Source of the DNA: Verrucomicrobiales bacterium
GTDB taxonomy: Bacteria > Verrucomicrobiota > Verrucomicrobiia > Verrucomicrobiales > DEV007
Reading direction: 5' to 3'
DNA: 64,000 nt
Assembly (NCBI GenBank): GCA_048267005.1
Contig: JBLWYI010000013.1
Coordinates: 118,455-182,454, forward strand
The notes under the pieces: model-generated
What the model was told of the DNA's origin: nothing
The model's input: only the letters and a program-made list of their open reading frames with translations
The model's database searches: none
Part shown: piece after piece, positions 1 through 64,000 of the stretch
How positions within the stretch are numbered: position 1 is the first letter of the stretch
Layout: each line of letters starts with the position of its first letter
Made by a program: the position numbers and the translations under genes

Positions 1-224
1 TCTTTCTAGACGGCAGCCATAGGTTTTCGGGATGGAATCCAGCAGCCAACGGATTTTTTGTCAGCATTCCAGTGTCAAACTTGACGGAATTAGGGAATCA
101 TTGAAGGTCGAGATGATAAGTGATTGAAATACCGTGAATTTTGTCGTAAATAGATAACTGGGGCATGAAGTGGTATCAATTGATATCAGAGCGGCGTGTT
201 TCACAACTATTGTTCGATCAGTAA

Positions 225-2132
225 ATGTCATTCTTCAATCTGCTTAGTGTCGACAACTTTCGTCCAGCTCGCGATATAGCACCAAAGCAGATTAGCGATG
301 AAGTGCTTGCGACTGTGCGAGAGCTTCATGAGGCGGAACAGATGGAACCCTGGATTCAGGCTATCTTGTTCGATACGAATAATACTCCCCATGGACCGTC
401 TGAGATCGTCGATATCCTGACCCATAAAGTATCTGTGCGCGAACAAGTGGGAATTGCAGCGTTTATTTTAAAGGGCCGTTCGTTTCGGACTGTGCGCCCC
501 TCTCACGTTGGCCACCAGATATTTAGGCTTGAGCGAATTCGAGACCTTCGGTTTGCCTTTTTTGTAGCATCAGGGAATATCCTTGATGAAGTGAAAGAGC
601 AGTTTATTTCAACTGCGCAGAAGTTAGCTGCCGATTACTGCATCATTGATTGTTTCGATCTTGCCAGGTTATTTGTCGCCTTTGGTTATTTATGTCCACG
701 CGACGGCGAAATAATCCGAGGGGGGCAATGTTCATGCGGATATACTCCGGCGAATCGAACGTCTAACATCCTTCAACAGGCAGCGTTGTCTGAATTACAG
801 TGCAGCCACGACCTGGATGAATCGGCAGGCGCCGTCATCCTTCCTACAGCGGCAGGGAAGACGCGGGTAGCAGTATTAGACATTGAGCGATTCGATCCAG
901 GAATGGCTGTGTATGTAGCGCACTCTCATGAAATCCTCGAATCCGCAGAAGCAGAGTTTCTTACAGAATTTTCTCAGTCTGAGGTGATCCGATTTGATTG
1001 TAAGCCGACGTCGACTGCACTTCGTAGAATTAATCTTATCACCATTCAGTCACTGTCACGAAATTTAGATGTGTTTGATGGGTTGTCGGTGGATTATATC
1101 GTCGTCGATGAATTTCATCATGCTGCCGCTCTTAGTTACCGGCGGATGATCAACGCGCTGAGTCCGTCTTTCTTGCTAGGGCTAACCGCAACGCCGTTTC
1201 GAGGTGACCAGCAAGACGTTCTTGAACTGTGCAATGGAAACGTAGTCGTCAACTACGAACTCCGGCAGGGAATCGAGTTCGGTGTACTCTGTCCATACCA
1301 CTATTTTGGATGTTTCGATGACGTCGATTACTCCGACGTTAAGTATAACGGGTCTCGGTACGATGTAGCAGATCTGGAACGCGCTTTGATCATCCCTGAA
1401 CGTGATGCGGCGATTATCAGCAAGTGGAGAGAGAAGGCGGATGGAAAGCCTACCCTGGCATTCTGTGTGTCCCACGCGCATGCGGAGCGAGTGAAGCAAA
1501 GTTTTCGTGATCAGGGTGTTGTGTCCGAGGTCTATCTCGCTACGACGCCGCAAGAAGTGAGATCAGAGCTACGTTCCCAAATGCGCGCGGGTGAGTTAAA
1601 GGTGTTGTGCGTTGTTGACGTTCTCAATGAAGGTGCTGACATGCCTTTCATCGAATGCCTTTTGTTCCTTCGTCCAACCGAATCAAAGCGGGTCTTTTTC
1701 CAGCAATTGGGTCGAGGACTTAGACGATTCTTCGGGAAGGGGCATTGTACGGTCATCGATTTTATCGGCAATTTTAAGAATGCCTATCGAATAGCCGAGG
1801 ATTTAGGTCTTGAACCCTATGACCAAATTGACCCTTCGGCCGAGAATTCCAGAGGACGAACGGGCAAGGAAATTTTGAATCTGCCTACAGGTTGCATTGT
1901 CGAATTCGACGAGCGCGTCATCGACATATTTGGTACGCAGACAATGAATCCTCGTTTTGCTACACGTCAAAACATCGCGCGTATTCTAATATACCAGTAC
2001 AAGCGTATCGAACGGCGTTTGGGACGCCGTCCTACTAAGCGTGATCTTGACCGAAATACTGTCATTGGCAGCCGGTTCTACAAATTGGTATTTGGAAGTT
2101 GGCAAGAGTTTGAACGGCGGATGGAAAAATGA
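225..2132 (+). CDS. Superfamily-2 helicase (type III restriction Res-subunit-like, DExH) with a ~190-aa N-terminal non-helicase domain, possibly a PD-(D/E)xK-like nuclease
   Basis: ATG at 225; 635-aa ORF; Walker A 'PTAAGKT', motif II 'DEFHH', motif III 'TATP', motif VI 'QQLGRGLR'; N-terminal 'ILFDTNN..EIVDILTHK' block resembles a nuclease core (inference); local GC visibly lower than downstream genes. Confidence 0.8.
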   Translation: MSFFNLLSVDNFRPARDIAPKQISDEVLATVRELHEAEQMEPWIQAILFDTNNTPHGPSEIVDILTHKVSVREQVGIAAFILKGRSFRTVRPSHVGHQIFRLERIRDLRFAFFVASGNILDEVKEQFISTAQKLAADYCIIDCFDLARLFVAFGYLCPRDGEIIRGGQCSCGYTPANRTSNILQQAALSELQCSHDLDESAGAVILPTAAGKTRVAVLDIERFDPGMAVYVAHSHEILESAEAEFLTEFSQSEVIRFDCKPTSTALRRINLITIQSLSRNLDVFDGLSVDYIVVDEFHHAAALSYRRMINALSPSFLLGLTATPFRGDQQDVLELCNGNVVVNYELRQGIEFGVLCPYHYFGCFDDVDYSDVKYNGSRYDVADLERALIIPERDAAIISKWREKADGKPTLAFCVSHAHAERVKQSFRDQGVVSEVYLATTPQEVRSELRSQMRAGELKVLCVVDVLNEGADMPFIECLLFLRPTESKRVFFQQLGRGLRRFFGKGHCTVIDFIGNFKNAYRIAEDLGLEPYDQIDPSAENSRGRTGKEILNLPTGCIVEFDERVIDIFGTQTMNPRFATRQNIARILIYQYKRIERRLGRRPTKRDLDRNTVIGSRFYKLVFGSWQEFERRMEK

Positions 2133-2218
2133 GTTGAATTAGGAAGTAGGTTTGAAAGATGGTGAAGTTTCGAGATCAACTGCCGATCTGATAAGGAACC
2201 TAAGAGTTTTATCCATGA

Positions 2219-2262
2219 AAGACCACGTTGGCATCGTCGTTAACCGATGTTCCTAACGTGGT
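2219..2262 (+). terminator. Putative rho-independent terminator (compound hairpin 'gaccacgtt...aacgtggtt' followed by TTTT)
   Basis: 8-bp outer stem with an inner 5-bp stem (catcg/cgatg), then T-run, ~85 bp after the helicase stop. Confidence 0.35.
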
Positions 2263-2313
2263 TTTAAAAAAAAGCTGGACTGAAATAGATGGGATCTTTA
2301 GCATTGCCGGACT

Positions 2314-3018
2314 ATGCCGAGAAACAAAGTAGCTGAAATCTTCACATCTTTTCTCGATGCACCATGGGTCGCTCCTTGCGAGCGCCATGTGCGTGCACTT
2401 GAAGAGGATTGTGCCCATTGCTCATGTCTCCATGCTGGTGAGCAGGATTCAAACATGAGACAATTCATTGAAAAGTTCGTCTCTGAAGTCTCATCGAAAT
2501 ATCGATTGAAGCCTAATTCACTGATTGCCTATGCAATGGGACCAGTGCGAAACGGATCGGGCCCGACTAATCCTCACTTTGAATTTTACGCCTACAGAGG
2601 AGCGTCTTCCTACCCTCGTCCTGTGCCTCACAAATTGCTGAAATCTGATGGAGCATTTAGAAACATGCTGGGACGAGACGATGAGAGAGTCGTCGAAAGT
2701 AAATTGGAAGCAGCGGGCAATCCAGAATTTCCTTTTGTGCTTTCAAAGCTGGATCATGCCATCGGAGGGGATGGCTCAGCGTTTATGTTTTCTCGGGATT
2801 ATAGAGTGTCTCCTCGTCCTCTTGTTTCTCCAGCGTTCTATATTGGTGGTTTTGAAACAATTGGGCATGTATTTGGCGATCGTGGTAAAATACCACTGGC
2901 AGATGTCGTTCATCTCAAAGAGCTCTTCACTGCAAAATTATCCATAATGATGTTTCGGCATTCGACCTGCTGCAACCAGTTTGAGTATGTTGATGAGGAC
3001 CCGCTCACTATCGACTAA
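2314..3018 (+). CDS. Hypothetical protein (234 aa), no recognisable motifs; encoded immediately downstream of the helicase in the low-GC edge segment
   Basis: ATG-initiated 705-nt ORF co-directional with the helicase; low GC. Confidence 0.5.
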   Translation: MPRNKVAEIFTSFLDAPWVAPCERHVRALEEDCAHCSCLHAGEQDSNMRQFIEKFVSEVSSKYRLKPNSLIAYAMGPVRNGSGPTNPHFEFYAYRGASSYPRPVPHKLLKSDGAFRNMLGRDDERVVESKLEAAGNPEFPFVLSKLDHAIGGDGSAFMFSRDYRVSPRPLVSPAFYIGGFETIGHVFGDRGKIPLADVVHLKELFTAKLSIMMFRHSTCCNQFEYVDEDPLTID

Positions 3019-3116
3019 ACCCAACTCCAATTGGCATGCGGATGCGGATTTGATTACGGTTATTCCTACTTCGCCGATCTGGTGCAAACGTGAGTTTTAT
3101 TAAATTTATTGCCATG

Positions 3117-4955
3117 TCACTCACCACCCGTCTTCCGCTCCACATAAACATAATACGCGCCGAGCAATGACTGCCGTTCTGCGTCATCGAACCAGGTGTG
3201 GAGACGGGTGCGGCCGGGTTGCAGGGTGGCGGTGAAGGTGACGGATTGGTCCTTTGGCTTCACGGGCCGGCGCATCATGGGGCCGGTGCCGATCTTCATT
3301 CGGGCGGTGGCGATGGGGAGGGCGACGCCGACGGGGAGCTCGCCGTCGGTGACTTTGGTGTCGGGGTAACCGGCGTTGAGGGGGAGTGCGGTCTCGCGGG
3401 GCCAGCGGCGCAGCTCGAAGGTGTACTCGCCGGCCTCGGCGACTTCGATTTCCCACCAACTGTTCTTGAGGTCGCCACGCCGGGTCTGCTGCTGCTGATC
3501 AATAAAGACGTCGAGCCATTCGCAGGCGGTGAGCATCATGGGGTTCTCGGATTCGTGACCGATGATGGTGGGCTGGGGTTCGTTGGCTGTGTCTTTGACT
3601 GCGTCCCACCAGGTGTCGAGATGCTTGTTGAGCTTTGCGGCGATCATAGCGTGAGCTGCGATGACGTTTTTCTGCTGCATGGGATCGGCCTCGAGATTGT
3701 AGAGGGTGTTGCCTTCGAGAAGTCGCCAGTGTTTCCAGAGGACGGCAGCGCCTTCGCGTCTCATGATGGACGGGCTGTCGGGGGAGGGGTAATCCATCCC
3801 GAAGGGCATGCGGCTGTAGTTGATGACGAGTTTGCGGTCGGGATCGATTTCGGTTTTGCCCTGGAGGACGGAGGCGAGGCTTTCGCCGTCGAATGTGGGT
3901 GGGGTGGCCGGCTTGATACCGGTGAGATCGAGCAGGGTGGGGAGGAGATCCTGGACCTGGCTCAAACCGGCGATGTCTTTCCCGCCGTGGAGTTTTCCCT
4001 CCGGCCAGCGGATGAAGCAGGGGACGCGGTGGCCGCCTTCCCAGAGTTGGGTTTTCTTGCCGCGCATCCCGGCGTCGAAATAGATCTCGCCCATGGTGCT
4101 GCCGTTGTCGGTGAGGAAGACAAGGATGGTGTTGTCGGCGATGCCGGATTCGGTGAGGAAGGTTTCGAGTCGGCCGAAGTTGTCGTCGATGTTTTTGCTC
4201 ATCGCGAGGAAGCGAATGAGGTTCTCCCGTTTGGCGGGCGGGAGTTTGGGGATTTTCCCGGCTTTCTCGGCGGCGATGTAATCTTTCTCCTGGGCGAGGC
4301 GGTCGGCTTCGGGAACCCACCAGGGGGAGTGCGGGGCGTTGGTGGGCAGGTAGGTGAAGAAGGGCTGTTTCTCTGCGGCGCGGGATTTCATCCAGGTGAT
4401 GGCTTCGGAAAAGAAGACGTCGGTGCAGTATCCTTTGTAGGGTTTCAACTCGCCATTGTGGCGGTAGGTGTCGTCGAAGTAGTCGTTGTTCCACACATCG
4501 GGGGTGGAGTTGATGTGGGAGGAGGGGAACCACAGCGTCTCATCGAACCCGCGGTCCTGCGGGCGGTAGGGGTAGTTGTCGCCGAGGTGCCATTTGCCGA
4601 AGATACCGGTGTGGTAACCGGCTTCTTTGAATAAGTCCGCGATGGTCGGCAGCCCGGCGCGGAGCATGGTGCGGCCGGAGCTGACGTTGATAGCGCCGTT
4701 CTTAGCCGGGTCGAGCCCGGTCATGAGCTGGCCGCGGGTCGGCGTGCACATGGGGGAGACGTGGAAATCAGTGAGGCGGATGCTGTCGGCGTGAAGGCGG
4801 TCGAGGTGGGGAGTCTTGAGGACGGGATTGCCGTGAGCGGACAGCTCGGGGTAGCCCTGATCATCGGTGATGAGGACGATGACATTCGGCTGGTCGGCTG
4901 CTTGTACTGAATGAGCCAGCATGAGGATGCCGGCGATGAGGGTGATGAATTTCAT
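3117..4955 (-). CDS. Sulfatase (arylsulfatase family), secreted
   Basis: Signal peptide 'MKFITLIAGILMLAHSVQA'; sulfatase signature 'CTPTRGQLMTG' (C-x-P-x-R). Confidence 0.9.
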   Translation of the reverse strand: MKFITLIAGILMLAHSVQAADQPNVIVLITDDQGYPELSAHGNPVLKTPHLDRLHADSIRLTDFHVSPMCTPTRGQLMTGLDPAKNGAINVSSGRTMLRAGLPTIADLFKEAGYHTGIFGKWHLGDNYPYRPQDRGFDETLWFPSSHINSTPDVWNNDYFDDTYRHNGELKPYKGYCTDVFFSEAITWMKSRAAEKQPFFTYLPTNAPHSPWWVPEADRLAQEKDYIAAEKAGKIPKLPPAKRENLIRFLAMSKNIDDNFGRLETFLTESGIADNTILVFLTDNGSTMGEIYFDAGMRGKKTQLWEGGHRVPCFIRWPEGKLHGGKDIAGLSQVQDLLPTLLDLTGIKPATPPTFDGESLASVLQGKTEIDPDRKLVINYSRMPFGMDYPSPDSPSIMRREGAAVLWKHWRLLEGNTLYNLEADPMQQKNVIAAHAMIAAKLNKHLDTWWDAVKDTANEPQPTIIGHESENPMMLTACEWLDVFIDQQQQTRRGDLKNSWWEIEVAEAGEYTFELRRWPRETALPLNAGYPDTKVTDGELPVGVALPIATARMKIGTGPMMRRPVKPKDQSVTFTATLQPGRTRLHTWFDDAERQSLLGAYYVYVERKTGGE

Positions 4956-4970
4956 GGGACGCTTGTGTCT

Positions 4971-5951
4971 TTATTCTTTGGGAGGGGCGGTCAGCAGGGA
5001 TCCCAGCAACGATTCCAGCCCGGCGGGGGATCCTTTGATGCGAACGTAGGTGTGGGCTTTGGCCCTGTCGGTATTCCAGTAGGTGTGCCCGTCTGAATCA
5101 ACGACGACGCGGCCTTTGGTCACGGAAGACCAGTATTTGTCCTCGATCCCGCGAACGGCGAGGAGGACGGTGGCGAGGTCGTGGTTGGGCTTGCCGAACT
5201 CGAGCGAGTTGGTGCCACGGAAAGGCCGCAGTTCGTAGGCCCGGCGCACGGGGTTCTCTTTGGGGGAATCATTCAGCTCGATGCCGTTGACCATGGCCGC
5301 GCCGACTTCGTAGCCCTGCCAGATGATGGGGGTGGGCCACCCGTTGGTCACGGTGACGGCGGCTGCGGGATCAAGCATGATGTTGGTTTCGGGACGGGCG
5401 GTGCGGGGGAATCCGCCGCCCATGACGAGCAGGGATTTCACCTTGGCTTTCACCAGCTCCGGCTCGGCCTGGAGGAGGTCTTCGAGATTGCTGAGGGCGC
5501 CGACGCTGCAGATCACGACGGAGCCATCGGGCTGGGCGGTGAGGGTTTTCCGATAAACTTCCAGCGCGTCGGGCATTTGATCGTCCGGCTTGCTGTCGTG
5601 CGGGAATTCAGCACTGAGGGCTGCGGTGAAGCTGCTCAATCCTTTCCAGCGGGAGGTCGGTTTGGCGCCGTCTTTGTCGGTGCCGATCAGGATGTCGGGG
5701 CGGTGATACCAGGTATTGATGGCATCGACCGCGGCGGCGGAGGCATTGCTCGGGCATTTGCGATTGGTGACGACGGCGAGGATTTCGGCCTCGCCTTTGT
5801 CAGCCAGAGCATGCAGGACGGCGAGGGCACCGACGTCATCGCAGTCGTTGGCCATGTCGGTATCGAAGATGATTTTTACCGGGTCAGCGGCCATGGCTGA
5901 GAGCCCTATCGAAAGCGCCGCGGCGGTGATGGCTCTATGGAAGATCATCAT
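4971..5951 (-). CDS. Inosine-uridine-preferring nucleoside hydrolase (IUNH)-fold protein with N-terminal signal peptide
   Basis: 'IIFDTDMANDCDDVGALAVLHA' aspartate-cluster motif of the IUNH family; hydrophobic N-terminus 'AALSIGLSAMAADP'. Confidence 0.85.
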   Translation of the reverse strand: MMIFHRAITAAALSIGLSAMAADPVKIIFDTDMANDCDDVGALAVLHALADKGEAEILAVVTNRKCPSNASAAAVDAINTWYHRPDILIGTDKDGAKPTSRWKGLSSFTAALSAEFPHDSKPDDQMPDALEVYRKTLTAQPDGSVVICSVGALSNLEDLLQAEPELVKAKVKSLLVMGGGFPRTARPETNIMLDPAAAVTVTNGWPTPIIWQGYEVGAAMVNGIELNDSPKENPVRRAYELRPFRGTNSLEFGKPNHDLATVLLAVRGIEDKYWSSVTKGRVVVDSDGHTYWNTDRAKAHTYVRIKGSPAGLESLLGSLLTAPPKE

Positions 5952-5965
5952 ACTAAGGAGAGGGG

Positions 5966-7969
5966 TTATTTTGTCTCCACAGGAGGCTCGCTTACGAGTT
6001 GAACAAACGCTTCGATGGTTCGTTCAGCCTGGGTGCCGTTGAAGACCAGGTAGCGGTCTTTGCCGTTCTCTTTGCCTTTGCGATTGGGGCGGAACAGGGT
6101 TGCGCCGTCGTCTTCCACAGTCACTAAACCCGGGGGCGACAAATCGAAATATCCCCGGTCCGGATAAACGGCGTGCAGCACTGCCGTGAGATCCCAGGTG
6201 GGGCGGTCATGCGGTTTGGTGGGGACGTAGGCGAGGTAGCCTTCCCGGATGATGTGTTTGGGATCGTATTGGTAGTCCTGTTGAATGCTTCCCCAGGGAT
6301 AGGCTGCGGCGATTCCGATCTCGTAGCCGCTCCAGATAATGGGAGTGGGCCAGGTCTTTGCGAACGACTGCGCTGACGGGACATCGAGGCGGACGTTGTA
6401 TTCCAGATGACGGGTGTCGAAGCGCACGGTCTGGAAAGCGCCGGCCATGATGATGAGTTCTTTCACCTTGGCTTTGGCAAGAGCCACGCCATCGAGGTCG
6501 GAGTGTTCGTCTGGCTCTGATTCAAGGAGCTGGGCGAGGTTGGTGAAGAATCCGACCTGCGCGATTTTAACCGACTGATCGGGCTGTGCCGCGAGGGTTT
6601 TGCGAAGCAGAGCCACGGCATCTGGGGCATCCTTGCCGCTCTTCAAATCGTGATCATAATTATCGGCAAGTCCGTTGTAGCGTCCGGGCTCGGGAGTGAC
6701 ACCGTTGCGAACGGCACCCACGGGGATGTCGGGCCGACCGTAATAGGTGTTCAGGGCATCGATGAAGGGGGCTGATTTCTCATGATCCTTGGTCGAGGTG
6801 ACTGCCAGTAGCTCGACCGCACCGCGGCGCTCGAGCTGGTGAATCAATGCCAGAGCCATGGCATCATCGATGTCATTCCCCATGTCGGTGTCGAAGATCA
6901 GTTTCACTGGTTTCTCCAGTTTCGGGGCTGCGGCGATGTGGGCTGGGGGCTGAGCCACGAGATGGACGAGGGCTTCCTGGACCCGTGCGGTTTGTCCCGG
7001 GGTCATGGTCAGGAAGCGGTCCCGTTTCTGTGCGGGCTCTTTGCCTCCCGGGCTGAATCGGGTAAAGCCATCGTCTTCTACGGTGACACGCCCCGTCTTG
7101 GAGAAACCGAAGTAGCCCCGCTGCGGGAATACAGCGTAAAGCACGCTGGTTAAGTCCCACGTCGGTCGGTCATGCTCGGGGCCGCTGTGGAGGAGGTAAG
7201 CTTCTTTAACGGGATGCTTTTCCACATAGTTGAAATCGTTCCTGATGCTGGCGCGCGGGTAGGGCGCAGCGATCCCGATCTCGAATCCGCTCCAGACGAC
7301 GGGAATCTCGTTCGGCCATTCCGCTGCGAGGATCTGCATCGACTGGACGTGATTGCGAACATTGGCTTCGAGGTAGCGGTTGTTGTCGTTGATGGTTTCA
7401 AGCGAACCGGCCATCACTGAAAGCTCTTTCACCTTTTGGCGAATGAGTGCAGGGCCGCCTTCTTCCTTGAGAAGGTCAGCGAGGTTGGTGGCCAGTCCGA
7501 CCTGGACGATGGTGACGGATCGATCTTCTGCGGCGGTCAGGGTTTTCTTCAACAGAGAGACGGCATCTTCCGCGTCTTCGTCTTTGAGGTCGTGCGGGAA
7601 TGAATCAGCCAGCTTCAGGTATTTAGAATCACGGTCAGGAGCATTGGGATTGGTCCCGACCGGGATATCGGGGCGTCCGTAAAAAGTGTTCACTGCATCC
7701 ACAAAGGGAGCAGCCTGCGGGTGCTTCTTGGAGACTGTGACGGCGAGCAGCTCGCACTTCCCCCGGTCGGCCAGAGTGTGCAGCATGGCCAGAGCGAGGA
7801 CGTCATCAACATCACCGGTGATATCGGTGTCGAAGATAATGGGGACGGGCTTTTCCTCCGCGTAGGCAGCGATACCGAGGAGACAGGAGAGAGACAGGGC
7901 GACCAAACGAACCAACAGGGTTGGTTTGGTGATCGAACAGGGTTGGTTCGTAAGGAGAGGGGGAGTCAT
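5966..7969 (-). CDS. Tandem-duplicated IUNH-fold protein (two nucleoside-hydrolase-like domains)
   Basis: Two DTD motifs ('IIFDTDITGDVDDVLALAMLH' and 'LIFDTDMGNDIDDAMALALIH'). ATG at 7969 overlaps the permease stop (tcat, ATGA coupling). An alternative TTG start near 7915 would give a clean signal peptide 'MVRLVALSLSCLLGIAAYA' and place the REP-like element outside the CDS. Confidence 0.85.
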   Translation of the reverse strand: MTPPLLTNQPCSITKPTLLVRLVALSLSCLLGIAAYAEEKPVPIIFDTDITGDVDDVLALAMLHTLADRGKCELLAVTVSKKHPQAAPFVDAVNTFYGRPDIPVGTNPNAPDRDSKYLKLADSFPHDLKDEDAEDAVSLLKKTLTAAEDRSVTIVQVGLATNLADLLKEEGGPALIRQKVKELSVMAGSLETINDNNRYLEANVRNHVQSMQILAAEWPNEIPVVWSGFEIGIAAPYPRASIRNDFNYVEKHPVKEAYLLHSGPEHDRPTWDLTSVLYAVFPQRGYFGFSKTGRVTVEDDGFTRFSPGGKEPAQKRDRFLTMTPGQTARVQEALVHLVAQPPAHIAAAPKLEKPVKLIFDTDMGNDIDDAMALALIHQLERRGAVELLAVTSTKDHEKSAPFIDALNTYYGRPDIPVGAVRNGVTPEPGRYNGLADNYDHDLKSGKDAPDAVALLRKTLAAQPDQSVKIAQVGFFTNLAQLLESEPDEHSDLDGVALAKAKVKELIIMAGAFQTVRFDTRHLEYNVRLDVPSAQSFAKTWPTPIIWSGYEIGIAAAYPWGSIQQDYQYDPKHIIREGYLAYVPTKPHDRPTWDLTAVLHAVYPDRGYFDLSPPGLVTVEDDGATLFRPNRKGKENGKDRYLVFNGTQAERTIEAFVQLVSEPPVETK
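7901..7955. repeat. REP-like short repeat, two direct copies of the 'AACAGGGTTGG' core
   Basis: 'cgaaccaacagggttggtttgg' and 'gatcgaacagggttggttcg'; same core recurs at 7 or more other loci in the window. Confidence 0.6.
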
Positions 7970-8928
7970 GATTTTTTCTGTTTCATCCGGCGGATTCGCC
8001 AAGCATCAAAGATTACAGCGATGATGATGACCAGACCGGTCACGAGGAGTTTGGTTGAGTTTTCTGCACCGATGTGGCCAAGGCCCGCTGCGAGTGTGGC
8101 CATGATGAGAACACCGAGGAAACTACCGATGACGGAGCCCCGCCCACCCATGAGACTTGTGCCACCGATGACAACGGCAGCGATGGCGTCGAGCTCCAGC
8201 ATGTTTCCAGCGCCGGGATTTGCCGAGGCGAACCGGCTGGCTTCGAATGACGCTCCCAGGCCAGCCAGGGCTCCGGCGATGATGAATACGACGATCTTGA
8301 TCGGTTGCGTGCTGATCCCGGAAAAGATGGCCGCTTCTTCATTGGCTCCGACGACTTTGGTGTAGCGACCGAAAACGGTTTTCGAAAGTAAGACCTGCCC
8401 CAACGCCACGATCAATACCGCGAAGAGGAATGCCGGGGAGATTCCAAGGTTCGTGATGGGAGCCGAGAGCCATTCAATTTCAGCTCCGATGTATTTGGTC
8501 TGGGAATCGGTGGTGCGTTGCGCCAGGCCGCGGGCGATTTGCATCATGCCAAGGGTGACGATGAAACTCGGGACCCCGAATTTAACAGAGACGAATCCGT
8601 TTCCCGCACCGCAAAGTGCGCCGGTGGCTACGGCGAGGAGAATGGCGGGGATAAACGGCCAGCTCCAGTCGACCATGGCAATCCCGAGGATGGATCCGCT
8701 GAATGCGAGGACTGAACCAACGGACAGATCGATTCCACCAGTCATGATGACCAGTGTCATCCCGACAGCAACCACCGCGAGGGCCGGGACGGAATTGGCG
8801 ACGGAGTTGAATGTCCCGGTTGAGATAAAAGAGCGGTCGACGAATCCAAAGACTGCCACGACAGCGATCAGCACGCCGAGAAGGCCGAGCGACTCACCAA
8901 ACCTCTGGAGCGTGGGGCTTTTGATCAT
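7966..8928 (-). CDS. ABC transporter permease (ribose/CUT2-type, RbsC-like)
   Basis: 320-aa polytopic membrane protein with a typical RbsC-family Gly/Ala-rich TM pattern; directly follows the substrate-binding protein gene. Confidence 0.85.
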   Translation of the reverse strand: MIKSPTLQRFGESLGLLGVLIAVVAVFGFVDRSFISTGTFNSVANSVPALAVVAVGMTLVIMTGGIDLSVGSVLAFSGSILGIAMVDWSWPFIPAILLAVATGALCGAGNGFVSVKFGVPSFIVTLGMMQIARGLAQRTTDSQTKYIGAEIEWLSAPITNLGISPAFLFAVLIVALGQVLLSKTVFGRYTKVVGANEEAAIFSGISTQPIKIVVFIIAGALAGLGASFEASRFASANPGAGNMLELDAIAAVVIGGTSLMGGRGSVIGSFLGVLIMATLAAGLGHIGAENSTKLLVTGLVIIIAVIFDAWRIRRMKQKKS

Positions 8929-8957
8929 CGGGGATTGTTTCGCCGGCTCGTGTTGTC

Positions 8958-9914
8958 TTAAAGGCTGTCTTTGGTGATGAGATCAACAGGAGTTTTCTGA
9001 TCAGCAGGGGTGTTTCCTTTGAGGATTTCCAATGCGGCTTCGATCCCGAACACTGCGAGGTCACCACCGTGTTGGTCAGCCGTTGCAAAGATGCGGCCCT
9101 CTTTGATGAGAGCTTGAACTGCGGAAATATTATCGAACCCGACGACCTTGACCTGATCTGATTTGCCAGCGGCTTTGATTGCTGACACTGCGCCAAGGGC
9201 CATGGAATCATTGCTGGCAAGGATGGCGGCGAGATCGGAGTGTTTCTGCAAGATCGCACTGGTGATCTGGTTGGCTTTATCCATTTCCCATTGCGCGCTC
9301 TGGGTCGATACGATTTCTGCTCCGGCGGCTTTCATGGCGTCTTCGAATCCAGCGCGTCGTTGCTGAGCATTGAACGCGGTGGGGACGCCCTCAAGGATGG
9401 CGACTTTTGCCCCGGCGGGGAGTTCTTTCGCGAGAGCTTCACCGACGATCCTGGCGCCTTCCCGGTTATCCGGACCGACGAAAGGGATCGTGGTCTCCGC
9501 TTGAGCCAGCACTTCCGCGTCGAGTTTGTTGTCGATGTTAATGACGGTGATTCCGGCTGCCCGGGCCCGCTTTAAAACGGTGATGAGAGCTTTGGAATCG
9601 GCTGGTGCGATGACGATGGCGTCGACTTTCTTTGCGATCATCTGCTCAACGAGAGCGACTTGCTGAGAGATGTCGGTCTCGTTCTTAATACCGTTTACGA
9701 TCAGTTTGTATTGTCCGGGGTGTGCTTTGGCGTGGGACTCTGCCCCGTCAGACATGGTTTTGAAGAACTCATTGGCGAGAGATTTCATGATCAGAGCGAC
9801 CTGAGGCGTCTCGTCTGCAGGTGCTGTCGCCGATTCATTGCCAGACCCGCAGGAAACGAGCGTAAGGGCGACAGCAGCGGCGGTCAGCTGTTGGAAAAGG
9901 CGTAAATAATTCAT
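8958..9914 (-). CDS. ABC transporter periplasmic sugar-binding lipoprotein (RbsB / PBP type I family)
   Basis: Lipobox 'LTLVSCGS'; periplasmic-binding-protein fold motifs ('KVDAIVIAP', 'GITVINID'). Confidence 0.85.
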   Translation of the reverse strand: MNYLRLFQQLTAAAVALTLVSCGSGNESATAPADETPQVALIMKSLANEFFKTMSDGAESHAKAHPGQYKLIVNGIKNETDISQQVALVEQMIAKKVDAIVIAPADSKALITVLKRARAAGITVINIDNKLDAEVLAQAETTIPFVGPDNREGARIVGEALAKELPAGAKVAILEGVPTAFNAQQRRAGFEDAMKAAGAEIVSTQSAQWEMDKANQITSAILQKHSDLAAILASNDSMALGAVSAIKAAGKSDQVKVVGFDNISAVQALIKEGRIFATADQHGGDLAVFGIEAALEILKGNTPADQKTPVDLITKDSL

Positions 9915-9930
9915 AGGTTACGTATTTGAA

Positions 9931-9958
9931 CAAACGATTGCGCAATATTGCGGTTTGG
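9931..9958. promoter_or_regulatory. Candidate LacI-family operator: palindrome 'caaac gattg CGCAATATTGCG gtttg'
   Basis: Perfect 12-bp palindrome 9941-9952 with inverted flanks, in the 45-bp gap between the lacI-family gene stop and the SBP gene start. Confidence 0.35.
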
Positions 9959-9959
9959 A

Positions 9960-10994
9960 TCAAGTTTTTTTGTTACGGGGTTGTGTCAGGACTGACCCAC
10001 GGTCGAGAAACTCGGTGGTGACTTCCACGATGAGTCCTTTGTTTTTACCCGGATCAGAAATTTCCTCAAAGGCGATGCGGAGGGCTTCGGTCGCCATTTT
10101 CCCGGTGTCTTGAACGACTGCACTGAGCGGGGTGGCGAGGACGGTGGCGTAGGGCTGGTCATCGAATGACACCAGCGAGATATCTTCGGGAATGCGAACA
10201 CCAGCCTGACCCAGAGCCTGAAGTGCGCCGAGGGCATTCACGTTTCCATAGGAGAAAATCGCGGTCGGGCGAGGGGATTGTTCGAGCAACTGCCGGGTCG
10301 AGTGGTAGCCGTCGGCGACTGAGAACTCGCTCCCTATTGACGTGCACTTCATGTTTCCGATACCGGCCTTGACCCCCCGGGTTCGTTCGAGGCTGGTCGA
10401 GGTACGCGGGTCGCCATGGAGGCACGCGATGTGGGAGTGGCCTTTGCTTTTGAGAACCGCTGCGACGTTTTTTGCCGCTTCAAAGTCAGTCGAAACCACG
10501 GATGGAGCTGAGAGATCAGGGAAATACCGGTCCACAAAGACCAATGGCAGAGCGCTTTTCACCAGATCCGCATAGACCGCGGAGTCATCGCTGACGGGGC
10601 AGGCGATGATGGCATCGACGCGGCGTTCCCGCATAACGTCTAAGGCACGTCTTTCCATTCCGGAGTTATCGCAATCGCAGAGGATCGTGACGTAACCTTT
10701 CTCCTGTGCGGCCCGTTCAACGGATCGGGCGATGGTGGCGAAGAAAGGGTTGGTAATATCGGGGAGCAACAGACCCAGGGTGAGGGTGCGCTTCATGCGC
10801 AAACTCCGGCCGGCAGGGTCGGGACGAACCCCGAACCGGGCCGCGGCATTGGTGATCTTTTCCTGAGTTGCCTTGCCAATTCGGTATTGATTTCCCTGAC
10901 CGCTGAGGGTTCGGGAGACGGTGGAGACAGAAGTGCCCAGATATGTGGCGAGTTCCTGAAGGTTGGATGGATTTGATGAACCTGAGTTCGCCAT
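9960..10994 (-). CDS. LacI family transcriptional regulator
   Basis: N-terminal HTH 'LATYLGTSVSTVSRTLSG' followed by a periplasmic-binding-protein-like effector domain. Confidence 0.9.
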   Translation of the reverse strand: MANSGSSNPSNLQELATYLGTSVSTVSRTLSGQGNQYRIGKATQEKITNAAARFGVRPDPAGRSLRMKRTLTLGLLLPDITNPFFATIARSVERAAQEKGYVTILCDCDNSGMERRALDVMRERRVDAIIACPVSDDSAVYADLVKSALPLVFVDRYFPDLSAPSVVSTDFEAAKNVAAVLKSKGHSHIACLHGDPRTSTSLERTRGVKAGIGNMKCTSIGSEFSVADGYHSTRQLLEQSPRPTAIFSYGNVNALGALQALGQAGVRIPEDISLVSFDDQPYATVLATPLSAVVQDTGKMATEALRIAFEEISDPGKNKGLIVEVTTEFLDRGSVLTQPRNKKT

Positions 10995-11003
10995 AGGTGC
11001 GCC

Positions 11004-12206
11004 TTACGGGTTCAAGAATAAGACTGATGAAGCGGTGTAACCATGAACGAAATTCTGCCCGGCCACCGGACCGATCTCTCCATTGCAGAAAAAGCCACCC
11101 ATGGGGACCTTTCCGAAAACTTCTTCGAAGATCGTGGCGTCATGGTTGGGTTCTTCAAACAGCCGAACACCTCTCCCGGCACAGGTAAACATCAGTGAGC
11201 CAAACGGTTCACCCCAGGATTTCTGTGCTTCCCGGCAGGCGATGCGCAGATCCTCGTCCGCAGTGTCTTTGTCTCGCATTTGGAACTGAACGGTTTGTCC
11301 AACTCTGGGAAGTGCCCCGAGCGCCAGCACACCGGCCTCGGGATCGCCTCCTATGATGTTTCGGACCAGAAAATCTCCACGCTTGAAGTCGTCGACGTAT
11401 TCAGAAATCGCCAGCCCGGCGAAGATATTCCCGCGTGCTTCAGATTGCTCTTCAGCATCGAGTTCCTCGAAGGTTTCCTCCAGAATCTGGTAAGCCTTTT
11501 TGCCTCCGATTTGGAGGATCACGTTTTCGTCGACGCCGGTGATTGTGTAGGGCTCGCCGATAGGACGGCAACCCTGGCTGACGACGCCACCGAATTTGAC
11601 GCCATTTTTGAAATTCACTGCAAGCAATGAGGCATCAGACACCCCTTTCTCAGTGAAGAGAAAAATCTCTTCCGGATTAGGCCCGCCGCTGGCAAGCCCA
11701 CCAAAGCAGGGGACATCGGGATAAGCTGTATTCCAACCGCGCAGCCAGGTGTCTGTGCTCATACGGGTAGGGTTCCCCAAGGTGATCCACCCACCGTTGT
11801 CATCCCCGTTCATTTGTAGACCTGTGATCGCCTGCCAGGGAGTGCCGGATTCGGCGTCATTGAGGTCGGATTCATCAAGGGGGACACAGGTAATGTCCGT
11901 ATTGGGAAGGCGCATAAACACCAGCGACATTCCGCTGACGTTTTCATCTTCCTGCCCAACTCCCACGAGTCCATATCCTGAACAGCCTACGATCAGGGGG
12001 GCGTGACCGTAGATCTGGACGATTTCTGTAAAGTCTTTGAGGTGTTGTTCCCAATCGGAGCTGACGAACGCAAATACGATATCGGGTGCTCCGCCCAGGC
12101 GACTCCGCGCGGCAACCACGGCTTGAGTTACCACTGCCTCATCAAAAGTGGTCCGAATCAGGCAGGAGGTTGCCTGATTCGATTTCAATTCTGTATCCTG
12201 TAGCAT
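11004..12206 (-). CDS. FIST domain sensory protein (FIST-N + FIST-C)
   Basis: Domain-level resemblance to FIST proteins (C-terminal 'GFFCNGEIGP' block). The ORF-track start at 12224 is a TTG; the first ATG is at 12206. Confidence 0.75.
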   Translation of the reverse strand: MLQDTELKSNQATSCLIRTTFDEAVVTQAVVAARSRLGGAPDIVFAFVSSDWEQHLKDFTEIVQIYGHAPLIVGCSGYGLVGVGQEDENVSGMSLVFMRLPNTDITCVPLDESDLNDAESGTPWQAITGLQMNGDDNGGWITLGNPTRMSTDTWLRGWNTAYPDVPCFGGLASGGPNPEEIFLFTEKGVSDASLLAVNFKNGVKFGGVVSQGCRPIGEPYTITGVDENVILQIGGKKAYQILEETFEELDAEEQSEARGNIFAGLAISEYVDDFKRGDFLVRNIIGGDPEAGVLALGALPRVGQTVQFQMRDKDTADEDLRIACREAQKSWGEPFGSLMFTCAGRGVRLFEEPNHDATIFEEVFGKVPMGGFFCNGEIGPVAGQNFVHGYTASSVLFLNP

Positions 12207-12260
12207 TGCTCCTACCGTACCCAAAAACTGCAGGAGCGGGAACTAAAAATGAGGGGAGGA

Positions 12261-13799
12261 TCAATGCAGAAAGTGACGATGACCGGTGAAGACCATTGCA
12301 GCATCGTGTTCGTTCGCGGCTTTAATCACCTCTTCGTCTCGAATTGATCCGCCTGGCTGAATGGCAGCCGTTGCTCCAGCTTCGATTGCGGAGACCAATC
12401 CGTCAGCAAATGGGAACAGCGCATCGCTGGAAACGACGCTGCCTTTGAGGCTCAACCCGGCTTGCTCTGCTTTCCAGACAGCGAGGCGGCATGAATCTAC
12501 CCGGGCCATTTGTCCTGCTCCGATACCGAGGGTGCGATCGGTTCCCGAAAAGACAATCGCGTTGGATTTAACATGTTTTACGACCCGCCAGCCAAAGCGC
12601 ATAGCTTCCATTTCATCCGCTGTCGGAGGGCGTTCCGTAACAACCCGCTTCTCAATGTTGTCGAGTCCGAGTGCTGTTTTGTCGTGATCCATCACCAGCA
12701 AACCACCCGGAGCGGACGCAATAATCGGATCGTCCAGCGTTTCGCGAAACGCTTCGTTCATCTGAATCAACCGCAGATTTTTCTTCTTCTGCAGAAGTGC
12801 TCTGGCATCGGCATCAAAATCAGGTGCAATGATCACATCGGTGAAGATTCCCGAAATCACCCGGGCGAGGCCGACATCGAGCGAGCGGTTGCAGACAATA
12901 ACTCCTCCGAACGGAGCTTGTTTGTCAGTTTCAAAAGCTTTGTCCCATGCCCCGCGAAGGCTGTCGTCATCAACTCCGACGCCACAGGGATTGGTGTGTT
13001 TAAGAATTGCGACAGCCGGACGGCGAAATTCCAGAATCAACTCAGCAGCTCCACCAATGTCGATCACGTTGGTGTAGCTGAGACCTTTGCCCTGGAGTTG
13101 CTTAAAATAGTCACCAAAATTTCCGTAGAGCGAAGCTGCCTGATGGGGGTTTTCCCCATATCGAAGCTCCTGAGAAAGTGGCAGGCACACTGAATAGCTC
13201 GCTTCTGTTTCCTGTTCCTCGTTCAGATAAGTGGAAATGGCGCGGTCGTATTCCGAGGTGCGTTGGAACACCTTGATGGCAAGGCGCTCTCTTGTTTTGA
13301 GCGTTGTATCTCCATCGTGATCGTCCATTTCTGTGATGACCGATTCATAATCGGCGTGATCACAAACCACAGTTACGGCGCTGTGGTTTTTTGCGGCTGA
13401 TCGAAGCATTGAAGGGCCTCCGATATCGATTTTCTCGATTGCTTCTTCCCGTGTGACACCTTCCTGAGCCACCGTCTCCTCAAACGGATACAAGTTTACG
13501 ACGACCAAATCGATCGGGAGAATGTCATTGTCTTCCGCCTGCTGGACGTGTTCCTCGACATCGCGACGGTGGAGGAGTCCTCCGTGAATCTTAGGGTGCA
13601 GTGTCTTTACCCTCCCTTCGAACAGTTCAGGAAATCCTGTGAAGTCTGATACTTCAATGACGGGGATGTCCATATCGGCAATGAACTTTGCAGTTCCTCC
13701 GGTTGATAGAATTTCGACTCCGTGCTTGTAGAGACCTTTGGCGAGAGCCTCGAGGCCGGATTTGTCGGAAACGGAAATAAGGGCGCGTGAAATGCTCAT
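12261..13799 (-). CDS. purH: Bifunctional AICAR transformylase / IMP cyclohydrolase
   Basis: 'MSISRALISVSDKSGLEALAKGLYKHGVEILSTGGTAKF' canonical PurH N-terminus. The ATG at 13799 was chosen; the ORF-track 48-codon upstream extension was rejected. Confidence 0.95.
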   Translation of the reverse strand: MSISRALISVSDKSGLEALAKGLYKHGVEILSTGGTAKFIADMDIPVIEVSDFTGFPELFEGRVKTLHPKIHGGLLHRRDVEEHVQQAEDNDILPIDLVVVNLYPFEETVAQEGVTREEAIEKIDIGGPSMLRSAAKNHSAVTVVCDHADYESVITEMDDHDGDTTLKTRERLAIKVFQRTSEYDRAISTYLNEEQETEASYSVCLPLSQELRYGENPHQAASLYGNFGDYFKQLQGKGLSYTNVIDIGGAAELILEFRRPAVAILKHTNPCGVGVDDDSLRGAWDKAFETDKQAPFGGVIVCNRSLDVGLARVISGIFTDVIIAPDFDADARALLQKKKNLRLIQMNEAFRETLDDPIIASAPGGLLVMDHDKTALGLDNIEKRVVTERPPTADEMEAMRFGWRVVKHVKSNAIVFSGTDRTLGIGAGQMARVDSCRLAVWKAEQAGLSLKGSVVSSDALFPFADGLVSAIEAGATAAIQPGGSIRDEEVIKAANEHDAAMVFTGHRHFLH

Positions 13800-14012
13800 T
13801 ATACTAAGATCCTGCCTAGCAGGTTCGTTCAGACTTAAACTGAGGCCGGATTGAAGCAAGGCAAAGTTTCCTGAAACAGATTCCTTAAAAAAATAACGCG
13901 AAATCGCCTGATATCCTCCTTTGAACCAGTAAAAACACCGCAATAATTTTAAAAAATTATTGCAAATTAGTTAATAGATCCTAAAATTCCTACAAGTTTA
14001 ATAAAACTGGCT

Positions 14013-14453
14013 ATGAAAATCTCGACATCCACTCTTCGATTGATTCTTCCAGCAGTCTGCGGCCTTTTCGCCGTGTCCTGTGGAAAGGATAAAGTTGCGA
14101 ACGCGAATCCATATCAGGATAACCCCTATTACGGACCGCAAAGCTCGACCTACGGAACCACTGCGACGGACACTGCTGCACCGGCAGCGCCTACCAGCAG
14201 TTACCCGACCTATACGGACAACAGCTACACTCCTCCTGCTCCGGCACCTGCTGCGCCAGCGCCTGTTGCCAATGATTCTTATGCTGCGAACACCTACTCA
14301 GGTGGAGGCTCTTCACACACTGTTCAGCAGGGAGACACGCTTTACAGCTTGAGCCGAAAGTATGGAACATCAGTTTCTGCTATCCAAAGTGCAAATGGTC
14401 TCAGTGGCGACCTGATCCGCAAGGGCCAGACGCTGACGATTCCAAGCAGCTAG
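14013..14453 (+). CDS. LysM-domain lipoprotein with Pro/Ala-rich linker
   Basis: Lipobox 'LFAVSCG'; C-terminal LysM 'HTVQQGDTLYSLSRKYGTSVSAIQSANGL'. Confidence 0.8.
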   Translation: MKISTSTLRLILPAVCGLFAVSCGKDKVANANPYQDNPYYGPQSSTYGTTATDTAAPAAPTSSYPTYTDNSYTPPAPAPAAPAPVANDSYAANTYSGGGSSHTVQQGDTLYSLSRKYGTSVSAIQSANGLSGDLIRKGQTLTIPSS

Positions 14454-14483
14454 TAAATTCGGTAGGACAGCCAAATTTCTATA

Positions 14484-14513
14484 ACCCGCATCGGTTCGCC
14501 GTTGCGGGTTTTT
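14484..14513 (+). terminator. Rho-independent terminator (stem acccgca/tgcgggt, 12-nt loop, TTTTT)
   Basis: Hairpin plus a 5-T run 30 bp after the LysM gene stop. Confidence 0.55.
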
Positions 14514-14536
14514 GCGTTCTGGTAAAGCTGTTACGC

Positions 14537-14860
14537 TCAGGCTACCGCTTCGAAGTCGGCAGAATCACTGTCAGCACAGCGTCGAATCAGGCCCAGGCTT
14601 TCCGGAGTCAACCAAACGCCGAGAATATCCACCATCACCGGGTTCCCGTCGGAATCGCGGTGTTCGCTTTCAACGGAATCCCGCAGCGCCACACTGACGT
14701 TTCCATCAGCCGTATCGTCGGCAAACATGGTACTGGCAGGAGCGCCTGACACCTCAAATGGGGATTGCAGTTTCCAGCGTAACTTTTTTCCATCCAGGTC
14801 GGAGGCAGTGAATTCGCAAGGACCGTTGACAGGGGAAGTAGCAAGGTGGGGAGTGCTCAT
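14537..14860 (-). CDS. Hypothetical protein (107 aa)
   Basis: ATG ORF downstream of and co-directional with trpG/pabA; no recognisable motifs. Confidence 0.4.
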   Translation of the reverse strand: MSTPHLATSPVNGPCEFTASDLDGKKLRWKLQSPFEVSGAPASTMFADDTADGNVSVALRDSVESEHRDSDGNPVMVDILGVWLTPESLGLIRRCADSDSADFEAVA

Positions 14861-14896
14861 CTTATGTCGGCAAATTGGATGTAACGTCGAGGACTT

Positions 14897-15460
14897 TCAC
14901 ATCTCCAGGAAATTCCGGAGCAGCTTCTTTCCTTCGCCTGTCAGTATTGATTCAGGGTGAAACTGAACCCCGTGAATCGGCAGGTCGCGATGACGCAATC
15001 CCATGATCTCGCCCTCTTCGGTTTCGGCCGTGATCTCGAGACAATCGGGGACTGTGTCACGCTTAACGATCAGTGAATGATAGCGGGTCGCTTCAAATGG
15101 ATTCTCCAACCCCGCAAAGAGACCCTCTCCGTTGTGTTTGATCGGAGATGTCTTGCCGTGCATAAGCCGGTCGGCGCGAATCACATCGCCACCATAGACT
15201 TCTCCGATACTCTGATGACCCAGACAGACACCGAAAATTGGAACAGTCCCGCCAAATTCGCGGATAACATCACAACTGATCCCTGCTTCAGCCGGGGTCT
15301 TCGGTCCCGGGGAAATACAAATCCTTCCGGGAGCCTTTTCACGAATCTCATCGAGCGTGATTTTGTCGTTTCGATAAATCTCCATCTCCGCCCCCAACTC
15401 GCCGAAATACTGGACGAGATTGTAGGTGAACGAATCGTAGTTATCGATGACCAACAGCAT
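14897..15460 (-). CDS. Anthranilate / aminodeoxychorismate synthase component II (glutamine amidotransferase, TrpG/PabA)
   Basis: '[23 protein letters not shown]' and '[10 protein letters not shown]' class-I GATase motifs; TrpG and PabA cannot be distinguished by eye. Confidence 0.9.
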
Positions 15461-15523
15461 AGTGAATCGAACGTAAGCTGAATCACATTAGGGTCAACAA
15501 TCCGCAATCTGGCGTGATCAAAT

Positions 15524-17113
15524 CTACCGGACCTTATCGAGGAGAAATCCCAGCAGTTCTGAAATCGGCATGCGGGTCTGCTCCATCGAATCACGTTCGC
15601 GAAGTGTCACCGTGTCTTTGAGCTCATCGCCACTCTCACCGAGCGTGTCGAAATCAATCGTGACACCAAATGGAGTTCCGATTTCGTCCTGACGACGGTA
15701 ACGGCGACCGATGGCTGCCGTTTCGTCATAAAACACGTTCATGTGCTTCACCAGCATGGCCTGAACTTCCCGTGCTTTCTCAACAAGCTCCGGCTTGTTC
15801 TTCAAAAGCGGGAAAACCCCGACCTTGATGGGTGCCATCTTGGGATCGAAACGCATCACTTTACGCACGGCTTCTTTACCTTTTTCGTCTGTGATCGTCT
15901 CCTCATCATACGCTTCACAAATCATTGCGAGGACCGTCCGGTCACATCCGGCACTCGGCTCAACCACGTGAGGAATCATCTTCTGGCCACCATTTTCCTG
16001 ATCGATGTAGTCGATTGGCTTCTTGGAGTGCTCTTTGTGGGCCTTGAGGTCGTGGTCGGTCCGGTAGGCAACCCCTTCGAGCTCCTGAATCCCAAACGGA
16101 AATTCATACTCAATGTCGTAGGTCTTCGAAGAGTAGTGGGCACGCTCGCCGTCAGGGATATCAACCACATGCAGCTTCTCACGCGGAACACCGATCTCAT
16201 CGTAAAACTTAAGCCGCAGCTCAAGCCACTCGTCCGTTAGACGAAGGCCGTCTTCTTCACGGCAGAAGTATTCTACCTCCATCTGTTCGAATTCACGGGA
16301 GCGAAACGTAAAGTTACGTGGATTGATCTCGTTGCGGAACGATTTTCCGATCTGAGCAATACCGAACGGCAACTTCACCCGGTTGGTATCGAGCACGTTC
16401 TTGAACTGCACAAAGATCGACTGCGCCGTTTCCGGGCGGAGATAAGCTTCAGCATTCGGGTCGGACTCAACACTGGATGCACCCATCTGGGTCTTGAACA
16501 TCAGGTTGAACTCACGCTCTTCAGTCAATAGCGATCCGTTCTCCGGATTGAACCGTGTCGTGTCTGTCACTTGCTCAGTCCGCTCGCCCTGAAGCTCCAG
16601 CTTCTTGGGTGAAATCTGTTTGTCGCTGAGAAATTTCGCGTAGAAAAGCCGCGCCGTCTTGCGCGCTTTATTCTCGTCCTGACCTTCCTGCAAAAGGACG
16701 CCGTAGTCACGCTCAGTCGTCCAGTCACTCTCCGCATGGCTGGCACCCGTGTACCAGTATACGGTTCCCGATTGCGGTTCGATCTGGTCAGCTCGAAGCC
16801 GGGCGTTCGAGAGCAGACAGTCACACATGGGGTCAGAGAATCCACCCAGGTGGCCTGATGCTTCCAGCACCGAGCGGTGTGTCAGGATCGATCCGTCCAT
16901 TCCGAGAATATCATCACGCTCCTGCACATTCTTGCGCCACCAGTAATCCTTCAAATTACGCTTCAGCTCCGCACCGAGCGGACCGTAGTCCCAGCACCCG
17001 TTCAAGCCGCCGTAGATCTCGGCTGATTGAAAGATGAATCCGCATTCTTTGCAGTGACTGACGATGGTTTTCATCAGCTCTGCATTCTTTTCTGAGATTT
17101 CCTGATCGCTCAT
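15524..17113 (-). CDS. glyQS: Glycine--tRNA ligase (dimeric alpha2 type)
   Basis: 'MSDQEISEKNAELMKTIVSHCKECGFIFQSAEIYGG...NLKDYWW' canonical GlyQS N-terminus; ATG at 17113 (ORF-track extension rejected). Confidence 0.95.
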   Translation of the reverse strand: MSDQEISEKNAELMKTIVSHCKECGFIFQSAEIYGGLNGCWDYGPLGAELKRNLKDYWWRKNVQERDDILGMDGSILTHRSVLEASGHLGGFSDPMCDCLLSNARLRADQIEPQSGTVYWYTGASHAESDWTTERDYGVLLQEGQDENKARKTARLFYAKFLSDKQISPKKLELQGERTEQVTDTTRFNPENGSLLTEEREFNLMFKTQMGASSVESDPNAEAYLRPETAQSIFVQFKNVLDTNRVKLPFGIAQIGKSFRNEINPRNFTFRSREFEQMEVEYFCREEDGLRLTDEWLELRLKFYDEIGVPREKLHVVDIPDGERAHYSSKTYDIEYEFPFGIQELEGVAYRTDHDLKAHKEHSKKPIDYIDQENGGQKMIPHVVEPSAGCDRTVLAMICEAYDEETITDEKGKEAVRKVMRFDPKMAPIKVGVFPLLKNKPELVEKAREVQAMLVKHMNVFYDETAAIGRRYRRQDEIGTPFGVTIDFDTLGESGDELKDTVTLRERDSMEQTRMPISELLGFLLDKVR

Positions 17114-17195
17114 ATATTCGTCTCCGTTTTCGGAGGGCGGCAAAGAAACGCCGTGCGGCATTTATCCGCAAGGGGAAAGTGGTATCAGTCAGGAC

Positions 17196-20100
17196 TCAGC
17201 GTTTCGTGATCGATTCGTCGAAATTCATCAGCGTGGATACCAGCACGTTGACTGCGGCGAGGCGGGCCGGATCATCAACCACTTCGACCTTTTTCTCACC
17301 GATCTTGAATAATTCAGCCGCTTTCTCCGGAGCTGCCTGAAACTCCGCCAGTTGCTCATCAAGCAGGGCTTTCAGGATCTTCGATTCCTCCGCGTCGGGC
17401 ATCCGACTCGTGAAAAGCCGGAACGCGTCGTGCAAAATCGCCTGCTCATCGTCACCGTGCTTCGCGATCAATTTCTGCGCCGTAACTCGCGCCGCTTCGA
17501 CAAATTGCGGGCCGTTCATTAGCACTAAACTCTGTAGCGGAGAAGCCGTTTCCTCCCGTTTCACGCGGCACACTTCACGCTTCGAGGCATCCAGCGTCAT
17601 CATCACCGGCGATGCCGCCGTTTGCTTCCAAAACGTATAGACGCTCCGGCGATAGAGGCTCTCTCCGCTCGAGGGCTTGATCGGCTTGAATGAAACCGCG
17701 AGATCGTAGGGATTCACCGATGCCCCTCCGACCTTGGCTGAAAGCAGACCGCTGACAGCCAGCGCGTTGTCGCGAATCATTTCGGCGGCGATTTTCCCGC
17801 TGGGTGACCGGGCCAGATAGATATTCTCAGGATCACGCTCCCGCAGGTCAGATGTCACATCACTCACCTGACGGTAAGTTGCGGAAAGCGCCATCTTCTT
17901 CAGCAGTTGGTGCAGATCCCAGCCGCCTGCGACAAAATCCCGCGACAGCCAGTCGAGCAACTCAGGGTGTGATGGCGGTTTGCCCTGGCTTCCGAAGTCC
18001 TCTGATGTGGAAACCAGCCCCCGCCCAAACATCATCTGCCAATAACGATTCACCGCGACCCGAGCCGTGAGAGGATGGTTGGGATCAGTCAGCCACCTGG
18101 CCAAATCCAGACGATCGGCATCTTTCCTGTCGGGCAGGGCAGGGAGAACCGCGGGAATATCGGGCGTCACTTTTTCGGCGCGAGCCTCATAGCTTCCCCG
18201 ATCCAGGATATAAGCTTCAGCTGGCCCGGGCTTGTCCTGCATCACCATGATTTCCTTGATTCCCTTCTGCACCGCACTCCGTTTCTCACGGGCAGCTTTC
18301 AACTGGTCGAGCCACTTCGCGACCTTTTCGTTGTCCGTCAGGTAGTGATGCTCAAGGTCCGACTTTACCTCCTTGTCGGGATTCGCCAGCTTCTCCACCT
18401 CCCGCTCCGACAACTGACGGTCAAAGACATAAAACTCATCCACCAGCCCGTTCTTAAAGCCATTGTCACGCATCCGCTGCCCCAGCCCGACAAAGTCATC
18501 GCCGCCACCGACAATCTCACGGGTCAGCTTGTCCCGAACAATCTCCGTGTCCGCAGGTTTGCCATTGAGGAACAACTTCAACCCCGCAGCCCGGCTCGAG
18601 CCATCGTAGTTCACCATCACATGCTGCCATTCCCCAACTGGTAGAGCCTCTTTCATTTGCACCCGGATCGAATTCCCCGGCTCGAAATGGACCAGCGCTG
18701 CGCTCAGCTTGCCTTCAAGGAGAATTAACTCGTAGCCCCGGCTCGCGGCGTCCGTCCACGCCTTCGATCTCCGGACAATGACTCCCCGTTCTTTCACATC
18801 CGGAGTCTGGATCCACAAGGCATATGAGAACGGTTGATCCCGCGTAAAGTTCCCGACCCCTTTTGGCAGATTGATGGCGTCGTCGCCTGTCAGCTTGACG
18901 GCATTCCCGACCTTTCCGGGCACCACCTTGTTATTGGCGTTGGTTGAAGCCGGACTCTTCTCGTCAGCCCTGTTGGCGAACTTATTTTTCTCCAATGCCT
19001 CAAAGTCCAGATGCACGATCTGCCCGGCTTTAGGAATATCGACCGGTGCGGGTTCAAATTTGCCCGCCATCTCCGGCTTTTCGCCTGCCAGTTCATCGAT
19101 TGCTTTCTCAGCTTCAGCCAATGCCTTTTCCTGTGCCTCCGTAGGCAGCTCCAGCGTCGGAGTCGGAACCGACGAGGTGAAGAACGAATACAACCCCGCT
19201 TCATCGATATTCGAGAAGAAAGCGGACAACGAATAGTAATCATGCTGCGTCAAAGGATCATACTTGTGATCGTGACACCGGGTGCATTCCATAGTTAGCC
19301 CGAGGAAAGCCGTTCCAAAGGTGTGAACCCGGTCTGCAATATATTCGATTCGAAATTCCTCGGGCACACTGCCGCCTTCCACCTTCTGCCCGTGGAGCCG
19401 GTTAAAAGTCGTTGCCAGAATCTGATCCCGCGTTGCGTTCGGCAGCAGATCACCAGCCACCTGGTGCGTCATAAACTCATCATAGCCCAGGTTCTTGCGG
19501 AAAGCCCCGATCACCCAGTCTCTCCACGGCCAGACCTCCCTGTTGCGATCCACCTGGAACCCATACGTGTCAGAATATCGTGCCACATCCAGCCACTCAC
19601 TCGTCATCCGTTCCGCATAGGCATCCGTGTTCAGAAGCCGGTCGACCACTTTTTCATAGGCAGCAGTGGATGAGTCATCCAGAAAGGCATCAACCTCCGC
19701 CAAAGTCGGGGGCAGGCCCGTCAGATCAAAGGTCACCCGGCGAATCCATTTCTCTTTCGTGGTCTCCGGCGATGGCTCCAGCTTGTGCTCCGTTATCTTC
19801 TCCAGAATAAATGCATCGATCTCATTGCGCCCCCAATTCTTATTGCCGGTCTCAGGAACCTCCACCTTCTCCGGCAACGGGTTGAGCGACCAGTGTTTCG
19901 CAAATTTCCCTCCCTGTAGAATCCATTGATCAATGATGTCTTTCTCCTCATCCGTCAGCTTCATCTTCGATTTCGGAGTCGGCATCATTTCATCGGGATC
20001 ATCCGAACGGATCCGCCAGTGTACTTCGCTCTCCTTCAAATCCCCCGGCACAATTCCCTTCACTCCGTCGAGATCTTCCGTGGCGTGATCAAACGTATCG

Positions 20101-20258
20101 ATGCGAAACTCCGACTTCTGGTTCTTGGCATCCGGTCCGTGGCACTTGAAGCACTTGTCCGAAATGATGGGGCGCACATCCCGATTGAAATCGATCTTCT
20201 TCTCTGCTGCAAAGCCGGGCAGAGTAAAGATGAGGAGGCATAGGAAAACTCGGATCAT
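17196..20258 (-). CDS. Planctomycete PSD1-type protein (PSCyt1 cytochrome-like + DUF1549 + LamG-like insert + DUF1553)
   Basis: Signal peptide; 'CFKCHGPD' heme-like motif; 'CTRCHDHKYDP' DUF1549 signature; 1020 aa. Confidence 0.9.
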   Translation of the reverse strand: MIRVFLCLLIFTLPGFAAEKKIDFNRDVRPIISDKCFKCHGPDAKNQKSEFRIDTFDHATEDLDGVKGIVPGDLKESEVHWRIRSDDPDEMMPTPKSKMKLTDEEKDIIDQWILQGGKFAKHWSLNPLPEKVEVPETGNKNWGRNEIDAFILEKITEHKLEPSPETTKEKWIRRVTFDLTGLPPTLAEVDAFLDDSSTAAYEKVVDRLLNTDAYAERMTSEWLDVARYSDTYGFQVDRNREVWPWRDWVIGAFRKNLGYDEFMTHQVAGDLLPNATRDQILATTFNRLHGQKVEGGSVPEEFRIEYIADRVHTFGTAFLGLTMECTRCHDHKYDPLTQHDYYSLSAFFSNIDEAGLYSFFTSSVPTPTLELPTEAQEKALAEAEKAIDELAGEKPEMAGKFEPAPVDIPKAGQIVHLDFEALEKNKFANRADEKSPASTNANNKVVPGKVGNAVKLTGDDAINLPKGVGNFTRDQPFSYALWIQTPDVKERGVIVRRSKAWTDAASRGYELILLEGKLSAALVHFEPGNSIRVQMKEALPVGEWQHVMVNYDGSSRAAGLKLFLNGKPADTEIVRDKLTREIVGGGDDFVGLGQRMRDNGFKNGLVDEFYVFDRQLSEREVEKLANPDKEVKSDLEHHYLTDNEKVAKWLDQLKAAREKRSAVQKGIKEIMVMQDKPGPAEAYILDRGSYEARAEKVTPDIPAVLPALPDRKDADRLDLARWLTDPNHPLTARVAVNRYWQMMFGRGLVSTSEDFGSQGKPPSHPELLDWLSRDFVAGGWDLHQLLKKMALSATYRQVSDVTSDLRERDPENIYLARSPSGKIAAEMIRDNALAVSGLLSAKVGGASVNPYDLAVSFKPIKPSSGESLYRRSVYTFWKQTAASPVMMTLDASKREVCRVKREETASPLQSLVLMNGPQFVEAARVTAQKLIAKHGDDEQAILHDAFRLFTSRMPDAEESKILKALLDEQLAEFQAAPEKAAELFKIGEKKVEVVDDPARLAAVNVLVSTLMNFDESITKR

Positions 20259-20374
20259 TGAGGTCAGTATATGCCGGATTCCCCCATAATATTACTGCCT
20301 TAAACAGGTGAGATGAAAGAATCGCGGAAGGCCAAAAGACAATCCCGCCCTTTTCATTTACCCGATCTTCAGGA

Positions 20375-21871
20375 ATGATCCCGTTCACACCTATGAAAAC
20401 CTCCCTTTCTTTTCTCTTACTCTTTTGCCTGATCGGATTGCGGGCAAACGCCGCTGACACCCCCAACATCGTTCTCATCATGGCCGATGATCTGGGCTGG
20501 GCCGATATCGGCTGCAACGGCAACGACTTTATCGAAACCCCCAACATCGACAAGCTCGCCACCGACGGTATGCGCTTCACAAACTTCTACGCCGCCGGAG
20601 CCGTTTGTTCCCCGACCCGCTGCGCCATCCAGTCCGGGCAGAATCAGGCCCGTATCGGTATCACCGCCCATATCCCCGGGCACTGGCGCCCCTTCGAGCG
20701 GGTGCAAACACCGCTCACGACGATGGCGCTCCCACTCGACACCGTCACCATCGCAGAATCTTTCAAAAAAGCGGGTTACACCACCGGTTACATCGGTAAA
20801 TGGCATCTGGGGAACGCTCCGCAGTTTCAGCCGGAACATCAGGGCTACGACTGGACGGCCGTGGTGGGTGGGCCGCACCTGCCGGGTAAATTCCGGGTCC
20901 AGTACGGGGCAAAAGATATCAAGCCAAAGCCCGGACAGTTCCGGACCGAGTTTGAAGCCGACCTCTCTGACCAGTTTGTCACGGCGAATAAAGACAAGCC
21001 CTTCTTCCTCATGGTGTCGCCCTATGCTGTTCATATTCCGCTGGCAGGAGAATCCGGGCTCGTTGCCAAATATGAGGAGAAAGCCGCAGCCACCAAGCGC
21101 GAGCTTCCTCATCCCGTTTATGCTTCCATGACCGAGCAGCTCGATACCATGGTCGGCCGGATCATTGATTCCATTGAAGCCAATGGCCTCACCGGAAAGA
21201 CCATGATCGTCTTCACCTCCGACAATGGAGGTCTTTATCGCCGCTACGACTACACCCCCGAAGCCGATGACAACGTCACCTCCAACGCCCCGCTGCGGGG
21301 AGAGAAAGGACAGCTTTACGAAGGCGGAATCAGAGTGCCGCTTGTGGTGAAATACCCGCCCATGGTGAAAGCCGGCACCACCTCCGAAGCCATCACCATC
21401 AGTCACGACTTCTACCCGACCTTTGTCGAAATGGCCGGGGGCACACTTCCTTCCACCCAGACGATAGACGGCGTTAGCTTTCTCCCTGCCCTGAAAGACG
21501 GCGGGGCCAAGCTGGCCCGCAATGCGATCCACTTTCATTACCCGCACTACCATCATCATCGTCCCGCCGGAGCCATCCGCGAGGGTGACTGGAAGCTGAT
21601 CCAGTATCTGGATAACACCGGGGAAGTGGAACTCTACAACCTCGCTACCGACATCGGCGAAACCAAAGACCTCAGCAAAGAGAAGGCTGGGCGCGCAGCT
21701 GATCTGACAAAGAAGCTGAAAGCCTGGCAGACTGATGTGTCCGCCCGCATGCCGATCATCAATCCGCACTATGACGAAAGCCGTGCCGCTGAGTGGTGGA
21801 GTCTACGCACCGGTCAGCCAATCGACAGCACTTCCCGCAAACGGTTTCCGCCCACCGAGAAAGACCTCTAG
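20375..21871 (+). CDS. Sulfatase (secreted)
   Basis: Signal peptide; 'CSPTRCAIQSGQ' sulfatase motif. Confidence 0.9.
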   Translation: MIPFTPMKTSLSFLLLFCLIGLRANAADTPNIVLIMADDLGWADIGCNGNDFIETPNIDKLATDGMRFTNFYAAGAVCSPTRCAIQSGQNQARIGITAHIPGHWRPFERVQTPLTTMALPLDTVTIAESFKKAGYTTGYIGKWHLGNAPQFQPEHQGYDWTAVVGGPHLPGKFRVQYGAKDIKPKPGQFRTEFEADLSDQFVTANKDKPFFLMVSPYAVHIPLAGESGLVAKYEEKAAATKRELPHPVYASMTEQLDTMVGRIIDSIEANGLTGKTMIVFTSDNGGLYRRYDYTPEADDNVTSNAPLRGEKGQLYEGGIRVPLVVKYPPMVKAGTTSEAITISHDFYPTFVEMAGGTLPSTQTIDGVSFLPALKDGGAKLARNAIHFHYPHYHHHRPAGAIREGDWKLIQYLDNTGEVELYNLATDIGETKDLSKEKAGRAADLTKKLKAWQTDVSARMPIINPHYDESRAAEWWSLRTGQPIDSTSRKRFPPTEKDL

Positions 21872-21989
21872 GAAACCAAAACAGAGAACCAAAGTAGAGC
21901 GGGGGCATCCTCCGCTCCGCAGTTTGCGCATCTTGTATTCGAAGGCACCTCGCCGGACCGCGAGTTGCCCACTCGCGTCAATGCCAAAA

Positions 21990-22032
21990 CGATCAGACCC
22001 TGTTCGTTCATCGGTCAGACCCTGTTGGATCG
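21990..22032. repeat. REP-like repeat, two copies in reverse orientation ('cagaccctgttcg', 'cagaccctgttggatcg')
   Basis: Lies between convergent sulfatase and DUF1501 genes. Confidence 0.6.
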
Positions 22033-22043
22033 TAAAGCCTCGA

Positions 22044-23285
22044 TCACTCCAGCCCTGTCATGGTCCCGGTCCCGGAGGCGAACTCACCGGTTTCCAACCC
22101 CAGGTTCTGCATCATGCTGACGAACAGATTCGGTAGCGGGTAGTTCTTTCTCGCATCGAAGGCGAGGTGCTGACCGTGTTTGAAACCTCCGCCGGCCAGA
22201 AGCACGGGCAGGTTGGTTGTGATGTGGCCACTGGCATTGCCGAGGTTGCTGCCCATGAGCACCTGGGTGTTATCGAGCAAGGTCCCGGCGCCATCCGCCG
22301 TCTCTTTGAGGCTTTCGATAAATTCTACCCATGCCTGAATCACACCGCGGTCAATCACTTCGAGCTGACGCATCATGTCCGGGTTCTTGCCGTGATGAGA
22401 CAACCCGTGATACCCCATGGATACGCCCGGTAGCGGCGGGACAAGTCCATGACTGGGGCCGCCGAAAGCCACGACCCTGGTGGAGTCTGTCGCGAGGGCC
22501 AGACGGATGACTTCGAAGTGCGACTGCATCCAGGTGACAATATCGCCGGAGCCAACATTGGCTGGCGGTTTGGCATCGACGACCGGCTTCGGTGTCTCAA
22601 GCCAGCGCTCGGATTTGGTCAGGCGATTCTCGGTCTCACGGACTGCGGTGAAGAACTGATCGAGCTTCTCACGGTCGGCACGGGAGATCTTCTTCTGCAT
22701 CGAGTTGGCCTCTTCCAGTACGGTGTCGAGGATGCTGTGCCCGTCATTGATTTGCTGCTTCTGCTCACTGAGATCTTTCTCGGTGCCGGACATAAACAGC
22801 TTCTCAAATACTTTAGCGGGTGACTTTTCCTGCGGAATTGAAACGCCGTTTGCGGTCCATGAAAGGCTGCGGTCGCCCACCGTGAGTGATGAAAAACGTG
22901 TCGCGTCTCCGATCGATTTGGCGACCACTTGATCCATCGATATCGTATTCTTAAACCCGCGTGCTCCGGGATGGGGAGCGGCCGTGAGAAAAGATTTCTC
23001 GGCTGCGTGACCGCCATCGACAAGCGGATGGCTCACACCCGAAATCACTGTGAAATCATCGCGCAGGTGATCAGCGGCTTTCAAATAAGCACTCGTCTCG
23101 TAGCCGCGTCCGGCGGTCTTCGGGAAGAACGGCTCCGGCAGAAAACCAAGCGGGATATTGACAGCGACCATCCGCTTGGTGGCAGAGGCGGCTGCGCCGA
23201 AGGATTCCAGTGCGGGCAATGCCATGCTGACACCTACCCCCCGGAGGAATTGGCGACGGTCGAGACTGGAGAGTTTCTGTTTCAT
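22044..23285 (-). CDS. DUF1501 family protein (Tat-secreted; sulfatase-like fold)
   Basis: Twin-arginine signal 'LDRRQFLRGVGVSMALPAL'; ATGA overlap with the upstream PSD gene. Confidence 0.9.
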   Translation of the reverse strand: MKQKLSSLDRRQFLRGVGVSMALPALESFGAAASATKRMVAVNIPLGFLPEPFFPKTAGRGYETSAYLKAADHLRDDFTVISGVSHPLVDGGHAAEKSFLTAAPHPGARGFKNTISMDQVVAKSIGDATRFSSLTVGDRSLSWTANGVSIPQEKSPAKVFEKLFMSGTEKDLSEQKQQINDGHSILDTVLEEANSMQKKISRADREKLDQFFTAVRETENRLTKSERWLETPKPVVDAKPPANVGSGDIVTWMQSHFEVIRLALATDSTRVVAFGGPSHGLVPPLPGVSMGYHGLSHHGKNPDMMRQLEVIDRGVIQAWVEFIESLKETADGAGTLLDNTQVLMGSNLGNASGHITTNLPVLLAGGGFKHGQHLAFDARKNYPLPNLFVSMMQNLGLETGEFASGTGTMTGLE

Positions 23286-25648
23286 GGCTGTGAGAAAAGC
23301 GGGCTGGTGATGATGTTGGAAATCAAGGTTCGCAGACCGCTGCCGTCGGCTTTGGTTTTTTCGACGATGGCTGCGATGGCGGGACGATCAGAAAAACCAA
23401 GTTCACGGCCGAGGGCATAGGTGGCGATCCGTTCGGTCAAACATTTGGCAAATTGATCTGAATCAGCCATCAGGAGAGCTTTGAAGTCTTCGATGGTGGT
23501 GAATGCCTCCCCGGTCGAGAGATTTCCCGAAGCATCCACCGGCTTGGCTTTGATAACCTTCCCCCATCCCTTTTCCGGGTGCTCGGCATGGACTTTAAAC
23601 TGTAAATAATTCTCCCGATACCCCCCGATCGGATCGAAGCTTTCCAGGGCAAAACCGGGCGGATCGATGTATTGATGACAGCCCGCGCAGCTTTCGGAGT
23701 CCCGGTGCAAATCCAACTGCTCACGAATAGTCGTGGCTTCGCGGATATCGGGTTCGATGCCTGCGATGTTTGGCGGTGGCGGTGGAATGTGTTTCCCGAG
23801 AATGTTTTCCAAAACCCAGACACCGCGAATCACGGGGGAGGTGTTGGTTCCGTTGGCTGTCACTTTTAAAACTGCGGCCTGCGTCAGAACGCCGCCTCTC
23901 ACACTGTCCTCAGGCAGTTTGACTGGCTGCATCTCGATCCCGCGGGTTTTATCCATCCCGTAGTGCTCCGCCAGGCGGCGATTCAGCATCACGAAATCGG
24001 AATCAATAAAATTTGTAATCGGAAGGTCGTCAGTCAGCAGCTTGGTGAAGAATGAGCGCGATTCATTGACCATGCTGATTTGCAAAAGCTCATCGAATTC
24101 CGCATACAGCTTTCGGTCAGGTGTGGTGTCGTCAATTTCGCGAAGCTTGAGCCATTGATCCGTGAAGTTCTCAATAAAGCGGTCAGTTTTAGGATCGCGC
24201 AACATGCGCTCCGCTTCGCCGGCCAGCGTAGGCGGATCGAGCAGTTTCCCGGCGTCCGCCACGGTCAGCAGAGCTTCGTCCGGCATCGAGTTCCACAAGA
24301 AATACGACAACCGCGAGGCCAGTTCATGATTAGAGATCTGATGGTGGGCCGGAGTTGTATTTGGTTCGTCAGAAGAGCCATTCCGTCCGACAGAGGATTC
24401 CTCCCTCAGATACAGAAAGTTCGGCGAGCACAAGACTGCCTCAAGGCCAACCCGGAGACTGTCGATGAAAGGCCTGTCATTGGAGAGGGCGTTTTCCACC
24501 AGCGAAAGGGGACGGGCAACTTCTTCATCAAAAACCGGTCGGCGATAGGCGCGGGGCATTAACTTTCGCAAGACACGCTCCGCATCCGCCAGTGTGCCGT
24601 TTTCCAGATTCACGCCGCCCAACAGTTGCGTGTGACTTTTCGGAGGCCAGGTGTCAACAAGGGGGCCGGTGATTTCGACCTCGCTGAAACCAACGCCGGG
24701 GTGCGAACTCTTGTCTGCGTCTTTGATCCACGTCGGCAATCCCTGAGCAAAGAATTGGATCGCGAATTTTTCGTCGAGCACCGCTTCAATCTCAAAAGTC
24801 CGGGGTTCAGTCGTGGCATCGAAATAGCCGAGTGTTTTATGAATCGCACCGACTGAGTTAAAATCCGAGGCATCGATAGAAAAGGTGATCGGCTCGTCCG
24901 TATTGACCGCTGCGGCGGAAAATTTGAATCGATAGCGCCCGCGCTCGGGCAGTCTTGCCTTTCGGGTCGAAATTTTGCTGTATTGCCCTTTGTCACTGAG
25001 GAAAGCGGTCACCCGGCCATCGATCAGCGCGTATTGTTTGCCAAGGTACTGGTTCACTTCGTAAAGCGAATCGGTCGTAACGGTCTTGGTCTCCGGTTTC
25101 GGCCCGGTTTGAATCGCCTCATCGAGGGCGCGCCGCGCCGCTTCCAGATAGCGCTCGAAAAGCTCCGCCGAAATGGCCAGAGCCGCACCGTTGTTGTCAA
25201 AACCGCCTGCGGATTGGTCTTCCGGGAGCAAGTCCTTCAGTTCCACCTCGATGCCGAGCAAATCGTGCATCGTGTTCTCGTATTCGACGCGATTGAGCCG
25301 CCGTTGGACCACTTCGCGCCGGGCGGAGTCCGCTTCGGCCAATTTCGGGCGAATCCATTCCAGAAATGCACTCTTTTCCGCCGATTCGGGGCGTTTTTTC
25401 TTTTTCGGGGGCATCTCCCCGTGATCGACCCGGTCAAATATGGCCGTCCATTGGTCCACATCTTTTGCGCCGGCGATCTCCGCCTTCACCGCAGAATAAA
25501 GGTCCAGTCCGCCTTTTGCCGTCACATCGTCATGGCACTCCACGCAGTGTTTTTCCAAAAAAGGCCAGGCCGTGTCGTCAAAGTCAGCTGCGCTCACGCA
25601 AGGGGCTGCGATGCAGGCGATGAGGACTGGTATTGAGAGACATTTCAC
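23282..25648 (-). CDS. Planctomycete DUF1592/DUF1595/DUF1587/DUF1588-type protein with N-terminal cytochrome-like domain
   Basis: Signal peptide; 'CVECHDD' motif; 788 aa; classic partner of DUF1501. GTG start at 25648 (no in-frame ATG upstream of the signal peptide). Confidence 0.85.
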   Translation of the reverse strand: MKCLSIPVLIACIAAPCVSAADFDDTAWPFLEKHCVECHDDVTAKGGLDLYSAVKAEIAGAKDVDQWTAIFDRVDHGEMPPKKKKRPESAEKSAFLEWIRPKLAEADSARREVVQRRLNRVEYENTMHDLLGIEVELKDLLPEDQSAGGFDNNGAALAISAELFERYLEAARRALDEAIQTGPKPETKTVTTDSLYEVNQYLGKQYALIDGRVTAFLSDKGQYSKISTRKARLPERGRYRFKFSAAAVNTDEPITFSIDASDFNSVGAIHKTLGYFDATTEPRTFEIEAVLDEKFAIQFFAQGLPTWIKDADKSSHPGVGFSEVEITGPLVDTWPPKSHTQLLGGVNLENGTLADAERVLRKLMPRAYRRPVFDEEVARPLSLVENALSNDRPFIDSLRVGLEAVLCSPNFLYLREESSVGRNGSSDEPNTTPAHHQISNHELASRLSYFLWNSMPDEALLTVADAGKLLDPPTLAGEAERMLRDPKTDRFIENFTDQWLKLREIDDTTPDRKLYAEFDELLQISMVNESRSFFTKLLTDDLPITNFIDSDFVMLNRRLAEHYGMDKTRGIEMQPVKLPEDSVRGGVLTQAAVLKVTANGTNTSPVIRGVWVLENILGKHIPPPPPNIAGIEPDIREATTIREQLDLHRDSESCAGCHQYIDPPGFALESFDPIGGYRENYLQFKVHAEHPEKGWGKVIKAKPVDASGNLSTGEAFTTIEDFKALLMADSDQFAKCLTERIATYALGRELGFSDRPAIAAIVEKTKADGSGLRTLISNIITSPLFSQP

Positions 25649-25717
25649 AGATTGAATCGTCTCTCAGGCCGCAATTTTCGTCAAGATCGTGAAATGGCTC
25701 AATCGGGCTGGCTGGAC

Positions 25718-26070
25718 GTGAATGGTCGTGACGGCAACCCGCTTCTGCTGCGGAAGAAGTGAATGGTCATGGTGGCAACTCGCTTCTGCTGCGGAAGAAG
25801 CGAATGGTCACGGTGGCAACTCGCTTCTGCTGCGGAAGAAGTGAATGGTCGTGGTGGCAACTCGCTTCTGCTGCGGAAGAAGCGAATGGTCATGGTGGCA
25901 ACTCGCTTCTGCTGCGGAAGAAGTGAATGGTCATGGTGGCAACTCGCTTCTGCTGCGGAAGAAGTGAATGGTCATGGTGGCAACTCGCTTCTGCTGCGGA
26001 AGAAGCGAATGGTCATGACGGCAACTCGCCTCTGCTGCGGAAGAAGTGAATGGTCATGATGGCAACTCGT
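25718..26070. repeat. Tandem array, 41-bp unit, ~8.6 contiguous copies ('gtgaatggtcatggtggcaactcgcttctgctgcggaagaa')
   Basis: Directly visible; units abut with no spacers, with a few point variants (c/t, a/g) between copies; sits in a divergent intergenic region. Confidence 0.95.
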
Positions 26071-26595
26071 TAGTAATGAGCCTTTTGTGTGTTGAGAGCC
26101 TGAACAGACGGGCTGGCTTGGACTTTTTCCTATGGTCCGACGCAGTTAAAGTTGAATTCGTTGAAAAACAGAACGGATTTTGGTGGTTAATGCGTTAATC
26201 AAAAGCAGGTTATAACCTTTGTTGAGTCTGTCTTGATTCCCCCTCAAACCAACCTGTTGCTGCGGTGAGTCGCCGTCCTCTCCCGCCGATATCACTTACG
26301 TAATTGTCCCGGCCGCCTCCCAAACAGGTGATTTGGCTGTGATATTTCTGGAAAATGGCTGTTTTCGGAGGCTGAAAGTCAAAATCGGCCCGTTGTGGCT
26401 ATTCGGATTTCCTTGCCAAAAGGGAGCGATTTCGTCATTCTGGCGTCATTACGTGGCACTTGTTTCCGCAGGGGTCCCTCTTGCTTAACCGCGCTTCGTA
26501 ACTATGTTTCTACTGGGTTGGTGTAATCTCGAGGCACCCATGCATTCCGAGATTTGTTCTGATCCTGTAAACTGTTTCAAGTTCCCTTCGACGTC

Positions 26596-29500
26596 ATGAA
26601 AAATCGTCCCACTCGCTCCTGCCTCAGCATTGCCGTATCCATATTAACGATTGGAGCCGTCCAGGCTGCGGATGACAAAAAAGCTGCGGCTGAAAAAATC
26701 ACTTATCAGGATCATGTGCTTCCTATTCTGGAAAACCGCTGCCTGAACTGCCACAACCCGGATGAAGCCAAGGGCGGACTCGACCTGTCTTCCTATGGCG
26801 CAACCATGAATGGTGGTTCCGGTGGTGAAGTGGTCATTTCCGAAGATGCAAACAGTTCGCGTCTCTACACGCTGACAGCTCATATTGAGACACCCAAGAT
26901 GCCGCCAGAGAAGCCAAAGTCTCCAGACAAAGAGCTCGAGACGATCAAGAAATGGATCGATGGCGGTCTGCTGGAAACGGCAAGTTCGAAAGCGAAGAAG
27001 TCGGACAAGCCCAAGCTGGATATGAATTTGATCACTTCGGTTGGTAAGCCGGAGAACCCCGCGATGCCGGAGCACTTGATTCTCGAGCCTGCGTTGGTGA
27101 CGGATCGTCCAAACTCGGTTCCGGCCATTGCGCACAGCCCGTGGGCTCCGATCCTTGCGGTGGCGGGTCAGAAGCAGGTGTTGCTCTATCACTCTGAAGA
27201 TTTCGATCTGCTGGGCGTTCTCCCTTACCCGGAAGGATTTCCGCAGTCGCTGAACTTTTCATCAAACGGATCGCTCCTCTCATGTGGTGGCGGTCGCGGT
27301 GGCAAATCGGGATCGGTTGTCGCCTGGGATGTAAAAACCGGTGAGCGGGTTATCGAAGTGGGAAAAGAATTCGATATTGTTTTGGGATCTGACATCTCAG
27401 CTGATCATCGCCGCGTGGTCATGGGGGGACCGGGCAAGAATATTAAGATTTGGGATACCGTTGCCGGCGAGCAGGTCAGCACGATTAAGAAGCACCCGGA
27501 CTGGATGTTGACGGCTGATATTTCTCCGGACGGAGTCCTTTTTGCGACAGGTGGTCGGAATTCGGGCCTTTATATATGGGAGACAGCAACCGGGCTGGAA
27601 TTTTACACCCTGAAGGGACACACCGGGGCCGTGACGGACCTGGCCTGGCGTCCGGACGGAAACGTTCTTGCATCGGTTTCCGAAGATGGACAGGCGATAC
27701 TCTGGGAAATGAATGAGGGCAAGCAGGTCAAAAAGTGGGCAGCCCACAGTGGCGGTGCGCTTGCGGTCGATATCGCCCCGGATGGAACGATTGCGACGGT
27801 GGGGCGTGATAAGAACCTGAAACTCTGGAAGGCCGATGGTGCGGCATTGAAAACGGTCGCGGCGAGTGATGACATTGTGATGAGCGTTGCTTTCTCTCAG
27901 GACAGCAAGCGGGTGATTACCGGTGATTACTCAGGAAACATCAAGGTTTGGAACATTGCGGACGGGGTGGAGCTGGCCAAGCTGGATTCGAATCCGCCAA
28001 CGATCGATCAGCAGCTTGCCTACTCGACGAAGCGGATTGCAGAAGTCCGCGGCAACCTTCCGAAGTTGCAGGAAGGCATCAAGGCGGCCGGCACGGAATT
28101 GACCGCTGCCACCGCCAAGGCAGGAGAAGTGAATAAGGCTTTTTCAGAGGCTGCCGGCAAAAAAGGGGCCGCAGAAAAGTTGGTCGCGACTCTGGATGGA
28201 CAGGTCAAGACTTACACGGCGCAGGTTCAGGCTGCGCAGAAGAACGTGGCGGCCAAAGCGGCTGATGCGAAGGCGAAGACAGATGCTTACAACGCCACGG
28301 TGACCGCACAGACAGAGGCGAAGAATGAGGTCACTAAGTGGACCGGGGCTTTCCAGAAAGCAGAAGCAGCCGCGAAACAGGCGGCGACGAATTTAGCAGC
28401 CGCCAAAGCTGCGGCTGAAAAACCCATGCTGGATGCGGCGACGCAAAAAGCGTTAACGGATGCCGTGAACGGCTACAACGCAGCGGATGCCGCCAAAAAG
28501 CAGGCAGATGCGAAGGTTGCTCAGGCAAAAGCGGCTGATGATGCCGCGAATCAAAAGCTGGCTGCGGCGAACAAGGCCAAGGCTGATAATGCCGCCAAGG
28601 TCACTGCGGCGACGGCAGCGGCAAAGAAAGCGGCTGATGCGCTGGCTGCCGCTTCCCAAAACGGTGCTGTTCCCCCTGCTCCGGTTGTTCAAGCTGATGC
28701 CGCTGCGAAGAAAGCCCTGCAGCAATCCCAGGCGGCATTGAACACGGCTTCTCAAGCGCAAGTGGCGGCACAAAATGCCAGGAACGCGACAGCGAAACAA
28801 CTCGCTGATGCCACTGCACTTCAGGCACCGGCTGCGAAGAAGCTGGCTGATGCGGGCGCGGCTCTGAAGCCGTTGCGCGAGAAAGAGGCGGCGGCAAAAG
28901 CGGTGCTTGATAAGGCGAAGGCTCTTTTGGCCCAGCGCACGACTGAGAATGCGGCTGCGGCGAAGGCACTGGCTGATAACAAAGCGCAACTGGACAATGC
29001 GAATAAGAATATCGCGGCCGCAGACGCCAAAGTGAAGTCGGCTCTGGGTGCCCGTGATGCGGCGAATGTCGCATCAAAAGCTGCCAGCGATGATCTGGCT
29101 GCGAAGAATAAGACTTTGGCGGATGCCAATACCAAACTGAAGACTTCAAAAGAGGAAGTCGCAAAGCTTACCGCTCTGGTTGATAATTTGACGAAGCAGA
29201 AAGAAGCCAGCGCAAAACTGGTCGCTGCAATCCAGAAGAAAGAGGCGGACGCCAAGAAGTCTGTCGAAGTCGCTCAGATGGAAGTTCAGACGAACGAGTT
29301 TCTGGTTAAGAAGTTCACTGCAGCAGCCATCAATCTGGATGCGAAGGAGCAGGCTGAAGAACTCGTGGAAATGACCGAGGAACTTGAGGAGAAAGTCGTG
29401 GAAGTGGCTGAAGCGAGTGAGGAATTCAAGAAAGCGGCTCAATCCCGTGCCGCTGCCGAGAAGACGCTCGCGGATGCGAAGAAGACCGTTGATGAAGGGA

Positions 29501-30090
29501 AGAAAGAGCTTTCGATGACTTCTTCCAACGTTCTCGAGAAAGCGATGCGACTTGCCGCGGCCCGTGCGGTGGCTGAAGTTCGTGCGGATGTGATTGGTGA
29601 AGTGGCCAGCGATGTTGAGCCGGACACCGACGCGAATCCTGAAACTGCAAATGCGGTTGCTGAAGGGGACATGCCGAAGGCCGACACAGAGGAGGAGGCA
29701 CCTATGGATCCCGATGAAGCCGAGGTGGTTGCCGTGGCTGCGGATGCGCTCTTGACTAAGAAATCACGTGAAGAGATCGAGAAAGAAATCGACGACTTGC
29801 GTGCCCGTCTCCAGACGCTGGAGGGTGTGATTCGTGAATCCTATGACAAGGCGGATAAGACTCATGAAACCGTGATGAAAGCCTCTGACGTCGCGGCGAA
29901 GACTCCGAAAGTGATTGAAGAGCGTGCCAGAATTGAGTCCATGAAAGCTCAGGAGAAACAAAAGATTGAGCAGGCAAAAGCACAGCAGGAAAAGGCTGTG
30001 GGCGATCAGAAGTCTAAGATTGAGTCATTGAAGAAGAAATATCTCGAGTCGGTTCCCAAGCGGGATGAGATCAAAAAGCCGGTCGAATAA
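26596..30090 (+). CDS. Large secreted protein: planctomycete cytochrome c-like domain + WD40 beta-propeller + ~700-aa Ala/Lys-rich coiled coil
   Basis: Signal peptide; 'CLNCHNPDEAKGGLDLSSY'; WD40-type repeats ('ILWEMNEG', 'KLWKADG', 'IKVWNIADG'); long AAKA/EAAK low-complexity helical region. Confidence 0.85.
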   Translation: MKNRPTRSCLSIAVSILTIGAVQAADDKKAAAEKITYQDHVLPILENRCLNCHNPDEAKGGLDLSSYGATMNGGSGGEVVISEDANSSRLYTLTAHIETPKMPPEKPKSPDKELETIKKWIDGGLLETASSKAKKSDKPKLDMNLITSVGKPENPAMPEHLILEPALVTDRPNSVPAIAHSPWAPILAVAGQKQVLLYHSEDFDLLGVLPYPEGFPQSLNFSSNGSLLSCGGGRGGKSGSVVAWDVKTGERVIEVGKEFDIVLGSDISADHRRVVMGGPGKNIKIWDTVAGEQVSTIKKHPDWMLTADISPDGVLFATGGRNSGLYIWETATGLEFYTLKGHTGAVTDLAWRPDGNVLASVSEDGQAILWEMNEGKQVKKWAAHSGGALAVDIAPDGTIATVGRDKNLKLWKADGAALKTVAASDDIVMSVAFSQDSKRVITGDYSGNIKVWNIADGVELAKLDSNPPTIDQQLAYSTKRIAEVRGNLPKLQEGIKAAGTELTAATAKAGEVNKAFSEAAGKKGAAEKLVATLDGQVKTYTAQVQAAQKNVAAKAADAKAKTDAYNATVTAQTEAKNEVTKWTGAFQKAEAAAKQAATNLAAAKAAAEKPMLDAATQKALTDAVNGYNAADAAKKQADAKVAQAKAADDAANQKLAAANKAKADNAAKVTAATAAAKKAADALAAASQNGAVPPAPVVQADAAAKKALQQSQAALNTASQAQVAAQNARNATAKQLADATALQAPAAKKLADAGAALKPLREKEAAAKAVLDKAKALLAQRTTENAAAAKALADNKAQLDNANKNIAAADAKVKSALGARDAANVASKAASDDLAAKNKTLADANTKLKTSKEEVAKLTALVDNLTKQKEASAKLVAAIQKKEADAKKSVEVAQMEVQTNEFLVKKFTAAAINLDAKEQAEELVEMTEELEEKVVEVAEASEEFKKAAQSRAAAEKTLADAKKTVDEGKKELSMTSSNVLEKAMRLAAARAVAEVRADVIGEVASDVEPDTDANPETANAVAEGDMPKADTEEEAPMDPDEAEVVAVAADALLTKKSREEIEKEIDDLRARLQTLEGVIRESYDKADKTHETVMKASDVAAKTPKVIEERARIESMKAQEKQKIEQAKAQQEKAVGDQKSKIESLKKKYLESVPKRDEIKKPVE

Positions 30091-30096
30091 GCGGCC

Positions 30097-30135
30097 GGAT
30101 CGACAGGGCAACAGGGTGTGATCGTAAAACGATCG
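30097..30135. repeat. REP-like repeat ('ggatcgacagggcaacagggtgtgatcg')
   Basis: Core CAACAGGGT in the short gap after the WD40 gene stop. Confidence 0.5.
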
Positions 30136-31647
30136 CGCCCTGAAAAAAGTCCGGCAGGGGAGTTGCGGCGTAGTAGTCTTACGTCGTTGAAATTTCTCTT
30201 CATATTACTTATCCCGATCCTTTTCGGAGGGAGTCTGGCAACAGGGCAGGAGTTGCCCGTTGCGGCGCGGATTCATTGTTCCGGTTGCCATCAGCCTCCC
30301 CGCCCCGGTTCCATGACCCGGGAGGCTTGGTTTCCTACGATCGCCATCATGCTCGAACTGATGGAGGAACAAAAGTTCCCCCTTCCGACCCGGAGCCAGT
30401 TTATTGAGATCACTGACTTTTACGTGAAGAACAGCCCGGTCGATTACGAACCGGCGAAGGACGACCTGGAGCCGTCGAAGATTCCTTTTGAAAAGGTAAC
30501 GGTGGGGGATAAGCCGGTCAATGAGCGGCCGCAGGTCACTAACGTGAGAGTTTGTGACCTGGACGGGGATGGGCAATCCGATGATGTGGTGGTCTGCGAC
30601 AATGAGTTTGGAACGGTCAGTTGGCTGCGATTGCTGGACGATGGAAAGACCTGGAAAGAAACCGTCATTGCGGAGGCGCCGGCTCCGGTGCGGTCGACTG
30701 TCTTCGATTTTGATGGCGATGGGGATATGGACATCGCGGTATCAGCGATGGGATTCATGCACCCTAACGATCGGTTGATCGGTGAGTTCCATTTGCTGCT
30801 GAACCGGGGAGATCAGACATTCGAGCAGAAAGTTCTGCTGAAGGGCACGCCACGCATTGCAGATATCGCCCCGGGGGATTTCGACGGGGATGGCGACTTT
30901 GATTTCGTGATCGCGATGTTCGGATGGCGGACGACCGGCGGGATCGGGCTGTTGACTCAGGAGGCAAACGGGAAGTTTAAATTTGATACGGTCTTCAAGA
31001 TCAACGGAACGATGCGGGTGACCCCTGCGGACCTGAACGGAGATGATAAGCTCGACTTTCTGGCACTGATCACGCAGGAGCACGAGACTATCGGGGGGTT
31101 TATGAATCAGGGGGACGGGAAGTTTGCAGATACGGTCGTCGCGAGAGCGAATCACCCGGTGTTCGGCTCATCGGGGATCGAGTGGGCCGACCTCGATGGT
31201 GACGGGGACATGGATATCGTCTACTCGAACGGCGATATGATGGATGAAAACCCTGAGCCGAAGCCGTATCACGGGATACGATGGTTTGAGAACAGAGACG
31301 GTAAGTGGATCTTGCACCAGATCGCCCAGATGCCGGGCTGCTTTTCGGGTTCGGTCCGTGATATGGATGGGGACGGCGACCTCGATATCGTTGCCTCAGC
31401 TCTGTACTTTCATTGGGATGTGCACGACTTTCCCAGCTTGATCTGGCTGGAGAATACCGGAGGCGCGAAGTCCTTCATACGCCGGAGGATTGCCTATGCC
31501 CCGTCAAACCTGGCGAGCACAGACGTGGGAGACCTGAACGGAGACGGTCTCCTCGATATTGTGGGCGGCGGGATGCATGTTCCCGGGCCGACGGGCCGCA
31601 AGGGACGCCTGACCCTATGGTTACAAAAGCCGGCGGAAACCGACTGA
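30118..31647 (+). CDS. FG-GAP / VCBS repeat beta-propeller protein (integrin-alpha-like), secreted
   Basis: Repeated 'DxDGDGDxD' loops ('DLDGDGQSDDVVV', 'FDFDGDGDMDIAV', 'DFDGDGDFDFV', 'DLDGDGDMDIV'). Start uncertain: GTG at 30118 lies inside the REP-like element; TTG at 30187 would yield signal peptide 'MKFLFILLIPILFGGSLA'. Confidence 0.75.
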   Translation: MIVKRSRPEKSPAGELRRSSLTSLKFLFILLIPILFGGSLATGQELPVAARIHCSGCHQPPRPGSMTREAWFPTIAIMLELMEEQKFPLPTRSQFIEITDFYVKNSPVDYEPAKDDLEPSKIPFEKVTVGDKPVNERPQVTNVRVCDLDGDGQSDDVVVCDNEFGTVSWLRLLDDGKTWKETVIAEAPAPVRSTVFDFDGDGDMDIAVSAMGFMHPNDRLIGEFHLLLNRGDQTFEQKVLLKGTPRIADIAPGDFDGDGDFDFVIAMFGWRTTGGIGLLTQEANGKFKFDTVFKINGTMRVTPADLNGDDKLDFLALITQEHETIGGFMNQGDGKFADTVVARANHPVFGSSGIEWADLDGDGDMDIVYSNGDMMDENPEPKPYHGIRWFENRDGKWILHQIAQMPGCFSGSVRDMDGDGDLDIVASALYFHWDVHDFPSLIWLENTGGAKSFIRRRIAYAPSNLASTDVGDLNGDGLLDIVGGGMHVPGPTGRKGRLTLWLQKPAETD

Positions 31648-31655
31648 AAACAGAC

Positions 31656-32135
31656 TCAGTTTGTACCCAGGTCTTTCTGGATCTGTTCGAAATCTCCCTC
31701 TTCGCAGCAGCGGACGAATCCTTCAATGAAGGCTTTCAGCTTATCCCATACGAGTCGGATCTGAGCGGACTCTTCGGGGGTGATGGTATTATCAAGGGCT
31801 GCCTGTGAAACTACAGTGAGGAGTCCGGCGAACTGCTGGACGATTTCGTGGGTGGCTGGAACCACTTCATATCCCTCCTGGCAGGAGCTTTTCGGGTTGT
31901 TGACGAAATAGCCGCCGGCCTGCTGGCTGAGCCATTCGACAATGGCCGGTTCTTTGGTCAGCTGAATGAGCTGTGAGACCCGATCGAGCGGGTTCTTACT
32001 GCCGGAACCGTTTTCCGAGTTGGGTTGGGCCCACTTATAAACGAGCGAAAGAGAGACCCCCATTTCAGAGGCGATTTCTTTCGGGCTGGTCGTTGGGCTT
32101 TCGAAGGCAGTCTTGAGGACCTCGTGCGATTCCAT
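31656..32135 (-). CDS. Small HTH DNA-binding protein (putative transcriptional regulator), divergent from the NfeD-flotillin operon
   Basis: ATG at 32135 ('MESHEVLKT...'); HTH-like 'SPKEIASEMGVSLSLVYKWAQ'; ORF-track 70-codon upstream extension rejected. Confidence 0.6.
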   Translation of the reverse strand: MESHEVLKTAFESPTTSPKEIASEMGVSLSLVYKWAQPNSENGSGSKNPLDRVSQLIQLTKEPAIVEWLSQQAGGYFVNNPKSSCQEGYEVVPATHEIVQQFAGLLTVVSQAALDNTITPEESAQIRLVWDKLKAFIEGFVRCCEEGDFEQIQKDLGTN

Positions 32136-32420
32136 AGGCGTAGATTTTGGTTTAATTAGTGGGATAAAACAAGCTTCGGTTTTCTGAAGTTGAGACGATT
32201 TCATCAGAACAGCCCGGGATCGTCCGTTATAAACGCCTGTCTGTATTGTAACGGGAGTGATGACATCGTCGAAACTTACAAAAGTATCGACCAATTGTAA
32301 TGGGCAAAGGACGGGCAACGGGGCAACATCCTCACATGCGGTCAAAATAAGAGTAAGCCAGCTTGACGAACCTCATTTGAATTTTACACACTACCCACCA
32401 AGAACCACAGACCACAAGCC

Positions 32421-33167
32421 ATGCCAGAAATCATCCAGGAAGCGTTCAGGGGAATCAACCTTCCGATCACCATCGCACTTGGTGTCATTCTACTTTACTG
32501 GATAATCGCCATGTTGGGTATGATCGACCTGGATGCCATCGACGGATTTCTGGGGCTTGATACGGACGTTCACGTTGATGTGGACGGGCACGGGCACGGG
32601 CAAGGGGGCGACTCCGTAGATGGACACGGTGATGTTGAAGGACACGGCGAGGGGGCAACTCCTGAATCCCATTCGCCGAATGCCTTTCAGGCTGTTGCAA
32701 AGTTCATGGGCGCACAAGATGCGCCCATCATGTTTGTGCTGAGCACCTTCACGCTCATTCTCTGGGCGGGGAATTTGATCGGGAACTATTATTTCAACAA
32801 AGGTGACTCCACCTTTCTCGCCAACTGCATTCTGGGAGCCAGTCTGGTGGGCGCTTTCCTGCTCACCAAGCTTACGGTGCGCCCGCTCCGGCCTTTGATG
32901 AAAATGATGCGAACCGCATCGAACAATGAGCCTGTGATCGGAATGGCGGGAACGGTCCGCTCCAAAGAATTAACCATCGAATCAGGACAGGTAGAGGTGA
33001 TACAGGATGGCGCGTCCATTTTGTTGAATGCCCGGCTCTCCGAAGGTGCGTCCCGGCAGGTTGATCGAGGTGCTCAGGTATTGATCGTTGCGCGCGACGA
33101 TGACGGTAAGCGCTACGTGGCCAGGCCTCTCACACCCATTTCACAGAAAGAAACCAATAACAATTAA
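32421..33167 (+). CDS. NfeD-like membrane protein (short form, C-terminal OB-fold) with His/Asp/Gly-rich insert
   Basis: N-terminal TM helices, His-rich loop 'HVDVDGHGHGQGGDSVDGHGDVEGHGEG', C-terminal beta-rich NfeD-type domain; immediately upstream of an SPFH gene (canonical pairing). Confidence 0.75.
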   Translation: MPEIIQEAFRGINLPITIALGVILLYWIIAMLGMIDLDAIDGFLGLDTDVHVDVDGHGHGQGGDSVDGHGDVEGHGEGATPESHSPNAFQAVAKFMGAQDAPIMFVLSTFTLILWAGNLIGNYYFNKGDSTFLANCILGASLVGAFLLTKLTVRPLRPLMKMMRTASNNEPVIGMAGTVRSKELTIESGQVEVIQDGASILLNARLSEGASRQVDRGAQVLIVARDDDGKRYVARPLTPISQKETNNN

Positions 33168-33192
33168 CTGAAAACCGGAACCCTAAGAAACT

Positions 33193-35283
33193 ATGATACT
33201 AGCAGATATACCATTTTGGGCTCAGATCCTTGGATTCGCGATAGTCGCGGTCGTTGTGATTCTGTTCGCCACCGGCATCGTCTATGCCAGCCTCTTTAAA
33301 AAGGTTAAGAAAGGAACCGCTCTGGTCGTGACCGGTTCGGGAGGAACAAAAGTCTCCTTTAACGGGATCTTTGTTATTCCGATCTTTCATCGTGTTGAAG
33401 AGATCGACCTGTCTGTAAAGCGGATGGAGGTCGACCGGACCGGAGCGAACGGCTTGATCTGTAAGGACAACATGCGGGCGGACATCAAAGTTGCCTTCTT
33501 TGTCCGGGTGAATCCAACCAAAGACGATGTCATCCGCGTTGCGAATTCAATCGGGTGTGAGCGGGCTTCGAGTCTCGCTGAGGTTGAGCATCTGTTTGAT
33601 GCGAAGTTTTCTGAAGCCTTGAAGACTGTTGGTAAGCGCTTCAACTTCATTGAGCTTTATGAGGAACGGGACACCTTCCGTGATGAGATGATCAAGTTGA
33701 TCGGGACAGACCTCAATGGGTTCTCTCTTGAAGATGCGGCGATCGATTTCCTTGAGCAAACTCCACTGAGTTCGATGGATCCGGACAACATTCTCGATTC
33801 AGAAGGTATCAAGAAGATTACCGAACTGACCGCTACCCAGGCAAAGCTGGCGAACAATATTCAACGTGACAAGGAAAAGGTCATAAAGCAGCAGGACGTC
33901 GAGGCGAAGGAAGCAATTCTTGAGCTGGAACGACAGCAGGAAGAAGCGGTGTCCAAGCAGGCCCGCGAAGTGGCCAACGTTCGTGCCCGTGAGGAGGCGG
34001 AGTCTGCGAAAGTCATGCAGGAAGAAAAGCTGAAGTCCGAGCGTGCCCGGATTCAGACTGAAGAGGAAGTCGAGATCGCGACTCAGAACAAAGAGCGTGA
34101 GGTGATCGTTGCCCAGCGTAACAAGGAACGGACTGATGCCGTGGAACTTGAGCGGGTGAAGCGTGATCAGGAGCTTGAGGCGATCGAGCGGGACCGTGTT
34201 ACAACTCTGAAAGAGATCGAGAAGGAGAAGGCGGTTGAGATCGAGAAGAAGGAGATCCAGGACGTGATCAAGGAGCGCGTCGCAGTTGAAAAGCTGGTGG
34301 TTGAAGAGCAGCAGAAGATTCTCGATACCGAGGCCTTTGCCGGAGCTGATCGTGAGAAGCAGGTTGCCGTGACACTTGCGGAGAAGACAGCGCAGGAAGG
34401 CTTGATTCAGAAGATCAAAGAAGCCGAGGCAGCCAAGGAAGCGGCCCAGCTCAAGGCGGATCAGGACCTTTACGAGGTTGTGAAAAGAGCAGATGCCAGC
34501 AAGCAGGCTGCTGAATTGAAAGCTGAGGAAGTGGTCGTGGCCGCGGAAGCAGAGCAGACCGCATCAGAGAAACTCTCTGTGGCGAAGAAAACTCTCGCTG
34601 AAGGTGTCAAAGCTGAGATGGCGGCTCCCGGGTTGGGTGAAGCTGATGTGGTTGCTGCCCGCGGTAAAGCGGAAGCGTCTGCGGTTCAGGCGAAAGGCCT
34701 GGCGGAAGCTGAGGCAATCAGAGCGCATGGTTTGAGTGAAGCTGAAGGTATCGATGCGAAAGCGGATGCGATGAAGAAATACAACGACGCCGGTAAAGAG
34801 CATGAAGAATTCAAGCTCAACCTTGAGAAAGCGAAGGCGGTTGAACTCGCTGAGATCGAAGTTCGTGCCAAGGTTGCGGCGAAGCATTCTGAGGTCATGG
34901 CTGAAGCGCTTAAGTCTGCCAATATCGACATTGTCGGTGGTGAGACTGAGTTCTTCGACAAGATCACGAGTGCCATCACTCAGGGGAAAGCGGTTGACCG
35001 TCTGGTCGATAACAGCCACACCCTGACTACGGTTCGCGACACGTTCTTCACGGGTGATCCTGAAGATTTCCAGATTCAGATTCGCGAGTTCGTGGATCGG
35101 TTTGGAGTCTCCAGTGATGACCTGAAGAATCTCTCGATTGCCGCACTTCTCACCAGCATGATTGACCAGGCAGGTGACGATGGTGATACCAAGGGTAAGC
35201 TTGGCAGCATGTTAGGTGCCGTGAAGCGCTTCGGTATCAGCGACGAAAATGCCGGAAAAGTAATCAAGCGATTGACCAGTTAA
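33193..35283 (+). CDS. Flotillin / SPFH (band 7) family protein with extended E/A/K-rich coiled coil
   Basis: N-terminal TM anchor; SPFH core 'FIVPIFHRVEEIDLSVKRMEV...DIKVAFFVRV'; 696 aa, longer than typical FloT/YqiK. Confidence 0.9.
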   Translation: MILADIPFWAQILGFAIVAVVVILFATGIVYASLFKKVKKGTALVVTGSGGTKVSFNGIFVIPIFHRVEEIDLSVKRMEVDRTGANGLICKDNMRADIKVAFFVRVNPTKDDVIRVANSIGCERASSLAEVEHLFDAKFSEALKTVGKRFNFIELYEERDTFRDEMIKLIGTDLNGFSLEDAAIDFLEQTPLSSMDPDNILDSEGIKKITELTATQAKLANNIQRDKEKVIKQQDVEAKEAILELERQQEEAVSKQAREVANVRAREEAESAKVMQEEKLKSERARIQTEEEVEIATQNKEREVIVAQRNKERTDAVELERVKRDQELEAIERDRVTTLKEIEKEKAVEIEKKEIQDVIKERVAVEKLVVEEQQKILDTEAFAGADREKQVAVTLAEKTAQEGLIQKIKEAEAAKEAAQLKADQDLYEVVKRADASKQAAELKAEEVVVAAEAEQTASEKLSVAKKTLAEGVKAEMAAPGLGEADVVAARGKAEASAVQAKGLAEAEAIRAHGLSEAEGIDAKADAMKKYNDAGKEHEEFKLNLEKAKAVELAEIEVRAKVAAKHSEVMAEALKSANIDIVGGETEFFDKITSAITQGKAVDRLVDNSHTLTTVRDTFFTGDPEDFQIQIREFVDRFGVSSDDLKNLSIAALLTSMIDQAGDDGDTKGKLGSMLGAVKRFGISDENAGKVIKRLTS

Positions 35284-35465
35284 ATTAACAAGGCGGGTCC
35301 ACCGGTTGCGACAATTCCTCGTTGCACCGTGGACCGACGCCGTATTTGAGGGCCGTTTGGCTTTGCCTGAACGCTACCTTCCAAGAGGTATCGAACGAGG
35401 AAGACAAATTATAGAGAACCACGGGAGGACGAGAGATCGTTGATGTCCTTGGAGCTGAAAACAAC

Positions 35466-38400
35466 ATGCCCGAAGAACCAATAGAAAAAAACACTGACGC
35501 CGGGGCGTCAGGAGCGGAGCAGCAACTCGAAGGCGGTGCCTACGAGATCATCCGGAACCGCCTCACGCAGCACGGTTCGGATCTGCGAACCCGGCTTGGG
35601 AAACTCAACTCGGAACGGCAGGCCGTCTTTGGTGCCGTTGAGCCTGCCTTAATCGCGACCGAGCGGGTAACGACCGACAATAATTGTGAAGCCCGTGACA
35701 TCATCGCTGTCGGCGATAACAAGTTCATCTTTGGTTACAATGTTCACATCGGTCTTAAGTCGATAACTGATCTTGCAGATGTGTTTGCGGCTTATGAATA
35801 TGATCCTGACACGCACACATTTTCGGATGTGGGATTGGATATTCTGAACAAGGGCACTTTTGCCGAGGACTTTCTTTACCTGTATAAATACTATCGGGAA
35901 ACAGTCTTCGTGAAGTTTATGAAGATCGGGCCGCACCTCTACATGGCGTTCCGGGTGGGCAAAAAGGTGGATGACATCAAATGCTTCAAGTGGCTCATCA
36001 AAGAGGGTGGTGTTCTGGAATACATTGGCAACCGGTTCGATCATGAATACAGGTTTCCGCCTCAGCAGGAGTTTGAGTGGGTGCGCGCACATCGCGGGAT
36101 GTACCGCGAGGGGATGCACCCGCATGTTTCGATCGACGACCGGCTTTTTGTTGAGACCGTGGGAGGCGACCTGACTGTAAAGGTCGAGGACAACACAGAG
36201 TCAGGGGAGGGGATTTACGAAGAGCAGGTGACCAATGAGGATCAGACTCTGGATGACGCCGAGATCTTTTATGCCATTGTCGGCAGCCTCATTTTGTTGA
36301 AGGTCCTGCCTTATCAGGAAAAGGATTACCGCTACCTCGTCTACAATGAGAAAGTCAAGTCGGTCACCAGGATTGATTCGATCGCAAACTCCTGTGTGTT
36401 GCTTCCGGAAGATCACGGGATCATCTTTTCCGACGGCTTTCACCTTCAGACAGGGGATACCAAGCGTTTCGATTCAGGACTGAGAGATATGCTCTTTGAG
36501 CGACGGGTCGCTTCGCCCAATGGAGAGGATTTCCTTTACGTGTTTTACAACCGGCTGTCAGGGACCTATGTCCTGATGTCGTACAATCTCATCGATCAGA
36601 AGGTTGATAACCCGATTGTTTGCAACGGTTACACCGTTTTTAAAAACGGGGAGTTGATCTACTTCCGCACGGATGAAGAACCGAAGAAACACCATGCTCT
36701 TCAAGTCTGGACAACGCCCTACATGGAGGGCGAGTTCCGTGTCGATGAGAAGACGGACAGCTACCTTTTCAAGATCGGGAACGCAGAGGTGGTGCGTGCC
36801 ATGGCGGAGTGCCATGAGATATTAAATCTGATCTCCCGGGATGATTCTTACGCCGACTTGTATGTGGATCTGACCAAGAAAGCTGGTGACCTGATTGATA
36901 CTTACTTCTGGATTGGCCAGGAAGCTGCGTTCAACTTGAAAGCTGCCCTTGGTGAAATCAAGGGAGCTGCAGAGGCAGCAATATCCGAGTTTGACAAGGT
37001 TCAACGCCTTCGCAAATCAACGGCTGACGAGTCAAAACGGGTTTCCGATTCAGCGAAACAAATCGCTAAGGCGGCGCGTAATACACGCCCCGATGACATC
37101 ATGGGTTTCGTCCACCGGTTATCGGAATTGCGGACCGTTCGTGGAGAAATTATTTCCCTGAAGGATCTGCGTTACGTTGACTCTGATACGGTTGAATCTC
37201 TCGAAGCTGAGGTGGTCGAGGCTACCGAAATGGTGTCGCAGAACTGTGTGGAGTTTCTTCTGGAGCCTGTTGCACTTGATCCTTACCGAGAGCAGGTCTC
37301 AGTTCAGGAGAAACGGGTTCCTGAAGTGGCGAAAGTAACTGAGGCGGATCAGGTTGAGGAGGAACTCGACAAGGCCGGAGCGGAGTTGGAGATGCTGATT
37401 GAGATCGTCACGAACTTAAAGATTGAAGACGCGACGCAGACCACGCAGATCATTGATGATATATCGGCCATCTACGCGACGCTGAATGCGGTTCGTGCTT
37501 CGCTAAGGAATCGCCGCAAGGCACTTTCGAAAACCGAAGGCGCGGCTCAGTTCGGGGCGCAGGTAAAGCTGATCAACCAGGCCGTGATCAATTATCTGGA
37601 TTTGTGTGAGACGCCGGAAAAGACCGACGAGTATCTCTCCAAGGTCATGGTCCAGCTCGAGGAACTTGAGGGGAACTTTTCGGACTTCGAAGATTATGTT
37701 GATGAACTGACCGAAAAGCGGGACGAGATCTACAACGCGTTTGAATCAAAGAAAGTCGCTCTTGTCGAAGCGCGAAACAAACGGGCTGGATCGCTCGTGA
37801 AGTCAGCCGAGCGGGTTCTCACTACAATTCAGCATCGACTTTCCAGTCTCGATTCAATCCCGGATATCAATGGCTATCTTGCTGGCGATTTGATGGTCGA
37901 GAAAGTGCGGGATATCATTGAACAGCTCAATTTGGTCGGGGATTCCGTCAAAGCCGACGACATTCAGACACGGCTGAAAACGCTGAGGGATGATTCAGTT
38001 CGTCAGCTAAAAGACCGCCAGGAGCTGTTTGTCGACGGAAAGAATATTATCCAGTTCGGGAACAATAAGTTTTCCGTCAATTCACAGGAGTTGGAGCTCT
38101 CAATTGTTCCGCACAATGAGAAGATGTGTTTTCACCTGAGCGGGACAGATTTCTTTGAAGCTGTAACCGATGAAGAATTTCTATCGACAAAATCGGTCTG
38201 GAATCAGGAAGTGCTTTCAGAAAACCGAACCGTTTATCGTGCTGAATATCTGGCGTGGAAGTGTTTGCAAGCCGGTGTGGAGCCGACTCTCGAAGCCGTT
38301 CAGAAATTCATGGCTCCGCGATACGCGGAGGGTTATACCAAAGGAGTTCACGACCGCGATGGATTTGCCATCTACGAAAAGCTGCATTCGGTTCACAGCC

Positions 38401-40661
38401 AGGTTGGGTTGCTTCGTTTTGCTCCTGAAGACCGGGCGCTTGCGTTGCTGTTCCTTCACCAGTGGAAAACAGATGGGGGGCATGATCAACTCGCGAAGAA
38501 GATTCGTGGCCTTGGAATTCTAAGAGAGAGTTATGCTTCGGATGCGGTGGCTGAAATTTACGTTGGGGAAATCAAAGACGAGCTCAATCATTTTCTCGAA
38601 ACCAGTGCGAGAAACTGCCCTCGCCTTAAAGCGGCAAATATTGATCAAGCGGCTGAGTATTTGTTTTTCGAATTACTCGATGCAAAGAAGTTTGCGATAT
38701 CGCCTCAAGCTGGCGAGGTCGTGAAACAGTTTCAGCATACGTTAACCGCGAAGCGGCTTGAGAAGCAGTTCGCGGCCGCGGTGGAAGGTTTCAATGGTGA
38801 TGCCACGGGACGCTTCGAAGTCACTCGCGACTGGATCGAGGGAATCTGTGGAGCTGAGATTGAGAAGAATGAGGTTTCCCCTGATCAACTGTCAACGGAC
38901 GGAGAGAAGCAGGAACGATCCAACACTGTAAGTTCGTTGAACGTACCCTATTGGATCGAAGCGGCGGTTCATCTGGTTCGGGGAGGGTTTGAATTGACGG
39001 CGATTCAGCAGATTGAAATGTCAGCCGCTTTGGAGGGGATTACCGGGTCGCACTCACTTGTGGAAGACGGGGTTTACCAGTTCGATTATATCAATTTCAC
39101 TCAGAGGTTGCGTCGTTTTGAAACCGAGGACGCTCCGCGCTTCGCTGCGTATCAGCATCGCAAAACCGATTTGATCGAATCCAAGCGCGAGGAGATGCGT
39201 TTGGAAGAGTTTAAGCCCAAGGTGATGTCTGCATTTGTGCGGAATAAATTACTGAACCGAATCTATCTCCCGTTGATCGGTGACAATCTGGCGAAGCAAA
39301 TGGGAACTGCCGGTGCGGATACCCGGACAGACCGAATGGGAATGTTGCTTCTGATTTCTCCGCCCGGATACGGAAAGACGACTTTGATGGAATACGTCGC
39401 CAACCGGTTGGGGATCACATTCATGAAGATCAACGGGCCGGCCATCGGGCATGATGTGACTTCCCTGGATCCGGAAGAAGCGCCCAATGCAAGCGCCCGC
39501 GAGGAGGTCAACAAGCTGAACCTGTCGCTTGAGATGGGGGACAATGTCATGATTTATCTCGATGACATTCAGCACTGCAACCCTGAGTTTTTGCAGAAGT
39601 TTATTTCGCTATGTGATGCTCAGCGGAAGATCGAGGGCGTCTGGAAAGGCAAGCCGCGCACTTATGACTTGAGGGGAAAAAAGGTCTGCGTCGTGATGGC
39701 TGGAAACCCTTACACCGAGAGCGGTGGCAAGTTTCAGATTCCCGACATGCTCGCGAACCGGGCGGACACTTATAATCTGGGGGATATCATCGGGGCTCAT
39801 TCCGGTGACTTCGAGGCGAGTTACGTCGAGAACTGCCTCACTTCGAACTCTGTCCTGAGTCAACTCGCCAGTCGCAGTCAGTCGGATGTCTATTCGGTGA
39901 TGAAGATTGCGGAAACGGGCAGCCACGAAGGAGTCGACTTTGAAGGGAACTATTCGATGGAAGAGATTGAAGACTTGGTCTCGGTGATGAAGAAGTTGAT
40001 GCGGGTTCGCGATACGATCCTGCGGGTAAATATGGAATACATCCGTTCCGCCGCGATGGAAGATGACTACCGCACCGAGCCACCATTTAGAATGCAGGGC
40101 TCATACCGGAACATGAACCGGATCGCTGAGAAGATCTTACCGATCATGACGGATGCCGAGGTCGAGCAAGTGATTATGGATCACTATGAAAATGAATCGC
40201 AGACGCTGACGGCCGGAGCGGAGGCAAATTTGCTGAAATTCCGGGAGCTGGAAGGGATTCAGACTGATGAGGAGAAAGTGCGGTGGGATGAGATTAAATC
40301 GAAGTTCAATCGCAATCAGTTGATGGGCGGACGTGGTGAAAACGATCCTGTCTCACGGGTGGTTGGCACGCTGGCGAGTATTCATGAAACTCTGGCAAAA
40401 GCGGCAACGCACCAGATGCAGCCTGCTACGTTGGCTGATGTAACGGTTGAGAGGTTGGCTGAAATTATTGCAAACCTGCGAGCGGTTCCGGTGGATGTAG
40501 AGATCAAGGTGGTTCCCGTTCACGAAGGCGAAGAAGAGGGGCCTCCTAAGAAGGTATCGAAAAAGAAGTCAGCTAAAACGAAAAAGATCTCAGGCAAGGA
40601 GATCAACCTTCCCGTGGATGTTGAGGCTGTCGTCGACCAAAAAGATGGTAATTCGGACTAG
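35466..40661 (+). CDS. Giant (1731 aa) protein of unknown function with a single MoxR/AAA_5-like P-loop ATPase module near the C-terminus
   Basis: ATG at 35466; Walker A 'SPPGYGKTT' (~aa 1290), Walker B 'VMIYLDDIQH', sensor-1-like 'VVMAGNP', Arg-finger-like 'DMLANRADTY'; ~1250 aa upstream with no motifs I recognise; Lys-rich C-terminal tail. Confidence 0.85.
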   Translation: MPEEPIEKNTDAGASGAEQQLEGGAYEIIRNRLTQHGSDLRTRLGKLNSERQAVFGAVEPALIATERVTTDNNCEARDIIAVGDNKFIFGYNVHIGLKSITDLADVFAAYEYDPDTHTFSDVGLDILNKGTFAEDFLYLYKYYRETVFVKFMKIGPHLYMAFRVGKKVDDIKCFKWLIKEGGVLEYIGNRFDHEYRFPPQQEFEWVRAHRGMYREGMHPHVSIDDRLFVETVGGDLTVKVEDNTESGEGIYEEQVTNEDQTLDDAEIFYAIVGSLILLKVLPYQEKDYRYLVYNEKVKSVTRIDSIANSCVLLPEDHGIIFSDGFHLQTGDTKRFDSGLRDMLFERRVASPNGEDFLYVFYNRLSGTYVLMSYNLIDQKVDNPIVCNGYTVFKNGELIYFRTDEEPKKHHALQVWTTPYMEGEFRVDEKTDSYLFKIGNAEVVRAMAECHEILNLISRDDSYADLYVDLTKKAGDLIDTYFWIGQEAAFNLKAALGEIKGAAEAAISEFDKVQRLRKSTADESKRVSDSAKQIAKAARNTRPDDIMGFVHRLSELRTVRGEIISLKDLRYVDSDTVESLEAEVVEATEMVSQNCVEFLLEPVALDPYREQVSVQEKRVPEVAKVTEADQVEEELDKAGAELEMLIEIVTNLKIEDATQTTQIIDDISAIYATLNAVRASLRNRRKALSKTEGAAQFGAQVKLINQAVINYLDLCETPEKTDEYLSKVMVQLEELEGNFSDFEDYVDELTEKRDEIYNAFESKKVALVEARNKRAGSLVKSAERVLTTIQHRLSSLDSIPDINGYLAGDLMVEKVRDIIEQLNLVGDSVKADDIQTRLKTLRDDSVRQLKDRQELFVDGKNIIQFGNNKFSVNSQELELSIVPHNEKMCFHLSGTDFFEAVTDEEFLSTKSVWNQEVLSENRTVYRAEYLAWKCLQAGVEPTLEAVQKFMAPRYAEGYTKGVHDRDGFAIYEKLHSVHSQVGLLRFAPEDRALALLFLHQWKTDGGHDQLAKKIRGLGILRESYASDAVAEIYVGEIKDELNHFLETSARNCPRLKAANIDQAAEYLFFELLDAKKFAISPQAGEVVKQFQHTLTAKRLEKQFAAAVEGFNGDATGRFEVTRDWIEGICGAEIEKNEVSPDQLSTDGEKQERSNTVSSLNVPYWIEAAVHLVRGGFELTAIQQIEMSAALEGITGSHSLVEDGVYQFDYINFTQRLRRFETEDAPRFAAYQHRKTDLIESKREEMRLEEFKPKVMSAFVRNKLLNRIYLPLIGDNLAKQMGTAGADTRTDRMGMLLLISPPGYGKTTLMEYVANRLGITFMKINGPAIGHDVTSLDPEEAPNASAREEVNKLNLSLEMGDNVMIYLDDIQHCNPEFLQKFISLCDAQRKIEGVWKGKPRTYDLRGKKVCVVMAGNPYTESGGKFQIPDMLANRADTYNLGDIIGAHSGDFEASYVENCLTSNSVLSQLASRSQSDVYSVMKIAETGSHEGVDFEGNYSMEEIEDLVSVMKKLMRVRDTILRVNMEYIRSAAMEDDYRTEPPFRMQGSYRNMNRIAEKILPIMTDAEVEQVIMDHYENESQTLTAGAEANLLKFRELEGIQTDEEKVRWDEIKSKFNRNQLMGGRGENDPVSRVVGTLASIHETLAKAATHQMQPATLADVTVERLAEIIANLRAVPVDVEIKVVPVHEGEEEGPPKKVSKKKSAKTKKISGKEINLPVDVEAVVDQKDGNSD

Positions 40662-40703
40662 ACCGAATTATCCACCTTCGTAGCCTCCCAAGCGCGCCAC
40701 TTA

Positions 40704-40726
40704 GGCGGTTGCTACGCCGCCTTTTT
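40704..40726 (+). terminator. Possible terminator hairpin (ggcgg..gccgcc + TTTTT) overlapping the 3' end of the convergent sulfatase gene
   Basis: Short GC stem with a T-run ~45 bp after the giant gene stop; weak. Confidence 0.3.
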
Positions 40727-42295
40727 CTTCTGGTCTGCTTTAGGTTTGGCTTTCCCCTTGTTTTTCATTCTCTGATCACGTCGACTTGGAGGGTCCTGTG
40801 CCGGGAGCTGATAAACTTCGCGCAGACGTTTCAGCTCAGCTTCGAGCGCCTTCTGAATTTCTGCGTATTCCGGCTTGCCGTGAACAGAGACAAGTTCGTT
40901 GGGATCTTTTTGGATATCGAAAAGCTCGAATTCGGCGGGTTCAAGATTGTAATAATGAATCAGCTTATGTTTTCCATCAGTGACGCCGTAGTGGCGGGCC
41001 ACGGAGTGCGCTCCGGGGAACTCATAGTAGTGATAGTAAAAAGAAGTCCGCCAGTCTTCGGGGGTGTTTCCTTTAAAGATAGGAACGAGGCTCTTGCCTT
41101 GCATATCGGCCGGTACTTCGACGCCTGCGAGATCCAAAAAGGTTTCTGCAAAGTCGAGGTTCGAGACAATGTCGTTGTTGACCGAACCGGGCTTGATGAC
41201 GCCGGGCCAGCGGGCGAGAAGTGGTGTCTTGAGTGATTCTTCATACATCCAGCGTTTGTCGAACCATCCATGTTCACCAAGATACCAGCCTTGGTCACTG
41301 GAATAAATAACGATGGTGTTCTCAGCCAGCCCGGCTTCCTCAAGGTAGTCAAGAACGTCGCCGATTGCGTCATCTACAGACTTCACACAGCGGAGGTAGT
41401 CCTTCACGTAGCGCTGATATTTCCATTTGATGATTTCCTTCTCCGTCATGGAGTCACGCTTTGCGAGATAGGCTTCATTCTTCGGCTTGTAGGCTGCGTC
41501 CCATGCCGCCCGCTGCTCAGACGTCAGGTTTCCTGGGGCTTTTAGTTTCAAGTCGGCTTCGGTAAGATGCCGTTTGATTTCCATGGTCTGCTTTCCCGCG
41601 GGGCTCGCCCGGTTGGCGTAGTCGTCAAACAGTGTTTGGGGTTCGGCGATCGTTTCATCGTCCAGCCAGGTCAGGTATTTCGGCCCGGGTTGCCAGTTGC
41701 GGTGCGGGGCTTTGTGCTGAAACATCAGCATGAATGGTTTGTCGTCCTTGCGCTGGTTCTTCAGCCAATCGAGGGCTTTATCGCGGATGATATCAGTGGT
41801 GTATCCGATATGTTCCCGCTTGGTTGCTTTTGCTTCAATGCCACCGTGGAGCATGGGTGGATTGTAATAGGGGCCCTGTCCAACAAGAACGTCGAAGTAA
41901 TCGTAACCCTGTGGAGTCGATCCAAGGTGCCACTTACCGACGACGGCAGTCTGATACCCGGCGGCGTGGAGCAGTTTAGGAAAGGTCTGTTGATCTCCGT
42001 TGAAGGTATTCCCGTTGGTCATGAAACCGTTGAGATGACTGTACTTTCCGGTTTGAATGACGGCGCGACTTGGGCCGCAAATACCGTTCGTGACATAACA
42101 GCGTTTGAATTTCATGCCTTCATTAGCAATGCGATCCATATGAGGCGTGATGATTCGGGAATCATCATAGGCGCTCAGTGCCTGCTCACAGTGATCGTCC
42201 GTGAAGATAAAAACGATATTTGGCCGGTCAGCAGATCGGGCGACGCCGGCCAGCAGCAAACTGCAGAGCAGGATTACAGGGGTGAAATTCTTCAT
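40712..42295 (-). CDS. Sulfatase (secreted)
   Basis: ATG at 42295 gives signal peptide '[22 protein letters not shown]'; '[15 protein letters not shown]' sulfatase motif. Confidence 0.9.
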
Positions 42296-42435
42296 GGCGA
42301 TAAAGTGACTGAAATTGAGGTGAGCGGCAATCCCACGAATGGGCCTCTTTCTTCGGAACAAGGTTGAAGTGTTTGCTTTTTCATGCAAAATCGACTGATC
42401 GATTCGTCAAACTCGTATCGTTATCTGATCCTAAG

Positions 42436-43056
42436 ATGAAAAATCTTCTTCGTTCCTCTCCCGTTTTCGCACTCTTTGCTGCTGTGTTCCAGGTCTGTGG
42501 CCCTGAGTTATTTGCTGTCGACTTTGATGAGGATGTTGAGCCCATTCTCCGGAAGAAGTGCTTCAAGTGCCACTCCGGTCCCCGTGCCAAGGGTGGCTTG
42601 CGGATGGATAACAAAACGTATTTTCAGAAGAAGATCGCGGAAGAGGATGGAATCCCGATTTTCCCCGGCCACCCTGAAAAGAGTTTGATGGTTAGAAAGA
42701 CATCGTTGCCCCGTACCGACACGGACGCCATGCCGCCGCCAACGCGTGGCGAGCCTTTGTCTGCTGTTGAGCTTGGAACAATCAAGAAATGGATCACCGA
42801 AGGTGCAAAGCTGGAAAAAACGGAGGGGACTGATGCTCCCACCACTCCCGACACTGATCCAAAACCTGCTGCGGACATGACCAAGCTTCACACTTGGACC
42901 AACACGGAAGGAAATTCGCTGAAAGCTGCGTTCGTAAAGCTTGATGGACGAAATGTGGTGTTGAAGAAAGAGGACGGAAGCGAGTTCTCCTACCCAATGT
43001 CGAGTCTTGCGGCTGAGAGTCGAAAGCTCGCAACTGACTTGTCTACTGCTCAGTAA
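42436..43056 (+). CDS. Secreted planctomycete cytochrome c-like domain protein with C-terminal SHD1-like domain
   Basis: ATG at 42436 ('MKNLLRSSPVFALFAAVF'); 'CFKCHSGPRAKGGLRMD'. Confidence 0.75.
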   Translation: MKNLLRSSPVFALFAAVFQVCGPELFAVDFDEDVEPILRKKCFKCHSGPRAKGGLRMDNKTYFQKKIAEEDGIPIFPGHPEKSLMVRKTSLPRTDTDAMPPPTRGEPLSAVELGTIKKWITEGAKLEKTEGTDAPTTPDTDPKPAADMTKLHTWTNTEGNSLKAAFVKLDGRNVVLKKEDGSEFSYPMSSLAAESRKLATDLSTAQ

Positions 43057-43076
43057 AAGTATCGTGTCTGACTGAC

Positions 43077-44081
43077 ATGGCCGCTGCGGATTCGCTTACT
43101 ACCGGTCTTGTCTTGCAGGATCTGGGCGGAGTCATTCTCGTGACACTGGCTTTTGGCCTGGTGTTCCATGGCATCCGCCGATCAATCTTTGGAGGGAAAT
43201 CAAGGGGTGAGCCCAGCCCTGCTATAGGAATTCCCGGACCGCTGAATGCGGAAGTCCCCCCGCTTCCGGGGCAGAAGCGGCAGGCGGGAGTCGATTCAAG
43301 TCACTTCACGTGGTGGGATTTACTGATTTGCAGTGTGGTCCTCTTCTTCTTTGTGATTCCCATCATATTGATCGATTCCGATGCGGTTCAAGATTCATTG
43401 AAGGCTGTGGATGGGGCTGCTGAAAACGCTGATTCCGTTAAGATGAAGACGTTTTTCGCACAGATCTTCATGTATATCATGCTCACGACCATGATCATCA
43501 CGATGATCCAGTGGGTGGGGATGCGGAATCCCGTGGTTGTCCTGGGATTGAAGAATCAAAGCTTTCGTTCCGTGCTGATCTGGGTGGCACTGGCGTCGGT
43601 GGTGGCCGTTTACAGCGTGAACTGGGTGAGTGGATTTTCCAGTGCTTACACTCAAAGTCTCTTTGGGGAAATGGAGTTACAGGCTCCTGTGAAGAGTCTG
43701 CAGAACTCTGAATCACTGACTAGCCAGATAATGATGGTTTTTACTGCTGTGATTCTCGCACCTCTCTTCGAGGAACTCGTCTTCCGTGGTTACTTCTATG
43801 GTATCCTGAAGAAATTTACCGACCCCATGTTCGCGGCGTTTACCAGTGGAGCGGTGTTCGCACTTATTCACATGAACCTCCCGGCCGTTTTACCGCTGTG
43901 GTTCTTCGCCATTTTCCTAACATTGACTTATGAAGCCAGTCGCAGTTTGTGGGTGCCGATAGGAATTCATGCGGTCTTCAATGCCGTGACCGTCACCATG
44001 ATTTTTCTCTCGAAGAACGAGGAGGTTGCACCGATCGAAGATGCCGTCACCTCATTTGGCGGCTATCTTATTCGCGGATGA
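43077..44081 (+). CDS. CPBP family intramembrane metalloprotease (CAAX protease / Abi-like)
   Basis: 'APLFEELVFRGYFYG' and 'FALIHM' CPBP motifs; multiple TM helices. Confidence 0.85.
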   Translation: MAAADSLTTGLVLQDLGGVILVTLAFGLVFHGIRRSIFGGKSRGEPSPAIGIPGPLNAEVPPLPGQKRQAGVDSSHFTWWDLLICSVVLFFFVIPIILIDSDAVQDSLKAVDGAAENADSVKMKTFFAQIFMYIMLTTMIITMIQWVGMRNPVVVLGLKNQSFRSVLIWVALASVVAVYSVNWVSGFSSAYTQSLFGEMELQAPVKSLQNSESLTSQIMMVFTAVILAPLFEELVFRGYFYGILKKFTDPMFAAFTSGAVFALIHMNLPAVLPLWFFAIFLTLTYEASRSLWVPIGIHAVFNAVTVTMIFLSKNEEVAPIEDAVTSFGGYLIRG

Positions 44082-44947
44082 GCGACAGCCTTTCAGATAT
44101 CGGGGAAGATGGTTTGATTGACCGTATCACGCGTGAACTGCCACTCGACCCAAAGTGGGTGATCGTTGGGCCGGGGGACGATTGCGCAGTACTTCGCACC
44201 GCAGATCCCCGGGTCTATCAATTGCAGAAGACAGATTGTGTCGTTGAAGGCATACACTTTCTACGGGAGACCCCTCCTTCGAAAATCGGATGGAAAGCGA
44301 TGGCCCGGGCAGTGAGTGACATTGCGTCCATGGGTAGTAAGGCCCGGCCAATATCAGCAATGGTCACTGTTGCGTTTGGTAAAGACCGGTCCGTCTCCGA
44401 TATCGAAGGGTGGTATACAGGGATGAGAAAATGCGCCGAAGCATATAAATTTTCGATCGTGGGCGGTGAAACCACATCACTCCCCCCAGGGGCTTCCACG
44501 ATGATCTCTGTAGCAATGATAGGGGAAGTGCCGCACAACAATTGCGTGTTGAGAAGCGGTGCGAAAACGGGAGACTTTATCGGTGTTTCAGGAAACCTGG
44601 GAGGCTCGTTTGAAAGTGAACGGCATCTCAGTTTCGAACCGCGGATCGGTTTCGGGGTGAATCTCAGCCCGACCGCAATGATGGATCTCAGCGATGGATT
44701 GGCGAAAGATCTTCCCCGACTCGCACGGGCCAGTGGCGTGGGATTTGCACTGGACTTAGATTCCATTCCGCGGCATGACGGCTGCGATTTGAAGGCTGCT
44801 CTGACGGATGGAGAAGACTACGAATTGCTGATGACACTTCCGGAAAGACCTCCTGCAGATTCAGGGGTTACGGTGATTGGTCGTATCACTGAAACGATAG
44901 AAACACCGCTTGATGGTGGATGGGATCACTTTACTCCAACTTCTTAA
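44078..44947 (+). CDS. thiL: Thiamine-monophosphate kinase (PurM-like fold)
   Basis: ATG at 44078 overlaps the CPBP stop (ATGA); 'GEDGLIDRITRELPLDPKWVIVGPGDDCAVL' ThiL-like N-terminus. Confidence 0.75.
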   Translation: MSDSLSDIGEDGLIDRITRELPLDPKWVIVGPGDDCAVLRTADPRVYQLQKTDCVVEGIHFLRETPPSKIGWKAMARAVSDIASMGSKARPISAMVTVAFGKDRSVSDIEGWYTGMRKCAEAYKFSIVGGETTSLPPGASTMISVAMIGEVPHNNCVLRSGAKTGDFIGVSGNLGGSFESERHLSFEPRIGFGVNLSPTAMMDLSDGLAKDLPRLARASGVGFALDLDSIPRHDGCDLKAALTDGEDYELLMTLPERPPADSGVTVIGRITETIETPLDGGWDHFTPTS

Positions 44948-46130
44948 AGACCTCGGGCAATCCTTTCCCGGCTTCCCGTTGATTGGCAATGGTGAACGGC
45001 CGACCGTTCGGAGAGAACGCCGTTTTAAAAGGATCCACACCCATGGCCGCAGCGATGATTCCATTGAAGGTCTTTGCGGATACACGTCCTTCTTCCAGTG
45101 CAATTGCTTTGTCCGAGGTATTGCCAATGACCTTGCCTTTGGATAGTCCGCCACCAGCCATGACGGCGCAGGAATGTCTCAAACTGAATTGTCGTTGGGT
45201 GTCTTTTATTTTCCACCGGCCCACATCTGTTGCAATGACCACCAGTGTTGAATCCAGTAGGTTCCGCTTTTCCAGATCGAGAATTAGAGAGGAGAATCCG
45301 TCGTCGAGCTGTCCGCAAAGCTTCCTCGTCTCTTCCATGAACACAGTGCTTTCTTTATCCCATCCCGGTAATGCGACTTCGACAAAAAGGGCATCTGCTT
45401 TCTCCACCAGTCTCCTGGCTAAAAGACAACCCTTTCCAAAGTCGTGATCTCCATAGTCGGCTTGCAATTCTACAGGCTCATCTTCCCAGGCCATCGCATC
45501 AGTGGCCAATTCAGTGCTGAAGAACCGGGCCGCAGTTGATGACTTCTCACGCGGCTCCAGTGCTTCGGAATTGAGTAACGAAAGCATACGACTTCTCGCC
45601 GTCCAGCGCTCCGGGGCGCCTTTGAATTTTGCTGCCATGTTAGGATTTGGAATGACGATGGGCTCGCAGATATGATTCGGGAAAAATCCAGAGCCTGTGT
45701 AAAGACTCCCGCTGATCCGAAAGTAGGGGCCGGCATTGGGAACTTGCATCGAAAGCCAGGCCCCAATACCGGGGTGGGAGATCGTCGTTCGCCTCTGATA
45801 GCCGGTCAGTCGGAAGTGCTGAGCGTCTTCAGTGACGTGAGTGAATCCGGACTCCACATTGCGAAAGACAACGCAACGGTCCAGCACTTTTGCCGTCTTC
45901 GGTAACAGTGATGAGATACGGCAATCCGGAATACTGGATTCGATGGCTTCGTAAGGTCCGGAGAGCCCATCCAAGTCCGGTTTCGGATCGAATGTCTCAA
46001 ACTGACTCATTCCACCGACCATATTCAGATAGATGACGTGCTTCGCATCGCCGCGATTTTCCTGACCAAAGCCGGCTGTGCTGAAAGCCACCCAGAAAGC
46101 GATCAGGCTATGGAACGGTTTGAAATTCAT
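44931..46130 (-). CDS. DUF1501 family protein (secreted)
   Basis: 'MNFKPFHSLIAFWVAFSTAGF' signal peptide; DUF1501 fold; follows a DUF1549-type gene. Confidence 0.85.
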   Translation of the reverse strand: MNFKPFHSLIAFWVAFSTAGFGQENRGDAKHVIYLNMVGGMSQFETFDPKPDLDGLSGPYEAIESSIPDCRISSLLPKTAKVLDRCVVFRNVESGFTHVTEDAQHFRLTGYQRRTTISHPGIGAWLSMQVPNAGPYFRISGSLYTGSGFFPNHICEPIVIPNPNMAAKFKGAPERWTARSRMLSLLNSEALEPREKSSTAARFFSTELATDAMAWEDEPVELQADYGDHDFGKGCLLARRLVEKADALFVEVALPGWDKESTVFMEETRKLCGQLDDGFSSLILDLEKRNLLDSTLVVIATDVGRWKIKDTQRQFSLRHSCAVMAGGGLSKGKVIGNTSDKAIALEEGRVSAKTFNGIIAAAMGVDPFKTAFSPNGRPFTIANQREAGKGLPEVFKKLE

Positions 46131-47421
46131 CAGATAGAAAGATAGTTCCATAAAGGTCCCGGGTGCCTTCAGGGGAAGCCGCACGCATTTTTTCGGCGTG
46201 CCCCACCTCATTGGGGCGGGGTGGTCGTGTCAGGGTTGCCAGCCAGATGTTCAAGGTTTGTTGGTCTTCCGGGAGGTCATGAGTCGCCAGTAGCGTATCT
46301 ACAAATTGGGCCTGCGAGAGGAACGGATCAAGAGGGGCCGGCGATTCGTCACGATTCGAGATTGATACTCCAAGCGCTGATTCGATTGAATCCAGCCATT
46401 GTTCACGCGTCATCAGAGTGCTTCTAATTTCTCCTTTAGCTGACGCTCTCTGGGCAAAGGTTGGTCCGTTGACAAAAGATTGGATCAATCTCAGCTCATC
46501 ATATTTGCTCAGCTTCAAAGTCCTGGTCATGGGCTGTAACTCACGCAATAGCTGGCTGGAATCGTCCCGATTCTTCCAGACCTCCGCCACCAGATCGGAG
46601 CGCCCCGTCAACCATTCCCCATAGCGCGCTCCCAGGATTTCGAGCGGCACGGAATTCGCCCGGAAGTTCGTCAGCCAGTTTCCGAAACTCCGGCGCGCTC
46701 TACCATTTTCCGGCCATGGATCGCCAGCTTTGACCTTTTTCAGGTCAGAGGGCGGTAGTGTCATCTTGAACTTCGCTCCGAATGGAGTTTCAGCAGAAAT
46801 GACATCCCCGGACTTTGCATCGGTGTAGAGGTAATTAGGAGGCAGAGTCACGAGTCCAGCGTTGTTCATGAAGCCAGCCAGTTGCATGAAATCCATCATC
46901 TTCCACTTCTCGAAGGGATGATCGTGGCATTGCGCGCATTCCAGATTGATTCCCAAAACTGAAGGCCCGACTTCGGCCAGGGCCGCTATTGAAGACTCCG
47001 AATCCGGTGAGCCGGGCCTCTGCGTGGCAAACCACACTTTCAGCCGCCCATCGACAGGAGTGTTGTTCGTGATCTCGTCACGAAGCCACGCGATGTCCTG
47101 CGGGTTTGTGATTTTCAGGTAGCTTGCCCAAAACCTCTCGCGTGATTTCAGGAAATCATCATGAGCCAGGAGTCGCCCTGTGAGTGCTTCGATATCACCC
47201 TCACGGATGAACTGATTCACTTCCTCAATATTGGGCGTCCGGTCAGCCAGCCGGAGATAAATTCGGCGCAGGAATTGAAATGCATCAGCTCCTTCTTCCT
47301 GAGAAATTCCCGCAGGTTGGAAAAGAGTCAGTCCCAAAAAAATAATGGCAGCCAGTCGCTTCACTGCAAAAATGATAGCCGGAAAACGGATTCTCGCGCA
47401 AGTTCCATCGAAGTTATTCAT
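46108..47421 (-). CDS. DUF1549/DUF1553-type protein lacking the N-terminal cytochrome-like domain
   Basis: 'LECAQCHDHPFEKW' DUF1549 signature; start taken at ATG 47421 ('MNNFDG...AIIFLGLTLF'); start uncertain. Confidence 0.7.
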   Translation of the reverse strand: MNNFDGTCARIRFPAIIFAVKRLAAIIFLGLTLFQPAGISQEEGADAFQFLRRIYLRLADRTPNIEEVNQFIREGDIEALTGRLLAHDDFLKSRERFWASYLKITNPQDIAWLRDEITNNTPVDGRLKVWFATQRPGSPDSESSIAALAEVGPSVLGINLECAQCHDHPFEKWKMMDFMQLAGFMNNAGLVTLPPNYLYTDAKSGDVISAETPFGAKFKMTLPPSDLKKVKAGDPWPENGRARRSFGNWLTNFRANSVPLEILGARYGEWLTGRSDLVAEVWKNRDDSSQLLRELQPMTRTLKLSKYDELRLIQSFVNGPTFAQRASAKGEIRSTLMTREQWLDSIESALGVSISNRDESPAPLDPFLSQAQFVDTLLATHDLPEDQQTLNIWLATLTRPPRPNEVGHAEKMRAASPEGTRDLYGTIFLSDEFQTVP

Positions 47422-47428
47422 TCCAGCA

Positions 47429-47860
47429 ATGCCAACAGATTTACGCAGCCTCACTTCCGAACAAGACACACACGACTTTGGTGCCGAAGTCGCAGTCGGC
47501 CTGAAATCTGGCAGCGTCATCGGGCTGATCGGTCAGCTTGGAGCCGGGAAAACCCACTTCACTCAGGGAATCGTTAATGCTCTAGGATCAGAGGAATCAG
47601 TCACCAGCCCGACTTTTACGCTGGTTAACGAATACCATGACGGTCGGCTTCCGGTCTTCCACTTTGACTTTTACCGGATGGATACCCGCGACGAAGTCCT
47701 CAAGATTGGGTGGGACGAATTCCTCGACGAGCCGGGTATCGTCATTGTCGAGTGGGCCGATAAATTTGCCGAATTGATGCCCGAAGAAACATCCTGGTTC
47801 ACATTCAAGATCCAACCGGACGGCACCCGAACGATCGAACAGGGTCTGTCCGACAAGTGA
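47429..47860 (+). CDS. tsaE: tRNA threonylcarbamoyladenosine biosynthesis protein TsaE
   Basis: ATG at 47429; P-loop 'GQLGAGKT' and 'SPTFTLVNEY' TsaE motifs. Confidence 0.9.
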   Translation: MPTDLRSLTSEQDTHDFGAEVAVGLKSGSVIGLIGQLGAGKTHFTQGIVNALGSEESVTSPTFTLVNEYHDGRLPVFHFDFYRMDTRDEVLKIGWDEFLDEPGIVIVEWADKFAELMPEETSWFTFKIQPDGTRTIEQGLSDK

Positions 47861-47874
47861 ACAGGGTTGGATCG
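47831..47874. repeat. REP-like repeat pair ('cgatcgaacagggtctg' + 'gaacagggttggatcg') spanning the tsaE stop codon
   Basis: First copy encodes the last residues of TsaE (..EQGLSDK*), second copy lies in the convergent intergenic gap. Confidence 0.65.
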
Positions 47875-47879
47875 AAAAC

Positions 47880-48860
47880 CTAGACCGTTTGGCTGGTCTT
47901 TCGCTTTGCCCAGGCCGCTGCGCCCATCACTCCCGCATCATCTTCGAGGCTGGCTGCCACCACCTTGAAGCTGTTCTTGTAAGTCGCGATGAGATGCTTG
48001 TTGGCTGATTTGTGAACGTTCTTCACGTAAAGGTCAGGCAGAGCTTCGACTAAGCCACCACCGAGAACAATCAGGTCCGGTGCCAGGAGATGCACCACGG
48101 TGGCCACGCCGGCTCCCAGAGTTTTTGCCGCCTCCTTCACAATCTTTTCGATCGCTTTGTCGCCTTTCTCAATTGAGGCCGCGAGCTTTCCGCTGGTGAT
48201 TTTAGAAATATCAGTACCGCACAGTTTCAATAAATGGGGAGCCTGTCCACGGTAGGCCGCGCGGGCCGCTTCGATTGCAATTTTCAATCGGCTGCACTCA
48301 GTTTCCAGAGACGGGCCACCGTTCCCCAGAGGGATGTGTCCCAGCTCCATACAGGAAAGCTTGCCGCCCTGAAGCAACTGGCCATCCAGAACCGCACCCG
48401 CACCAATCCCGGTTCCGGGGAAAATTCCCACCACACAGTCCACACCTTTGGCGACACCCATTTGGTATTCGGCATAGATCCCGGCATCGACGTCATTGCA
48501 AATCCAGGTCGGAGCCCCGAACTCAGCAGTCAGATGCTCAGAGACCGGTACGTTTTTCCAGCCCAGATTCGGGGCTTCCACGAGGATGCCCGTCTTCGGG
48601 TTGATTGGACCGGGGCAACCCACTCCAATCGTTTCGATCTGATCCGCAGTTACTCCCGCGTTGTCGAGGGCTTCGCGAATAGTCAGTGCCATTCTCTTCA
48701 AGCCGGAGCTGACTCCGCGATGGCCTTCCGTTTTCGTCTTGGCACGTCCCAGCTCTTCGAAATTGTCATCGAAAATCTTAGCCAGCATTTTCGTGCCGCC
48801 GAGATCGAATCCGACGATGACTGAACCAGTATGAGATGGGGGGGATTGTTCTTTGCTCAT
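47880..48860 (-). CDS. ROK family sugar kinase (glucokinase-like)
   Basis: 'VIVGFDLGGTKM' and 'GCPGPIN' ROK motifs; ATG overlaps the dxr stop. Confidence 0.9.
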   Translation of the reverse strand: MSKEQSPPSHTGSVIVGFDLGGTKMLAKIFDDNFEELGRAKTKTEGHRGVSSGLKRMALTIREALDNAGVTADQIETIGVGCPGPINPKTGILVEAPNLGWKNVPVSEHLTAEFGAPTWICNDVDAGIYAEYQMGVAKGVDCVVGIFPGTGIGAGAVLDGQLLQGGKLSCMELGHIPLGNGGPSLETECSRLKIAIEAARAAYRGQAPHLLKLCGTDISKITSGKLAASIEKGDKAIEKIVKEAAKTLGAGVATVVHLLAPDLIVLGGGLVEALPDLYVKNVHKSANKHLIATYKNSFKVVAASLEDDAGVMGAAAWAKRKTSQTV

Positions 48861-50029
48861 GACGCAACGATTGAGGTGGCTGTCTCACGGGCCCATGTAT
48901 CTGCAGCGATAATTTCGTCCAGAGTCGGATGCGCTGTCACGGAGTGATCGGCCATTACCTGACCCACCGTTTCCCAGATTTGGGGAAAACCCAACGATTT
49001 TTCCAGAAAAGCGGCCACTGCAATCTCATTGGCAGCATTCATCACTGCCGGAAGCGTTCCTCCTTCTTTGCCCGCCCGCTTGGCGAGATTCAGAGCCGGG
49101 AAGTCATCAAACCTGGGTTTCTCAAAATCGAGCTGCGCCAGTTCGGCGAAATCAAGCGGTGGCAATGTGTTTGGAACCCGCTCCGGCCAGGTCACTGCGT
49201 ATTGAATCGGGAAACACATGTCCGTGGTGCTGAGCTGCGCCAGAATGGAGCCATCAATAAATTCCACCATGCTGTGGACGATACTCTGTGGGTGGACGAT
49301 GACATCGACGCGATCCATTTCGACATCGAAGAGCCATCGTGCCTCTATCATTTCCAGGCCTTTGTTGAAAAGGGTCGCAGAGTCGATCGTGATCTTCCGG
49401 CCCATTTCCCATGTGGGGTGTTTCAAGGCCTGCTCCACGGTGACAGCATCCAGTTCCTCCTTCGGTGACTGGCGAAAAGGCCCACCGGACGCCGTCAGGA
49501 TAAGTCGGGAAACATCGGTCGATTTCTTTCCCTCAAGACACTGGAAGATCGCATTGTGCTCCGAGTCGACCGGCAACACATTGACTCCTTTTTCGCGGGC
49601 AGCGGTCATCACCGCTTCGCCGGCCATGACCAGAATCTCCTTGCTGGCTACGGCAATGTCTTTCCCGGCCTCGATAGCTGCCAGCGCAGGGCGGAGCCCG
49701 TCCGTGCCGACAATCGCGATGAGAACCATGTCAGCTTCAGGCAGCGTGGCCAGCTCGATCATGCCCTCTTCGCCGACACCGGTCTTTATATCGATCCCGT
49801 TTAAGCCACTCTTCAATTCGCCATGGCAGGATTCGTCCGTCAGCGAGCAATGTTTGACTGAGAATTCCGCACACTGTTCAGCGAGACGCTTCGCACTGCG
49901 ATTCGCGGCGAGAGCGATGACCTCCATTCTCTCCGGAATATCGCGAGCCACTTTAAGCGCGCTTTCCCCGATGGAACCGGTGGATCCAAGAATAACGAGT
50001 TTTTTCGGGGGAGGGGAGTCTTCAGGCAT
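48857..50029 (-). CDS. dxr: 1-deoxy-D-xylulose 5-phosphate reductoisomerase
   Basis: 'KKLVILGSTGSIGESAL' NADPH-binding motif; ATG at 50029 preferred over GTG at 50038. Confidence 0.95.
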   Translation of the reverse strand: MPEDSPPPKKLVILGSTGSIGESALKVARDIPERMEVIALAANRSAKRLAEQCAEFSVKHCSLTDESCHGELKSGLNGIDIKTGVGEEGMIELATLPEADMVLIAIVGTDGLRPALAAIEAGKDIAVASKEILVMAGEAVMTAAREKGVNVLPVDSEHNAIFQCLEGKKSTDVSRLILTASGGPFRQSPKEELDAVTVEQALKHPTWEMGRKITIDSATLFNKGLEMIEARWLFDVEMDRVDVIVHPQSIVHSMVEFIDGSILAQLSTTDMCFPIQYAVTWPERVPNTLPPLDFAELAQLDFEKPRFDDFPALNLAKRAGKEGGTLPAVMNAANEIAVAAFLEKSLGFPQIWETVGQVMADHSVTAHPTLDEIIAADTWARETATSIVAS

Positions 50030-50034
50030 GTGGG

Positions 50035-50940
50035 TCACGAAATAAACAGCAAATACAGATACAGAACAGGAGCGGTAAACAGCACTGAATCAATCAGATC
50101 CAGCACCCCACCAATGCCGGGCATTTTGCGGCCGGAATCTTTGGCTTCCAGGCTTCGCTTCAGGATTGATTCCGCCAAATCTCCCAAAACCGCGACCAGC
50201 GCCAGCGCTACCGCCAGTATGGCGGCATGAAGCGGAGTGATCAGGGGAATCTTGTCCCCGAAGAGAAAATACGCTCCGAAACTCGCAATGAATCCAAAGA
50301 GAATGGCCCCGCCGAAGCCCTGCCAGGTCTTACCGGGGCTGACATGCGGTACCATTTTGTCGCGACCGATCAGTGAGCCCACCGCGTAGGCACCCATATC
50401 GGTGAACTTGGTGACCATCAGCAGGAAAAGAACGTAAAAATGAGCAGAATCGTTTCCGGACGTATCTTTCAGATCGAGCAGCAGGATCTTCGGCACAAAA
50501 GCGAAAAGAATCACGATGTAGATAAAACCAAAGATGGTCGTCGATATTTCATCCAGTGTCCGGAACCCTTCAATCGGGGCGCGCAACCGTTCCAGCACAA
50601 CACAGATCACCAGCGCTGCGACGGCCAGGCTGTCCAGATCAACAAGCCAGTCCGGCGAGAAACCCCAGTGCCGGGCAAAAAGCAACCCGAGGTAGGCTGC
50701 AGTGACCCCATAGGTCTGCCATTGAAACCGGCGAAAGCCCCGCAGGGGGAACAGTCCGAAGTATTCAAACAACGCCAGAAACGCGATGGCCCCGGCGATG
50801 GTGAAAAACAACCAGTCGATCGCCAACCAGAACGCCACGACGAAAAAGGCCCACAAAAAAAGCGTGCTGACGAGGCGGCTGCCGAAAACTTGTTTTTTCG
50901 AAGGCTTAGGGGCGGTTTTTTCTGAAGAATCGTCGGACAT
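50035..50940 (-). CDS. cdsA: Phosphatidate cytidylyltransferase (CDP-diglyceride synthase)
   Basis: C-terminal signature 'ESILKRSLEAKDSGRKMPGIGGVLDLIDS'; ATG at 50940. Confidence 0.9.
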   Translation of the reverse strand: MSDDSSEKTAPKPSKKQVFGSRLVSTLFLWAFFVVAFWLAIDWLFFTIAGAIAFLALFEYFGLFPLRGFRRFQWQTYGVTAAYLGLLFARHWGFSPDWLVDLDSLAVAALVICVVLERLRAPIEGFRTLDEISTTIFGFIYIVILFAFVPKILLLDLKDTSGNDSAHFYVLFLLMVTKFTDMGAYAVGSLIGRDKMVPHVSPGKTWQGFGGAILFGFIASFGAYFLFGDKIPLITPLHAAILAVALALVAVLGDLAESILKRSLEAKDSGRKMPGIGGVLDLIDSVLFTAPVLYLYLLFIS

Positions 50941-51036
50941 GCAAGCGGGCAATTCGCCGCCAAGGAAACAGGGTCACGACCGAGTTGGCAATGACGAAGT
51001 TGCGCAAATTCACCACTTAAAGCGTTAGTTCCGGTT

Positions 51037-51381
51037 TCAATCAGGTTCTCCCCGCTTCGCATCACCCACCCCATCAAGGAAGAATTCGAGGTGACCGCAT
51101 TCCGGGCAGTGGTAAATGTCGAACCGCTCCGATCGCGAGCCGAGTTGGAACCCCATCAGGTGAATTTCAAGTGAGTCATCCTCTTTAAACCTGCGGGTGC
51201 CGTCATAAACGAGCTGCTTGTTGCAGCGAAGACAGCTCATGAAGCGTTTGATTTTCTTCGCATGAGCTTGTCGCTCCAGGGCCAACTCATCCGGCTTTGC
51301 TCCTTTGTCAGAAGAGCAGCGCCAGCAAGTTTCCCACGAATCTTCGTCGATTTCGGCTTCGCATACCAGGCAGGTCCACAT
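51037..51381 (-). CDS. Small double zinc-ribbon protein (hypothetical)
   Basis: Two CxxC..CxxC pairs ('CLVCEAE..CWRCSS', 'CLRCNK..CPECGH'). Confidence 0.6.
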   Translation of the reverse strand: MWTCLVCEAEIDEDSWETCWRCSSDKGAKPDELALERQAHAKKIKRFMSCLRCNKQLVYDGTRRFKEDDSLEIHLMGFQLGSRSERFDIYHCPECGHLEFFLDGVGDAKRGEPD

Positions 51382-51407
51382 CCGTTGTTTCTATCAGAAA
51401 TCTACGG

Positions 51408-52250
51408 TTACGGCCTCCCTTTTCCTTTTGAGCCTTTACCTTTGCCCCCTTTATCCCCGCCTTTGCCCCCGCCGCTGTCGATTTTGCCATCGCCATCACG
51501 ATCCTCGCCGTAGGGCATTTCGTTCTCGAAAAAGATTCGCTCGCGGCGGCCCGTGTCGACGTGTTCGCTGTAGACTTTGCGTTCTTCAGTGAGGGAAAAC
51601 CCTGTATTGGCTTTCAAAAGCGCAGTCTTGATTTCTTCGGCGCTGGCTGTGAGTGGCAATTGCTCGACCACCCGTCCCGATTGACCAAATGGATCGGCAT
51701 GGACGATGACGAGCCCGGATTTGCCCCGTGTCCGTTCAATGTTTTCGGCCCAGGCGGCATCTTTGGCCGTATCGGCGAAGTCGAGATGAAATTTCCCGAT
51801 GACCTCGTCATCCGCGAAAACCGGTTTGAGGGTTTGCTTTACCTTGGCCTGATCATCATCAGCTGCGGCGACAAAGAGCAGCAATCGTTGGTCTCCAGCC
51901 GCCACATTCAGGGCCTGCCGAAAGGTGTGAAAGTCTTGCAGCGTCGCGTCCTTTTCATCACCACGGGGGCGATAGGACATTGCGATGTTTTCCAGCGCTT
52001 TGATCACTTCTTCGGCCGACGGTTCATTATCCGGGCCGGGGCGACCGGCGGAAAGCCCGTGCTCAGGACCGCGACCGGTGCGGGAGAGCCGTTCCTTTCC
52101 GTCAGGTGCCAGAATGCAGAACGCGGTGTTGGCGAATCGACCGTTTAAAAGGGACCGGACCAAATCCTGGTGTTCCTGGCTTTCATATGATTCGAGACGG
52201 ACACAGACAAATTTACGTGAAGCTTCGATGAATTCTTTTTGTGAGAACAA
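51408..52250 (-). CDS. Hypothetical protein with Gly/Lys-rich C-terminal tail
   Basis: 280-aa ORF with TTG start (no in-frame ATG near the N-terminus); tail 'GGGKGGDKGGKGKGSKGKGRP'. Confidence 0.55.
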   Translation of the reverse strand: MFSQKEFIEASRKFVCVRLESYESQEHQDLVRSLLNGRFANTAFCILAPDGKERLSRTGRGPEHGLSAGRPGPDNEPSAEEVIKALENIAMSYRPRGDEKDATLQDFHTFRQALNVAAGDQRLLLFVAAADDDQAKVKQTLKPVFADDEVIGKFHLDFADTAKDAAWAENIERTRGKSGLVIVHADPFGQSGRVVEQLPLTASAEEIKTALLKANTGFSLTEERKVYSEHVDTGRRERIFFENEMPYGEDRDGDGKIDSGGGKGGDKGGKGKGSKGKGRP

Positions 52251-52277
52251 ACTGTTCTGCGTTTTGGTGTAACCGGG

Positions 52278-52505
52278 TCAGAACACTCCGGAGATGCCGG
52301 AGCAGGTAGCGGCGGCTGCCATGAAGAAAATAGGTCGATTGGAGCGGGCTGCTTCTGCGAGAGCGGTGTCCCAGGTCGTGTACCACATAATGCCGGCATC
52401 ACCGACTGGTTGAGGGCTCGCCGCGATGTCGGTCGGGCGGGTTCCCTGTGAGTATACTGCAGTTGCCCCGAGGGTTGCTACCATAAGTGTTTTCAGGATA
52501 TTCAT
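52278..52505 (-). CDS. Small putative secreted protein (75 aa)
   Basis: ATG; signal-peptide-like 'MNILKTLMVATLGATAVYSQG'; directly upstream of the preceding hypothetical gene. Confidence 0.35.
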   Translation of the reverse strand: MNILKTLMVATLGATAVYSQGTRPTDIAASPQPVGDAGIMWYTTWDTALAEAARSNRPIFFMAAAATCSGISGVF

Positions 52506-52594
52506 AGGAAGATGAACAAAGCATGAATAAAGTGGTTGCAGAATTTTCTGATTTTCGAATGAAGGCGAACAGATCTTCCTTCCAAATGCGTGAA

Positions 52595-52637
52595 CGATCC
52601 AACAGGGTCTGATCGACGAGGCAACCCTGTTGTCTCG
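52595..52637. repeat. REP-like repeat, inverted pair forming a hairpin ('ccaacagggtctg ... caaccctgttg')
   Basis: 8-bp perfect inverted cores separated by ~15 nt. Confidence 0.6.
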
Positions 52638-52727
52638 TGCGTCTTTTCAGCTAGGGAAAACCGACTGCTTCCTGTCTTTTAATGCCAACTTTGAAGCATG
52701 AGTTTGACCTGGAAAAAGTACCCAATT

Positions 52728-52990
52728 TGCGGGTCCGCACGAACGGTACCCTGCCGTCAGGACGTCCTGACGGGCAGGTACCACACGGATATGGGCAAAA
52801 GTGCGTCCTGACGGGCAGGTACCACACGGATATGGGCAAAAGTGCGCCCTGACGGGCATAAATCGCACGGACATGGGCAAAAGGACGTCCTGACGGTCAT
52901 AAATCGTACGGACATGAGCAAAAGGACGTCCTGACGGTCATAAATCGTACGGACATGAGCAAAAGGACGTCCTGACGGTGGGTGCCGTCC
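52728..52990. repeat. Tandem array, 41-bp unit, ~6 copies ('gacgggcaggtaccacacggatatgggcaaaagtgcgtcct'; later units diverged to 'gacggtcataaatcgtacggacatgagcaaaaggacgtcct')
   Basis: Contiguous units without spacers; first unit contains a GACGTC-centred palindrome. Confidence 0.9.
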
Positions 52991-53086
52991 GCGAAATGGC
53001 GAAAATGGTGCCTGAACGCGGGAGTTTCGATTGGTGTATCGGCGCTGAACTTTTTGAGAGCACCCGGTTTGTAAACGGGGCGCAGT

Positions 53087-55003
53087 TTGCTACGTTCGCG
53101 CGTGTCATCTCCTGAAAAACGCAAAATTGCCTACCTGTTTTCCCGTTATCCGGTTGTTTCGCAGACTTTTTGCGATTCGGAAATGCTGGCTCTGGAATCC
53201 CGTGGCTTTGATCTCGACATCGCATCGATCAATCCACCGCCAAATCCGTTTCGTCACGAGAGGTTTGAGCAATTCGAGGCAGATGCTTTTTACCCGCCGT
53301 CTTCGTCCGTGCTGTCTCAACTGAAGAAGAACGCCCAGGCGGACGGAACGTGGCAGGAGCGCTTCGGGGACATGATTGCCCGTCATAACACGGAATACGG
53401 GCCGGGTTTCAAGGCTGATATCCGGGCGAGGAATGCGCTCTATTTTGCTGAACTCTTCAAGAAGCGCGGGATTCAGCATTTCCACGTCCATTTCGCCAAC
53501 CGGGCGACACACACGGCTCTTTTCATCAAACAATGGTCCGGGATTCCGTTCAGTTTCACGCCTCATGCCCAGGATTTCATGATCGATCTGGGCAGCGACG
53601 ATTTGTTGCGGGAGATGTGTCGTGAAGCTGAGTTTGTCATCGGGGTGAGCGATTTTTCCTGTGATCTGCTGCGCGAGACCTGCCCCGACTCCGCAGAAAA
53701 GATCAGCCGGATTTACAACGGGATCGACATGAGTCAGTTCCCGCAGGCACCCATCAATGACACGGGACCACTGCGGATTGTTTCGATTGGCCGGTTGATC
53801 GACTTCAAAGGGTTCAATCATTTGATCGCCGCCTGCGCTCTCCTCAAGGAACGCGGCGTAGAGTTTTCCCTGACGATTGTGGGGGACGGTCCGTTGCGGG
53901 AGCCGTTGCAAAATCAAATCGCAGAGCTCGGGTTGGAAGCTGAAGTCACGCTTGCCGGGGTGATGAGCCAGGAGCAGGTGAAATCCACGCTCCAGAACAG
54001 TGAGGTGTTTGCTCTGGCCTGTGTGGTCGATTCCAAGGGAGCGAGTGACATTTTACCGACGGTGATTACCGAGGCGATGGGTTGCCGGTTGCCGATTGTG
54101 TCGACGAGGCTCGTTGGAGTTCCTGAGATGGTTGATCATGAGAAGACAGGTCTTCTTGTCGAGCCCGGAAACGAAGCTGAACTGGCGGACGCCCTGGCTG
54201 TTTTTGCTGAGGATCGTGGAAAGGCCCGCGCTATGGGACTGGCTGGTCGCGAGCGGTCGGAATCGATCTTCGAGTTGAAGATCACGGCGGATCAATTGAT
54301 CTCCAAATTTGAGTCAGTCATGGCGCCACCGGCGGAGGTGCCGCAAAATCCACCGATACTGTTTTTGGTGGATGAATTCCCGCTTTCAACATCAGCCAAC
54401 GAATGGCATCGCGAATCGATCCTGAATGAGCTGGCGTTTGCCGCCAAACATCACGCGGAGGCCATTGAGATCATGGCGGCCCGTTCGGCGCGTCGTTTTG
54501 ATAAGGAGCGAACGGCTGAGATCTTCCCGAACTGGGCGGAGACGGTTGAGTTTTTCCCGGACGGGCTGGTTTTGGAAGCGGAGTGGCACAACCAACCGGA
54601 GGCCGTTTCAAGAATTCTCGAATTGCGGGGCAAGTTGGGGACGGGGCTTGATACCGAATTTTACTTTGCCCAGGCGAGGCGGGCTTTACATCTCGCGCGG
54701 GTGATTCGGAAACGTGGCACAGCACGACTCCACGCGGTCCGGAGTGACATGGCGGTGTGTGCGTGGCTCGTCTTTAAATTGACGGGAGTTCCGTTTTCGT
54801 TTTCGGCGGAGCCGGATTCATCAATAGGATCGGACACGCTGGATAAACTTGCCAGTGATGCGGTCGAAATCGCGAAGCTGGATTTGGCAGAGCCGGATCG
54901 CACCAAGCGCCTCAAACTGGGACCGCTGAAACTGAAGTTGCCCGGTGAATCAGACCTGCCTGAACGCAGCGGAGCTCTGGAGGCCTGGTTCGGCAATCTG
55001 TAA
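53087..55003 (+). CDS. Glycosyltransferase family 4 (GT-B, group 1) with ~230-aa C-terminal extension of unknown function
   Basis: 'EAMGCRLPIVSTRLVGVPEMVDHEKTGLLVEPGN' GT4 motif; start is TTG (53087) or GTG (53102), no ATG near the N-terminus. Confidence 0.8.
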   Translation: MLRSRVSSPEKRKIAYLFSRYPVVSQTFCDSEMLALESRGFDLDIASINPPPNPFRHERFEQFEADAFYPPSSSVLSQLKKNAQADGTWQERFGDMIARHNTEYGPGFKADIRARNALYFAELFKKRGIQHFHVHFANRATHTALFIKQWSGIPFSFTPHAQDFMIDLGSDDLLREMCREAEFVIGVSDFSCDLLRETCPDSAEKISRIYNGIDMSQFPQAPINDTGPLRIVSIGRLIDFKGFNHLIAACALLKERGVEFSLTIVGDGPLREPLQNQIAELGLEAEVTLAGVMSQEQVKSTLQNSEVFALACVVDSKGASDILPTVITEAMGCRLPIVSTRLVGVPEMVDHEKTGLLVEPGNEAELADALAVFAEDRGKARAMGLAGRERSESIFELKITADQLISKFESVMAPPAEVPQNPPILFLVDEFPLSTSANEWHRESILNELAFAAKHHAEAIEIMAARSARRFDKERTAEIFPNWAETVEFFPDGLVLEAEWHNQPEAVSRILELRGKLGTGLDTEFYFAQARRALHLARVIRKRGTARLHAVRSDMAVCAWLVFKLTGVPFSFSAEPDSSIGSDTLDKLASDAVEIAKLDLAEPDRTKRLKLGPLKLKLPGESDLPERSGALEAWFGNL

Positions 55004-55013
55004 AAATGAAAAT

Positions 55014-55044
55014 GCCGGAGTTGAAAACAACTCCGGCATTTCTT
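55014..55044. terminator. Bidirectional rho-independent terminator (gccggagtt / aactccggc hairpin with T-rich flanks on both strands)
   Basis: 9-bp stem, 6-nt loop, between the convergent GT4 and fasciclin genes. Confidence 0.55.
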
Positions 55045-55092
55045 CCCGGGCGCTAAAAGGAGGGAATCGCCCGGGAGTAAAGATTTTCAGGA

Positions 55093-55626
55093 TTAGCTCT
55101 TCGGCATAATCACTGCATCGATGACGTGAATGACACCGTTTGATGCTTTGACGTCAGTGGCGGTAACGTTTGCACCGTCGATCATGACTTTACCGTCTTC
55201 GACTTTCACGCTGGCTTCAGTTCCGTTTACGGTAGGGGCCATCATGGTTTTTACATCAGCTGCCATTACTTTCGCAGGCACAACGTGGTAGGTGAGAATG
55301 GCAACGAGCTTCTCTTTGTTTTCCGGCTTGAGCAGCATTTCGACGGTTCCTTCAGGAAGTTTTTCGAAGGCTTCGTTGGTGGGCGCAAAAACAGTGAACG
55401 GACCTTCACCGGAGAGTGTTTCAACAAGGTCGGCTGCTTTGACTGCGGCAACGAGGGTTGAGAAGTCCTTATTTCCGGCTGCAACTTCCACGATGTTCTT
55501 TTCCTCGTGGTTATCAGCAAGGGCTGAAAGGGTAAGACCTGCGGTCACGATGATCGCGAGTGCTGAAGTGGTGATTTTGGTAGTGAGTTTCATTCTGTTA
55601 TTTCTGGTTGCCCGTGAATTCTTCAT
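55093..55626 (-). CDS. Fasciclin (FAS1) domain protein, secreted
   Basis: '[18 protein letters not shown]' and '[10 protein letters not shown]' FAS1 motifs; start at ATG 55626 or 55593. Confidence 0.8.
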
Positions 55627-55811
55627 GAATGCGGGTTGATCAGTGATTCGGGCGAGATGAATCATTGGATCTACTTTTTTCAGAAAAGAATTTCCGGGCT
55701 CAGAATAAGACGGCGAATGGCCGGCTCATCAGCCCTTGTCGCGAACGGGAAACCGAACAGATCGGGAGACTGAGCGTTTGGCCTCAAACGGGGGCTGATC
55801 GTGGAACGTGA

Positions 55812-56555
55812 TCAAAGGGCTCCGACAAGGACCATGGGACCTTCAGCAACCGGCACACCGCCCTTTTTCTCGAGGCTTACAGCGAAGGCTTTGACCTCGT
55901 CGATCTTCTGCTTTGGTGTGAATGTGATGGTGGCAGCACCATCGTCGTCGACTTGAAAGACTCCGCCATCGACAGGAGTTTTGTATTTCGGATCAACAAT
56001 CCACAACTGGTAGTCCTTTCCGGCTTCGAGCTTTGGGATACGCGAAACCTGAAGAAGTCCGCGCCCGTTTTGGCCGTCCCACACGGCCGCTCCGAAGTAT
56101 GCCGAATTAATTTCGGACTGAAGGGAAACAATTTTCAGACGATCGAGCTTCTGGTTCTCTTCGAATTCCGCAATGCTGGCCAGAAGACGTTTTTGCTCAC
56201 CGGCAAGTTCATCGATGTGTGCTTCCTTCACATCGATGACTTCAGTGAGGGTTGAGTTCTTTTCCCAGAGCATGATGGCAGCGACTGCCAATGCGGCGGC
56301 GGCAGCCCACGGAATGAAAACCGGGAAACTCGAAGGCCGAGTCTCCGGGGCGGGTAGCGAAGTGATGTCCTGTGAGGGGAGGGCATCAAAGGTCCGGTCT
56401 TTCAGTGAGTCCGGCGCTTCAACAGAAGGCGTGTCGGCCCAGGCCAGAGTTTCGACAACCCGGTCGAATTCTTCCGGGCTTAAGTCACGAGCTGCCTCAC
56501 CAAGATCCGCTTTCAGCCGATCCAGGTCGTCGTCAGTTGGATTGTTTGGATTCAT
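55812..56555 (-). CDS. Anti-sigma factor (RskA-like C-terminal domain), single-pass membrane
   Basis: TM 'PWAAAAALAVAAIMLW'; C-terminal 'YQLWIVDPKYKTPVDGGVF' RskA-type domain; 4-nt overlap with the sigma gene. Confidence 0.8.
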   Translation of the reverse strand: MNPNNPTDDDLDRLKADLGEAARDLSPEEFDRVVETLAWADTPSVEAPDSLKDRTFDALPSQDITSLPAPETRPSSFPVFIPWAAAAALAVAAIMLWEKNSTLTEVIDVKEAHIDELAGEQKRLLASIAEFEENQKLDRLKIVSLQSEINSAYFGAAVWDGQNGRGLLQVSRIPKLEAGKDYQLWIVDPKYKTPVDGGVFQVDDDGAATITFTPKQKIDEVKAFAVSLEKKGGVPVAEGPMVLVGAL

Positions 56556-57136
56556 GATGACGCGTAGCGGTTCCTGAGTTTTTCCAGGCCATATCGGATT
56601 CTGGCTTTCACAGTGCCCAGGCTCAAATCTCTTCTCTCGGCGATTTCGGAATGAGTCCAGCCTGACAGAAAAGCCAGCTCCAGAACATCCTTCTGTTCTC
56701 CGGGAAGTTCGAGTAGCGCATTCAGTAATTCGTTGGCTTCTTCCTTTCGCATCAAACGAGCCACAGCGCTCTCTTCAGGCCCTGCTTCAACCTCCCGTTT
56801 GGGCAATCTTACATTGTCTTCCGCCGGAAAGTTTTCACTGGTGGCGATTCTCGATCCCCGGGCGCGCAGTCGATCGATACAGCGGTTTCGGGTCATGGCC
56901 GTCATCCATGTGAATAACCCCGCCCGACTGGAATCGAATGTGCCTGCCTTTTTCCATACTGAGCAGAAGACATCCTGAATAACTTCTTCGGCATCGTTGC
57001 GATTGCCGAGGATTTTCAGTGCCAGTGAGAACAGGGGATTCGAGAAACGGTCGTAAATTTCAGAGAAGGCCGCACGGTCTCCTGTTGCTGCCCTTGTGAG
57101 AAGCTGAGTTTCGTATGCTTTGTTCCACGTCGACAT
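56552..57136 (-). CDS. ECF (sigma-70 family) RNA polymerase sigma factor
   Basis: Region 2 'EEVIQDVFCSVWKK', region 4 'LSGWTHSEIAERRDLSLGTVKARIRYGLEKLR'; ATG at 57136. Confidence 0.9.
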   Translation of the reverse strand: MSTWNKAYETQLLTRAATGDRAAFSEIYDRFSNPLFSLALKILGNRNDAEEVIQDVFCSVWKKAGTFDSSRAGLFTWMTAMTRNRCIDRLRARGSRIATSENFPAEDNVRLPKREVEAGPEESAVARLMRKEEANELLNALLELPGEQKDVLELAFLSGWTHSEIAERRDLSLGTVKARIRYGLEKLRNRYASS

Positions 57137-57278
57137 CTGGGGCTCGGACTCGGTAAGAAAGAGGAGGTTAAACTGTAGGCTACGCTGCACACCTGTTTTT
57201 CGGATGTCACGTGAGATTGGATCTATATTGTAGACGGGTATTCCCCCGCTTCCTTCCCTGCATTTTCAATATAATCCC

Positions 57279-59330
57279 TCACACCTGCCCCAGCAGATCA
57301 ACCAGGGCTACGATGCCCAGTAGTTTTTCATCTTCATCGATGATCAACGTTTTGCTGGCGCCGGCCCGAATCATCTGTTCGAGCATATCGGAAACCGGAG
57401 CTGTCGGCAGAGCCGTCGGCAGGGTAGCCAGCATGAGATCCTTGAGCTTGGTCTTTGCGCTGTAAGTGTCGCTCTTCAGGATATCATAAACGCTGCTTCG
57501 GCGTAGCACGCCGTCCAGCTTTCCGGTGTCGGGTTCCACCACTGGATAGGTGCTGTGGGGTTCATCGCGCAGTCTTTGCATGGCGTCAGCGAGTGTTTCA
57601 TCACCTGAGAGGGAACAGATCTCTGAGCACATCACGTCAGCAGCGGTCTTGCTGCGGCGATCGACCGGAACGCGCGCCACGACGGTATTGATTTCTTCGG
57701 ACGTGGCGTAGGCTTTTGCGGTGGTGGAGAATAGCTGCGAGATATCAGTGGAACCCGCCACCAGCTGTTTGAACACATTTTCACCCAGAGCGACCAGTGT
57801 GGACGCTTCGCTGGCGACTGCGTTGTATCGCCAGATGTGATCTTCCAAAAGCGCCCGCTCGCCGAAGTGATCACCTTCGTGGATGGTCCGCACGATGTTG
57901 CCTTCGTCGTCGGTGATGTTGATGGACCCCGCTTTCACGAAGTAAAACGAGAAGGCCGGTTCACCGCTCTGGAAGAGGACGTCTCCCGCTTCGAGGTGGG
58001 CTTCTTTCAGAGCTGATGTGTATTTCGGCGTCAGCAGGCTGATGTCTTTGGAGAAGAAAATATCGAGGGTCCATTCGGCCATCACCCGGATTTTACGATC
58101 GAGTCCCGGAAGTTTGCTGAGGTAAACCGAGCGCCACATCCACCAGGCGATAAAGCCTGAGAAGTTCATCCCGAAGGCGTGGGCGACGGCTTTGTTGTGA
58201 CCGATCGCGGCCATTTCACCGAGGCCTTTGAAGTCGAATGTCTTCAGCCCGCGGTCCGATGCCTGCAAAGTTGCCGCCATATTCGTTCCCGCTGTGGTGC
58301 CCTGCCGCTGGGCGAACTGGGCCGTAGGCGGGCAGAAGTCGTTGCCCTCTCCCGCGAATGGAACGGCGGCGCAATCGCCGGCGGCCCACACATTTTCAAA
58401 ATCATCACTGATGACGCGGAGAAAAGGATCGGTCACGACTTTTCCGTAGGCGCTTTCAAGCTCGTGCTGTGCGATCACCGATGTAATCAGCGGGTTCGGT
58501 GCGTTGCCCACGGTGGAAACCACGGTTGACGCGGGGAGCTTGGTGCCGTCGTCGAGAACGACCTGTCGGGCGGTGACGGATTTCACACGATGGTTCAGGA
58601 CAACATTAACACCCTGATCTTCGAGGCATTTTCGGGTGTATTCGCCGAGATTCGGGGCCAGCGTCGGCAGGAGCACCCCGCGACTGTGAATTAAGCTCAC
58701 GGTAAAATCATCGTGATCCACATTCCCGTAGAATTTGTGGACTTCGTTCAGCAAATCGATGATCTGGCCGGCCGTTTCCACCCCGGAGTATCCACCGCCG
58801 ACAATCACAAAGTTTAAGAGGAGACGTCGACGCGGTTTGTCCGAGATCAGGTTCGCCTCCTCGACCCGGCCGATAATGGTGGCGCGGAGTTTCATGGCGT
58901 CACCCACGTTCTGCATGAGATAGGCATGTTCCGCCATGCCGGGGATCCGGCTCAGATTCACAACCGATCCCGTTGCCAGCAGGAGATGCCTGCAATGGAA
59001 AGTGATGTCCGGCGAGAACGATCCCGCGGACGCCCGCAGCGTCCGGTTAGCCAGGTCGATTTCAGTGATGCTGCATTTGTAAACAAGCGCTCCTTTTGCC
59101 AGACGACGGATGGGATTGACCACATGCCTCGGGGCGAGCGATCCGCCGGCGACCTCCGGCAGCATGGGCTGAAATGTCATGTGGTTCTCATCAGCAATCA
59201 CCCCGACCCGCTTTCCCGAGGTGTGCTTCATCAATGCCTTGGCCGCGTAGACGCCGGCAAAGCCTCCGCCGATGATGGCACAGTCGAGATCGATTTTTTC
59301 GCGGTATTCTTTCGGGTTGGCGGTCGGCAT
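57279..59330 (-). CDS. NDH-2-like FAD/NAD(P)H oxidoreductase fused to a cyclic-nucleotide-binding domain and a CBS pair
   Basis: 'IIGGGFAGVYAAKAL' Rossmann; 'FQSGEPAFSFYFVKAGSI...GDHFGERALL' cNMP-binding; C-terminal CBS segments. Confidence 0.9.
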   Translation of the reverse strand: MPTANPKEYREKIDLDCAIIGGGFAGVYAAKALMKHTSGKRVGVIADENHMTFQPMLPEVAGGSLAPRHVVNPIRRLAKGALVYKCSITEIDLANRTLRASAGSFSPDITFHCRHLLLATGSVVNLSRIPGMAEHAYLMQNVGDAMKLRATIIGRVEEANLISDKPRRRLLLNFVIVGGGYSGVETAGQIIDLLNEVHKFYGNVDHDDFTVSLIHSRGVLLPTLAPNLGEYTRKCLEDQGVNVVLNHRVKSVTARQVVLDDGTKLPASTVVSTVGNAPNPLITSVIAQHELESAYGKVVTDPFLRVISDDFENVWAAGDCAAVPFAGEGNDFCPPTAQFAQRQGTTAGTNMAATLQASDRGLKTFDFKGLGEMAAIGHNKAVAHAFGMNFSGFIAWWMWRSVYLSKLPGLDRKIRVMAEWTLDIFFSKDISLLTPKYTSALKEAHLEAGDVLFQSGEPAFSFYFVKAGSINITDDEGNIVRTIHEGDHFGERALLEDHIWRYNAVASEASTLVALGENVFKQLVAGSTDISQLFSTTAKAYATSEEINTVVARVPVDRRSKTAADVMCSEICSLSGDETLADAMQRLRDEPHSTYPVVEPDTGKLDGVLRRSSVYDILKSDTYSAKTKLKDLMLATLPTALPTAPVSDMLEQMIRAGASKTLIIDEDEKLLGIVALVDLLGQV

Positions 59331-59474
59331 AGTGGAAGAGGATGCAATTAGTATGCCTTAGACTCCGTTGTCAGATATATTTCGAGCAAAATTTGGGGGA
59401 ACTTTTGACAGATAGCTCCGAAACGGGGGCGCAAAAACGAATGCGGTTGGTTTGTATCTGTTTATAATCAACCA

Positions 59475-60878
59475 ATGGGGAGTCCAATTCGAAGGAGAAA
59501 CTTTATCAGCCGTTCCGCGCAGTTCGCAGCGGGAAGCCTTGCCGCCCGGACCGTGCAAACGGGATTCGCAGCCGGAGACAGCACACCTGATTATTACATC
59601 CCGGGGCAGCGGGGGTATGAAACGGCGCGGCGGCCTTTCAACACCGAGGTGGGATTGAAGCCCGGGGTGATTGCCGCCTGCGAGAACGATGCCCATGTGG
59701 TCACGGCCGTGAATCGGGCGAGGGCAGAAGGGCTGCCGATATCGGTTAAAAGCCGTGGCCACAGCTTCGAGGGATTTTCGCTGAACGAAGACGGGCTGGT
59801 GATTGAGCTGTCACGCCTTTCGCAACCTGTCCTGACGGCGGATCAGCGTTTCATTTCAGGGCCCGGCATCACCCTGGGGGATGTGTATGGTTTTCTCCTG
59901 CCCAAAGGACGACTGCTTCCGGCTGGCTCCTGCTCCGGCGTGGGGTTGGGCGGGCTGACTCTCGGTGGAGGCTATGGTCTCTTTGCCCGGCAGTTTGGAT
60001 TGACCTGTGATCTCCTGGAGCGGGTTCGCATGGTGGATGGCAGGGGGCAGGTTGTGGATTCCCGTGATGATCCCGATCTGCTGTGGGCCTGTCGCGGTGG
60101 TGGCAACGGCAATTTTGGAGCGATCACATCGATGGAGTTCAGAACGGTGGAAGCTCCACCAATGTTGTCTGCCCAACGGTTTAAGTCAGGAACGGTCTCG
60201 GTGGCCGAAGCCAATCGCAAAGCTGAGCTGTGGTTTGCCATGGCAAAAGAGTTGCCTGATGCGATTTTCTCCGGATTCATCGTGAACGGCAAAAACATCA
60301 CCGTCCTGATCACGTCGACCTACTCCCATTCCGGCCCGGCTTTTCAGCGGGCAGTCGCAGCGATGAAAGCGGCGGGATTCACCAGCAATGGTCCCTCTCA
60401 GACCGCGACCCAACAGGCCATCAAACGATACTACGGCGCGCAGTCCCCGCTTCCGTTTAGAAATTTCTGTGGGGGGATGGCTGACAGCTTCGCTGATTAT
60501 GCTCCGGCCATGCCGGCTGTGATGGAGGAAATACAGCGCTCGAATGTGATGATTCAGTTCAACACGCTGGGCGGTATGATCTCCCGGGCCGCCAGTGGTG
60601 CCTATCCGCATCGGAAGCGCCAATTTCTCTCGGAAGTTCAGGCCTACTGGAGCAAACCGGATCAGCGGGATGCGAAAGTGGCGGCGACACAACGTATCCG
60701 TGAACATTTGGCCCGGGTTGTCAGTGCTCATTACCGGAATTACCCGAGCATTGATTTCCCCAACTGGGAGGAGGCGTATTATGGGAAGAGTTACGCGAAG
60801 CTGCAGGAGTTGAAGCTTCGCTACGATCCCGAAAACCTGTTTCGTCATCCGCAAAGTGTCCGGCTCCCCGGGCAATAG
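59475..60878 (+). CDS. FAD-linked oxidase (berberine-bridge-enzyme-like), Tat-secreted
   Basis: 'RRNFISRSAQFAAGSLAA' Tat signal; C-terminal BBE motif 'YRNYPSIDFPNWEEAYYGKSYAKLQELKLRYDPENLF'. Confidence 0.9.
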   Translation: MGSPIRRRNFISRSAQFAAGSLAARTVQTGFAAGDSTPDYYIPGQRGYETARRPFNTEVGLKPGVIAACENDAHVVTAVNRARAEGLPISVKSRGHSFEGFSLNEDGLVIELSRLSQPVLTADQRFISGPGITLGDVYGFLLPKGRLLPAGSCSGVGLGGLTLGGGYGLFARQFGLTCDLLERVRMVDGRGQVVDSRDDPDLLWACRGGGNGNFGAITSMEFRTVEAPPMLSAQRFKSGTVSVAEANRKAELWFAMAKELPDAIFSGFIVNGKNITVLITSTYSHSGPAFQRAVAAMKAAGFTSNGPSQTATQQAIKRYYGAQSPLPFRNFCGGMADSFADYAPAMPAVMEEIQRSNVMIQFNTLGGMISRAASGAYPHRKRQFLSEVQAYWSKPDQRDAKVAATQRIREHLARVVSAHYRNYPSIDFPNWEEAYYGKSYAKLQELKLRYDPENLFRHPQSVRLPGQ

Positions 60879-60882
60879 ATTT

Positions 60883-62562
60883 ATGCCGCCATCGCTCCCG
60901 ACATCCAGTTCCGCCCGTCTCCATGATCTGGATGCGTTGCGGGCCTTTGCGATGTTGCTGGGCATTATTCTACACGCCGCCATCGCCTTCGTTCCGTTTC
61001 CCGGTTGGCTCGTGCAGGATGTGGAGAGACCGATGTGGAACACCCCTGAATTTCTCCACCAGCTGGGCCTCACCCTGCCGGAGACGTTCAGCCCGATGGC
61101 TCTGTTGCTCAACCTCATCCACGCCTTCCGGATGCAGTTGTTCTTTGTCGTGAGTGGATTCTTTGCGGCCATGCTCTGGAAAAAGCGCGGGCTGCGGGCA
61201 TTGCTCAAGCATCGCGCAAAACGCATCCTCCTGCCGCTCGTTCCGGCCACGATACTTATCTGGCCGCTCGTCGCACTCGCGGGGCTTATGGTGGCAGGGA
61301 CAAAGCCGGATTCTCTCTGGGTGGCGGCGAAGGAGGGGCGGATCGAGGTGGTGAAAGCGCAGCTTGAGGCAGGAGTCGACCCGAACGAACTCGATCCGTC
61401 AGCCGGTGTTTCGGCCCTGACCTGGTCGGCATGCGCCGGGCATCTGGAGGTCGCTGAATGGTTGATTGCCAGCGGAGCCGAGGTGGAACGGCGGGATCGG
61501 GACGGGGGAACACCTCTCCATGCCGCGGTGTTCTTCGCCCATCCAGAGGTGGTCAACTTGCTGGTGGCGAATGGCGCTGACGTACAGGTCAAGAATCAGC
61601 GGGGCGAATCGGCCCTTGATGTGGTTGAGGCTGACTACGGAACCACAAAATTCATTGGCAGGCTGATCGGGGTTCCTGTCAAAGAAGAGGCAGCCTTCGC
61701 TGATAGCCGTGAGCAAATAGGAAAACGCTTGGGGAAACTCGAAGGGGAAGTTGAGAGCGATTCAACGTGGGAGATTTGGAAGATGATTCTCGGTGTCTAC
61801 ATGGCAGCGGCGATGGCTCCGGTCTTTCTGCACCTGTGGTTTCTGCACTATCTCTTTTGGCTTGTCCTGTTGTTTGCCTTCGCGGCCTGGAGGTATGAAA
61901 AATCGGGCCGCAAATTTCGTCCCCGGATTGCCTGGTTGATTCCATTGGCGGTTATTCCGCAGCTGTTCATGGTCCTGGATTTTGGTCCCGACACCGCTCC
62001 GGGATTGATCCTGTGGCTGCCCAAGCTTGCCTACTACGCGGTGTTCTTCGGAGTCGGGGCCCTGTTTTATGGGCGGCCGGATTTTGGTGAGAAGCTCAAG
62101 CTTCGATGGCCTGTGCTCTTTGCCGTGGCTCTGCCGGTCGGCTGCATCGCCCTGTATTTCAATTTCCTGAGAGACGTGACCTTTGAAGCCGGCTTTGATG
62201 AGAATCAGGTGCCGGTATTTGGCTTTCACATCATCTATTGCATCGGCGCGGTGGCATTCGCCTGGCTTATGGTCTTCGGGATGATTGGAGTCTTCCGCCG
62301 GTTTTTTCCCGCAGAAGACCCGCGGATTCGCTACATTTCAGACGCGAGCTACTGGCTCTACATCGCGCATTTGCCGCTGCTGTTTTTCATCCAAATCGCC
62401 ATGACCGGCTGGGAGTTTCCCGCGCTGTTGAAACTGTTGATCGCCTGCGTTGCCACGATTGGAATTCTCCTTCTCGCCTACGAGTGGTTCGTTCGATACA
62501 CTTTTATCGGCACATTGCTGAATGGGAAAAAAGTGAAGCCGTCACGAACCAACAGGGTCTGA
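60883..62562 (+). CDS. Acyltransferase family 3 (OafA-like) membrane protein with internal ankyrin-repeat insert
   Basis: 'LDALRAFAMLLGIILHAAIAF' AT3 N-terminus; ankyrin repeats ('GGTPLHAAVFFAHPEVVNLLVANGADV'); ATG at 60883 just after the upstream stop. Confidence 0.85.
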   Translation: MPPSLPTSSSARLHDLDALRAFAMLLGIILHAAIAFVPFPGWLVQDVERPMWNTPEFLHQLGLTLPETFSPMALLLNLIHAFRMQLFFVVSGFFAAMLWKKRGLRALLKHRAKRILLPLVPATILIWPLVALAGLMVAGTKPDSLWVAAKEGRIEVVKAQLEAGVDPNELDPSAGVSALTWSACAGHLEVAEWLIASGAEVERRDRDGGTPLHAAVFFAHPEVVNLLVANGADVQVKNQRGESALDVVEADYGTTKFIGRLIGVPVKEEAAFADSREQIGKRLGKLEGEVESDSTWEIWKMILGVYMAAAMAPVFLHLWFLHYLFWLVLLFAFAAWRYEKSGRKFRPRIAWLIPLAVIPQLFMVLDFGPDTAPGLILWLPKLAYYAVFFGVGALFYGRPDFGEKLKLRWPVLFAVALPVGCIALYFNFLRDVTFEAGFDENQVPVFGFHIIYCIGAVAFAWLMVFGMIGVFRRFFPAEDPRIRYISDASYWLYIAHLPLLFFIQIAMTGWEFPALLKLLIACVATIGILLLAYEWFVRYTFIGTLLNGKKVKPSRTNRV

Positions 62563-62587
62563 CCGGTGAGGCAACAGGGTTGGATCG
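62543..62587. repeat. REP-like repeat pair ('cgaaccaacagggtctgaccg' + 'gaggcaacagggttggatcg') spanning the acyltransferase stop codon
   Basis: Same two-unit arrangement as at the tsaE 3' end. Confidence 0.65.
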
Positions 62588-62597
62588 TATAATACCA

Positions 62598-63002
62598 CTA
62601 AGACTTAGTGATAATTTCATCGGCCAGTTTATCGGTGATCCCTTCTCGAGCGTCCACCCACTTCAGGCTTTTAATTTCATCAGGGATGTCACAATCATGA
62701 AGGAGAATGGGAACAACTCTGGCCAAAGTATTCATAGGGTCGTTGAATAAATGTAACCATACCTCGAAATTAGCCCATTTTGATTCTACAAAAGAAGGGG
62801 ATAGTAAAATGAGAGCCCGTCGCGAATTCTTCATTCCTGCAACAACTTCTATTCCAATATTTGCCCCATAATTTAGATCGTCGTCAAACCAGCACGGACG
62901 ACCTTTGGATGTGAAAATATCTCGAAGTAGTTTTGCTTCAATCTTGTCGTCCGAAGAATGGGAGAGAAAGAAGCTAAATTGGTATTTGTCGATTTTGCTC
63001 AT
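62598..63002 (-). CDS. Minimal TIR-domain protein (134 aa)
   Basis: 'FSFFLSHSSDD' beta-A motif, 'ALILLSPSFVESKWANFEVW' with Glu in the catalytic-Glu position; ATG overlaps the upstream gene stop (ATGA); region GC ~40%. Confidence 0.85.
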   Translation of the reverse strand: MSKIDKYQFSFFLSHSSDDKIEAKLLRDIFTSKGRPCWFDDDLNYGANIGIEVVAGMKNSRRALILLSPSFVESKWANFEVWLHLFNDPMNTLARVVPILLHDCDIPDEIKSLKWVDAREGITDKLADEIITKS

Positions 63003-63574
63003 GCTGCTTTCGCCAATGACATCGAAAGTTCTTTCCCCCGATCAGTCAGTTCAAATAGCTTTTCTTTGTGGCCCGCTTTCTCAATATTGCTTTCAACAAA
63101 GCAGCCTTGGCTAATTAAGGAATTTACTTGCGCCGTCGCGTTTGTAGATGAAGCGCCATATTCGCTTTTTAGCCGAACCGTGAGAATTGACGTGCGTAGG
63201 TATACTTCAGGCACTTCCAACTCTTGCAGCCACCCCATCAGAAGAAGCTTATCTTTGAATTGATTTAACCTGTGAATCGCATCTTTGGCACTGTATTCAA
63301 CAGACCCGTTTCGCTTAATTCGCTTCCGTTTAAATTGGTGCAAAACAAGCCGTCTAAGGTGTCGAGGGCTCACTTCCAAGAGTTCGCTCAAGAGACCAAG
63401 CGATATCCGATCAAGGGGTTCCTCGTCCGCTAAATGAATGAAATTTGGAAGATAGTAATCATCTTCAAGTCCAATTTCGATAAGGATTTCCTGCATTGCA
63501 AGGTCACGCTGCTCTCCCTTAATCTGCAAAAACGTATTCAACGCTTGCAAATAGTTATTCGTTTCGGGCCCCAT
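62999..63574 (-). CDS. HTH/winged-helix domain protein (191 aa), translationally coupled partner of the TIR gene
   Basis: HTH-like 'LGLLSELLEVSPRHLRRLV' and C-terminal winged-helix-like 'AQVNSLISQGCFVESNIEKAGHKEKLFELTDRGKEL'; low GC. Confidence 0.75.
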   Translation of the reverse strand: MGPETNNYLQALNTFLQIKGEQRDLAMQEILIEIGLEDDYYLPNFIHLADEEPLDRISLGLLSELLEVSPRHLRRLVLHQFKRKRIKRNGSVEYSAKDAIHRLNQFKDKLLLMGWLQELEVPEVYLRTSILTVRLKSEYGASSTNATAQVNSLISQGCFVESNIEKAGHKEKLFELTDRGKELSMSLAKAA

Positions 63575-63861
63575 TTAGGGGGCAATTTAGCAAGCGGCAC
63601 ATAAAACTCAATGAAAATCGGACTGAAATTAGTGCAATTTGCAAAATACAGCTGATTTCTTCTGTTCGCAAGCGGTATTTTGGATTTATTAACTAAATCG
63701 TTTAGTTGGAATTCTGTTTTGCCATGAAATGGTTTAGGACGAATTAACATTTGGTCGGTCGTAATCATTGTTGTGCTGAAAACCTCGGTGAGCGTTTTCT
63801 GGGAAATCACATGAATGGCCGCTTCATTACTAATTTTGCCCCTTGTTCGACCAAACGGCAA
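63538..63861 (-). CDS. Hypothetical small Lys-rich protein, possible third gene of the low-GC islet
   Basis: 107-aa ORF in AT-rich DNA (where random ORFs are rarer); TTG start or an internal ATG; overlaps the partner-gene start by 37 nt out of frame. Confidence 0.25.
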   Translation of the reverse strand: MPFGRTRGKISNEAAIHVISQKTLTEVFSTTMITTDQMLIRPKPFHGKTEFQLNDLVNKSKIPLANRRNQLYFANCTNFSPIFIEFYVPLAKLPPKWGPKRITICKR

Positions 63862-63868
63862 GAGGAGC

Positions 63869-64000
63869 GACCTTCCGAACGTTCAGACACGGGGTTGTGA
63901 AAAACGTACGACCTTCCGAATGCTCAGACACGGGGTTGTGAAAAACAAACGACCTTCCGAACGTTCAGATACGAGGTTGTGAAAAACAAATGACCTTCCG
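63869..64000. repeat. Tandem array, 41-bp unit, at least 3.2 copies, truncated by window end ('gaccttccgaacgttcagacacggggttgtgaaaaacgtac')
   Basis: Contiguous units with point variants; runs to the last base of the window. Confidence 0.9.

Follow-up and report, generated by a model that had tools for sequence, protein, structure and literature searches.

A conserved operon of the PVC superphylum with a predicted role in extracytoplasmic ribose scavenging

Gene content and organization of the locus

The window, that is, the whole 64-kb stretch of verrucomicrobial DNA analysed here, carries seven minus-strand elements at positions 3117–10994, six genes and a 20-bp operator (Table 1). The six genes named in a preliminary description, with their strand and coordinates, were confirmed from the ORF positions and translations. 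The small gaps and overlaps mentioned there correspond to intergenic distances of 45, 29, −4, 14 and 15 nt in the order from LacI to the sulfatase, and the ATGA coupling of the permease and tandem IUNH genes was seen in the sequence, where the permease stop overlaps the tandem-IUNH start. The coordinates of the tandem IUNH gene are those given by an ATG start; the ORF list begins instead at a TTG at 8002. All cluster assignments passed the curated Pfam cut-offs except that of the LacI HTH domain (PF00356), which scored 26.0 bits where 27 are required; the repressor also matched PF13377 and PF00532.

Table 1. Features of the locus
Feature	Position	Strand	Size and basis
LacI/GalR-family repressor	9960..10994	-	344 aa; Pfam and NCBIfam profiles
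Candidate LacI operator TTGCGCAATCGTTTGTTCAA	9926..9945	.	imperfect 20-bp palindrome; custom palindrome scan
Lipoprotein sugar-binding protein, CUT2 ABC importer, ribose-type	8958..9914	-	318 aa; PF13407 and lipobox
RbsC-like permease	7966..8928	-	320 aa; PF02653, altered EAA-type loop
Two-domain (tandem) IUNH-fold protein, predicted exported	5966..7969	-	667 aa; PF01156 twice
A-type domain of tandem IUNH	about 6935-7861	-	after signal peptide
B-type domain of tandem IUNH	about 5969-6934	-	C-terminal to A-type
Single-domain IUNH-fold protein, C-type (IUNH-C), predicted exported	4971..5951	-	326 aa; PF01156
S1 formylglycine-type sulfatase, predicted exported	3117..4955	-	612 aa; PF00884
FIST gene	11004-12224	-	upstream of LacI
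purH	12261-13943	-	upstream of LacI and FIST

The FIST gene and purH do lie upstream on the same strand, as had been noted, but neither recurs in any related locus and their neighbourhood is probably coincidental. The 64-kb window carries no ribokinase, formylglycine-generating enzyme or ATPase. The GC3 of the sulfatase (0.81) and IUNH-C (0.78) genes is far above that of the remaining cluster genes, and genes outside the cluster have values of 0.40–0.70; given these high values, the operon may be a recent mosaic.

The locus was compared with a set of about 170 related loci. Judging from these sequences, it is a conserved operon of the PVC superphylum, found in Verrucomicrobia and Planctomycetes, and the family is widespread but unstudied. 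The fullest form comprises LacI, IUNH, ribokinase, binding protein, tandem-NBD ATPase, permease and a sulfatase–IUNH fusion.

Nucleoside-hydrolase-fold proteins

PF01156 matched the tandem protein twice (127.8 bits) and IUNH-C once (77.2 bits). An AF2 model of the tandem protein (pLDDT 90.8, pTM 0.90) was compared with the PDB by Foldseek, and the top matches were all nucleoside hydrolases, with TM scores of 0.68–0.79 at about 19% identity. The three domains form three orthologous groups, A, B and C. In L008, L010, L027 and the planctomycetes, A and B are encoded separately, and orthologs of IUNH-C (56–76% identical) occur in L004, L008, L011, L020, L026, L027, L033, L082 and L084.

The equivalents of Asp10, Asp14/15, Glu166, Asn168 and Asp242 are invariant in both halves of the tandem protein, and the catalytic base, the Ca2+ ligands and the ribose-binding Glu/Asn are invariant in all three domains and 27 orthologs. 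The canonical DxDxxxDD motif is split by two residues and replaced by DxDxxxDxDD in 154 of 154 instances, reading DTDMANDCDD in IUNH-C. A His-Asp pair (NHD) is kept in IUNH-C, while A and B have Trp-Asp; the equivalent of Asn160 was unaligned in IUNH-C. In related loci, L086 being one, an IUNH domain is fused to an ADP-ribosylglycohydrolase. In other relatives the fusion partners are ConA-like, malectin, Ig and BNR domains, which are typical of secreted glycan-active enzymes. The fold, the invariant catalytic residues and the L086 fusion point to ribosyl-hydrolase chemistry, the split motif and the unaligned Asn160 position count against it, and we predict that all three domains are Ca2+-dependent ribosyl hydrolases.

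Export signals

The N-termini were judged by inspection together with a hydrophobicity heuristic. Cleavage was predicted after MKFITLIAGILMLAHSVQA and before AD in the sulfatase, after MMIFHRAITAAALSIGLSAMA and before AD in IUNH-C, and after KPTLLVRLVALSLSCLLGIAAYA and before EE in the tandem IUNH protein. In 108 of 114 homologs the N-terminus is extended by 20 aa or more and includes a strongly hydrophobic segment, and in the AF2 model residues 18–34 form a lone low-confidence helix, the domain beginning at residue 42. These features support the signal-peptide-like N-termini ascribed earlier to the IUNH proteins. Together with the exported sulfatase and lipoprotein of the operon and the secreted-type fusions, they suggest an extracytoplasmic location for the IUNH proteins. 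The preliminary description had noted that IUNH enzymes are normally cytoplasmic; a periplasmic enzyme of this kind is, however, already known in RusNH of Bacteroides thetaiotaomicron.

Sulfatase and its coupling to the IUNH genes

The sulfatase matched PF00884 (185.3 bits) and PF16347 (36.1 bits), and its C70-T-P-T-R74 motif is visible in the translation. Among solved structures it is closest to carbohydrate sulfatases (7STT, E=1.6e-43; carrageenan sulfatases of S1_19); there was also a weak NCBIfam match to the PehA phosphoric/sulfuric ester hydrolase (72 bits). The C-terminal domain of about 158 aa had no Pfam or PDB match. Orthologs share 56–70% identity over about 600 aa and are 611–612 aa long where gene calls exist.

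Such an ortholog lies directly 3′ of the IUNH genes in L001, L004, L005, L007, L010, L011, L026, L032, L044, L057, L082 and L084; in L027 it is separated from them by about 1.2 kb. In all, it follows the IUNH genes in 13 loci of Verrucomicrobiota and Planctomycetota. L032 belongs to Kolteria novifilia Pan216, a cultured carrier of the operon. In P0367 the orthologous sulfatase (54% identity over 604 aa) and a C-type IUNH (53%) form a single in-frame fusion, and in P0080 a different S1 sulfatase is fused to an A-type-like IUNH domain. Fifteen of 80 loci have a same-strand sulfatase no more than 300 nt away, against a background of one sulfatase per 31 kb. The recurrent ortholog, the two fusions and this proximity argue for a coupling between the two activities. 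The sulfatase is missing from many related operons (e.g. L008, L013, L020, L021), so sulfate removal is not essential to the core function.

The cluster could alternatively serve plain nucleoside scavenging, in which nucleosides from environmental RNA or DNA are split into base and ribose, and the sulfatase either acts on some unrelated substrate or is a phosphoesterase of the alkaline-phosphatase superfamily, promiscuous enough to make nucleosides from nucleotides. The family annotation and fold, the His-Asp pair of IUNH-C, which is the leaving-group activation pair of IU-type nucleoside hydrolases, and the ribokinase and ribose-type transporter links all agree with this, as do the PehA match and the operons that do without a sulfatase. 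However, carbohydrate sulfatases (E about 1e-43) are much nearer relatives of the sulfatase than are enzymes of the phosphonate monoester hydrolase type, Trp replaces His in A and B, and RusNH, the nearest studied analogue, is weakly active on nucleosides. Three cross-phylum paralog groups with lectin-like, malectin and BNR fusions also exceed what such a pathway needs, and we consider it unlikely, if still worth serious thought.

Binding protein

The binding protein matched PF13407 (210.7 bits), and its closest solved relative is 4YLE_A of Burkholderia (E=6e-99), whose operon also has an ATPase, permease, LacI and ribokinase. It was compared with RbsB at the ribose-contact residues. Nine of ten were called kept; N13, F15, F16, D89, R141, N190, D215 and Q235 are unchanged, F164 is replaced by Trp and R90 by Asn. 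Since R90 is Asn here, the ligand could be a ribose analogue. The N-terminus contains a lipobox, LVSC|G by inspection. The strict lipobox pattern was satisfied by 79 of 120 close homologs, and in eight inspected homologs that failed it a Cys still directly follows the hydrophobic stretch. The orthologous operon L168 contains a ribokinase (TIGR02152, 333.5 bits against a cut-off of 299.65). This gene, the ribokinase of the 4YLE operon and the largely kept RbsB contacts point to ribose as the product.

These data also bear on the idea that the IUNH-fold proteins represent a novel type of glycosidase, whose target in sulfated algal or host glycans would be a furanoside of a sugar other than ribose, or a different cis-diol sugar, and that this sugar is imported in place of ribose. 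The ConA-like, malectin, BNR sialidase-like and sulfatase fusions would suit it, and the host genomes are sulfatase-rich. In addition, the binding protein scores 173 bits against the allose-binding protein 5DTE but 124 bits against E. coli RbsB, has lost R90, and is closest to 4YLE, which is not known to have an assigned ligand. On the other hand, the equivalog-level ribokinases of L168 and of the Burkholderia operon speak for ribose, the ligands of the ribose 2′,3′-diol and Ca2+ in nucleoside hydrolases are all kept, and no CAZyme genes recur in the related operons. We regard this idea as improbable.

Permease and the missing ATPase

The permease matched PF02653 (149.6 bits). As the preliminary description stated, an ABC ATPase is missing from the window: no ORF pairs a Walker A motif with an LSGGQ-type signature, and tblastn of the 64-kb window with the cognate CUT2 ATPase of a related locus gave a best hit of only E=1.7. 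It was also right to call this unusual, as CUT2 systems reportedly retain an ATPase of their own, of the fused tandem-NBD kind (PMC8579813).

About 40 related operons carry such a dedicated tandem-NBD ATPase. Eleven further distinct loci, in at least two clades, are ATPase-less; no ATPase was found within 10 kb in any of them. These distributions indicate that the ancestral operon had a dedicated ATPase, that the ATPase-less state is a derived variant, and that at least two lineages lost the gene, among them the verrucomicrobial one to which the window belongs.

The EAA-type ATPase-docking loop of the permease (VVGANEEAAIFSGI, residues 193–206) is altered, reading G-A-N...A-I where all ATPase-linked subfamily members have G-T/S-N...R/K. 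In ATPase-less loci of both clades the Thr has become Ala, Gly or Cys (11/11) and the Arg is lost (10/11). Could the transporter half be a decaying remnant, with only the enzymes still of use? Beyond the absent ATPase and these lost residues, such a view might cite the permease frame of L008, where the match is split across two ORFs; the alignment there has X runs, and the interruption may reflect masked or low-quality MAG sequence. Against it, at least 11 ATPase-less loci have uninterrupted reading frames, and the transporter genes show dN/dS values of 0.05–0.22 at dS of about 1 or more, i.e. purifying selection (0.14–0.22 for the permease against ATPase-less relatives). The permease retains 73 of the 88 columns (83%) that are at least 90% conserved among ATPase-linked relatives, it is translationally coupled to an IUNH gene, and the operator before the binding-protein gene is conserved. 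Decay is therefore extremely improbable, and the 11 further loci, the dN/dS values and the kept permease columns argue for a functional transporter.

That the binding protein and permease work with no ABC ATPase at all, perhaps as a secondary carrier dependent on the binding protein or as a signalling sensor, might be read from the recurrent loss, the loop changes in both clades and the empty 10-kb flanks. However, other CUT2 permeases that adjoin ATPases also have non-Arg residues (L, I, E, Y, A) at this loop position, so the change fits a swap of partner; the remaining permease sequence is conserved, and we know of no CUT2 permease operating without an ABC ATPase. This option seems very remote. 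Purifying selection together with a changed docking loop instead suggests that the ATPase is provided in trans, from elsewhere in the genome.

Repressor and operator

The best NCBIfam matches of the LacI protein are of the RbsR, FruR, UriR and CytR types, every one below its equivalog cut-off. LacI genes adjoin the orthologous operons L004, L005, L007, L020, L026, L044, L057 and L168. The candidate operator is centred on CG, lies 12–31 nt 5′ of the binding-protein ATG, and is the sole site in the window, matching on both strands as a palindrome. Near-identical boxes were found 5′ of the binding-protein gene in L004 (TTGCACAAACGATTGTGCAA), L005, L007, L011, L021, L082 and L084, and were kept although synonymous divergence among these relatives is saturated. 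The short or overlapping gaps and the conserved operator suggest that the cluster is one regulated unit.

Proposed function

We propose, with a probability of about 60% for the whole scheme, that the cluster forms a LacI-repressed operon whose products scavenge extracytoplasmic ribose. A ribose-containing compound, at least some forms of which bear a sulfate ester, would enter the periplasm, where the Sec-exported formylglycine sulfatase would strip the sulfate and the three exported Ca2+-dependent ribosyl-hydrolase domains, A–B fused and C alone, would free D-ribose at ribofuranosyl bonds. The sugar would be captured by the membrane-anchored RbsB-like protein and passed to the RbsC-like permease, driven by an ATPase encoded elsewhere after loss of the ancestral tandem-NBD ATPase, the docking loop having diverged accordingly; a ribokinase encoded elsewhere would then phosphorylate it. 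LacI would bind the palindrome before the binding-protein gene and be released by ribose or a related effector. The L168 ribokinase, the RbsB contacts and the P0367 fusion strengthen the earlier proposal that a ribosylated or sulfated substrate is processed in the periplasm before uptake. We know of no sulfated riboside that is abundant in nature.

Comparison with known systems

Among known systems, the ribose utilisation system (Rus) of B. thetaiotaomicron comes closest by analogy, together with the rus-like loci of Bacteroidetes, which are diversified in their enzymes (Glowacki et al., bioRxiv 10.1101/574913). Both kinds of system combine a regulator, of the LacI type in some rus loci, with sugar import, ribokinase(s) and a nucleoside-hydrolase-family enzyme in the periplasm. 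RusNH is periplasmic, weakly active on nucleosides, and has an unusual extra Asn and Asp in its N-terminal Asp motif; the accessory enzymes of rus loci vary and include aryl sulfatases, formylglycine-generating enzyme and ADP-ribosylglycohydrolases (bioRxiv 10.1101/574913). Rus, however, has a SusC/SusD outer-membrane pair and a non-ABC permease, whereas the PVC operon lacks both and relies on CUT2-type ABC import. The PVC operon also has three conserved nucleoside-hydrolase paralog groups, an A–B fusion and one specific sulfatase ortholog, RusNH being compared by its description.

The rbs operons (E. coli rbsDACBKR; the Burkholderia 4YLE operon) share the RbsB-type binding protein and the RbsC-type permease, and in them, too, a LacI-type repressor goes with a palindrome of the GCAAACGTTTGC kind as operator; related versions of the PVC operon have a ribokinase. 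The window differs in lacking RbsA, RbsK and RbsD, in the exported hydrolases and sulfatase within the operon, and in a binding protein that is a lipoprotein with Asn for RbsB R90.

Cytoplasmic IU-type nucleoside hydrolases (Crithidia 1MAS; E. coli RihA/B/C) have the same fold (TM about 0.7–0.79), with the equivalents of Asp8, Asp10, Asp14, Asp15, Glu166, Asn168 and Asp242 kept, and His241 also in IUNH-C. Identity is about 19%, however, and phmmer E-values are only around 1e-6; the proteins described here have DxDxxxDxDD, are predicted to be exported, carry Trp for the catalytic His in A and B, and occur in tandem and fused to sulfatase, lectin-like, BNR and ADP-ribosylglycohydrolase domains.

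The S1 carbohydrate sulfatases (GalNAc-6-sulfatase 7STT, S1_19 carrageenan) share the PF00884 fold, CxPxR and a signal peptide, with E-values of 1e-37 to 1e-43, but identity is roughly 30% at best. The sulfatase described here has the extra conserved 158-aa C-terminal domain and is tied genetically to nucleoside-hydrolase-fold enzymes, not to glycoside hydrolases.

Finally, the shared 'multitask' ATPases MsmK, MsiK and MsmX energise CUT1 importers in trans (PMC8579813, PMC4519317). The likeness lies in binding-protein and permease genes that have no ATPase in their operon, implying energisation in trans; the paradigm was described for CUT1, whereas here a CUT2 system appears to have lost its ATPase secondarily, with a changed docking loop.

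Organisation of the gene cluster

All six genes of the cluster lie on the minus strand, at the positions listed in the table and with the small gaps and overlaps noted in the preliminary description, as was confirmed by the ORF coordinates, the Pfam matches and the ATGA overlap. The gaps between successive genes are 45, 29, -4, 14 and 15 nt, and the ATGA overlap joins the stop codon of the permease gene to the start of the gene for the tandem nucleoside-hydrolase-fold (IUNH) protein. Every match in the cluster passed its curated Pfam threshold (34.2 bits for PF01156), the helix-turn-helix domain of the LacI-family regulator being the one exception. The nearest NCBIfam models were RbsB/AlsB for the binding protein, RbsC/GguB for the permease and RbsR, FruR, UriR and CytR for the regulator, and all scores were below the equivalog cut-offs. 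By their Pfam domains the binding protein and the permease are components of a CUT2 ABC sugar importer (TC 3.A.1.2).

Genes of the LacI-headed cluster and the matches that identify them
Gene product	Position	Strand	Match
LacI-family regulator	9960-10994	minus	PF13377, 94.6 bits; PF00532, 85.7 bits; HTH PF00356, 26.0 bits (cut-off 27)
Peripla_BP_4 binding protein	8958-9914	minus	PF13407, 210.7 bits
BPD_transp_2 permease	7966-8928	minus	PF02653, 149.6 bits
Tandem IUNH protein, two IU_nuc_hydro domains	5966-7969 (from ATG)	minus	PF01156, two stretches, 127.8 bits
Single-domain IU_nuc_hydro protein (IUNH-C)	4971-5951	minus	PF01156, 77.2 bits
S1 sulfatase	3117-4955	minus	PF00884, 185.3 bits; formylglycine motif C70-T-P-T-R74

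The GC content at third codon positions (GC3) climbs along the operon, from 0.61 for the binding protein through 0.67 for the permease and 0.68 for the tandem protein to 0.78 for IUNH-C and 0.81 for the sulfatase. The last two genes (3117-5951) are far above all others in the window, and the genes outside the cluster have values of 0.40-0.70. This stepwise rise suggests a donor of higher GC content for the two distal genes, which may have been acquired later. A low-GC pair of genes (225-3018; GC3 0.48 and 0.40) directly adjoins the left end of the cluster. Its 635-aa ResIII/Helicase_C protein matched PADLOC models of Type IV methyl-directed restriction enzymes (E=3.6e-54) and ends in an HNH-associated repeat, and the 234-aa protein encoded after it had no family match; this pair of genes was probably acquired as a small defence island.

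When 20-mers with CG at their centre were sought in a custom scan, an imperfect palindrome, TTGCGCAATCGTTTGTTCAA (operator motif TTGCGCAAWCGWTTG), turned up at 9926-9945, 12-31 nt before the ATG of the binding-protein gene. It is the sole site of this type in the window. A nearly identical box precedes the binding-protein gene in the related loci L004, L005, L007, L011, L021, L082 and L084 (L-numbers denote genome or metagenome loci used for comparison), and the box is kept even in relatives without an adjacent LacI gene. It resembles LacI operators of the PurR/RbsR type, and we propose it as a candidate LacI operator. An inverted-repeat search of the intergenic regions found nothing, and scans for consensus promoters and terminators gave matches at chance level only.

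A FIST-N/FIST-C sensor gene and purH (11004-13943) were also correctly placed by the preliminary description: they lie directly upstream in the same orientation, with gaps of 9 and 36 nt. No terminator-like site was detected on the FIST/purH strand, and read-through from these genes into lacI is possible. We rejected both as members of the operon, since neither recurs in any related locus, and for the same reason their adjacency looks coincidental. Neighbouring DUF1501, PSCyt/PSD, SDR and DUF1559-like genes, which several loci have in common, were also rejected as parts of the system, because these families occur genome-wide in PVC bacteria.

Several other features of the window were recorded. 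Gene pairs typical of PVC bacteria, PSCyt/PSD1 with DUF1501 and DUF1552 with PSD2-5, are found at 17196-25648 and 40712-47520. The block at 31656-40661 encodes a phage CII-like regulator (229 aa), proteins of 248 and 696 aa without a family match, and a 1731-aa DUF3686/DUF7902/AAA protein annotated as 'ATPase involved in DNA repair'; none of them had a PADLOC match, and the block could be an uncharacterised defence or mobile module. At 60856-62562 there is a membrane acyltransferase of unusual architecture, in which the Acyl_transf_3 domain matches in two stretches and ankyrin repeats (residues ~154-256) lie inside it.

Predicted export signals and nucleoside-hydrolase-fold domains

The N-termini of the sulfatase (…AHSVQA/AD), IUNH-C (…LSAMA/AD) and the tandem protein (…GIAAYA/EE) were inspected by eye. 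Each has a positive start, a hydrophobic core and an AxA-type site immediately ahead of the domain's first strand. The alignment comparison showed that the domain begins at residues 3-9 in nucleoside hydrolases of the cytoplasm. Of 114 homologs of the tandem protein, 108 are extended at the N-terminus by 20 residues or more, and the extension contains a stretch of 10 residues that is strongly hydrophobic. The signal-peptide-like N-termini first noticed on both IUNH proteins were found again by inspection. The AF2 model of the tandem protein (pLDDT 90.8, pTM 0.90) has a lone low-confidence helix at residues 18-34, and the domain starts from residue 42. All three proteins are predicted to be exported. 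The binding protein carries a lipobox, LVSC/G. Its verrucomicrobial homologs (P0122-P0240) have a Cys directly after a hydrophobic stretch; 79 of 120 fit the strict lipobox, and those outside it that were inspected carry the Cys as well. The Burkholderia ortholog of solved structure, 4YLE, is 63% identical and has no such Cys in its N-terminal region.

The top Foldseek PDB matches of the tandem protein were all nucleoside hydrolases, with TM scores of 0.68-0.79 (on target) at ~19% identity, and the family is remote in sequence from every solved nucleoside hydrolase (E ~1e-6). In a HMMER alignment with Crithidia IU-NH (1MAS) and L. reuteri RihC (8QND), equivalents of Asp8, Asp10, Asp14, Asp15, Glu166, Asn168 and Asp242 were found in all three domains, that is, in both halves of the tandem protein (A and B) and in IUNH-C, and they are invariant across 27 orthologs too. 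Among these, Asp10, Asp15, Asp242, Glu166 and Asn168 of the Crithidia enzyme are the catalytic base, Ca2+ ligands and ribose-binding residues. The equivalent of Asn160 does not align in IUNH-C. All three domains, and all 154 homolog instances examined, have the N-terminal fingerprint DxDxxxDxDD; it is two residues longer than the canonical DxDxxxDD, which none of them shows.

The domains belong to three orthologous groups, each 55-76% identical between Verrucomicrobiota and Planctomycetota. Type A, the first half of the tandem protein, has the motif DTD-I-[TSA]-G-D and a Trp-Asp pair; type B, the second half, has DTD-[MIL]-G-N-D and again Trp-Asp; type C, the single protein, has DTDMAND and a His-Asp pair. 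The window shares its A-B fusion with L001, L003-L005 and L007; A and B are separate genes in L008, L010, L027 and planctomycetes, and in L033 a C-B fusion occurs. At E<=1e-30 a type C query matched 540 representative clusters, at the looser limit of E<=1e-10 it matched 2356, and 60 of the 147 best representatives newly returned were longer than 450 aa.

Related operons and the sulfatase

Species-representative genomes were scanned with the tandem protein, which gave more than 445 loci, of which 80 were fetched; the best match had 65% identity. The loci were mostly from Verrucomicrobiota and Planctomycetota, with some from Hydrogenedentota, Acidobacteriota and others. The closest relatives of the operon's proteins were found in Verrucomicrobiales MAGs. 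In 31 of the 80 fetched loci, the IUNH gene or genes directly adjoin genes for a binding protein and a permease, both of the same subfamily as in the window. The planctomycete order, seen in L026, is LacI, IUNH-B, binding protein, ATPase, permease, IUNH-A, IUNH-C, sulfatase; L020 differs from it only in having no sulfatase, and a C-type gene is missing from L032, L044 and L057. L020 belongs to Planctomycetales bacterium 10988, and L032, whose operon includes the sulfatase, to Kolteria novifilia Pan216. The fullest version, L168, consists of LacI, IUNH, ribokinase, binding protein, ATPase, permease and a sulfatase-IUNH-C fusion.

The 612-aa sulfatase has orthologs with 56-70% identity over ~600 residues, a span that includes the C-terminal domain. 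In 12 loci from both phyla the ortholog directly follows the IUNH genes, and in L027 it lies ~1.2 kb downstream. A same-strand sulfatase gene within 300 nt of an IUNH gene was found in 15 of the 80 loci, to be read against a background of one sulfatase per 31 kb in these sulfatase-rich genomes. The two activities are also joined in single proteins: in P0367, of 918 aa, a C-type IUNH domain (53% identity) comes after the sulfatase (54% identity over 604 aa), and P0080 combines an A-type-like domain with an S1 sulfatase of another kind (31% identity). These fusions argue that sulfatase and hydrolase share one substrate. The sulfatase is absent from many operons and is thus accessory to a core made of the regulator, the importer and the IUNH proteins.

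Other fusion partners were seen as well. In L086 an IUNH domain is fused to an ADP-ribosylglycohydrolase within a transporter operon. In P0362, P0368, P0363 and P0369 the partners of C-type domains are BNR_2 sialidase-like propellers, which may come first or last, and ConA-like (Laminin_G_3) and Ig domains, and fusions to amidohydrolase and DUF1080 domains are among the precomputed annotations. A malectin/Ig-domain protein, P0380, also matched the IUNH-C query, with a PF01156 match short of E<=1e-5. The BNR, ConA-like, Ig and malectin architectures are typical of secreted glycan-active enzymes, and the fusions suggest that the family acts on extracellular glycoside-like compounds and not in cytoplasmic salvage.

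The last ~158 residues of the sulfatase (455-612; window 3120-3593) form a C-terminal domain that every ortholog has conserved, the fused P0367 among them, and for which no Pfam or PDB sequence match was found even at permissive thresholds. No maturation enzyme (FGE or anSME) was found among the window ORFs scanned; in L082 an FGE gene lies ~3 kb upstream of the operon. Two further S1 sulfatases are encoded in the window (20375-21871 and 40712-42388), and the source genome is rich in sulfatases.

Probable link to ribose

The structure nearest to the window binding protein was 4YLE (E=6e-99). In the 4YLE operon the binding-protein gene is accompanied by genes for an ATPase, a permease, LacI and a ribokinase. 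The kinase encoded there scored 355.1 bits against the ribokinase equivalog TIGR02152 (cut-off 299.65); the kinase of L168 scored 333.5 bits. A literature search for 4YLE / Bmul_1631 gave only spurious matches. Of the ribose contacts of E. coli RbsB, we found N13, F15, F16, D89, R141, N190, D215 and Q235 conserved in the window binding protein, and two contacts changed, F164 to W and R90 to N. From these findings taken together, D-ribose is most probably the imported product. No ribokinase gene was found in the window.

The missing ATPase

The preliminary description had pointed to the lack of an ABC ATPase, and this was verified in three ways: no ORF in the 64-kb window combines a Walker A motif with an LSGGQ-type signature, a related operon's cognate ATPase, used as tblastn query, gave nothing better than E=1.7, and Pfam scans of the other large window ORFs found no ABC ATPase. 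It was also right that CUT2 systems normally have an ATPase of their own. A dedicated ATPase is reported to be kept in CUT2 systems, unlike in CUT1 (PMC8579813), and about 40 related operons have one. A tandem-NBD ATPase of ~500 aa is encoded between the binding protein and the permease in 23 genome loci, in L086, L168 and Burkholderia, and in at least 14 metagenome loci. In the window and in L008, L011, L014, L018, L021, L023, L053, L075, L082/L083, L084 and L093, the binding-protein gene adjoins the permease gene, and no CUT2 ATPase was found in the surroundings, which were covered out to 10 kb as far as the contigs reach. The metagenome permease matches listed were mostly generic CUT2 systems, and added L093 as a new ATPase-less locus. 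In L008 the permease match (9046-10016) is divided between two ORFs that overlap, and some of its sequence reads X; the cause is either masking or poor quality of the MAG sequence, or decay of the gene.

In neighbour-joining trees of both proteins the window clusters with L011, L021 and L008, and in the permease tree also with L014. L018, L023, L053 and L075 sit among ATPase-containing relatives, apart from the window clade, which indicates at least two losses of the ATPase. Both genes are intact in the ATPase-less clade, with dN/dS of 0.05-0.22 at dS of ~0.9 or more. Of the 88 columns with a conservation of at least 90% among ATPase-linked relatives, the permease retains 73, and the columns not retained cluster in the EAA-type cytoplasmic loop. 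In other ABC importers EAA loops dock the ATPase; that this loop does so in CUT2 systems is our inference. The loop reads G-T/S-N-x-x-A-x-R/K-[LMI]-x-G in all 39 ATPase-linked members listed, and likewise in Burkholderia. Among the ATPase-less members listed it begins with G-[AGC]-N in 11 of 11 and has lost the Arg in 10 of 11 (Fisher p ~1e-9 to 3e-11, with the kinship of the sequences ignored). In the window permease these two positions are A195 and I201. We rejected the loss of the Arg as proof of independence from an ATPase, since non-Arg residues occur at this position also in other CUT2 subfamilies with adjacent ATPases. Because such residues are tolerated there, the change in the loop is read as an adaptation to a different ATPase encoded elsewhere and not as a sign of ATP-independent transport.

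Interpretation and comparison with known systems

Periplasmic processing of a sulfated or ribosylated substrate before uptake had been suggested at the outset; the sulfatase-IUNH fusions, the conserved gene order and the link to ribokinase support this idea and sharpen it. It is possible, with a probability that we put at about 0.3, that the A, B and C proteins and the dedicated 612-aa sulfatase constitute an unrecognised periplasmic pathway for sulfated ribofuranosides (e.g. 5-O-sulfated ribosides), a class undescribed as an environmental nutrient, that this pathway is widespread in Planctomycetota and Verrucomicrobiota, and that its CUT2 importer, in one verrucomicrobial lineage, now works with a shared or foreign ATPase, which would be without precedent among CUT2 systems.

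Planctomycetes and Verrucomicrobia play a major part in breaking down sulfated organic matter in the sea and in soil and, to our knowledge, most of their many sulfatases have no known substrate. Here gene order, in two phyla, and an in-frame fusion tie one specific sulfatase ortholog to an uncharacterised, probably secreted branch of the IUNH family, and the operon also links this sulfatase with the probable uptake and phosphorylation of ribose. The ATPase-less variant is a natural experiment on how a CUT2 permease may change its ATPase partner, and a change is visible in the putative docking loop.

Our literature searches found nothing on this PVC operon, nor on a nucleoside hydrolase together with a sulfatase in Verrucomicrobia or Planctomycetes; a wider search gave a single paper, which looked unrelated. 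The system closest in design is the ribose utilisation system (Rus) of Bacteroides thetaiotaomicron, whose periplasmic nucleoside hydrolase (RusNH, BT2808) has an unusual Asp motif and cleaves nucleosides only weakly. Rus further comprises ribokinases, a regulator, an importer and a set of accessory enzymes that varies greatly and includes aryl sulfatases and ADP-ribosylglycohydrolases (bioRxiv 10.1101/574913). The sequences DTDMGNDIDD and DTDMANDCDD fit the published wording for RusNH, an extra Asn and Asp in the Asp motif, the comparison being one by description only. Rus has ribokinase in the locus, whereas here it is the related operon L168, and not the window, that has one. No SusC/SusD-like pair was found in the window or in the related loci examined. 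The operon is a testable handle on a ribose-containing, probably sulfated nutrient, and also on the substrates of Rus in Bacteroides. The PVC operon works like Rus but is not a member of it, having a CUT2 ABC importer and no SusC/D pair.

Follow-up and report, generated by a model that had tools for sequence, protein, structure and literature searches.

The nearest known phenomenon to the repeats considered here is the repeat burst in Borg elements (Methanoperedens), which carry independent tandem repeats that related genomes almost entirely lack (PMC9879509). Intergenic Borg units are described there as not being multiples of three and as accompanied by partial repeats at the flanks, and the repeats as mostly perfect, A-rich, of many unit lengths (18, 20 and 21 nt among them) and often located in ORFs; that a dedicated mechanism, such as a CRISPR-like integrase, might form them is also discussed (PMC9879509). 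CRISPR arrays themselves combine a regular period with partly palindromic repeats, and the length of the CRISPR repeat is set by an integrase ruler, which provides a conceptual model for any duplication of fixed length. Several spacer-less arrays with one unit length per genome are also found among the pneumococcal BOX elements (boxB) and in the BrickBuilt MITE of P. gingivalis, whose bricks are reportedly 23 nt long; there, the equal period comes from one and the same unit sequence, together with conserved leader and tail modules and inverted ends. Contiguous units with a palindromic core in each are also seen in sopC of the F plasmid, where SopB binds the 16-bp palindrome present in every one of twelve 43-bp units.

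In the window – by which we mean the whole stretch of 64,000 nt analysed here, from the chromosome of an uncultured member of the Verrucomicrobiales – we find three tandem arrays, each of which most likely repeats, head to tail, a 41-bp unit with a short palindrome at its heart, and lies in a promoter-containing intergenic region:

25718–26069, no strand assigned: array 1 (Tandem Repeats Finder, TRF: 8.6 copies, 94% matches, score 613)
Make-up of array 1, from the unit listing: eight full 41-bp units and a 24-bp partial unit, consensus GTGAATGGTCATGGTGGCAACTCGCTTCTGCTGCGGAAGAA
52759–52978, no strand assigned: array 2 as delimited by TRF (5.4 copies, 91% matches, score 279)
52759–53005: full extent of array 2 by right-edge alignment (six units, the last decayed)
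63868–64000, no strand assigned: array 3 (TRF: 3.2 copies, 90% matches, score 217)

TRF, run on the 64,000-nt window, gives all three a period of 41 with 0% indels, and in a repeat search the start-to-start spacing is exactly 41 throughout; the shared exact period from which the earlier note had argued is thereby confirmed. The copy count of array 3 (consensus unit CGACCTTCCGAACGTTCAGACACGGGGTTGTGAAAAACAAA) is a lower bound of at least 3.2 units, as the end of the window cuts the array. Across the whole window, the remaining TRF rows are trivial (at most about 4 copies, period at most 21, score at most 52), and a lag-by-lag autocorrelation scan of the window minus the arrays, with the identity threshold set at 72%, revealed no further duplication whose period exceeds 22 bp. 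Since TRF and the lag scan show nothing else above 22 bp, all substantial tandem duplications in the window have a single unit length.

Array 2, whose units fall into two subtypes, a (...GGGCAGGTACCACACGGATATGGGC...) and b (...GGTCATAAATCGTACGGACATGAGC...), had previously been placed at 52728–52990. That there is an array at this site stands, while both of its limits have to be moved: it starts at 52759, the extra 30 bp on the left being an inverted rather than a direct copy of the start of the unit, and on the right it continues into a decayed, a-like last unit of 42 nt (52964–53005 by right-edge alignment).

Head-to-tail copies of a 10–100 bp unit, as recovered here by TRF and the repeat search, are the structural hallmark of a VNTR or minisatellite, a class that the arrays also resemble in their imperfect intergenic copies, homogenised centre, decayed edges and partial terminal unit. 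They depart from it in two respects: ordinary VNTR loci of one genome vary in unit length, whereas every array above 22 bp here has a period of 41, and the density of arrays is far above that in relatives. A CRISPR array was considered and rejected, as in the earlier note, for the unit-to-unit spacing of 41 equals the unit length, with no unique interspersed sequence; the arrays have no spacers and no leader, 41 bp is too short for a repeat plus spacer, and no cas gene was found in the window by a Pfam search of 38 of the 42 larger ORFs. A protein-coding role, already judged unlikely, was likewise rejected: stops occur in nearly every frame, no plausible ORF runs across any array, and the sole open frame, on the minus strand of array 2, comprises 82 codons with no start context.

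The comparison with the other systems is similarly mixed. The arrays share with sopC their contiguous units of ~41–43 bp and may share its palindromic core, as each consensus unit has a palindrome, albeit one that is broken in some units of array 2 and significant in array 1 only; but here there are three of them, with different sequences, in a chromosomal context beside housekeeping genes; neither rep nor parAB lies next to any array, and an iteron or sopC-like centromere was rejected. A MITE-embedded minisatellite of the BrickBuilt type and a BOX element were also rejected, the units being unrelated and the flanks dissimilar on both strands. REP/BIME elements do not match either: the array units are absent elsewhere in the window and from the relatives' loci, where they meet only chance matches of 10–13 nt, and an antisense or target role was rejected on the same grounds. 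With the Borg burst, the arrays have in common that they are genome-specific, that relatives lack them, that the intergenic unit is not a multiple of three and that a partial unit occurs at the flank; they differ in their 90–94% identity, their single 41-bp length, their location in a bacterial chromosome and their Verrucomicrobiales host. The A content of the units (9–14 of 41 positions) shows no general A bias, which also sets them apart from Borg-type repeats. In the literature, we found no report of sequence-unrelated arrays sharing one unit length in a prokaryotic genome, and a search on Verrucomicrobia minisatellites returned nothing relevant.

All three arrays are intergenic and located upstream of gene starts. 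Array 1 lies between the divergent PSD (minus) and WD40 (plus, start 26596) genes, a layout that bears out its assignment to a divergent promoter-containing region. The distance of 70 bp to the PSD start given in the earlier note applies if the GTG at 25648 (longest ORF) is used; with the start of the 771-aa protein called by NCBI (P0001), which lies another 51 bp inside the ORF, it increases to as much as 121 bp. The WD40 gene, which the earlier note put at a distance of 525 bp, has its ORF start 526 bp downstream of the array. Array 3 lies 294 bp upstream of a minus-strand gene (62999–63574), in a low-GC (46%) segment. The genes next to the arrays – PSD/DUF1552, WD40, a glycosyltransferase and a TIR-domain gene – are in a chromosomal context. 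Pfam assignments for 38 of the 42 larger ORFs of the window include purH, dxr, cdsA, ROK, sulfatases, PSD/PSCyt/DUF1501 and an ECF sigma/anti-sigma pair, and in the same set of ORFs no transposase, integrase, Cas, reverse transcriptase, Rep or Par was found.

Some further features of these surroundings deserve mention in their own right. The segment at ~62000–64000, with a GC content of 46% vs ~54%, encodes a TIR-domain protein (62598–63002, minus) and a 191-aa protein without known function (62999–63574, minus), and may be a defence islet, array 3 being just upstream. Between a 280-aa gene and array 2, there is a 75-aa ORF (52278–52505, minus) with strong DNA-level conservation in a related locus (L032, where it has 101 aa); because of this conservation, it is a real gene, one that a 100-aa cutoff misses. 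A gene cluster at 31656–40661, conserved in a relative (L001 1–4608; the 77% relative discussed below), holds a Phage_CP76-like regulator, two proteins of 248 and 696 aa without Pfam domains, and a DUF3686/DUF7902/AAA ATPase of 1731 aa whose annotation reads 'ATPase involved in DNA repair'. Finally, a REP-like element is dispersed over the window; it consists of two copies of 22 bp each, with a consensus of ~CGAWCSAACAGGGTYKGWYCG, and is usually found at gene 3' ends:

7907–7951, 21989–22033, 38915–38959, 47831–47897, 52594–52638 and 62544–62588: sites of the REP-like element in the window (also at L001 13572–13624 and L008 916–958 in relatives)

This family is common to related Verrucomicrobiales MAGs, and a 19-mer of it occurs three times in the window. 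Its copy at 52616–52638 can be drawn as a hairpin that resembles a terminator, with a T-run behind it, and is the source of the one such hairpin brought up by the terminator search.

That the arrays are unrelated in sequence, as proposed earlier, is confirmed. When the consensus units were compared in all 41 rotations and on both strands, the best identities were 15–21 of 41 positions, compared with a shuffle mean of 17.4; the sole pair to reach p ~0.025 (uncorrected) was the array 2b unit with the array 3 unit, a weak match of 21/41 in the same register. A reduced-alphabet comparison revealed no common W/S or R/Y profile, and local alignment of the array flanks on either strand detected no mutual similarity, no common termini and no terminal inverted repeats. 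Unrelated units with unlike flanks argue against the simple copying of one element.

Within each array, the units are by contrast alike, with 90–94% identity, and vary in a structured way. From one unit of array 1 to the next, the differences from the consensus number 4, 0, 2, 1, 1, 0, 0, 4 and 1, so that the edges are the most diverged, and the seven variable sites are all transitions. Such diverged edge units, together with the decayed end of array 2, are commonly seen in genuine arrays whose evolution proceeds by internal exchange. The flanks of array 1 and the left edge of array 2 carry additional repeats:

25704–25717, plus strand: left copy of a 14/15-bp direct repeat, CGGGCTGGC-TGGAC, abutting array 1 (flank local alignment)
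26109–26123, plus strand: right copy of this repeat, CGGGCTGGCTTGGAC, 39 bp past the end of array 1 (weak extended similarity, z ~3)
52745–52782, no strand assigned: 38-bp near-palindrome at the left edge of array 2, arms 84% complementary (inverted-repeat search)

The direct repeat pair brackets a segment of 391 bp, namely array 1 and a 39-bp tail, and a relative has one homologous copy (ATCGGGCTG...). Array 1 alone has such repeats; none were found flanking array 2. The near-palindrome of array 2 has a perfect 20-bp core (CCGTCAGGACGTCCTGACGG, 52754–52773), and its left arm repeats the beginning of the first unit in inverted orientation.

The relatives that can be compared lack the arrays. 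The PSD protein beside array 1 has a 100%-identical NCBI entry (P0001), its next best match, at 77%, being from a Verrucomicrobiales MAG; for the glycosyltransferase beside array 2, the matches are at 100%, then 78% and 71%. The 77% relative preserves the synteny and divergent orientation of the WD40 and PSD genes, and both ends of the spacer between them align well with ours, but this spacer measures 333 bp vs 947 bp here and contains no array. The array 2 spacer, between the small gene and the glycosyltransferase, is ~130–390 bp long in the 78% relative vs ~680–930 bp here, again with no array there. The intergenic regions of arrays 1 and 2 are ~500–640 bp longer than in these nearest relatives (77–78% amino-acid identity), and no single-copy proto-unit was detected in the relatives' orthologous spacers at the two loci. 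As the arrays are absent there at both testable loci, arrays 1 and 2 most likely arose after the split from the nearest sequenced relatives. ERR2206768_bin.6 and SS_bin_30 are among the array-free relatives. More broadly, TRF was applied to ~266 kb of non-redundant sequence from PVC relatives and detected not one array whose period exceeds 22 bp, compared with three in 64 kb here, or about 1 per 21 kb; if rates are assumed to be equal, the probability that all three fall in the 64-kb window is, by our own arithmetic, ~0.007. A 27-mer of array 1 had no match in a metagenome collection, where the PSD protein is represented by 11 short loci, and the unit cores had no match in a viral collection.

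Two observations on these spacers and gene orders stand apart from the arrays. Upstream of the WD40/PSCyt1 gene, a 32-nt block (GCGTCATTACGTGGCACTTGTTTCCGCAGGGG, 26443–26474) is almost invariant in the 77% relative (L001 ~9803–9834, minus), the rest of the WD40–PSD spacer having diverged around it; it is probably the promoter or operator of that gene, and its TGGCAC recalls a sigma-54 −24 element, the spacing to GC being off by one. In the 78% relative, a cdsA–dxr–ROK block lies downstream of the glycosyltransferase (window 47880–55003 vs L032 8770–15079), whereas here it is inverted and lies beyond the 280-aa gene; the array 2 spacer itself is not where the breakpoint falls.

These results bear first on common descent, according to which a single ancestral 41-bp satellite or mobile minisatellite was dispersed in the lineage, with concerted evolution preserving the length of the unit while the arrays diverged from each other to saturation. 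The high identity within arrays and random identity between them would be expected on this account, the decay at the edges fits concerted evolution, the weak match between array 2b and array 3 units might be a last trace of kinship, and the direct repeat round array 1 and its tail resembles a target-site duplication. Yet array 1 is unlike both other arrays, array 2 has no flanking direct repeats, and termini, flanks and core motif are not shared; no transposase is encoded by the 38 of the 42 larger window ORFs that were annotated, and the array-free ~266 kb of relatives' DNA mean that the family would have to be old enough for saturation and at the same time restricted to this lineage. On balance, we consider common descent unlikely, though by no means negligible.

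Each consensus unit contains a palindrome. The unit of array 1 is dyad-symmetric, with 13 of 20 positions pairing in Watson–Crick fashion and 17 of 20 when G–U pairs on the plus strand are included (p 0.002–0.006); the dyad centres are at unit positions 13 and 33.5, and the strong palindromic element is CGCTTCT-N8-AGAAGCG. The b units of array 2 carry the palindromes AGGACGTCCT and CGTACG, and the unit of array 3 a near-palindrome, TCCGAACGTTCAGA. Dyad symmetry is statistically significant in array 1 only, and a-type units of array 2 have a disrupted palindrome (AGTGCGTCCT).

Such arrays might be rows of palindromic protein-binding sites – of the sopC type, operators or decoys – for proteins of one architectural family, with selection maintaining the spacing of 41 bp, or about four helical turns. 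The palindromes of all three arrays agree with this functional reading, as does the position of every array upstream of a gene start, and 41-bp arrays with palindromic cores are found in phage contigs as well. The broken palindrome of the a-type units and the confinement of significant symmetry to array 1 speak against it, as do the lack of adjacent par, rep or regulator genes and the fact that relatives have no arrays at the same promoters. Nor does the helical phasing suggested by the earlier note receive specific support: phasing would allow 40–42, 31 or 52 bp, whereas all periods are exactly 41, the arrays have no common W/S or R/Y profile, and array 1 has no real A-tract. We therefore regard rows of protein sites as distinctly unlikely.

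The arrays might also be transcribed and act as structured RNAs, for instance as hairpin arrays or protein sponges, an RNA module then setting the length of the unit. Array 1 folds far better on the plus strand (−57 kcal/mol, z −6.2) than on the minus strand (−34 kcal/mol, z −3.5) – although shuffle z-scores are inflated in any palindrome-bearing repeat – and the gain in pairing from G–U pairs and the restriction of its variable sites to transitions would suit this reading. In the main stem, however, two of the three variable sites break pairs upon inspection of the unit listing, and arrays 2a and 3 fold no better than shuffles. Rfam 15 gave no match at gathering score in the window, a permissive search of the three intergenic regions returning sub-threshold hairpin look-alikes within the noise; consensus promoters or terminators flanking the arrays were not found, and inside the arrays there are no sigma-70 promoters or intrinsic terminators above shuffle expectation. 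A structured repeat RNA is accordingly quite improbable.

As the contig is metagenome-assembled and the arrays occur in no independent assembly, we also considered that a de Bruijn-graph or gap-closing step (e.g. with k = 41) might have created or re-sized them, 41 being a k value in some multi-k assembly schedules. The structured substitutions, unit subtypes and decayed edges are not of a kind that assemblers invent. The longest exact internal repeats of the three arrays are 81, 62 and 23 bp, which is below the usual final k and read lengths, so that ordinary short-read assembly can resolve the arrays uniquely; the arrays were counted as internal to a 182-kb contig, and the literature on period-k artefacts yielded no report of such a case. 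An assembly artefact is in our judgement very improbable.

Could three independent, slippage-born minisatellites have acquired the same unit length by chance? Minisatellites of ~40 bp do occur, and intergenic 41-bp arrays are present in phage contigs: examples are L041 10800–11205 (IMGVR_UViG_2823181820_000004), where two abutting 41-bp arrays have diverged units, and other IMG/VR loci (L043–L067), with clear palindromes in units such as AAGTCGCTTCGCGACTT and TTGTCCACGTTTTTTGTGGACAA. As a control, IMG/VR was scanned for four occurrences of GGAC at spacings of 40, 41 and 42 bp, giving 52, 27 and more than 120 raw pattern stretches, respectively; among the loci fetched, TRF confirmed 22, 22 and 35 true arrays. 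From these counts, 41 bp is not a generally favoured period. In a background set of 84 arrays from the IMG/VR loci that were not selected by the search pattern (periods 23–120 bp, at least 3 copies), none has a period of 41, and the probability of three arrays agreeing in any one period is ~0.012. The earlier verdict that independent slippage is unlikely to explain the shared period is upheld by this coincidence probability of ~0.01 or less, by the lack of preference for 41 bp in IMG/VR and by the absence of arrays from relatives, with the unequal density described above (3 in 64 kb vs 0 in 266 kb). Chance is unlikely even allowing for the fact that the finding was picked because of the coincidence, and as an explanation for all three arrays we consider it most improbable.

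The reading that we prefer – tentatively, and at somewhat less than even confidence – is that the arrays are real, non-coding, lineage-specific minisatellites that stem from one genome-specific process with a fixed 41-bp register. A common process is favoured by the exact period of 41, the unrelated units, the improbability of coincidence and the absence from relatives. Such a process would duplicate DNA in a fixed 41-bp register, whatever its sequence. It might take the form of nicks that are staggered by a constant distance and then filled in, in the manner of CRISPR repeat or target-site duplication, or of template switching at hairpins of fixed geometry; the palindrome in each unit and the inverted copy to the left of array 2 fit hairpin or template-switch activity at these sites. 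Thereafter, copy number would drift by slipped-strand or unequal exchange, with the centre becoming homogenised while the edges decay.

The evidence base for a process with a 41-bp ruler consists of three arrays in one window of one MAG, and several findings count against it. Among the window genes (Pfam, 38 of the 42 larger ORFs), there is no integrase, Cas1-like protein, HUH or other transposase, or reverse transcriptase that could be a candidate enzyme, and we know of no 41-bp ruler in bacteria. A simple staggered-cut model predicts whole units, against which the 24-bp partial unit of array 1 counts; the lag scan found no young two-copy 41-bp duplications in the window; and flanking direct repeats are confined to array 1. 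A more specific version of the fixed-register process, which we hold to be doubtful and entertain at low confidence, would invoke a lineage enzyme with a 41-bp ruler that, at palindromic sites between genes, duplicates any local sequence in tandem without spacers. This enzyme would be a staggered-cut integrase or nuclease, or would act through hairpin-guided template switching, and would represent an undescribed cousin of the machinery for CRISPR repeat or target-site duplication.

What the arrays mean for the biology of these bacteria depends on whether a sharp 41-bp peak among unrelated arrays extends over the whole genome. Without such a peak, they would be three ordinary VNTR loci in promoter regions, which might still serve as strain markers and might modulate the flanking PSD/DUF1552, WD40/FG-GAP and glycosyltransferase genes. 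With it, they would suggest that repeats are formed here by a mechanism gauging length rather than sequence; to our knowledge, length-measuring repeat formation in prokaryotes is essentially limited to CRISPR repeat duplication and the target-site duplications of transposons. The arrays would then offer a tractable bacterial case for the question posed by Borgs, namely how genome-specific bursts of repeats form.

Follow-up and report, generated by a model that had tools for sequence, protein, structure and literature searches.

Gene organization of the locus

Within the window, the 64,000-nucleotide stretch of DNA analysed here, a gene for a small helix-turn-helix (HTH) regulator diverges from three co-directional genes encoding an NfeD-like membrane protein, a flotillin and a giant ATPase (Table 1). 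All four open reading frames had been called in a sequence-only reading of this DNA, and each was found at its coordinates. The small divergent HTH gene is likewise upstream as described, with its likeliest start at the ATG listed in Table 1. The distances between genes were each off by one: 25 bp separate the NfeD-like and flotillin genes, 182 bp the flotillin and ATPase genes, and 285 bp the divergent pair, instead of 26, 183 and 286 bp.

Table 1. Features of the locus, in window coordinates.
Feature	Coordinates	Strand	Remarks
HTH open reading frame	31656-32345	-	As called in the sequence-only reading
CII-like HTH regulator, 159 aa	31656-32135	-	Divergent from the operon; ATG at 32135
Dyad TTACAA-N13-TTGTAA(T)	32276-32301		Candidate operator and/or promoter element in the divergent intergenic region
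YqiJ/YuaF-type NfeD-like membrane protein	32421-33167	+	Three TM segments, acidic His/Asp/Gly-rich loop, C-terminal beta-rich domain
Divergent YqiK-type flotillin (SPFH)	33193-35283	+	TM anchor, SPFH, coiled coil, C-terminal domain
Stable hairpin without U-tract	35292-35341	+	Directly past the flotillin stop, in the flotillin-giant gene spacer
Giant soluble AAA+ ATPase, 1731 aa	35466-40661	+	DUF3686 / 'DNA repair ATPase' family
DUF3686 domain	35580-36908	+	N-terminal helix, about seven four-stranded beta units (propeller-like), helical bundle
DUF7902	37272-37520	+	In the helical/coiled-coil middle region, aa ~500-1250; Pfam E 1.1e-28
Single AAA+ module	39333-39875	+	Walker A GYGKTT at 39366-39383, Walker B IYLDD
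Terminator-like hairpin and T-run	40703-40722	+	42 bp past the giant gene stop; consensus scan

The spacer between the flotillin and ATPase genes (35284-35465) has a predicted RNA folding energy of -59.5 kcal/mol (z = -2.17). Its hairpin received no call in a terminator scan and is not conserved in the related loci L003-L005. The sequence-only reading had considered a terminator that would cut the giant gene off from the pair; in a consensus scan, no terminator-like site was found on the + strand between the two genes, and one was found past the giant gene. Judging from these signals, the three genes are probably a single transcript that would start in the divergent region and end at the hairpin past the giant gene.

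Architecture of the giant ATPase

About 1250 residues of the giant protein had earlier been described as lacking recognisable motifs. This does not hold, as Pfam DUF3686 matches the region at aa 39-481 over its full profile (E 8.8e-183) and DUF7902 matches it at aa 603-685 (E 1e-28). Homologs number more than 4223 at E<1e-10, nearly all 1600-1800 aa long, and form 431-954 clusters at 50% identity. No TM segments were predicted in the giant protein, and its middle region is helical in composition. The protein has a propeller-like head formed by DUF3686, a long stalk that is helical/coiled-coil and carries DUF7902, and one AAA+ module. The propeller-like region superposes poorly on known propellers (TM-scores 0.12-0.22), and the two AF2 models obtained are only moderately confident (pLDDT 71 and 67).

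The GYGKTT, IYLDD, AGNP and ANR motifs and the Lys-rich tail noted previously are all present in the translation. In a diverse family alignment (A3), the Walker B Asp-Asp and the Arg of ANR are invariant; the sensor-1 motif is AGN. Walker B is Asp-Asp, not Asp-Glu, throughout the family, which may make ATP turnover slow or switch-like rather than motor-like. The AF2 model of the AAA+ module (mf282521d023d, pLDDT 67) has a pre-sensor-1 beta-hairpin at segment residues 160-173. Foldseek returned RuvB, Skd3/ClpB, Lon, NorQ and MCM as its best matches, and the modelled fold resembles ring-forming AAA+ enzymes.

A single core of MoxR/AAA_5 type had been proposed. The single module stands, and AAA_5 is among its Pfam matches together with AAA (AAA_5 25.9 bits vs. 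a cutoff of 22), but a firm MoxR assignment fails because the nearest folds are the five just listed and there is no VWA partner. The giant ATPase shares with MoxR/AAA_5 ATPases (RavA, NorQ, CbbQ) the AAA_5 match, a similar sensor-1 region (NP...G...P..L.NR, like MoxR-type motifs) and the structural match to NorQ, a MoxR family member; it differs from them in its roughly 1250-residue N-terminal extension. Together with the pre-sensor-1 hairpin, these resemblances would fit a MoxR- or CbbQ/NorQ-like assembly chaperone that inserts or matures a client membrane complex in a flotillin microdomain, rather than acting on flotillin itself. Such a role would also be in keeping with the report that S. 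aureus FloA-NfeD stabilises unfolded proteins (PMC13086221). However, neighbour clustering found no VWA-domain gene or other recurrent client gene with the three genes, RuvB, Skd3 and Lon score equal to or above NorQ, and the near-obligate two-way coupling to one flotillin subfamily, described below, points to flotillin itself as the partner. We consider the chaperone role unlikely, while taking it seriously.

NCBI names this family 'DNA repair ATPase'. Read literally, along with the Pfam name 'ATPase involved in DNA repair', this would have the protein act on DNA, while the membrane proteins would hold the process at the envelope. For the P-loop region, RuvB ranks among the best matches by both fold and sequence, and the Lys-rich tail and the XRE-type regulator at Bacteroidota loci could be read in the same way. 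The similarity to RuvB nevertheless goes no further than the generic AAA+ core, a span of about 50 residues in sequence searches, Pfam and NCBIfam profile searches found no nuclease, helicase-specific or DNA-binding domain, and all conserved neighbours are membrane or membrane-stress proteins. Most likely the name arose from coiled-coil similarity to SbcC/Rad50-type proteins, which had the old COG0419 label 'ATPase involved in DNA repair'; if so, it counts against a DNA-repair function. In the literature searched, we found no link of this ATPase family to DNA repair and no experimental work on any member of the DUF3686 ATPase family. A role in DNA repair is, on balance, highly improbable.

The NfeD-like protein and the flotillin

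The upstream pair had been taken for a canonical NfeD-flotillin pair. Its homology to YqiJ/YqiK was borne out by hhalign, with the reservation that the window flotillin has no Pfam Band_7 match. The NfeD label is correct in outline and can be made more exact: the first protein is of the YqiJ type, with hydrophobic segments at aa 14-32, 103-121 and 131-149, and its family alignment (A5) matches E. coli YqiJ over the full length (prob 96.4%, E 1e-9). Pfam YqiJ_N hits the window protein weakly (16.5 bits), while a relative (L033) scores above the cutoff (34 bits).

The flotillin alignment (A4) matches E. coli YqiK (prob 100%, E 1.7e-39, 32% identity over 402 columns), and NCBIfam FloT also matches (E 1e-7). 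The alignment to YqiK ends at about aa 430. A single TM segment (aa 12-30) precedes a Glu/Ala/Lys-rich coiled coil of about 350 aa, with an EKQARL fraction of 0.57-0.70 across aa 201-600, and a conserved, subfamily-specific C-terminal domain follows. Pfam Band_7 picks up only one of 15 family members. Compared with YqiK, this is a subfamily unseen by Band_7, with a longer coiled coil and a C-terminal domain of its own.

Among described NfeD-flotillin pairs, E. coli yqiJ-yqiK and B. subtilis yuaF-floT are the nearest counterparts of the upstream pair. Its proteins are homologs of YqiJ and YqiK and agree with them in gene order and predicted topology, with nearly the E. coli spacing (25 bp vs. 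26 bp). E. coli lacks a third gene, and sib/ibs loci come after yqiK.

A conserved three-gene module

Does the giant gene belong to the pair? Starting from the ATPase in reference genomes, flotillin lies directly upstream on the same strand in 59 of 62 loci (median gap 160 bp), with a YqiJ-like gene upstream of flotillin in 54. Starting from flotillin in metagenomes, the ATPase is directly downstream in 56 of 57 loci. The predicted co-conservation of the giant gene with NfeD-flotillin is therefore confirmed in at least six phyla, and the pairwise-identity matrices of the three proteins are correlated (r = 0.72-0.81). Chance adjacency of a functionally unrelated gene might be argued from the hairpin-bearing 182-bp spacer, the three loci of 62 where the ATPase has no neighbouring flotillin, and E. 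coli yqiJK, which has no such partner. It is refuted by the order and strand kept in these independent loci, and relatives' spacers are often under 100 bp, the open reading frames overlapping in L077/L078; we give it practically no chance. The three-gene unit is real and strongly conserved in many phyla. Its conservation in both directions supports a functional tie between the giant ATPase and the NfeD-flotillin pair.

The module was also found in Bacteroidota, Clostridia, Desulfobacterota, Proteobacteria, Actinomycetota and Deinococcus. Some Verrucomicrobiota copies are more distant from the window's than those of Desulfobacterales and Bacteroidota. The triad, of which the window has a complete copy, is a widespread module whose distribution suggests movement between phyla. 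The sequence-only reading had placed it in a planctomycete and linked it to endocytosis-like uptake. This framing is not sustained: a 17.9-kb locus from a Verrucomicrobiales MAG (L003) aligns collinearly with the window (about 75% nucleotide identity), the 90%-identity cluster of the HTH regulator has members named 'phage regulatory CII family protein [Verrucomicrobiales bacterium]', and the module is not a PVC speciality. By these comparisons, the host is probably a member of the Verrucomicrobiales and not a planctomycete.

A lineage-specific regulator and dyad

The divergent regulator matches Pfam Phage_CP76 (E 4.3e-7, 30.4 bits, cutoff 26) and, weakly, NCBIfam YmfL. Of 82 related genome loci, only seven have its gene, and all seven are from close relatives. 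Across five aligned intergenic regions (mean identity 43%), the dyad is the sole well-conserved block; its pattern occurs once in the window vs. 0.01 expected. Of 163 loci, just five have the exact pattern, L002-L005 and L010, and these are the ones that carry the divergent CII-like gene. The regulator and the conserved dyad are specific to this Verrucomicrobiales lineage, and TTACAA-N13-TTGTAA is a candidate operator and/or promoter element.

Relation to a described operon and to membrane-stress genes

No flotillin operon of this architecture was thought to have been described. One has been: a 2024 comparative-genomics study of PSP partners reported an operon of YqiJ/YuaF, a band-7/flotillin and a 'beta-propeller + coiled-coil + AAA+ ATPase', with Dokdonia donghaensis as an example (Table S3), proposed for it a role in sub-membrane dynamics and assembly, and noted that 'abbreviated' operons without CesT/PspA are widely distributed (PMC11237479). 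The window has the same three proteins in the same order and strand and represents the abbreviated form, without CesT-PspA and PLD; the divergent CII-like regulator and conserved dyad are additions absent from that paper. The published ATPase carries no Pfam name, and we equate it with DUF3686 by architecture in the same bacterial family, not by accession. Flavobacteriia and Bacteroidota loci here reproduce the full published architecture, with a DUF3686 protein in the ATPase position. In 14-16 Bacteroidota loci, the order is XRE-HTH, then CesT_Tir_1, PspA_IM30, YqiJ, flotillin and ATPase, and the XRE-type regulator is a CI/LexA-like cHTH+protease according to the same study.

Other neighbourhoods are of a similar kind. 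The plasmid pQBR103 has PspA followed, further on, by a GSP-synthase-like gene, the YqiJ-like gene, SPFH and the 'DNA repair ATPase'; in Vibrio the triad is followed by PLDc_2 and TelA, and in Proteus LemA/TPM adjoins it. The genes physically joined to the triad in other phyla are those of membrane stress: PspA, a CesT-like chaperone, PLD, TelA, LemA/TPM and polyamine genes. PspA is absent near the triad in the window, as in most non-Bacteroidota loci, so the link to PSP is indirect for the window.

Some of these surroundings recall anti-phage or abortive-infection systems, in which flotillin and YqiJ would be the membrane sensor or effector and the ATPase a sensor or switch triggering membrane collapse. 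The regulators are of phage type (CII/CP76-like in the window, XRE-HTH in Bacteroidota), the distribution suggests inter-phylum transfer, and a PLD-family gene is coupled to the triad in Vibrio. The spacer between flotillin and ATPase accommodates varying small genes (PDDEXK_3, IS200-like, DUF559, DMP19, SHOCT), a Bub-type ubiquitin-like system adjoins the triad in L001, and a STAND NTPase lies upstream in L028. Yet none of the four proteins gave a significant PADLOC match, and no copy turned up among 50,697 phage records or among 2.9 M IMG/VR contigs, with only 13 in 72,556 plasmid records. The recurrent fused partners concern membrane stress and not defence, the window cluster sits in a collinear chromosomal context among ordinary PVC genes (sulfatase and FG-GAP, for instance), and the ATPase is conserved across phyla (mean 50% identity over 1700 aa) to a degree unusual in defence genes. 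A defence function therefore seems to us distinctly improbable.

A proposed role in the membrane-stress response

Two known systems offer comparisons. In the FtsH-HflK/C cage, an AAA+ ATPase likewise works together with a scaffold of the SPFH family at the inner membrane (PMC13220708, PMC12005517). FtsH, however, is an AAA protease of the classical clade that is anchored in the membrane and enclosed by the cage on its periplasmic side. The giant ATPase has neither a TM segment nor a protease domain, its model shows a pre-sensor-1 hairpin, and the flotillin encoded with it would face the cytoplasm. The likeness is one of logic, with no homology beyond the AAA+ fold. Vps4/ESCRT-III and the PspA-associated AAA+ ATPases resemble the triad in the genetic link between an ATPase and a polymer that remodels membranes, and the triad shares an operon with PspA, of the ESCRT-III superfamily, in Bacteroidota and pQBR103. 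Unlike Vps4, the giant ATPase has no MIT domain, is about four times larger and falls outside the classical clade (pre-sensor-1 hairpin in the model; nearest folds RuvB, Skd3 and Lon).

The reading we favour, and hold to be somewhat more probable than an even chance, is a membrane-stress response in which the giant ATPase remodels a flotillin cage at the expense of ATP. The flotillin would be anchored through its N-terminal TM segment and, by analogy with the solved SPFH proteins HflK/C, QmcA-YbbJ and flotillin-1/2, would probably oligomerise with its YqiJ-like partner to form a cage at the inner membrane, on its cytoplasmic side; SPFH cages have been reported (PMC13086221, PMC11260169, PMC13000311). 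The giant ATPase would probably form a ring and dock on this cage via its propeller head or its stalk, and ATP would probably be spent on assembling, opening, disassembling or recycling the cage, or on extracting client proteins from it. Such remodelling of the cage would form part of an inducible response to membrane damage.

Organization of the locus

An ORF map of the window recovered four genes, a divergent regulator gene followed by a YqiJ/NfeD-like gene, a flotillin-like gene and a giant ATPase gene, at the coordinates proposed in the sequence-only reading. The motifs that it had picked out in the giant protein (GYGKTT, IYLDD, AGNP, ANR and a Lys-rich tail) were every one found in the translation. 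The spacers, in gene order, are 285, 25 and 182 bp, and G+C content is even over the whole cluster region. A terminator between the genes would have spoken for separate transcription of the giant gene; a consensus scan found no terminator-like site between the three triad genes, and placed one just past the last of them. The hairpin that follows the flotillin stop codon was not conserved in the closest relatives, and a conserved RNA structure in the flotillin-ATPase spacer was rejected for that reason. In the window, this hairpin might tune the flotillin:ATPase expression ratio.

The genes flanking the cluster on both sides were also found in L003, a 17.9 kb locus from a Verrucomicrobiales MAG that aligns collinearly with window positions 24734-43055 (~75% nucleotide identity). 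Proteins in the 90%-identity cluster of the regulator likewise carry the label Verrucomicrobiales. Both observations point to a Verrucomicrobiales host; a planctomycete origin was rejected on these grounds, leaving the earlier framing of the cluster around a planctomycete and endocytosis unsupported. PSCyt1, FG-GAP and sulfatase genes are common in the PVC group.

Features of the locus (window numbering) and of related loci fetched for comparison (L numbers)
Feature	Position	Strand	Details
Upstream flank	26596-31647		1164-aa PSCyt1 + WD40 protein; 509-aa FG-GAP repeat protein
HTH regulator gene	31656-32345	-	ORF map; likely start ATG 32135, giving 159 aa
Dyad TTACAA-N13-TTGTAA	32276-32301		Divergent intergenic region
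NfeD/YqiJ-like gene	32421-33167	+	ORF map
Flotillin-like gene	33193-35283	+	ORF map
Hairpin without U-tract	35292-35341		Directly after flotillin stop codon; stable; whole spacer z = -2.2
Giant ATPase gene	35466-40661	+	ORF map; 1731 codons
Walker B IYLDD	39555-39569		aa 1364-1368 of giant protein; Asp-Asp, not the usual Asp-Glu
Terminator-like site	40703-40722		Just past giant gene; consensus scan
Downstream flank	40712-42388		Sulfatase, convergent
Spacer inserts, among others	L001:9410-9784, L002:9100-9666, L029:8612-9698, L038:9344-9901, L010:9573-9977		Equivalent to window 35284-35465
Bub/Bil-type cluster and deaminase	L001:16938-19399		Oceaniferula spumae; right downstream of ATPase gene
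Second exact copy of the dyad type	L004:7812-7837		End of YqiJ-like gene, just before flotillin gene
Genes added to the triad, PspA among them	L164:1-4158		Pseudomonas fluorescens plasmid pQBR103
PLD-family gene, then TelA	L166:13834-15612		Vibrio campbellii
LemA and TPM-domain gene	L167:3681-5461		Proteus mirabilis

The giant protein is a DUF3686 ATPase

The giant protein had been described as lacking recognised motifs over most of its length, which the domain searches contradict; it is no orphan. Pfam matched DUF3686 (PF12458, 'ATPase involved in DNA repair') at residues 39-481 with an E-value of 8.8e-183, reaching 608 bits where the cutoff is 25 and spanning profile positions 1-448 of 448. 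DUF7902 (residues 603-685, E 1e-28) and AAA/AAA_5 (residues 1294-1417; 31 bits for AAA, cutoff 21.2) were also matched. With a score above the gathering score and a C-terminal AAA domain, the protein belongs to the DUF3686 family. More than 4,223 homologs were found at E<1e-10, nearly all of them 1,600-1,800 aa long and carrying the NCBI name 'DNA repair ATPase'. Searched exhaustively, the N-terminal 1,200 residues gave 431-954 clusters at 50% identity, and at least 582 reference genomes have a relative of the ATPase. A contig look-up by exact sequence with the window's own protein returned no record. A hydropathy scan of the window protein gave zero TM segments, and its middle region is helical by composition.

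Domain scans of the giant protein and clustering of the loci found no DNA-related domain in it and no DNA-related neighbour, and genomic context lends nothing to the name 'DNA repair ATPase'. We presume that the name comes from coiled-coil similarity to SbcC-type proteins; that the family are true DNA-repair enzymes, as the name would have it, we consider very improbable. The literature searched contained no published work on DUF3686/PF12458 or joining 'DNA repair ATPase' with flotillin, and no experiments on the triad's ATPase.

In an AF2 model of residues 1-520 (pLDDT 71), a helix at the N-terminus is followed by about seven beta units of four strands each (residues 75-415) and a helical bundle. 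When the DUF3686 model was compared with the PDB using Foldseek, every significant match was a beta-propeller (BamB, the propellers of acylaminoacyl and prolyl peptidases, and WD40 domains), at TM-scores of just 0.12-0.22. Because these scores are low, propeller-type blades are assigned to the DUF3686 head with moderate confidence; the assignment agrees with the ATPase description in a comparative genomic survey of PSP partners (PMC11237479).

The model of residues 1229-1731 (pLDDT 67) contains the AAA+ core, in which helix alpha-3 and the sensor-1 strand are separated by a beta-hairpin. Its nearest folds in Foldseek (E 1e-5 to 2e-4) are RuvB, Skd3/ClpB, Lon, NorQ and MCM, all of them ring-forming AAA+ proteins with a pre-sensor-1 hairpin. 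The classical AAA clade (Vps4/p97/FtsH) lacks this hairpin, whereas the modelled giant ATPase has it, and a Pfam scan of the protein found no MIT or protease domain; a classical AAA (Vps4/p97-type) assignment is unlikely on the model and the sequence. In the PDB, the full ATPase and an AAA-region profile matched p97/VCP/RuvB by sequence over only ~40 residues flanking Walker A, too few for assigning a clade. Since the fold matches are spread over RuvB, Skd3, Lon, NorQ and MCM and the sequence matches are confined to the Walker A area, the label 'MoxR/AAA_5-type' first given to this core is plausible and still unproven: AAA_5 reaches 25.9 bits (cutoff 22) and the hairpin is present in the model, where a helix-2 insert is not discernible. 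A VWA-domain partner encoded nearby would be expected for the MoxR/AAA_5 clade; the only recurrent families in the locus clustering were YqiJ, flotillin and, among Bacteroidota, CesT, PspA and XRE. That the protein is a MoxR-like chaperone directed at clients is, in our estimate, unlikely. Both Asp residues of its Walker B motif are invariant in a diverse family alignment, and with Asp-Asp at this position the ATPase may be slow or switch-like.

A divergent flotillin subfamily and its YqiJ-like partner

Pfam gave no match to the window flotillin, Band_7 detects only 1 of 15 relatives (E 2.6e-4), and NCBIfam FloT reaches 31 bits, below its curated cutoff of 700. Yet the family profile (A4) aligned with E. 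coli YqiK in hhalign at a probability of 100%, an E-value of 1.7e-39 and 32% identity, over the TM anchor, the SPFH domain and into the coiled coil. Falling below the Band_7 and FloT cutoffs while retaining clear profile homology to YqiK, these proteins form a divergent subfamily and are not FloT itself. By hydropathy scan the window flotillin has one N-terminal TM segment, and over 300 aa of it are coiled coil by composition. A search for the 'Flot' C-terminal domain of Pfam was negative; the C-terminal domain present is subfamily-specific and does not align with YqiK. A PDB search with the flotillin profile returned the QmcA coiled coil only (E 0.004).

The profile of the YqiJ-like family (A5) aligned end to end with E. 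coli YqiJ (hhalign probability 96.4%, E 1e-9), through the C-terminal beta-rich region. A hydropathy scan gave three TM segments, and neither a Pfam NfeD match nor a PDB sequence match was found for this protein. An NfeD-like structure has been reported for YuaF and YqiJ (PMC2636767). By topology, the triad comprises two membrane proteins and a large, soluble AAA+ enzyme. In the YqiJ-like protein, the loop behind TM segment 1 (aa ~45-85) is very acidic, with D-x-D repeats family-wide, and in the window it is additionally rich in His and Gly (HVDVDGHGHGQGGDSVDGHGDVEGHGEG); this loop may bind cations or metals.

Near-obligate linkage of the three genes

A diverse ATPase alignment yielded 80 reference-genome loci from Verrucomicrobiota, Planctomycetota, Bacteroidota, Desulfobacterota, Clostridia and Kiritimatiellota. 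Upstream sequence of 3.2 kb or more was available for 62 loci, counting two further contigs (L001 and L002); the flotillin gene lies immediately upstream of the ATPase gene on the same strand in 59, at a median gap of 160 bp, and the YqiJ-like gene is also present in 54. In the three exceptions without an adjacent flotillin gene, the ATPase gene stands amid unrelated genes. For the reciprocal test, 80 metagenome loci were collected with the flotillin alignment, and 57 with at least 1.5 kb downstream were counted; an ATPase gene starts immediately downstream of flotillin in 56 of these. Fortuitous adjacency of the giant gene and the flotillin pair had been named as an objection, to be recognised by the giant gene being absent beside flotillin in relatives. 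With the two linked in 59/62 and 56/57 loci it is not absent, and chance adjacency is refuted. As gene-neighbourhood evidence goes, linkage hardly gets stronger, and the functional coupling of the triad is real.

Matrices of pairwise identity, compared between the three proteins, are correlated at r = 0.72-0.81, as expected if they are co-inherited as a unit; as a comparison of sequences this speaks to co-inheritance, not to physical interaction. Copies of the ATPase from Desulfobacterales and Bacteroidota are 52-54% identical to that of the window, and some Verrucomicrobiota copies 46-48%. Such a departure of the ATPase tree from taxonomy indicates that the module has been transferred between phyla. 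Phage or viral carriage was considered and rejected, as neither 50,697 phage records nor IMG/VR contained a copy; plasmid records carrying a copy number only 13. In Streptomyces, RefSeq has a 'flotillin family protein' adjoining a 'DNA repair ATPase'. Since the flotillin subfamily is missed by Band_7 and its partner goes by the latter name, automated annotation hides the link between the two.

Neighbouring genes and regulation

When ORFs were clustered over all loci, a single further recurrent gene set emerged, in 14-16 Bacteroidota loci including Flavobacteriaceae. There a divergent XRE-HTH gene is followed by CesT_Tir_1 (E 5e-56), PspA_IM30 (E 9e-41), YqiJ-like, flotillin and ATPase genes. 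On pQBR103 the operon starts with PspA and ends with the triad, and also holds a rhomboid protease, DUF2491, DUF350, DUF1190 and a glutathionylspermidine-synthase-like gene. The PLD-family gene of V. campbellii begins at the end of the ATPase gene, and in P. mirabilis a divergent LemA gene and a TPM-domain gene adjoin the triad. The triad is thus repeatedly joined to membrane-stress genes.

The flotillin-ATPase spacer is empty in the window and is filled by small same-strand genes in about half of the relatives. These encode PDDEXK_3, IS200-like Y1 transposase, DUF559 endonuclease-like, DMP19, SHOCT, DUF3592 and DUF3997 proteins; as the inserted ORFs are mutually unrelated, a single conserved gene at this place was rejected. 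The spacer behaves like an insertion hot spot within an otherwise rigid operon.

The regulator belongs to the phage CII/CP76 family (Pfam E 4e-7), in agreement with the NCBI name of a member of its 90%-identity cluster. Only close relatives, making up 7 of the 82 genome-derived loci, have a CII-like regulator beside the operon. The dyad in the divergent intergenic region is the sole conserved block among five such regions, has one occurrence in the window where 0.01 would be expected, and among 163 loci is confined to those with the divergent regulator. From its sequence and placement, we infer a candidate operator or promoter element. A locus with a second copy, L004, was also observed.

Phage-type regulators, horizontal transfer and a variable slot are what an anti-phage or abortive-infection system might show. 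The neighbour genes and the sequence conservation argue against such a role, and no PADLOC-DB 2.0 model was matched significantly by any of the four proteins, the marginal matches being IetA (E 0.001, over 30 P-loop residues) and mad1 (E 0.0012). We regard this explanation as improbable.

As a separate observation, the Bub/Bil-type ubiquitin-like conjugation cluster of O. spumae comprises Multi_ubiq/Prok-E2_E, Prok-JAB/ThiF and BubE genes, beside a deaminase gene, which suggests a defence-island-like neighbourhood in that genome.

Relation to a described operon type

Operons joining CesT/Tir-PspA with three further genes have been reported in the survey of PSP partners (PMC11237479; mSystems 2024, preprint 2020), with PLD present in some Proteobacteria. 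As in the window, a YqiJ/YuaF-type protein with three TM segments is encoded first, a flotillin second and a propeller and coiled-coil AAA+ ATPase third, on the same strand. In the Dokdonia donghaensis row of its Table S3, an ATPase takes the third triad position; our Flavobacteriia loci have the architecture of that row, with a DUF3686 protein in the ATPase slot. By this matching architecture in Bacteroidota loci, and so indirectly, the ATPase of the survey is identified as DUF3686. The full form of the operon contains the CesT/Tir-PspA dyad, whereas tblastn found no PspA or CesT-like sequence in the 64-kb window (E > 0.8), so that the window holds the abbreviated form, which that paper also describes.

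It follows that the statement in the sequence-only reading that no such flotillin operon had been described was incorrect. The cluster is a further case of a conserved operon type known computationally, neither a new kind of system nor a planctomycete peculiarity, and a specialist familiar with the survey would not be surprised by it. Added here are the identification of the ATPase as DUF3686, coupling statistics in both directions, the flotillin subfamily invisible to Pfam, the variable insertion slot that separates the flotillin and ATPase genes, the CII-like regulator and dyad particular to this lineage, and a list of tractable carriers.

A possible role for the ATPase in flotillin assemblies

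On balance, we think it probable that the module uses ATP to act on a flotillin cage or its clients in membrane stress. By analogy with the SPFH assemblies solved for HflK/C, QmcA-YbbJ and flotillin-1/2, the flotillin and its YqiJ-like partner would build a cage at the cytoplasmic side of the membrane. A ring of the ATPase would dock by its propeller head or stalk, with the subfamily-specific C-terminal domain of the flotillin as candidate docking site. ATP would then be spent on assembling, opening or dismantling the cage, or on extracting clients, during membrane stress.

A narrower proposal, offered tentatively and with more doubt than belief, is that the DUF3686 ATPase might be the first dedicated ATP-driven remodeller of SPFH/flotillin cages, together with a co-evolved, specialised flotillin subfamily. 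It would have for flotillin the role that Vps4 has for ESCRT-III and NSF for SNAREs. If true, bacterial flotillin microdomains would have an energy-dependent cycle of assembly and disassembly.

Deletions of bacterial flotillins have mostly given weak phenotypes (e.g. PMC13086221, PMC2636767). That one flotillin subfamily almost never occurs without an ATPase of 1,700 residues suggests that SPFH cages pass through a step which consumes energy, and it gives work on such a step a concrete starting point. Tractable bacteria carry the module (Proteus mirabilis, Vibrio campbellii, Pseudomonas fluorescens SBW25 plasmid pQBR103, Streptomyces and Hymenobacter), so that the function of bacterial flotillins and the turnover of their large assemblies can be studied outside an uncultured verrucomicrobium, and the biology of the module could matter for understanding bacterial flotillins.
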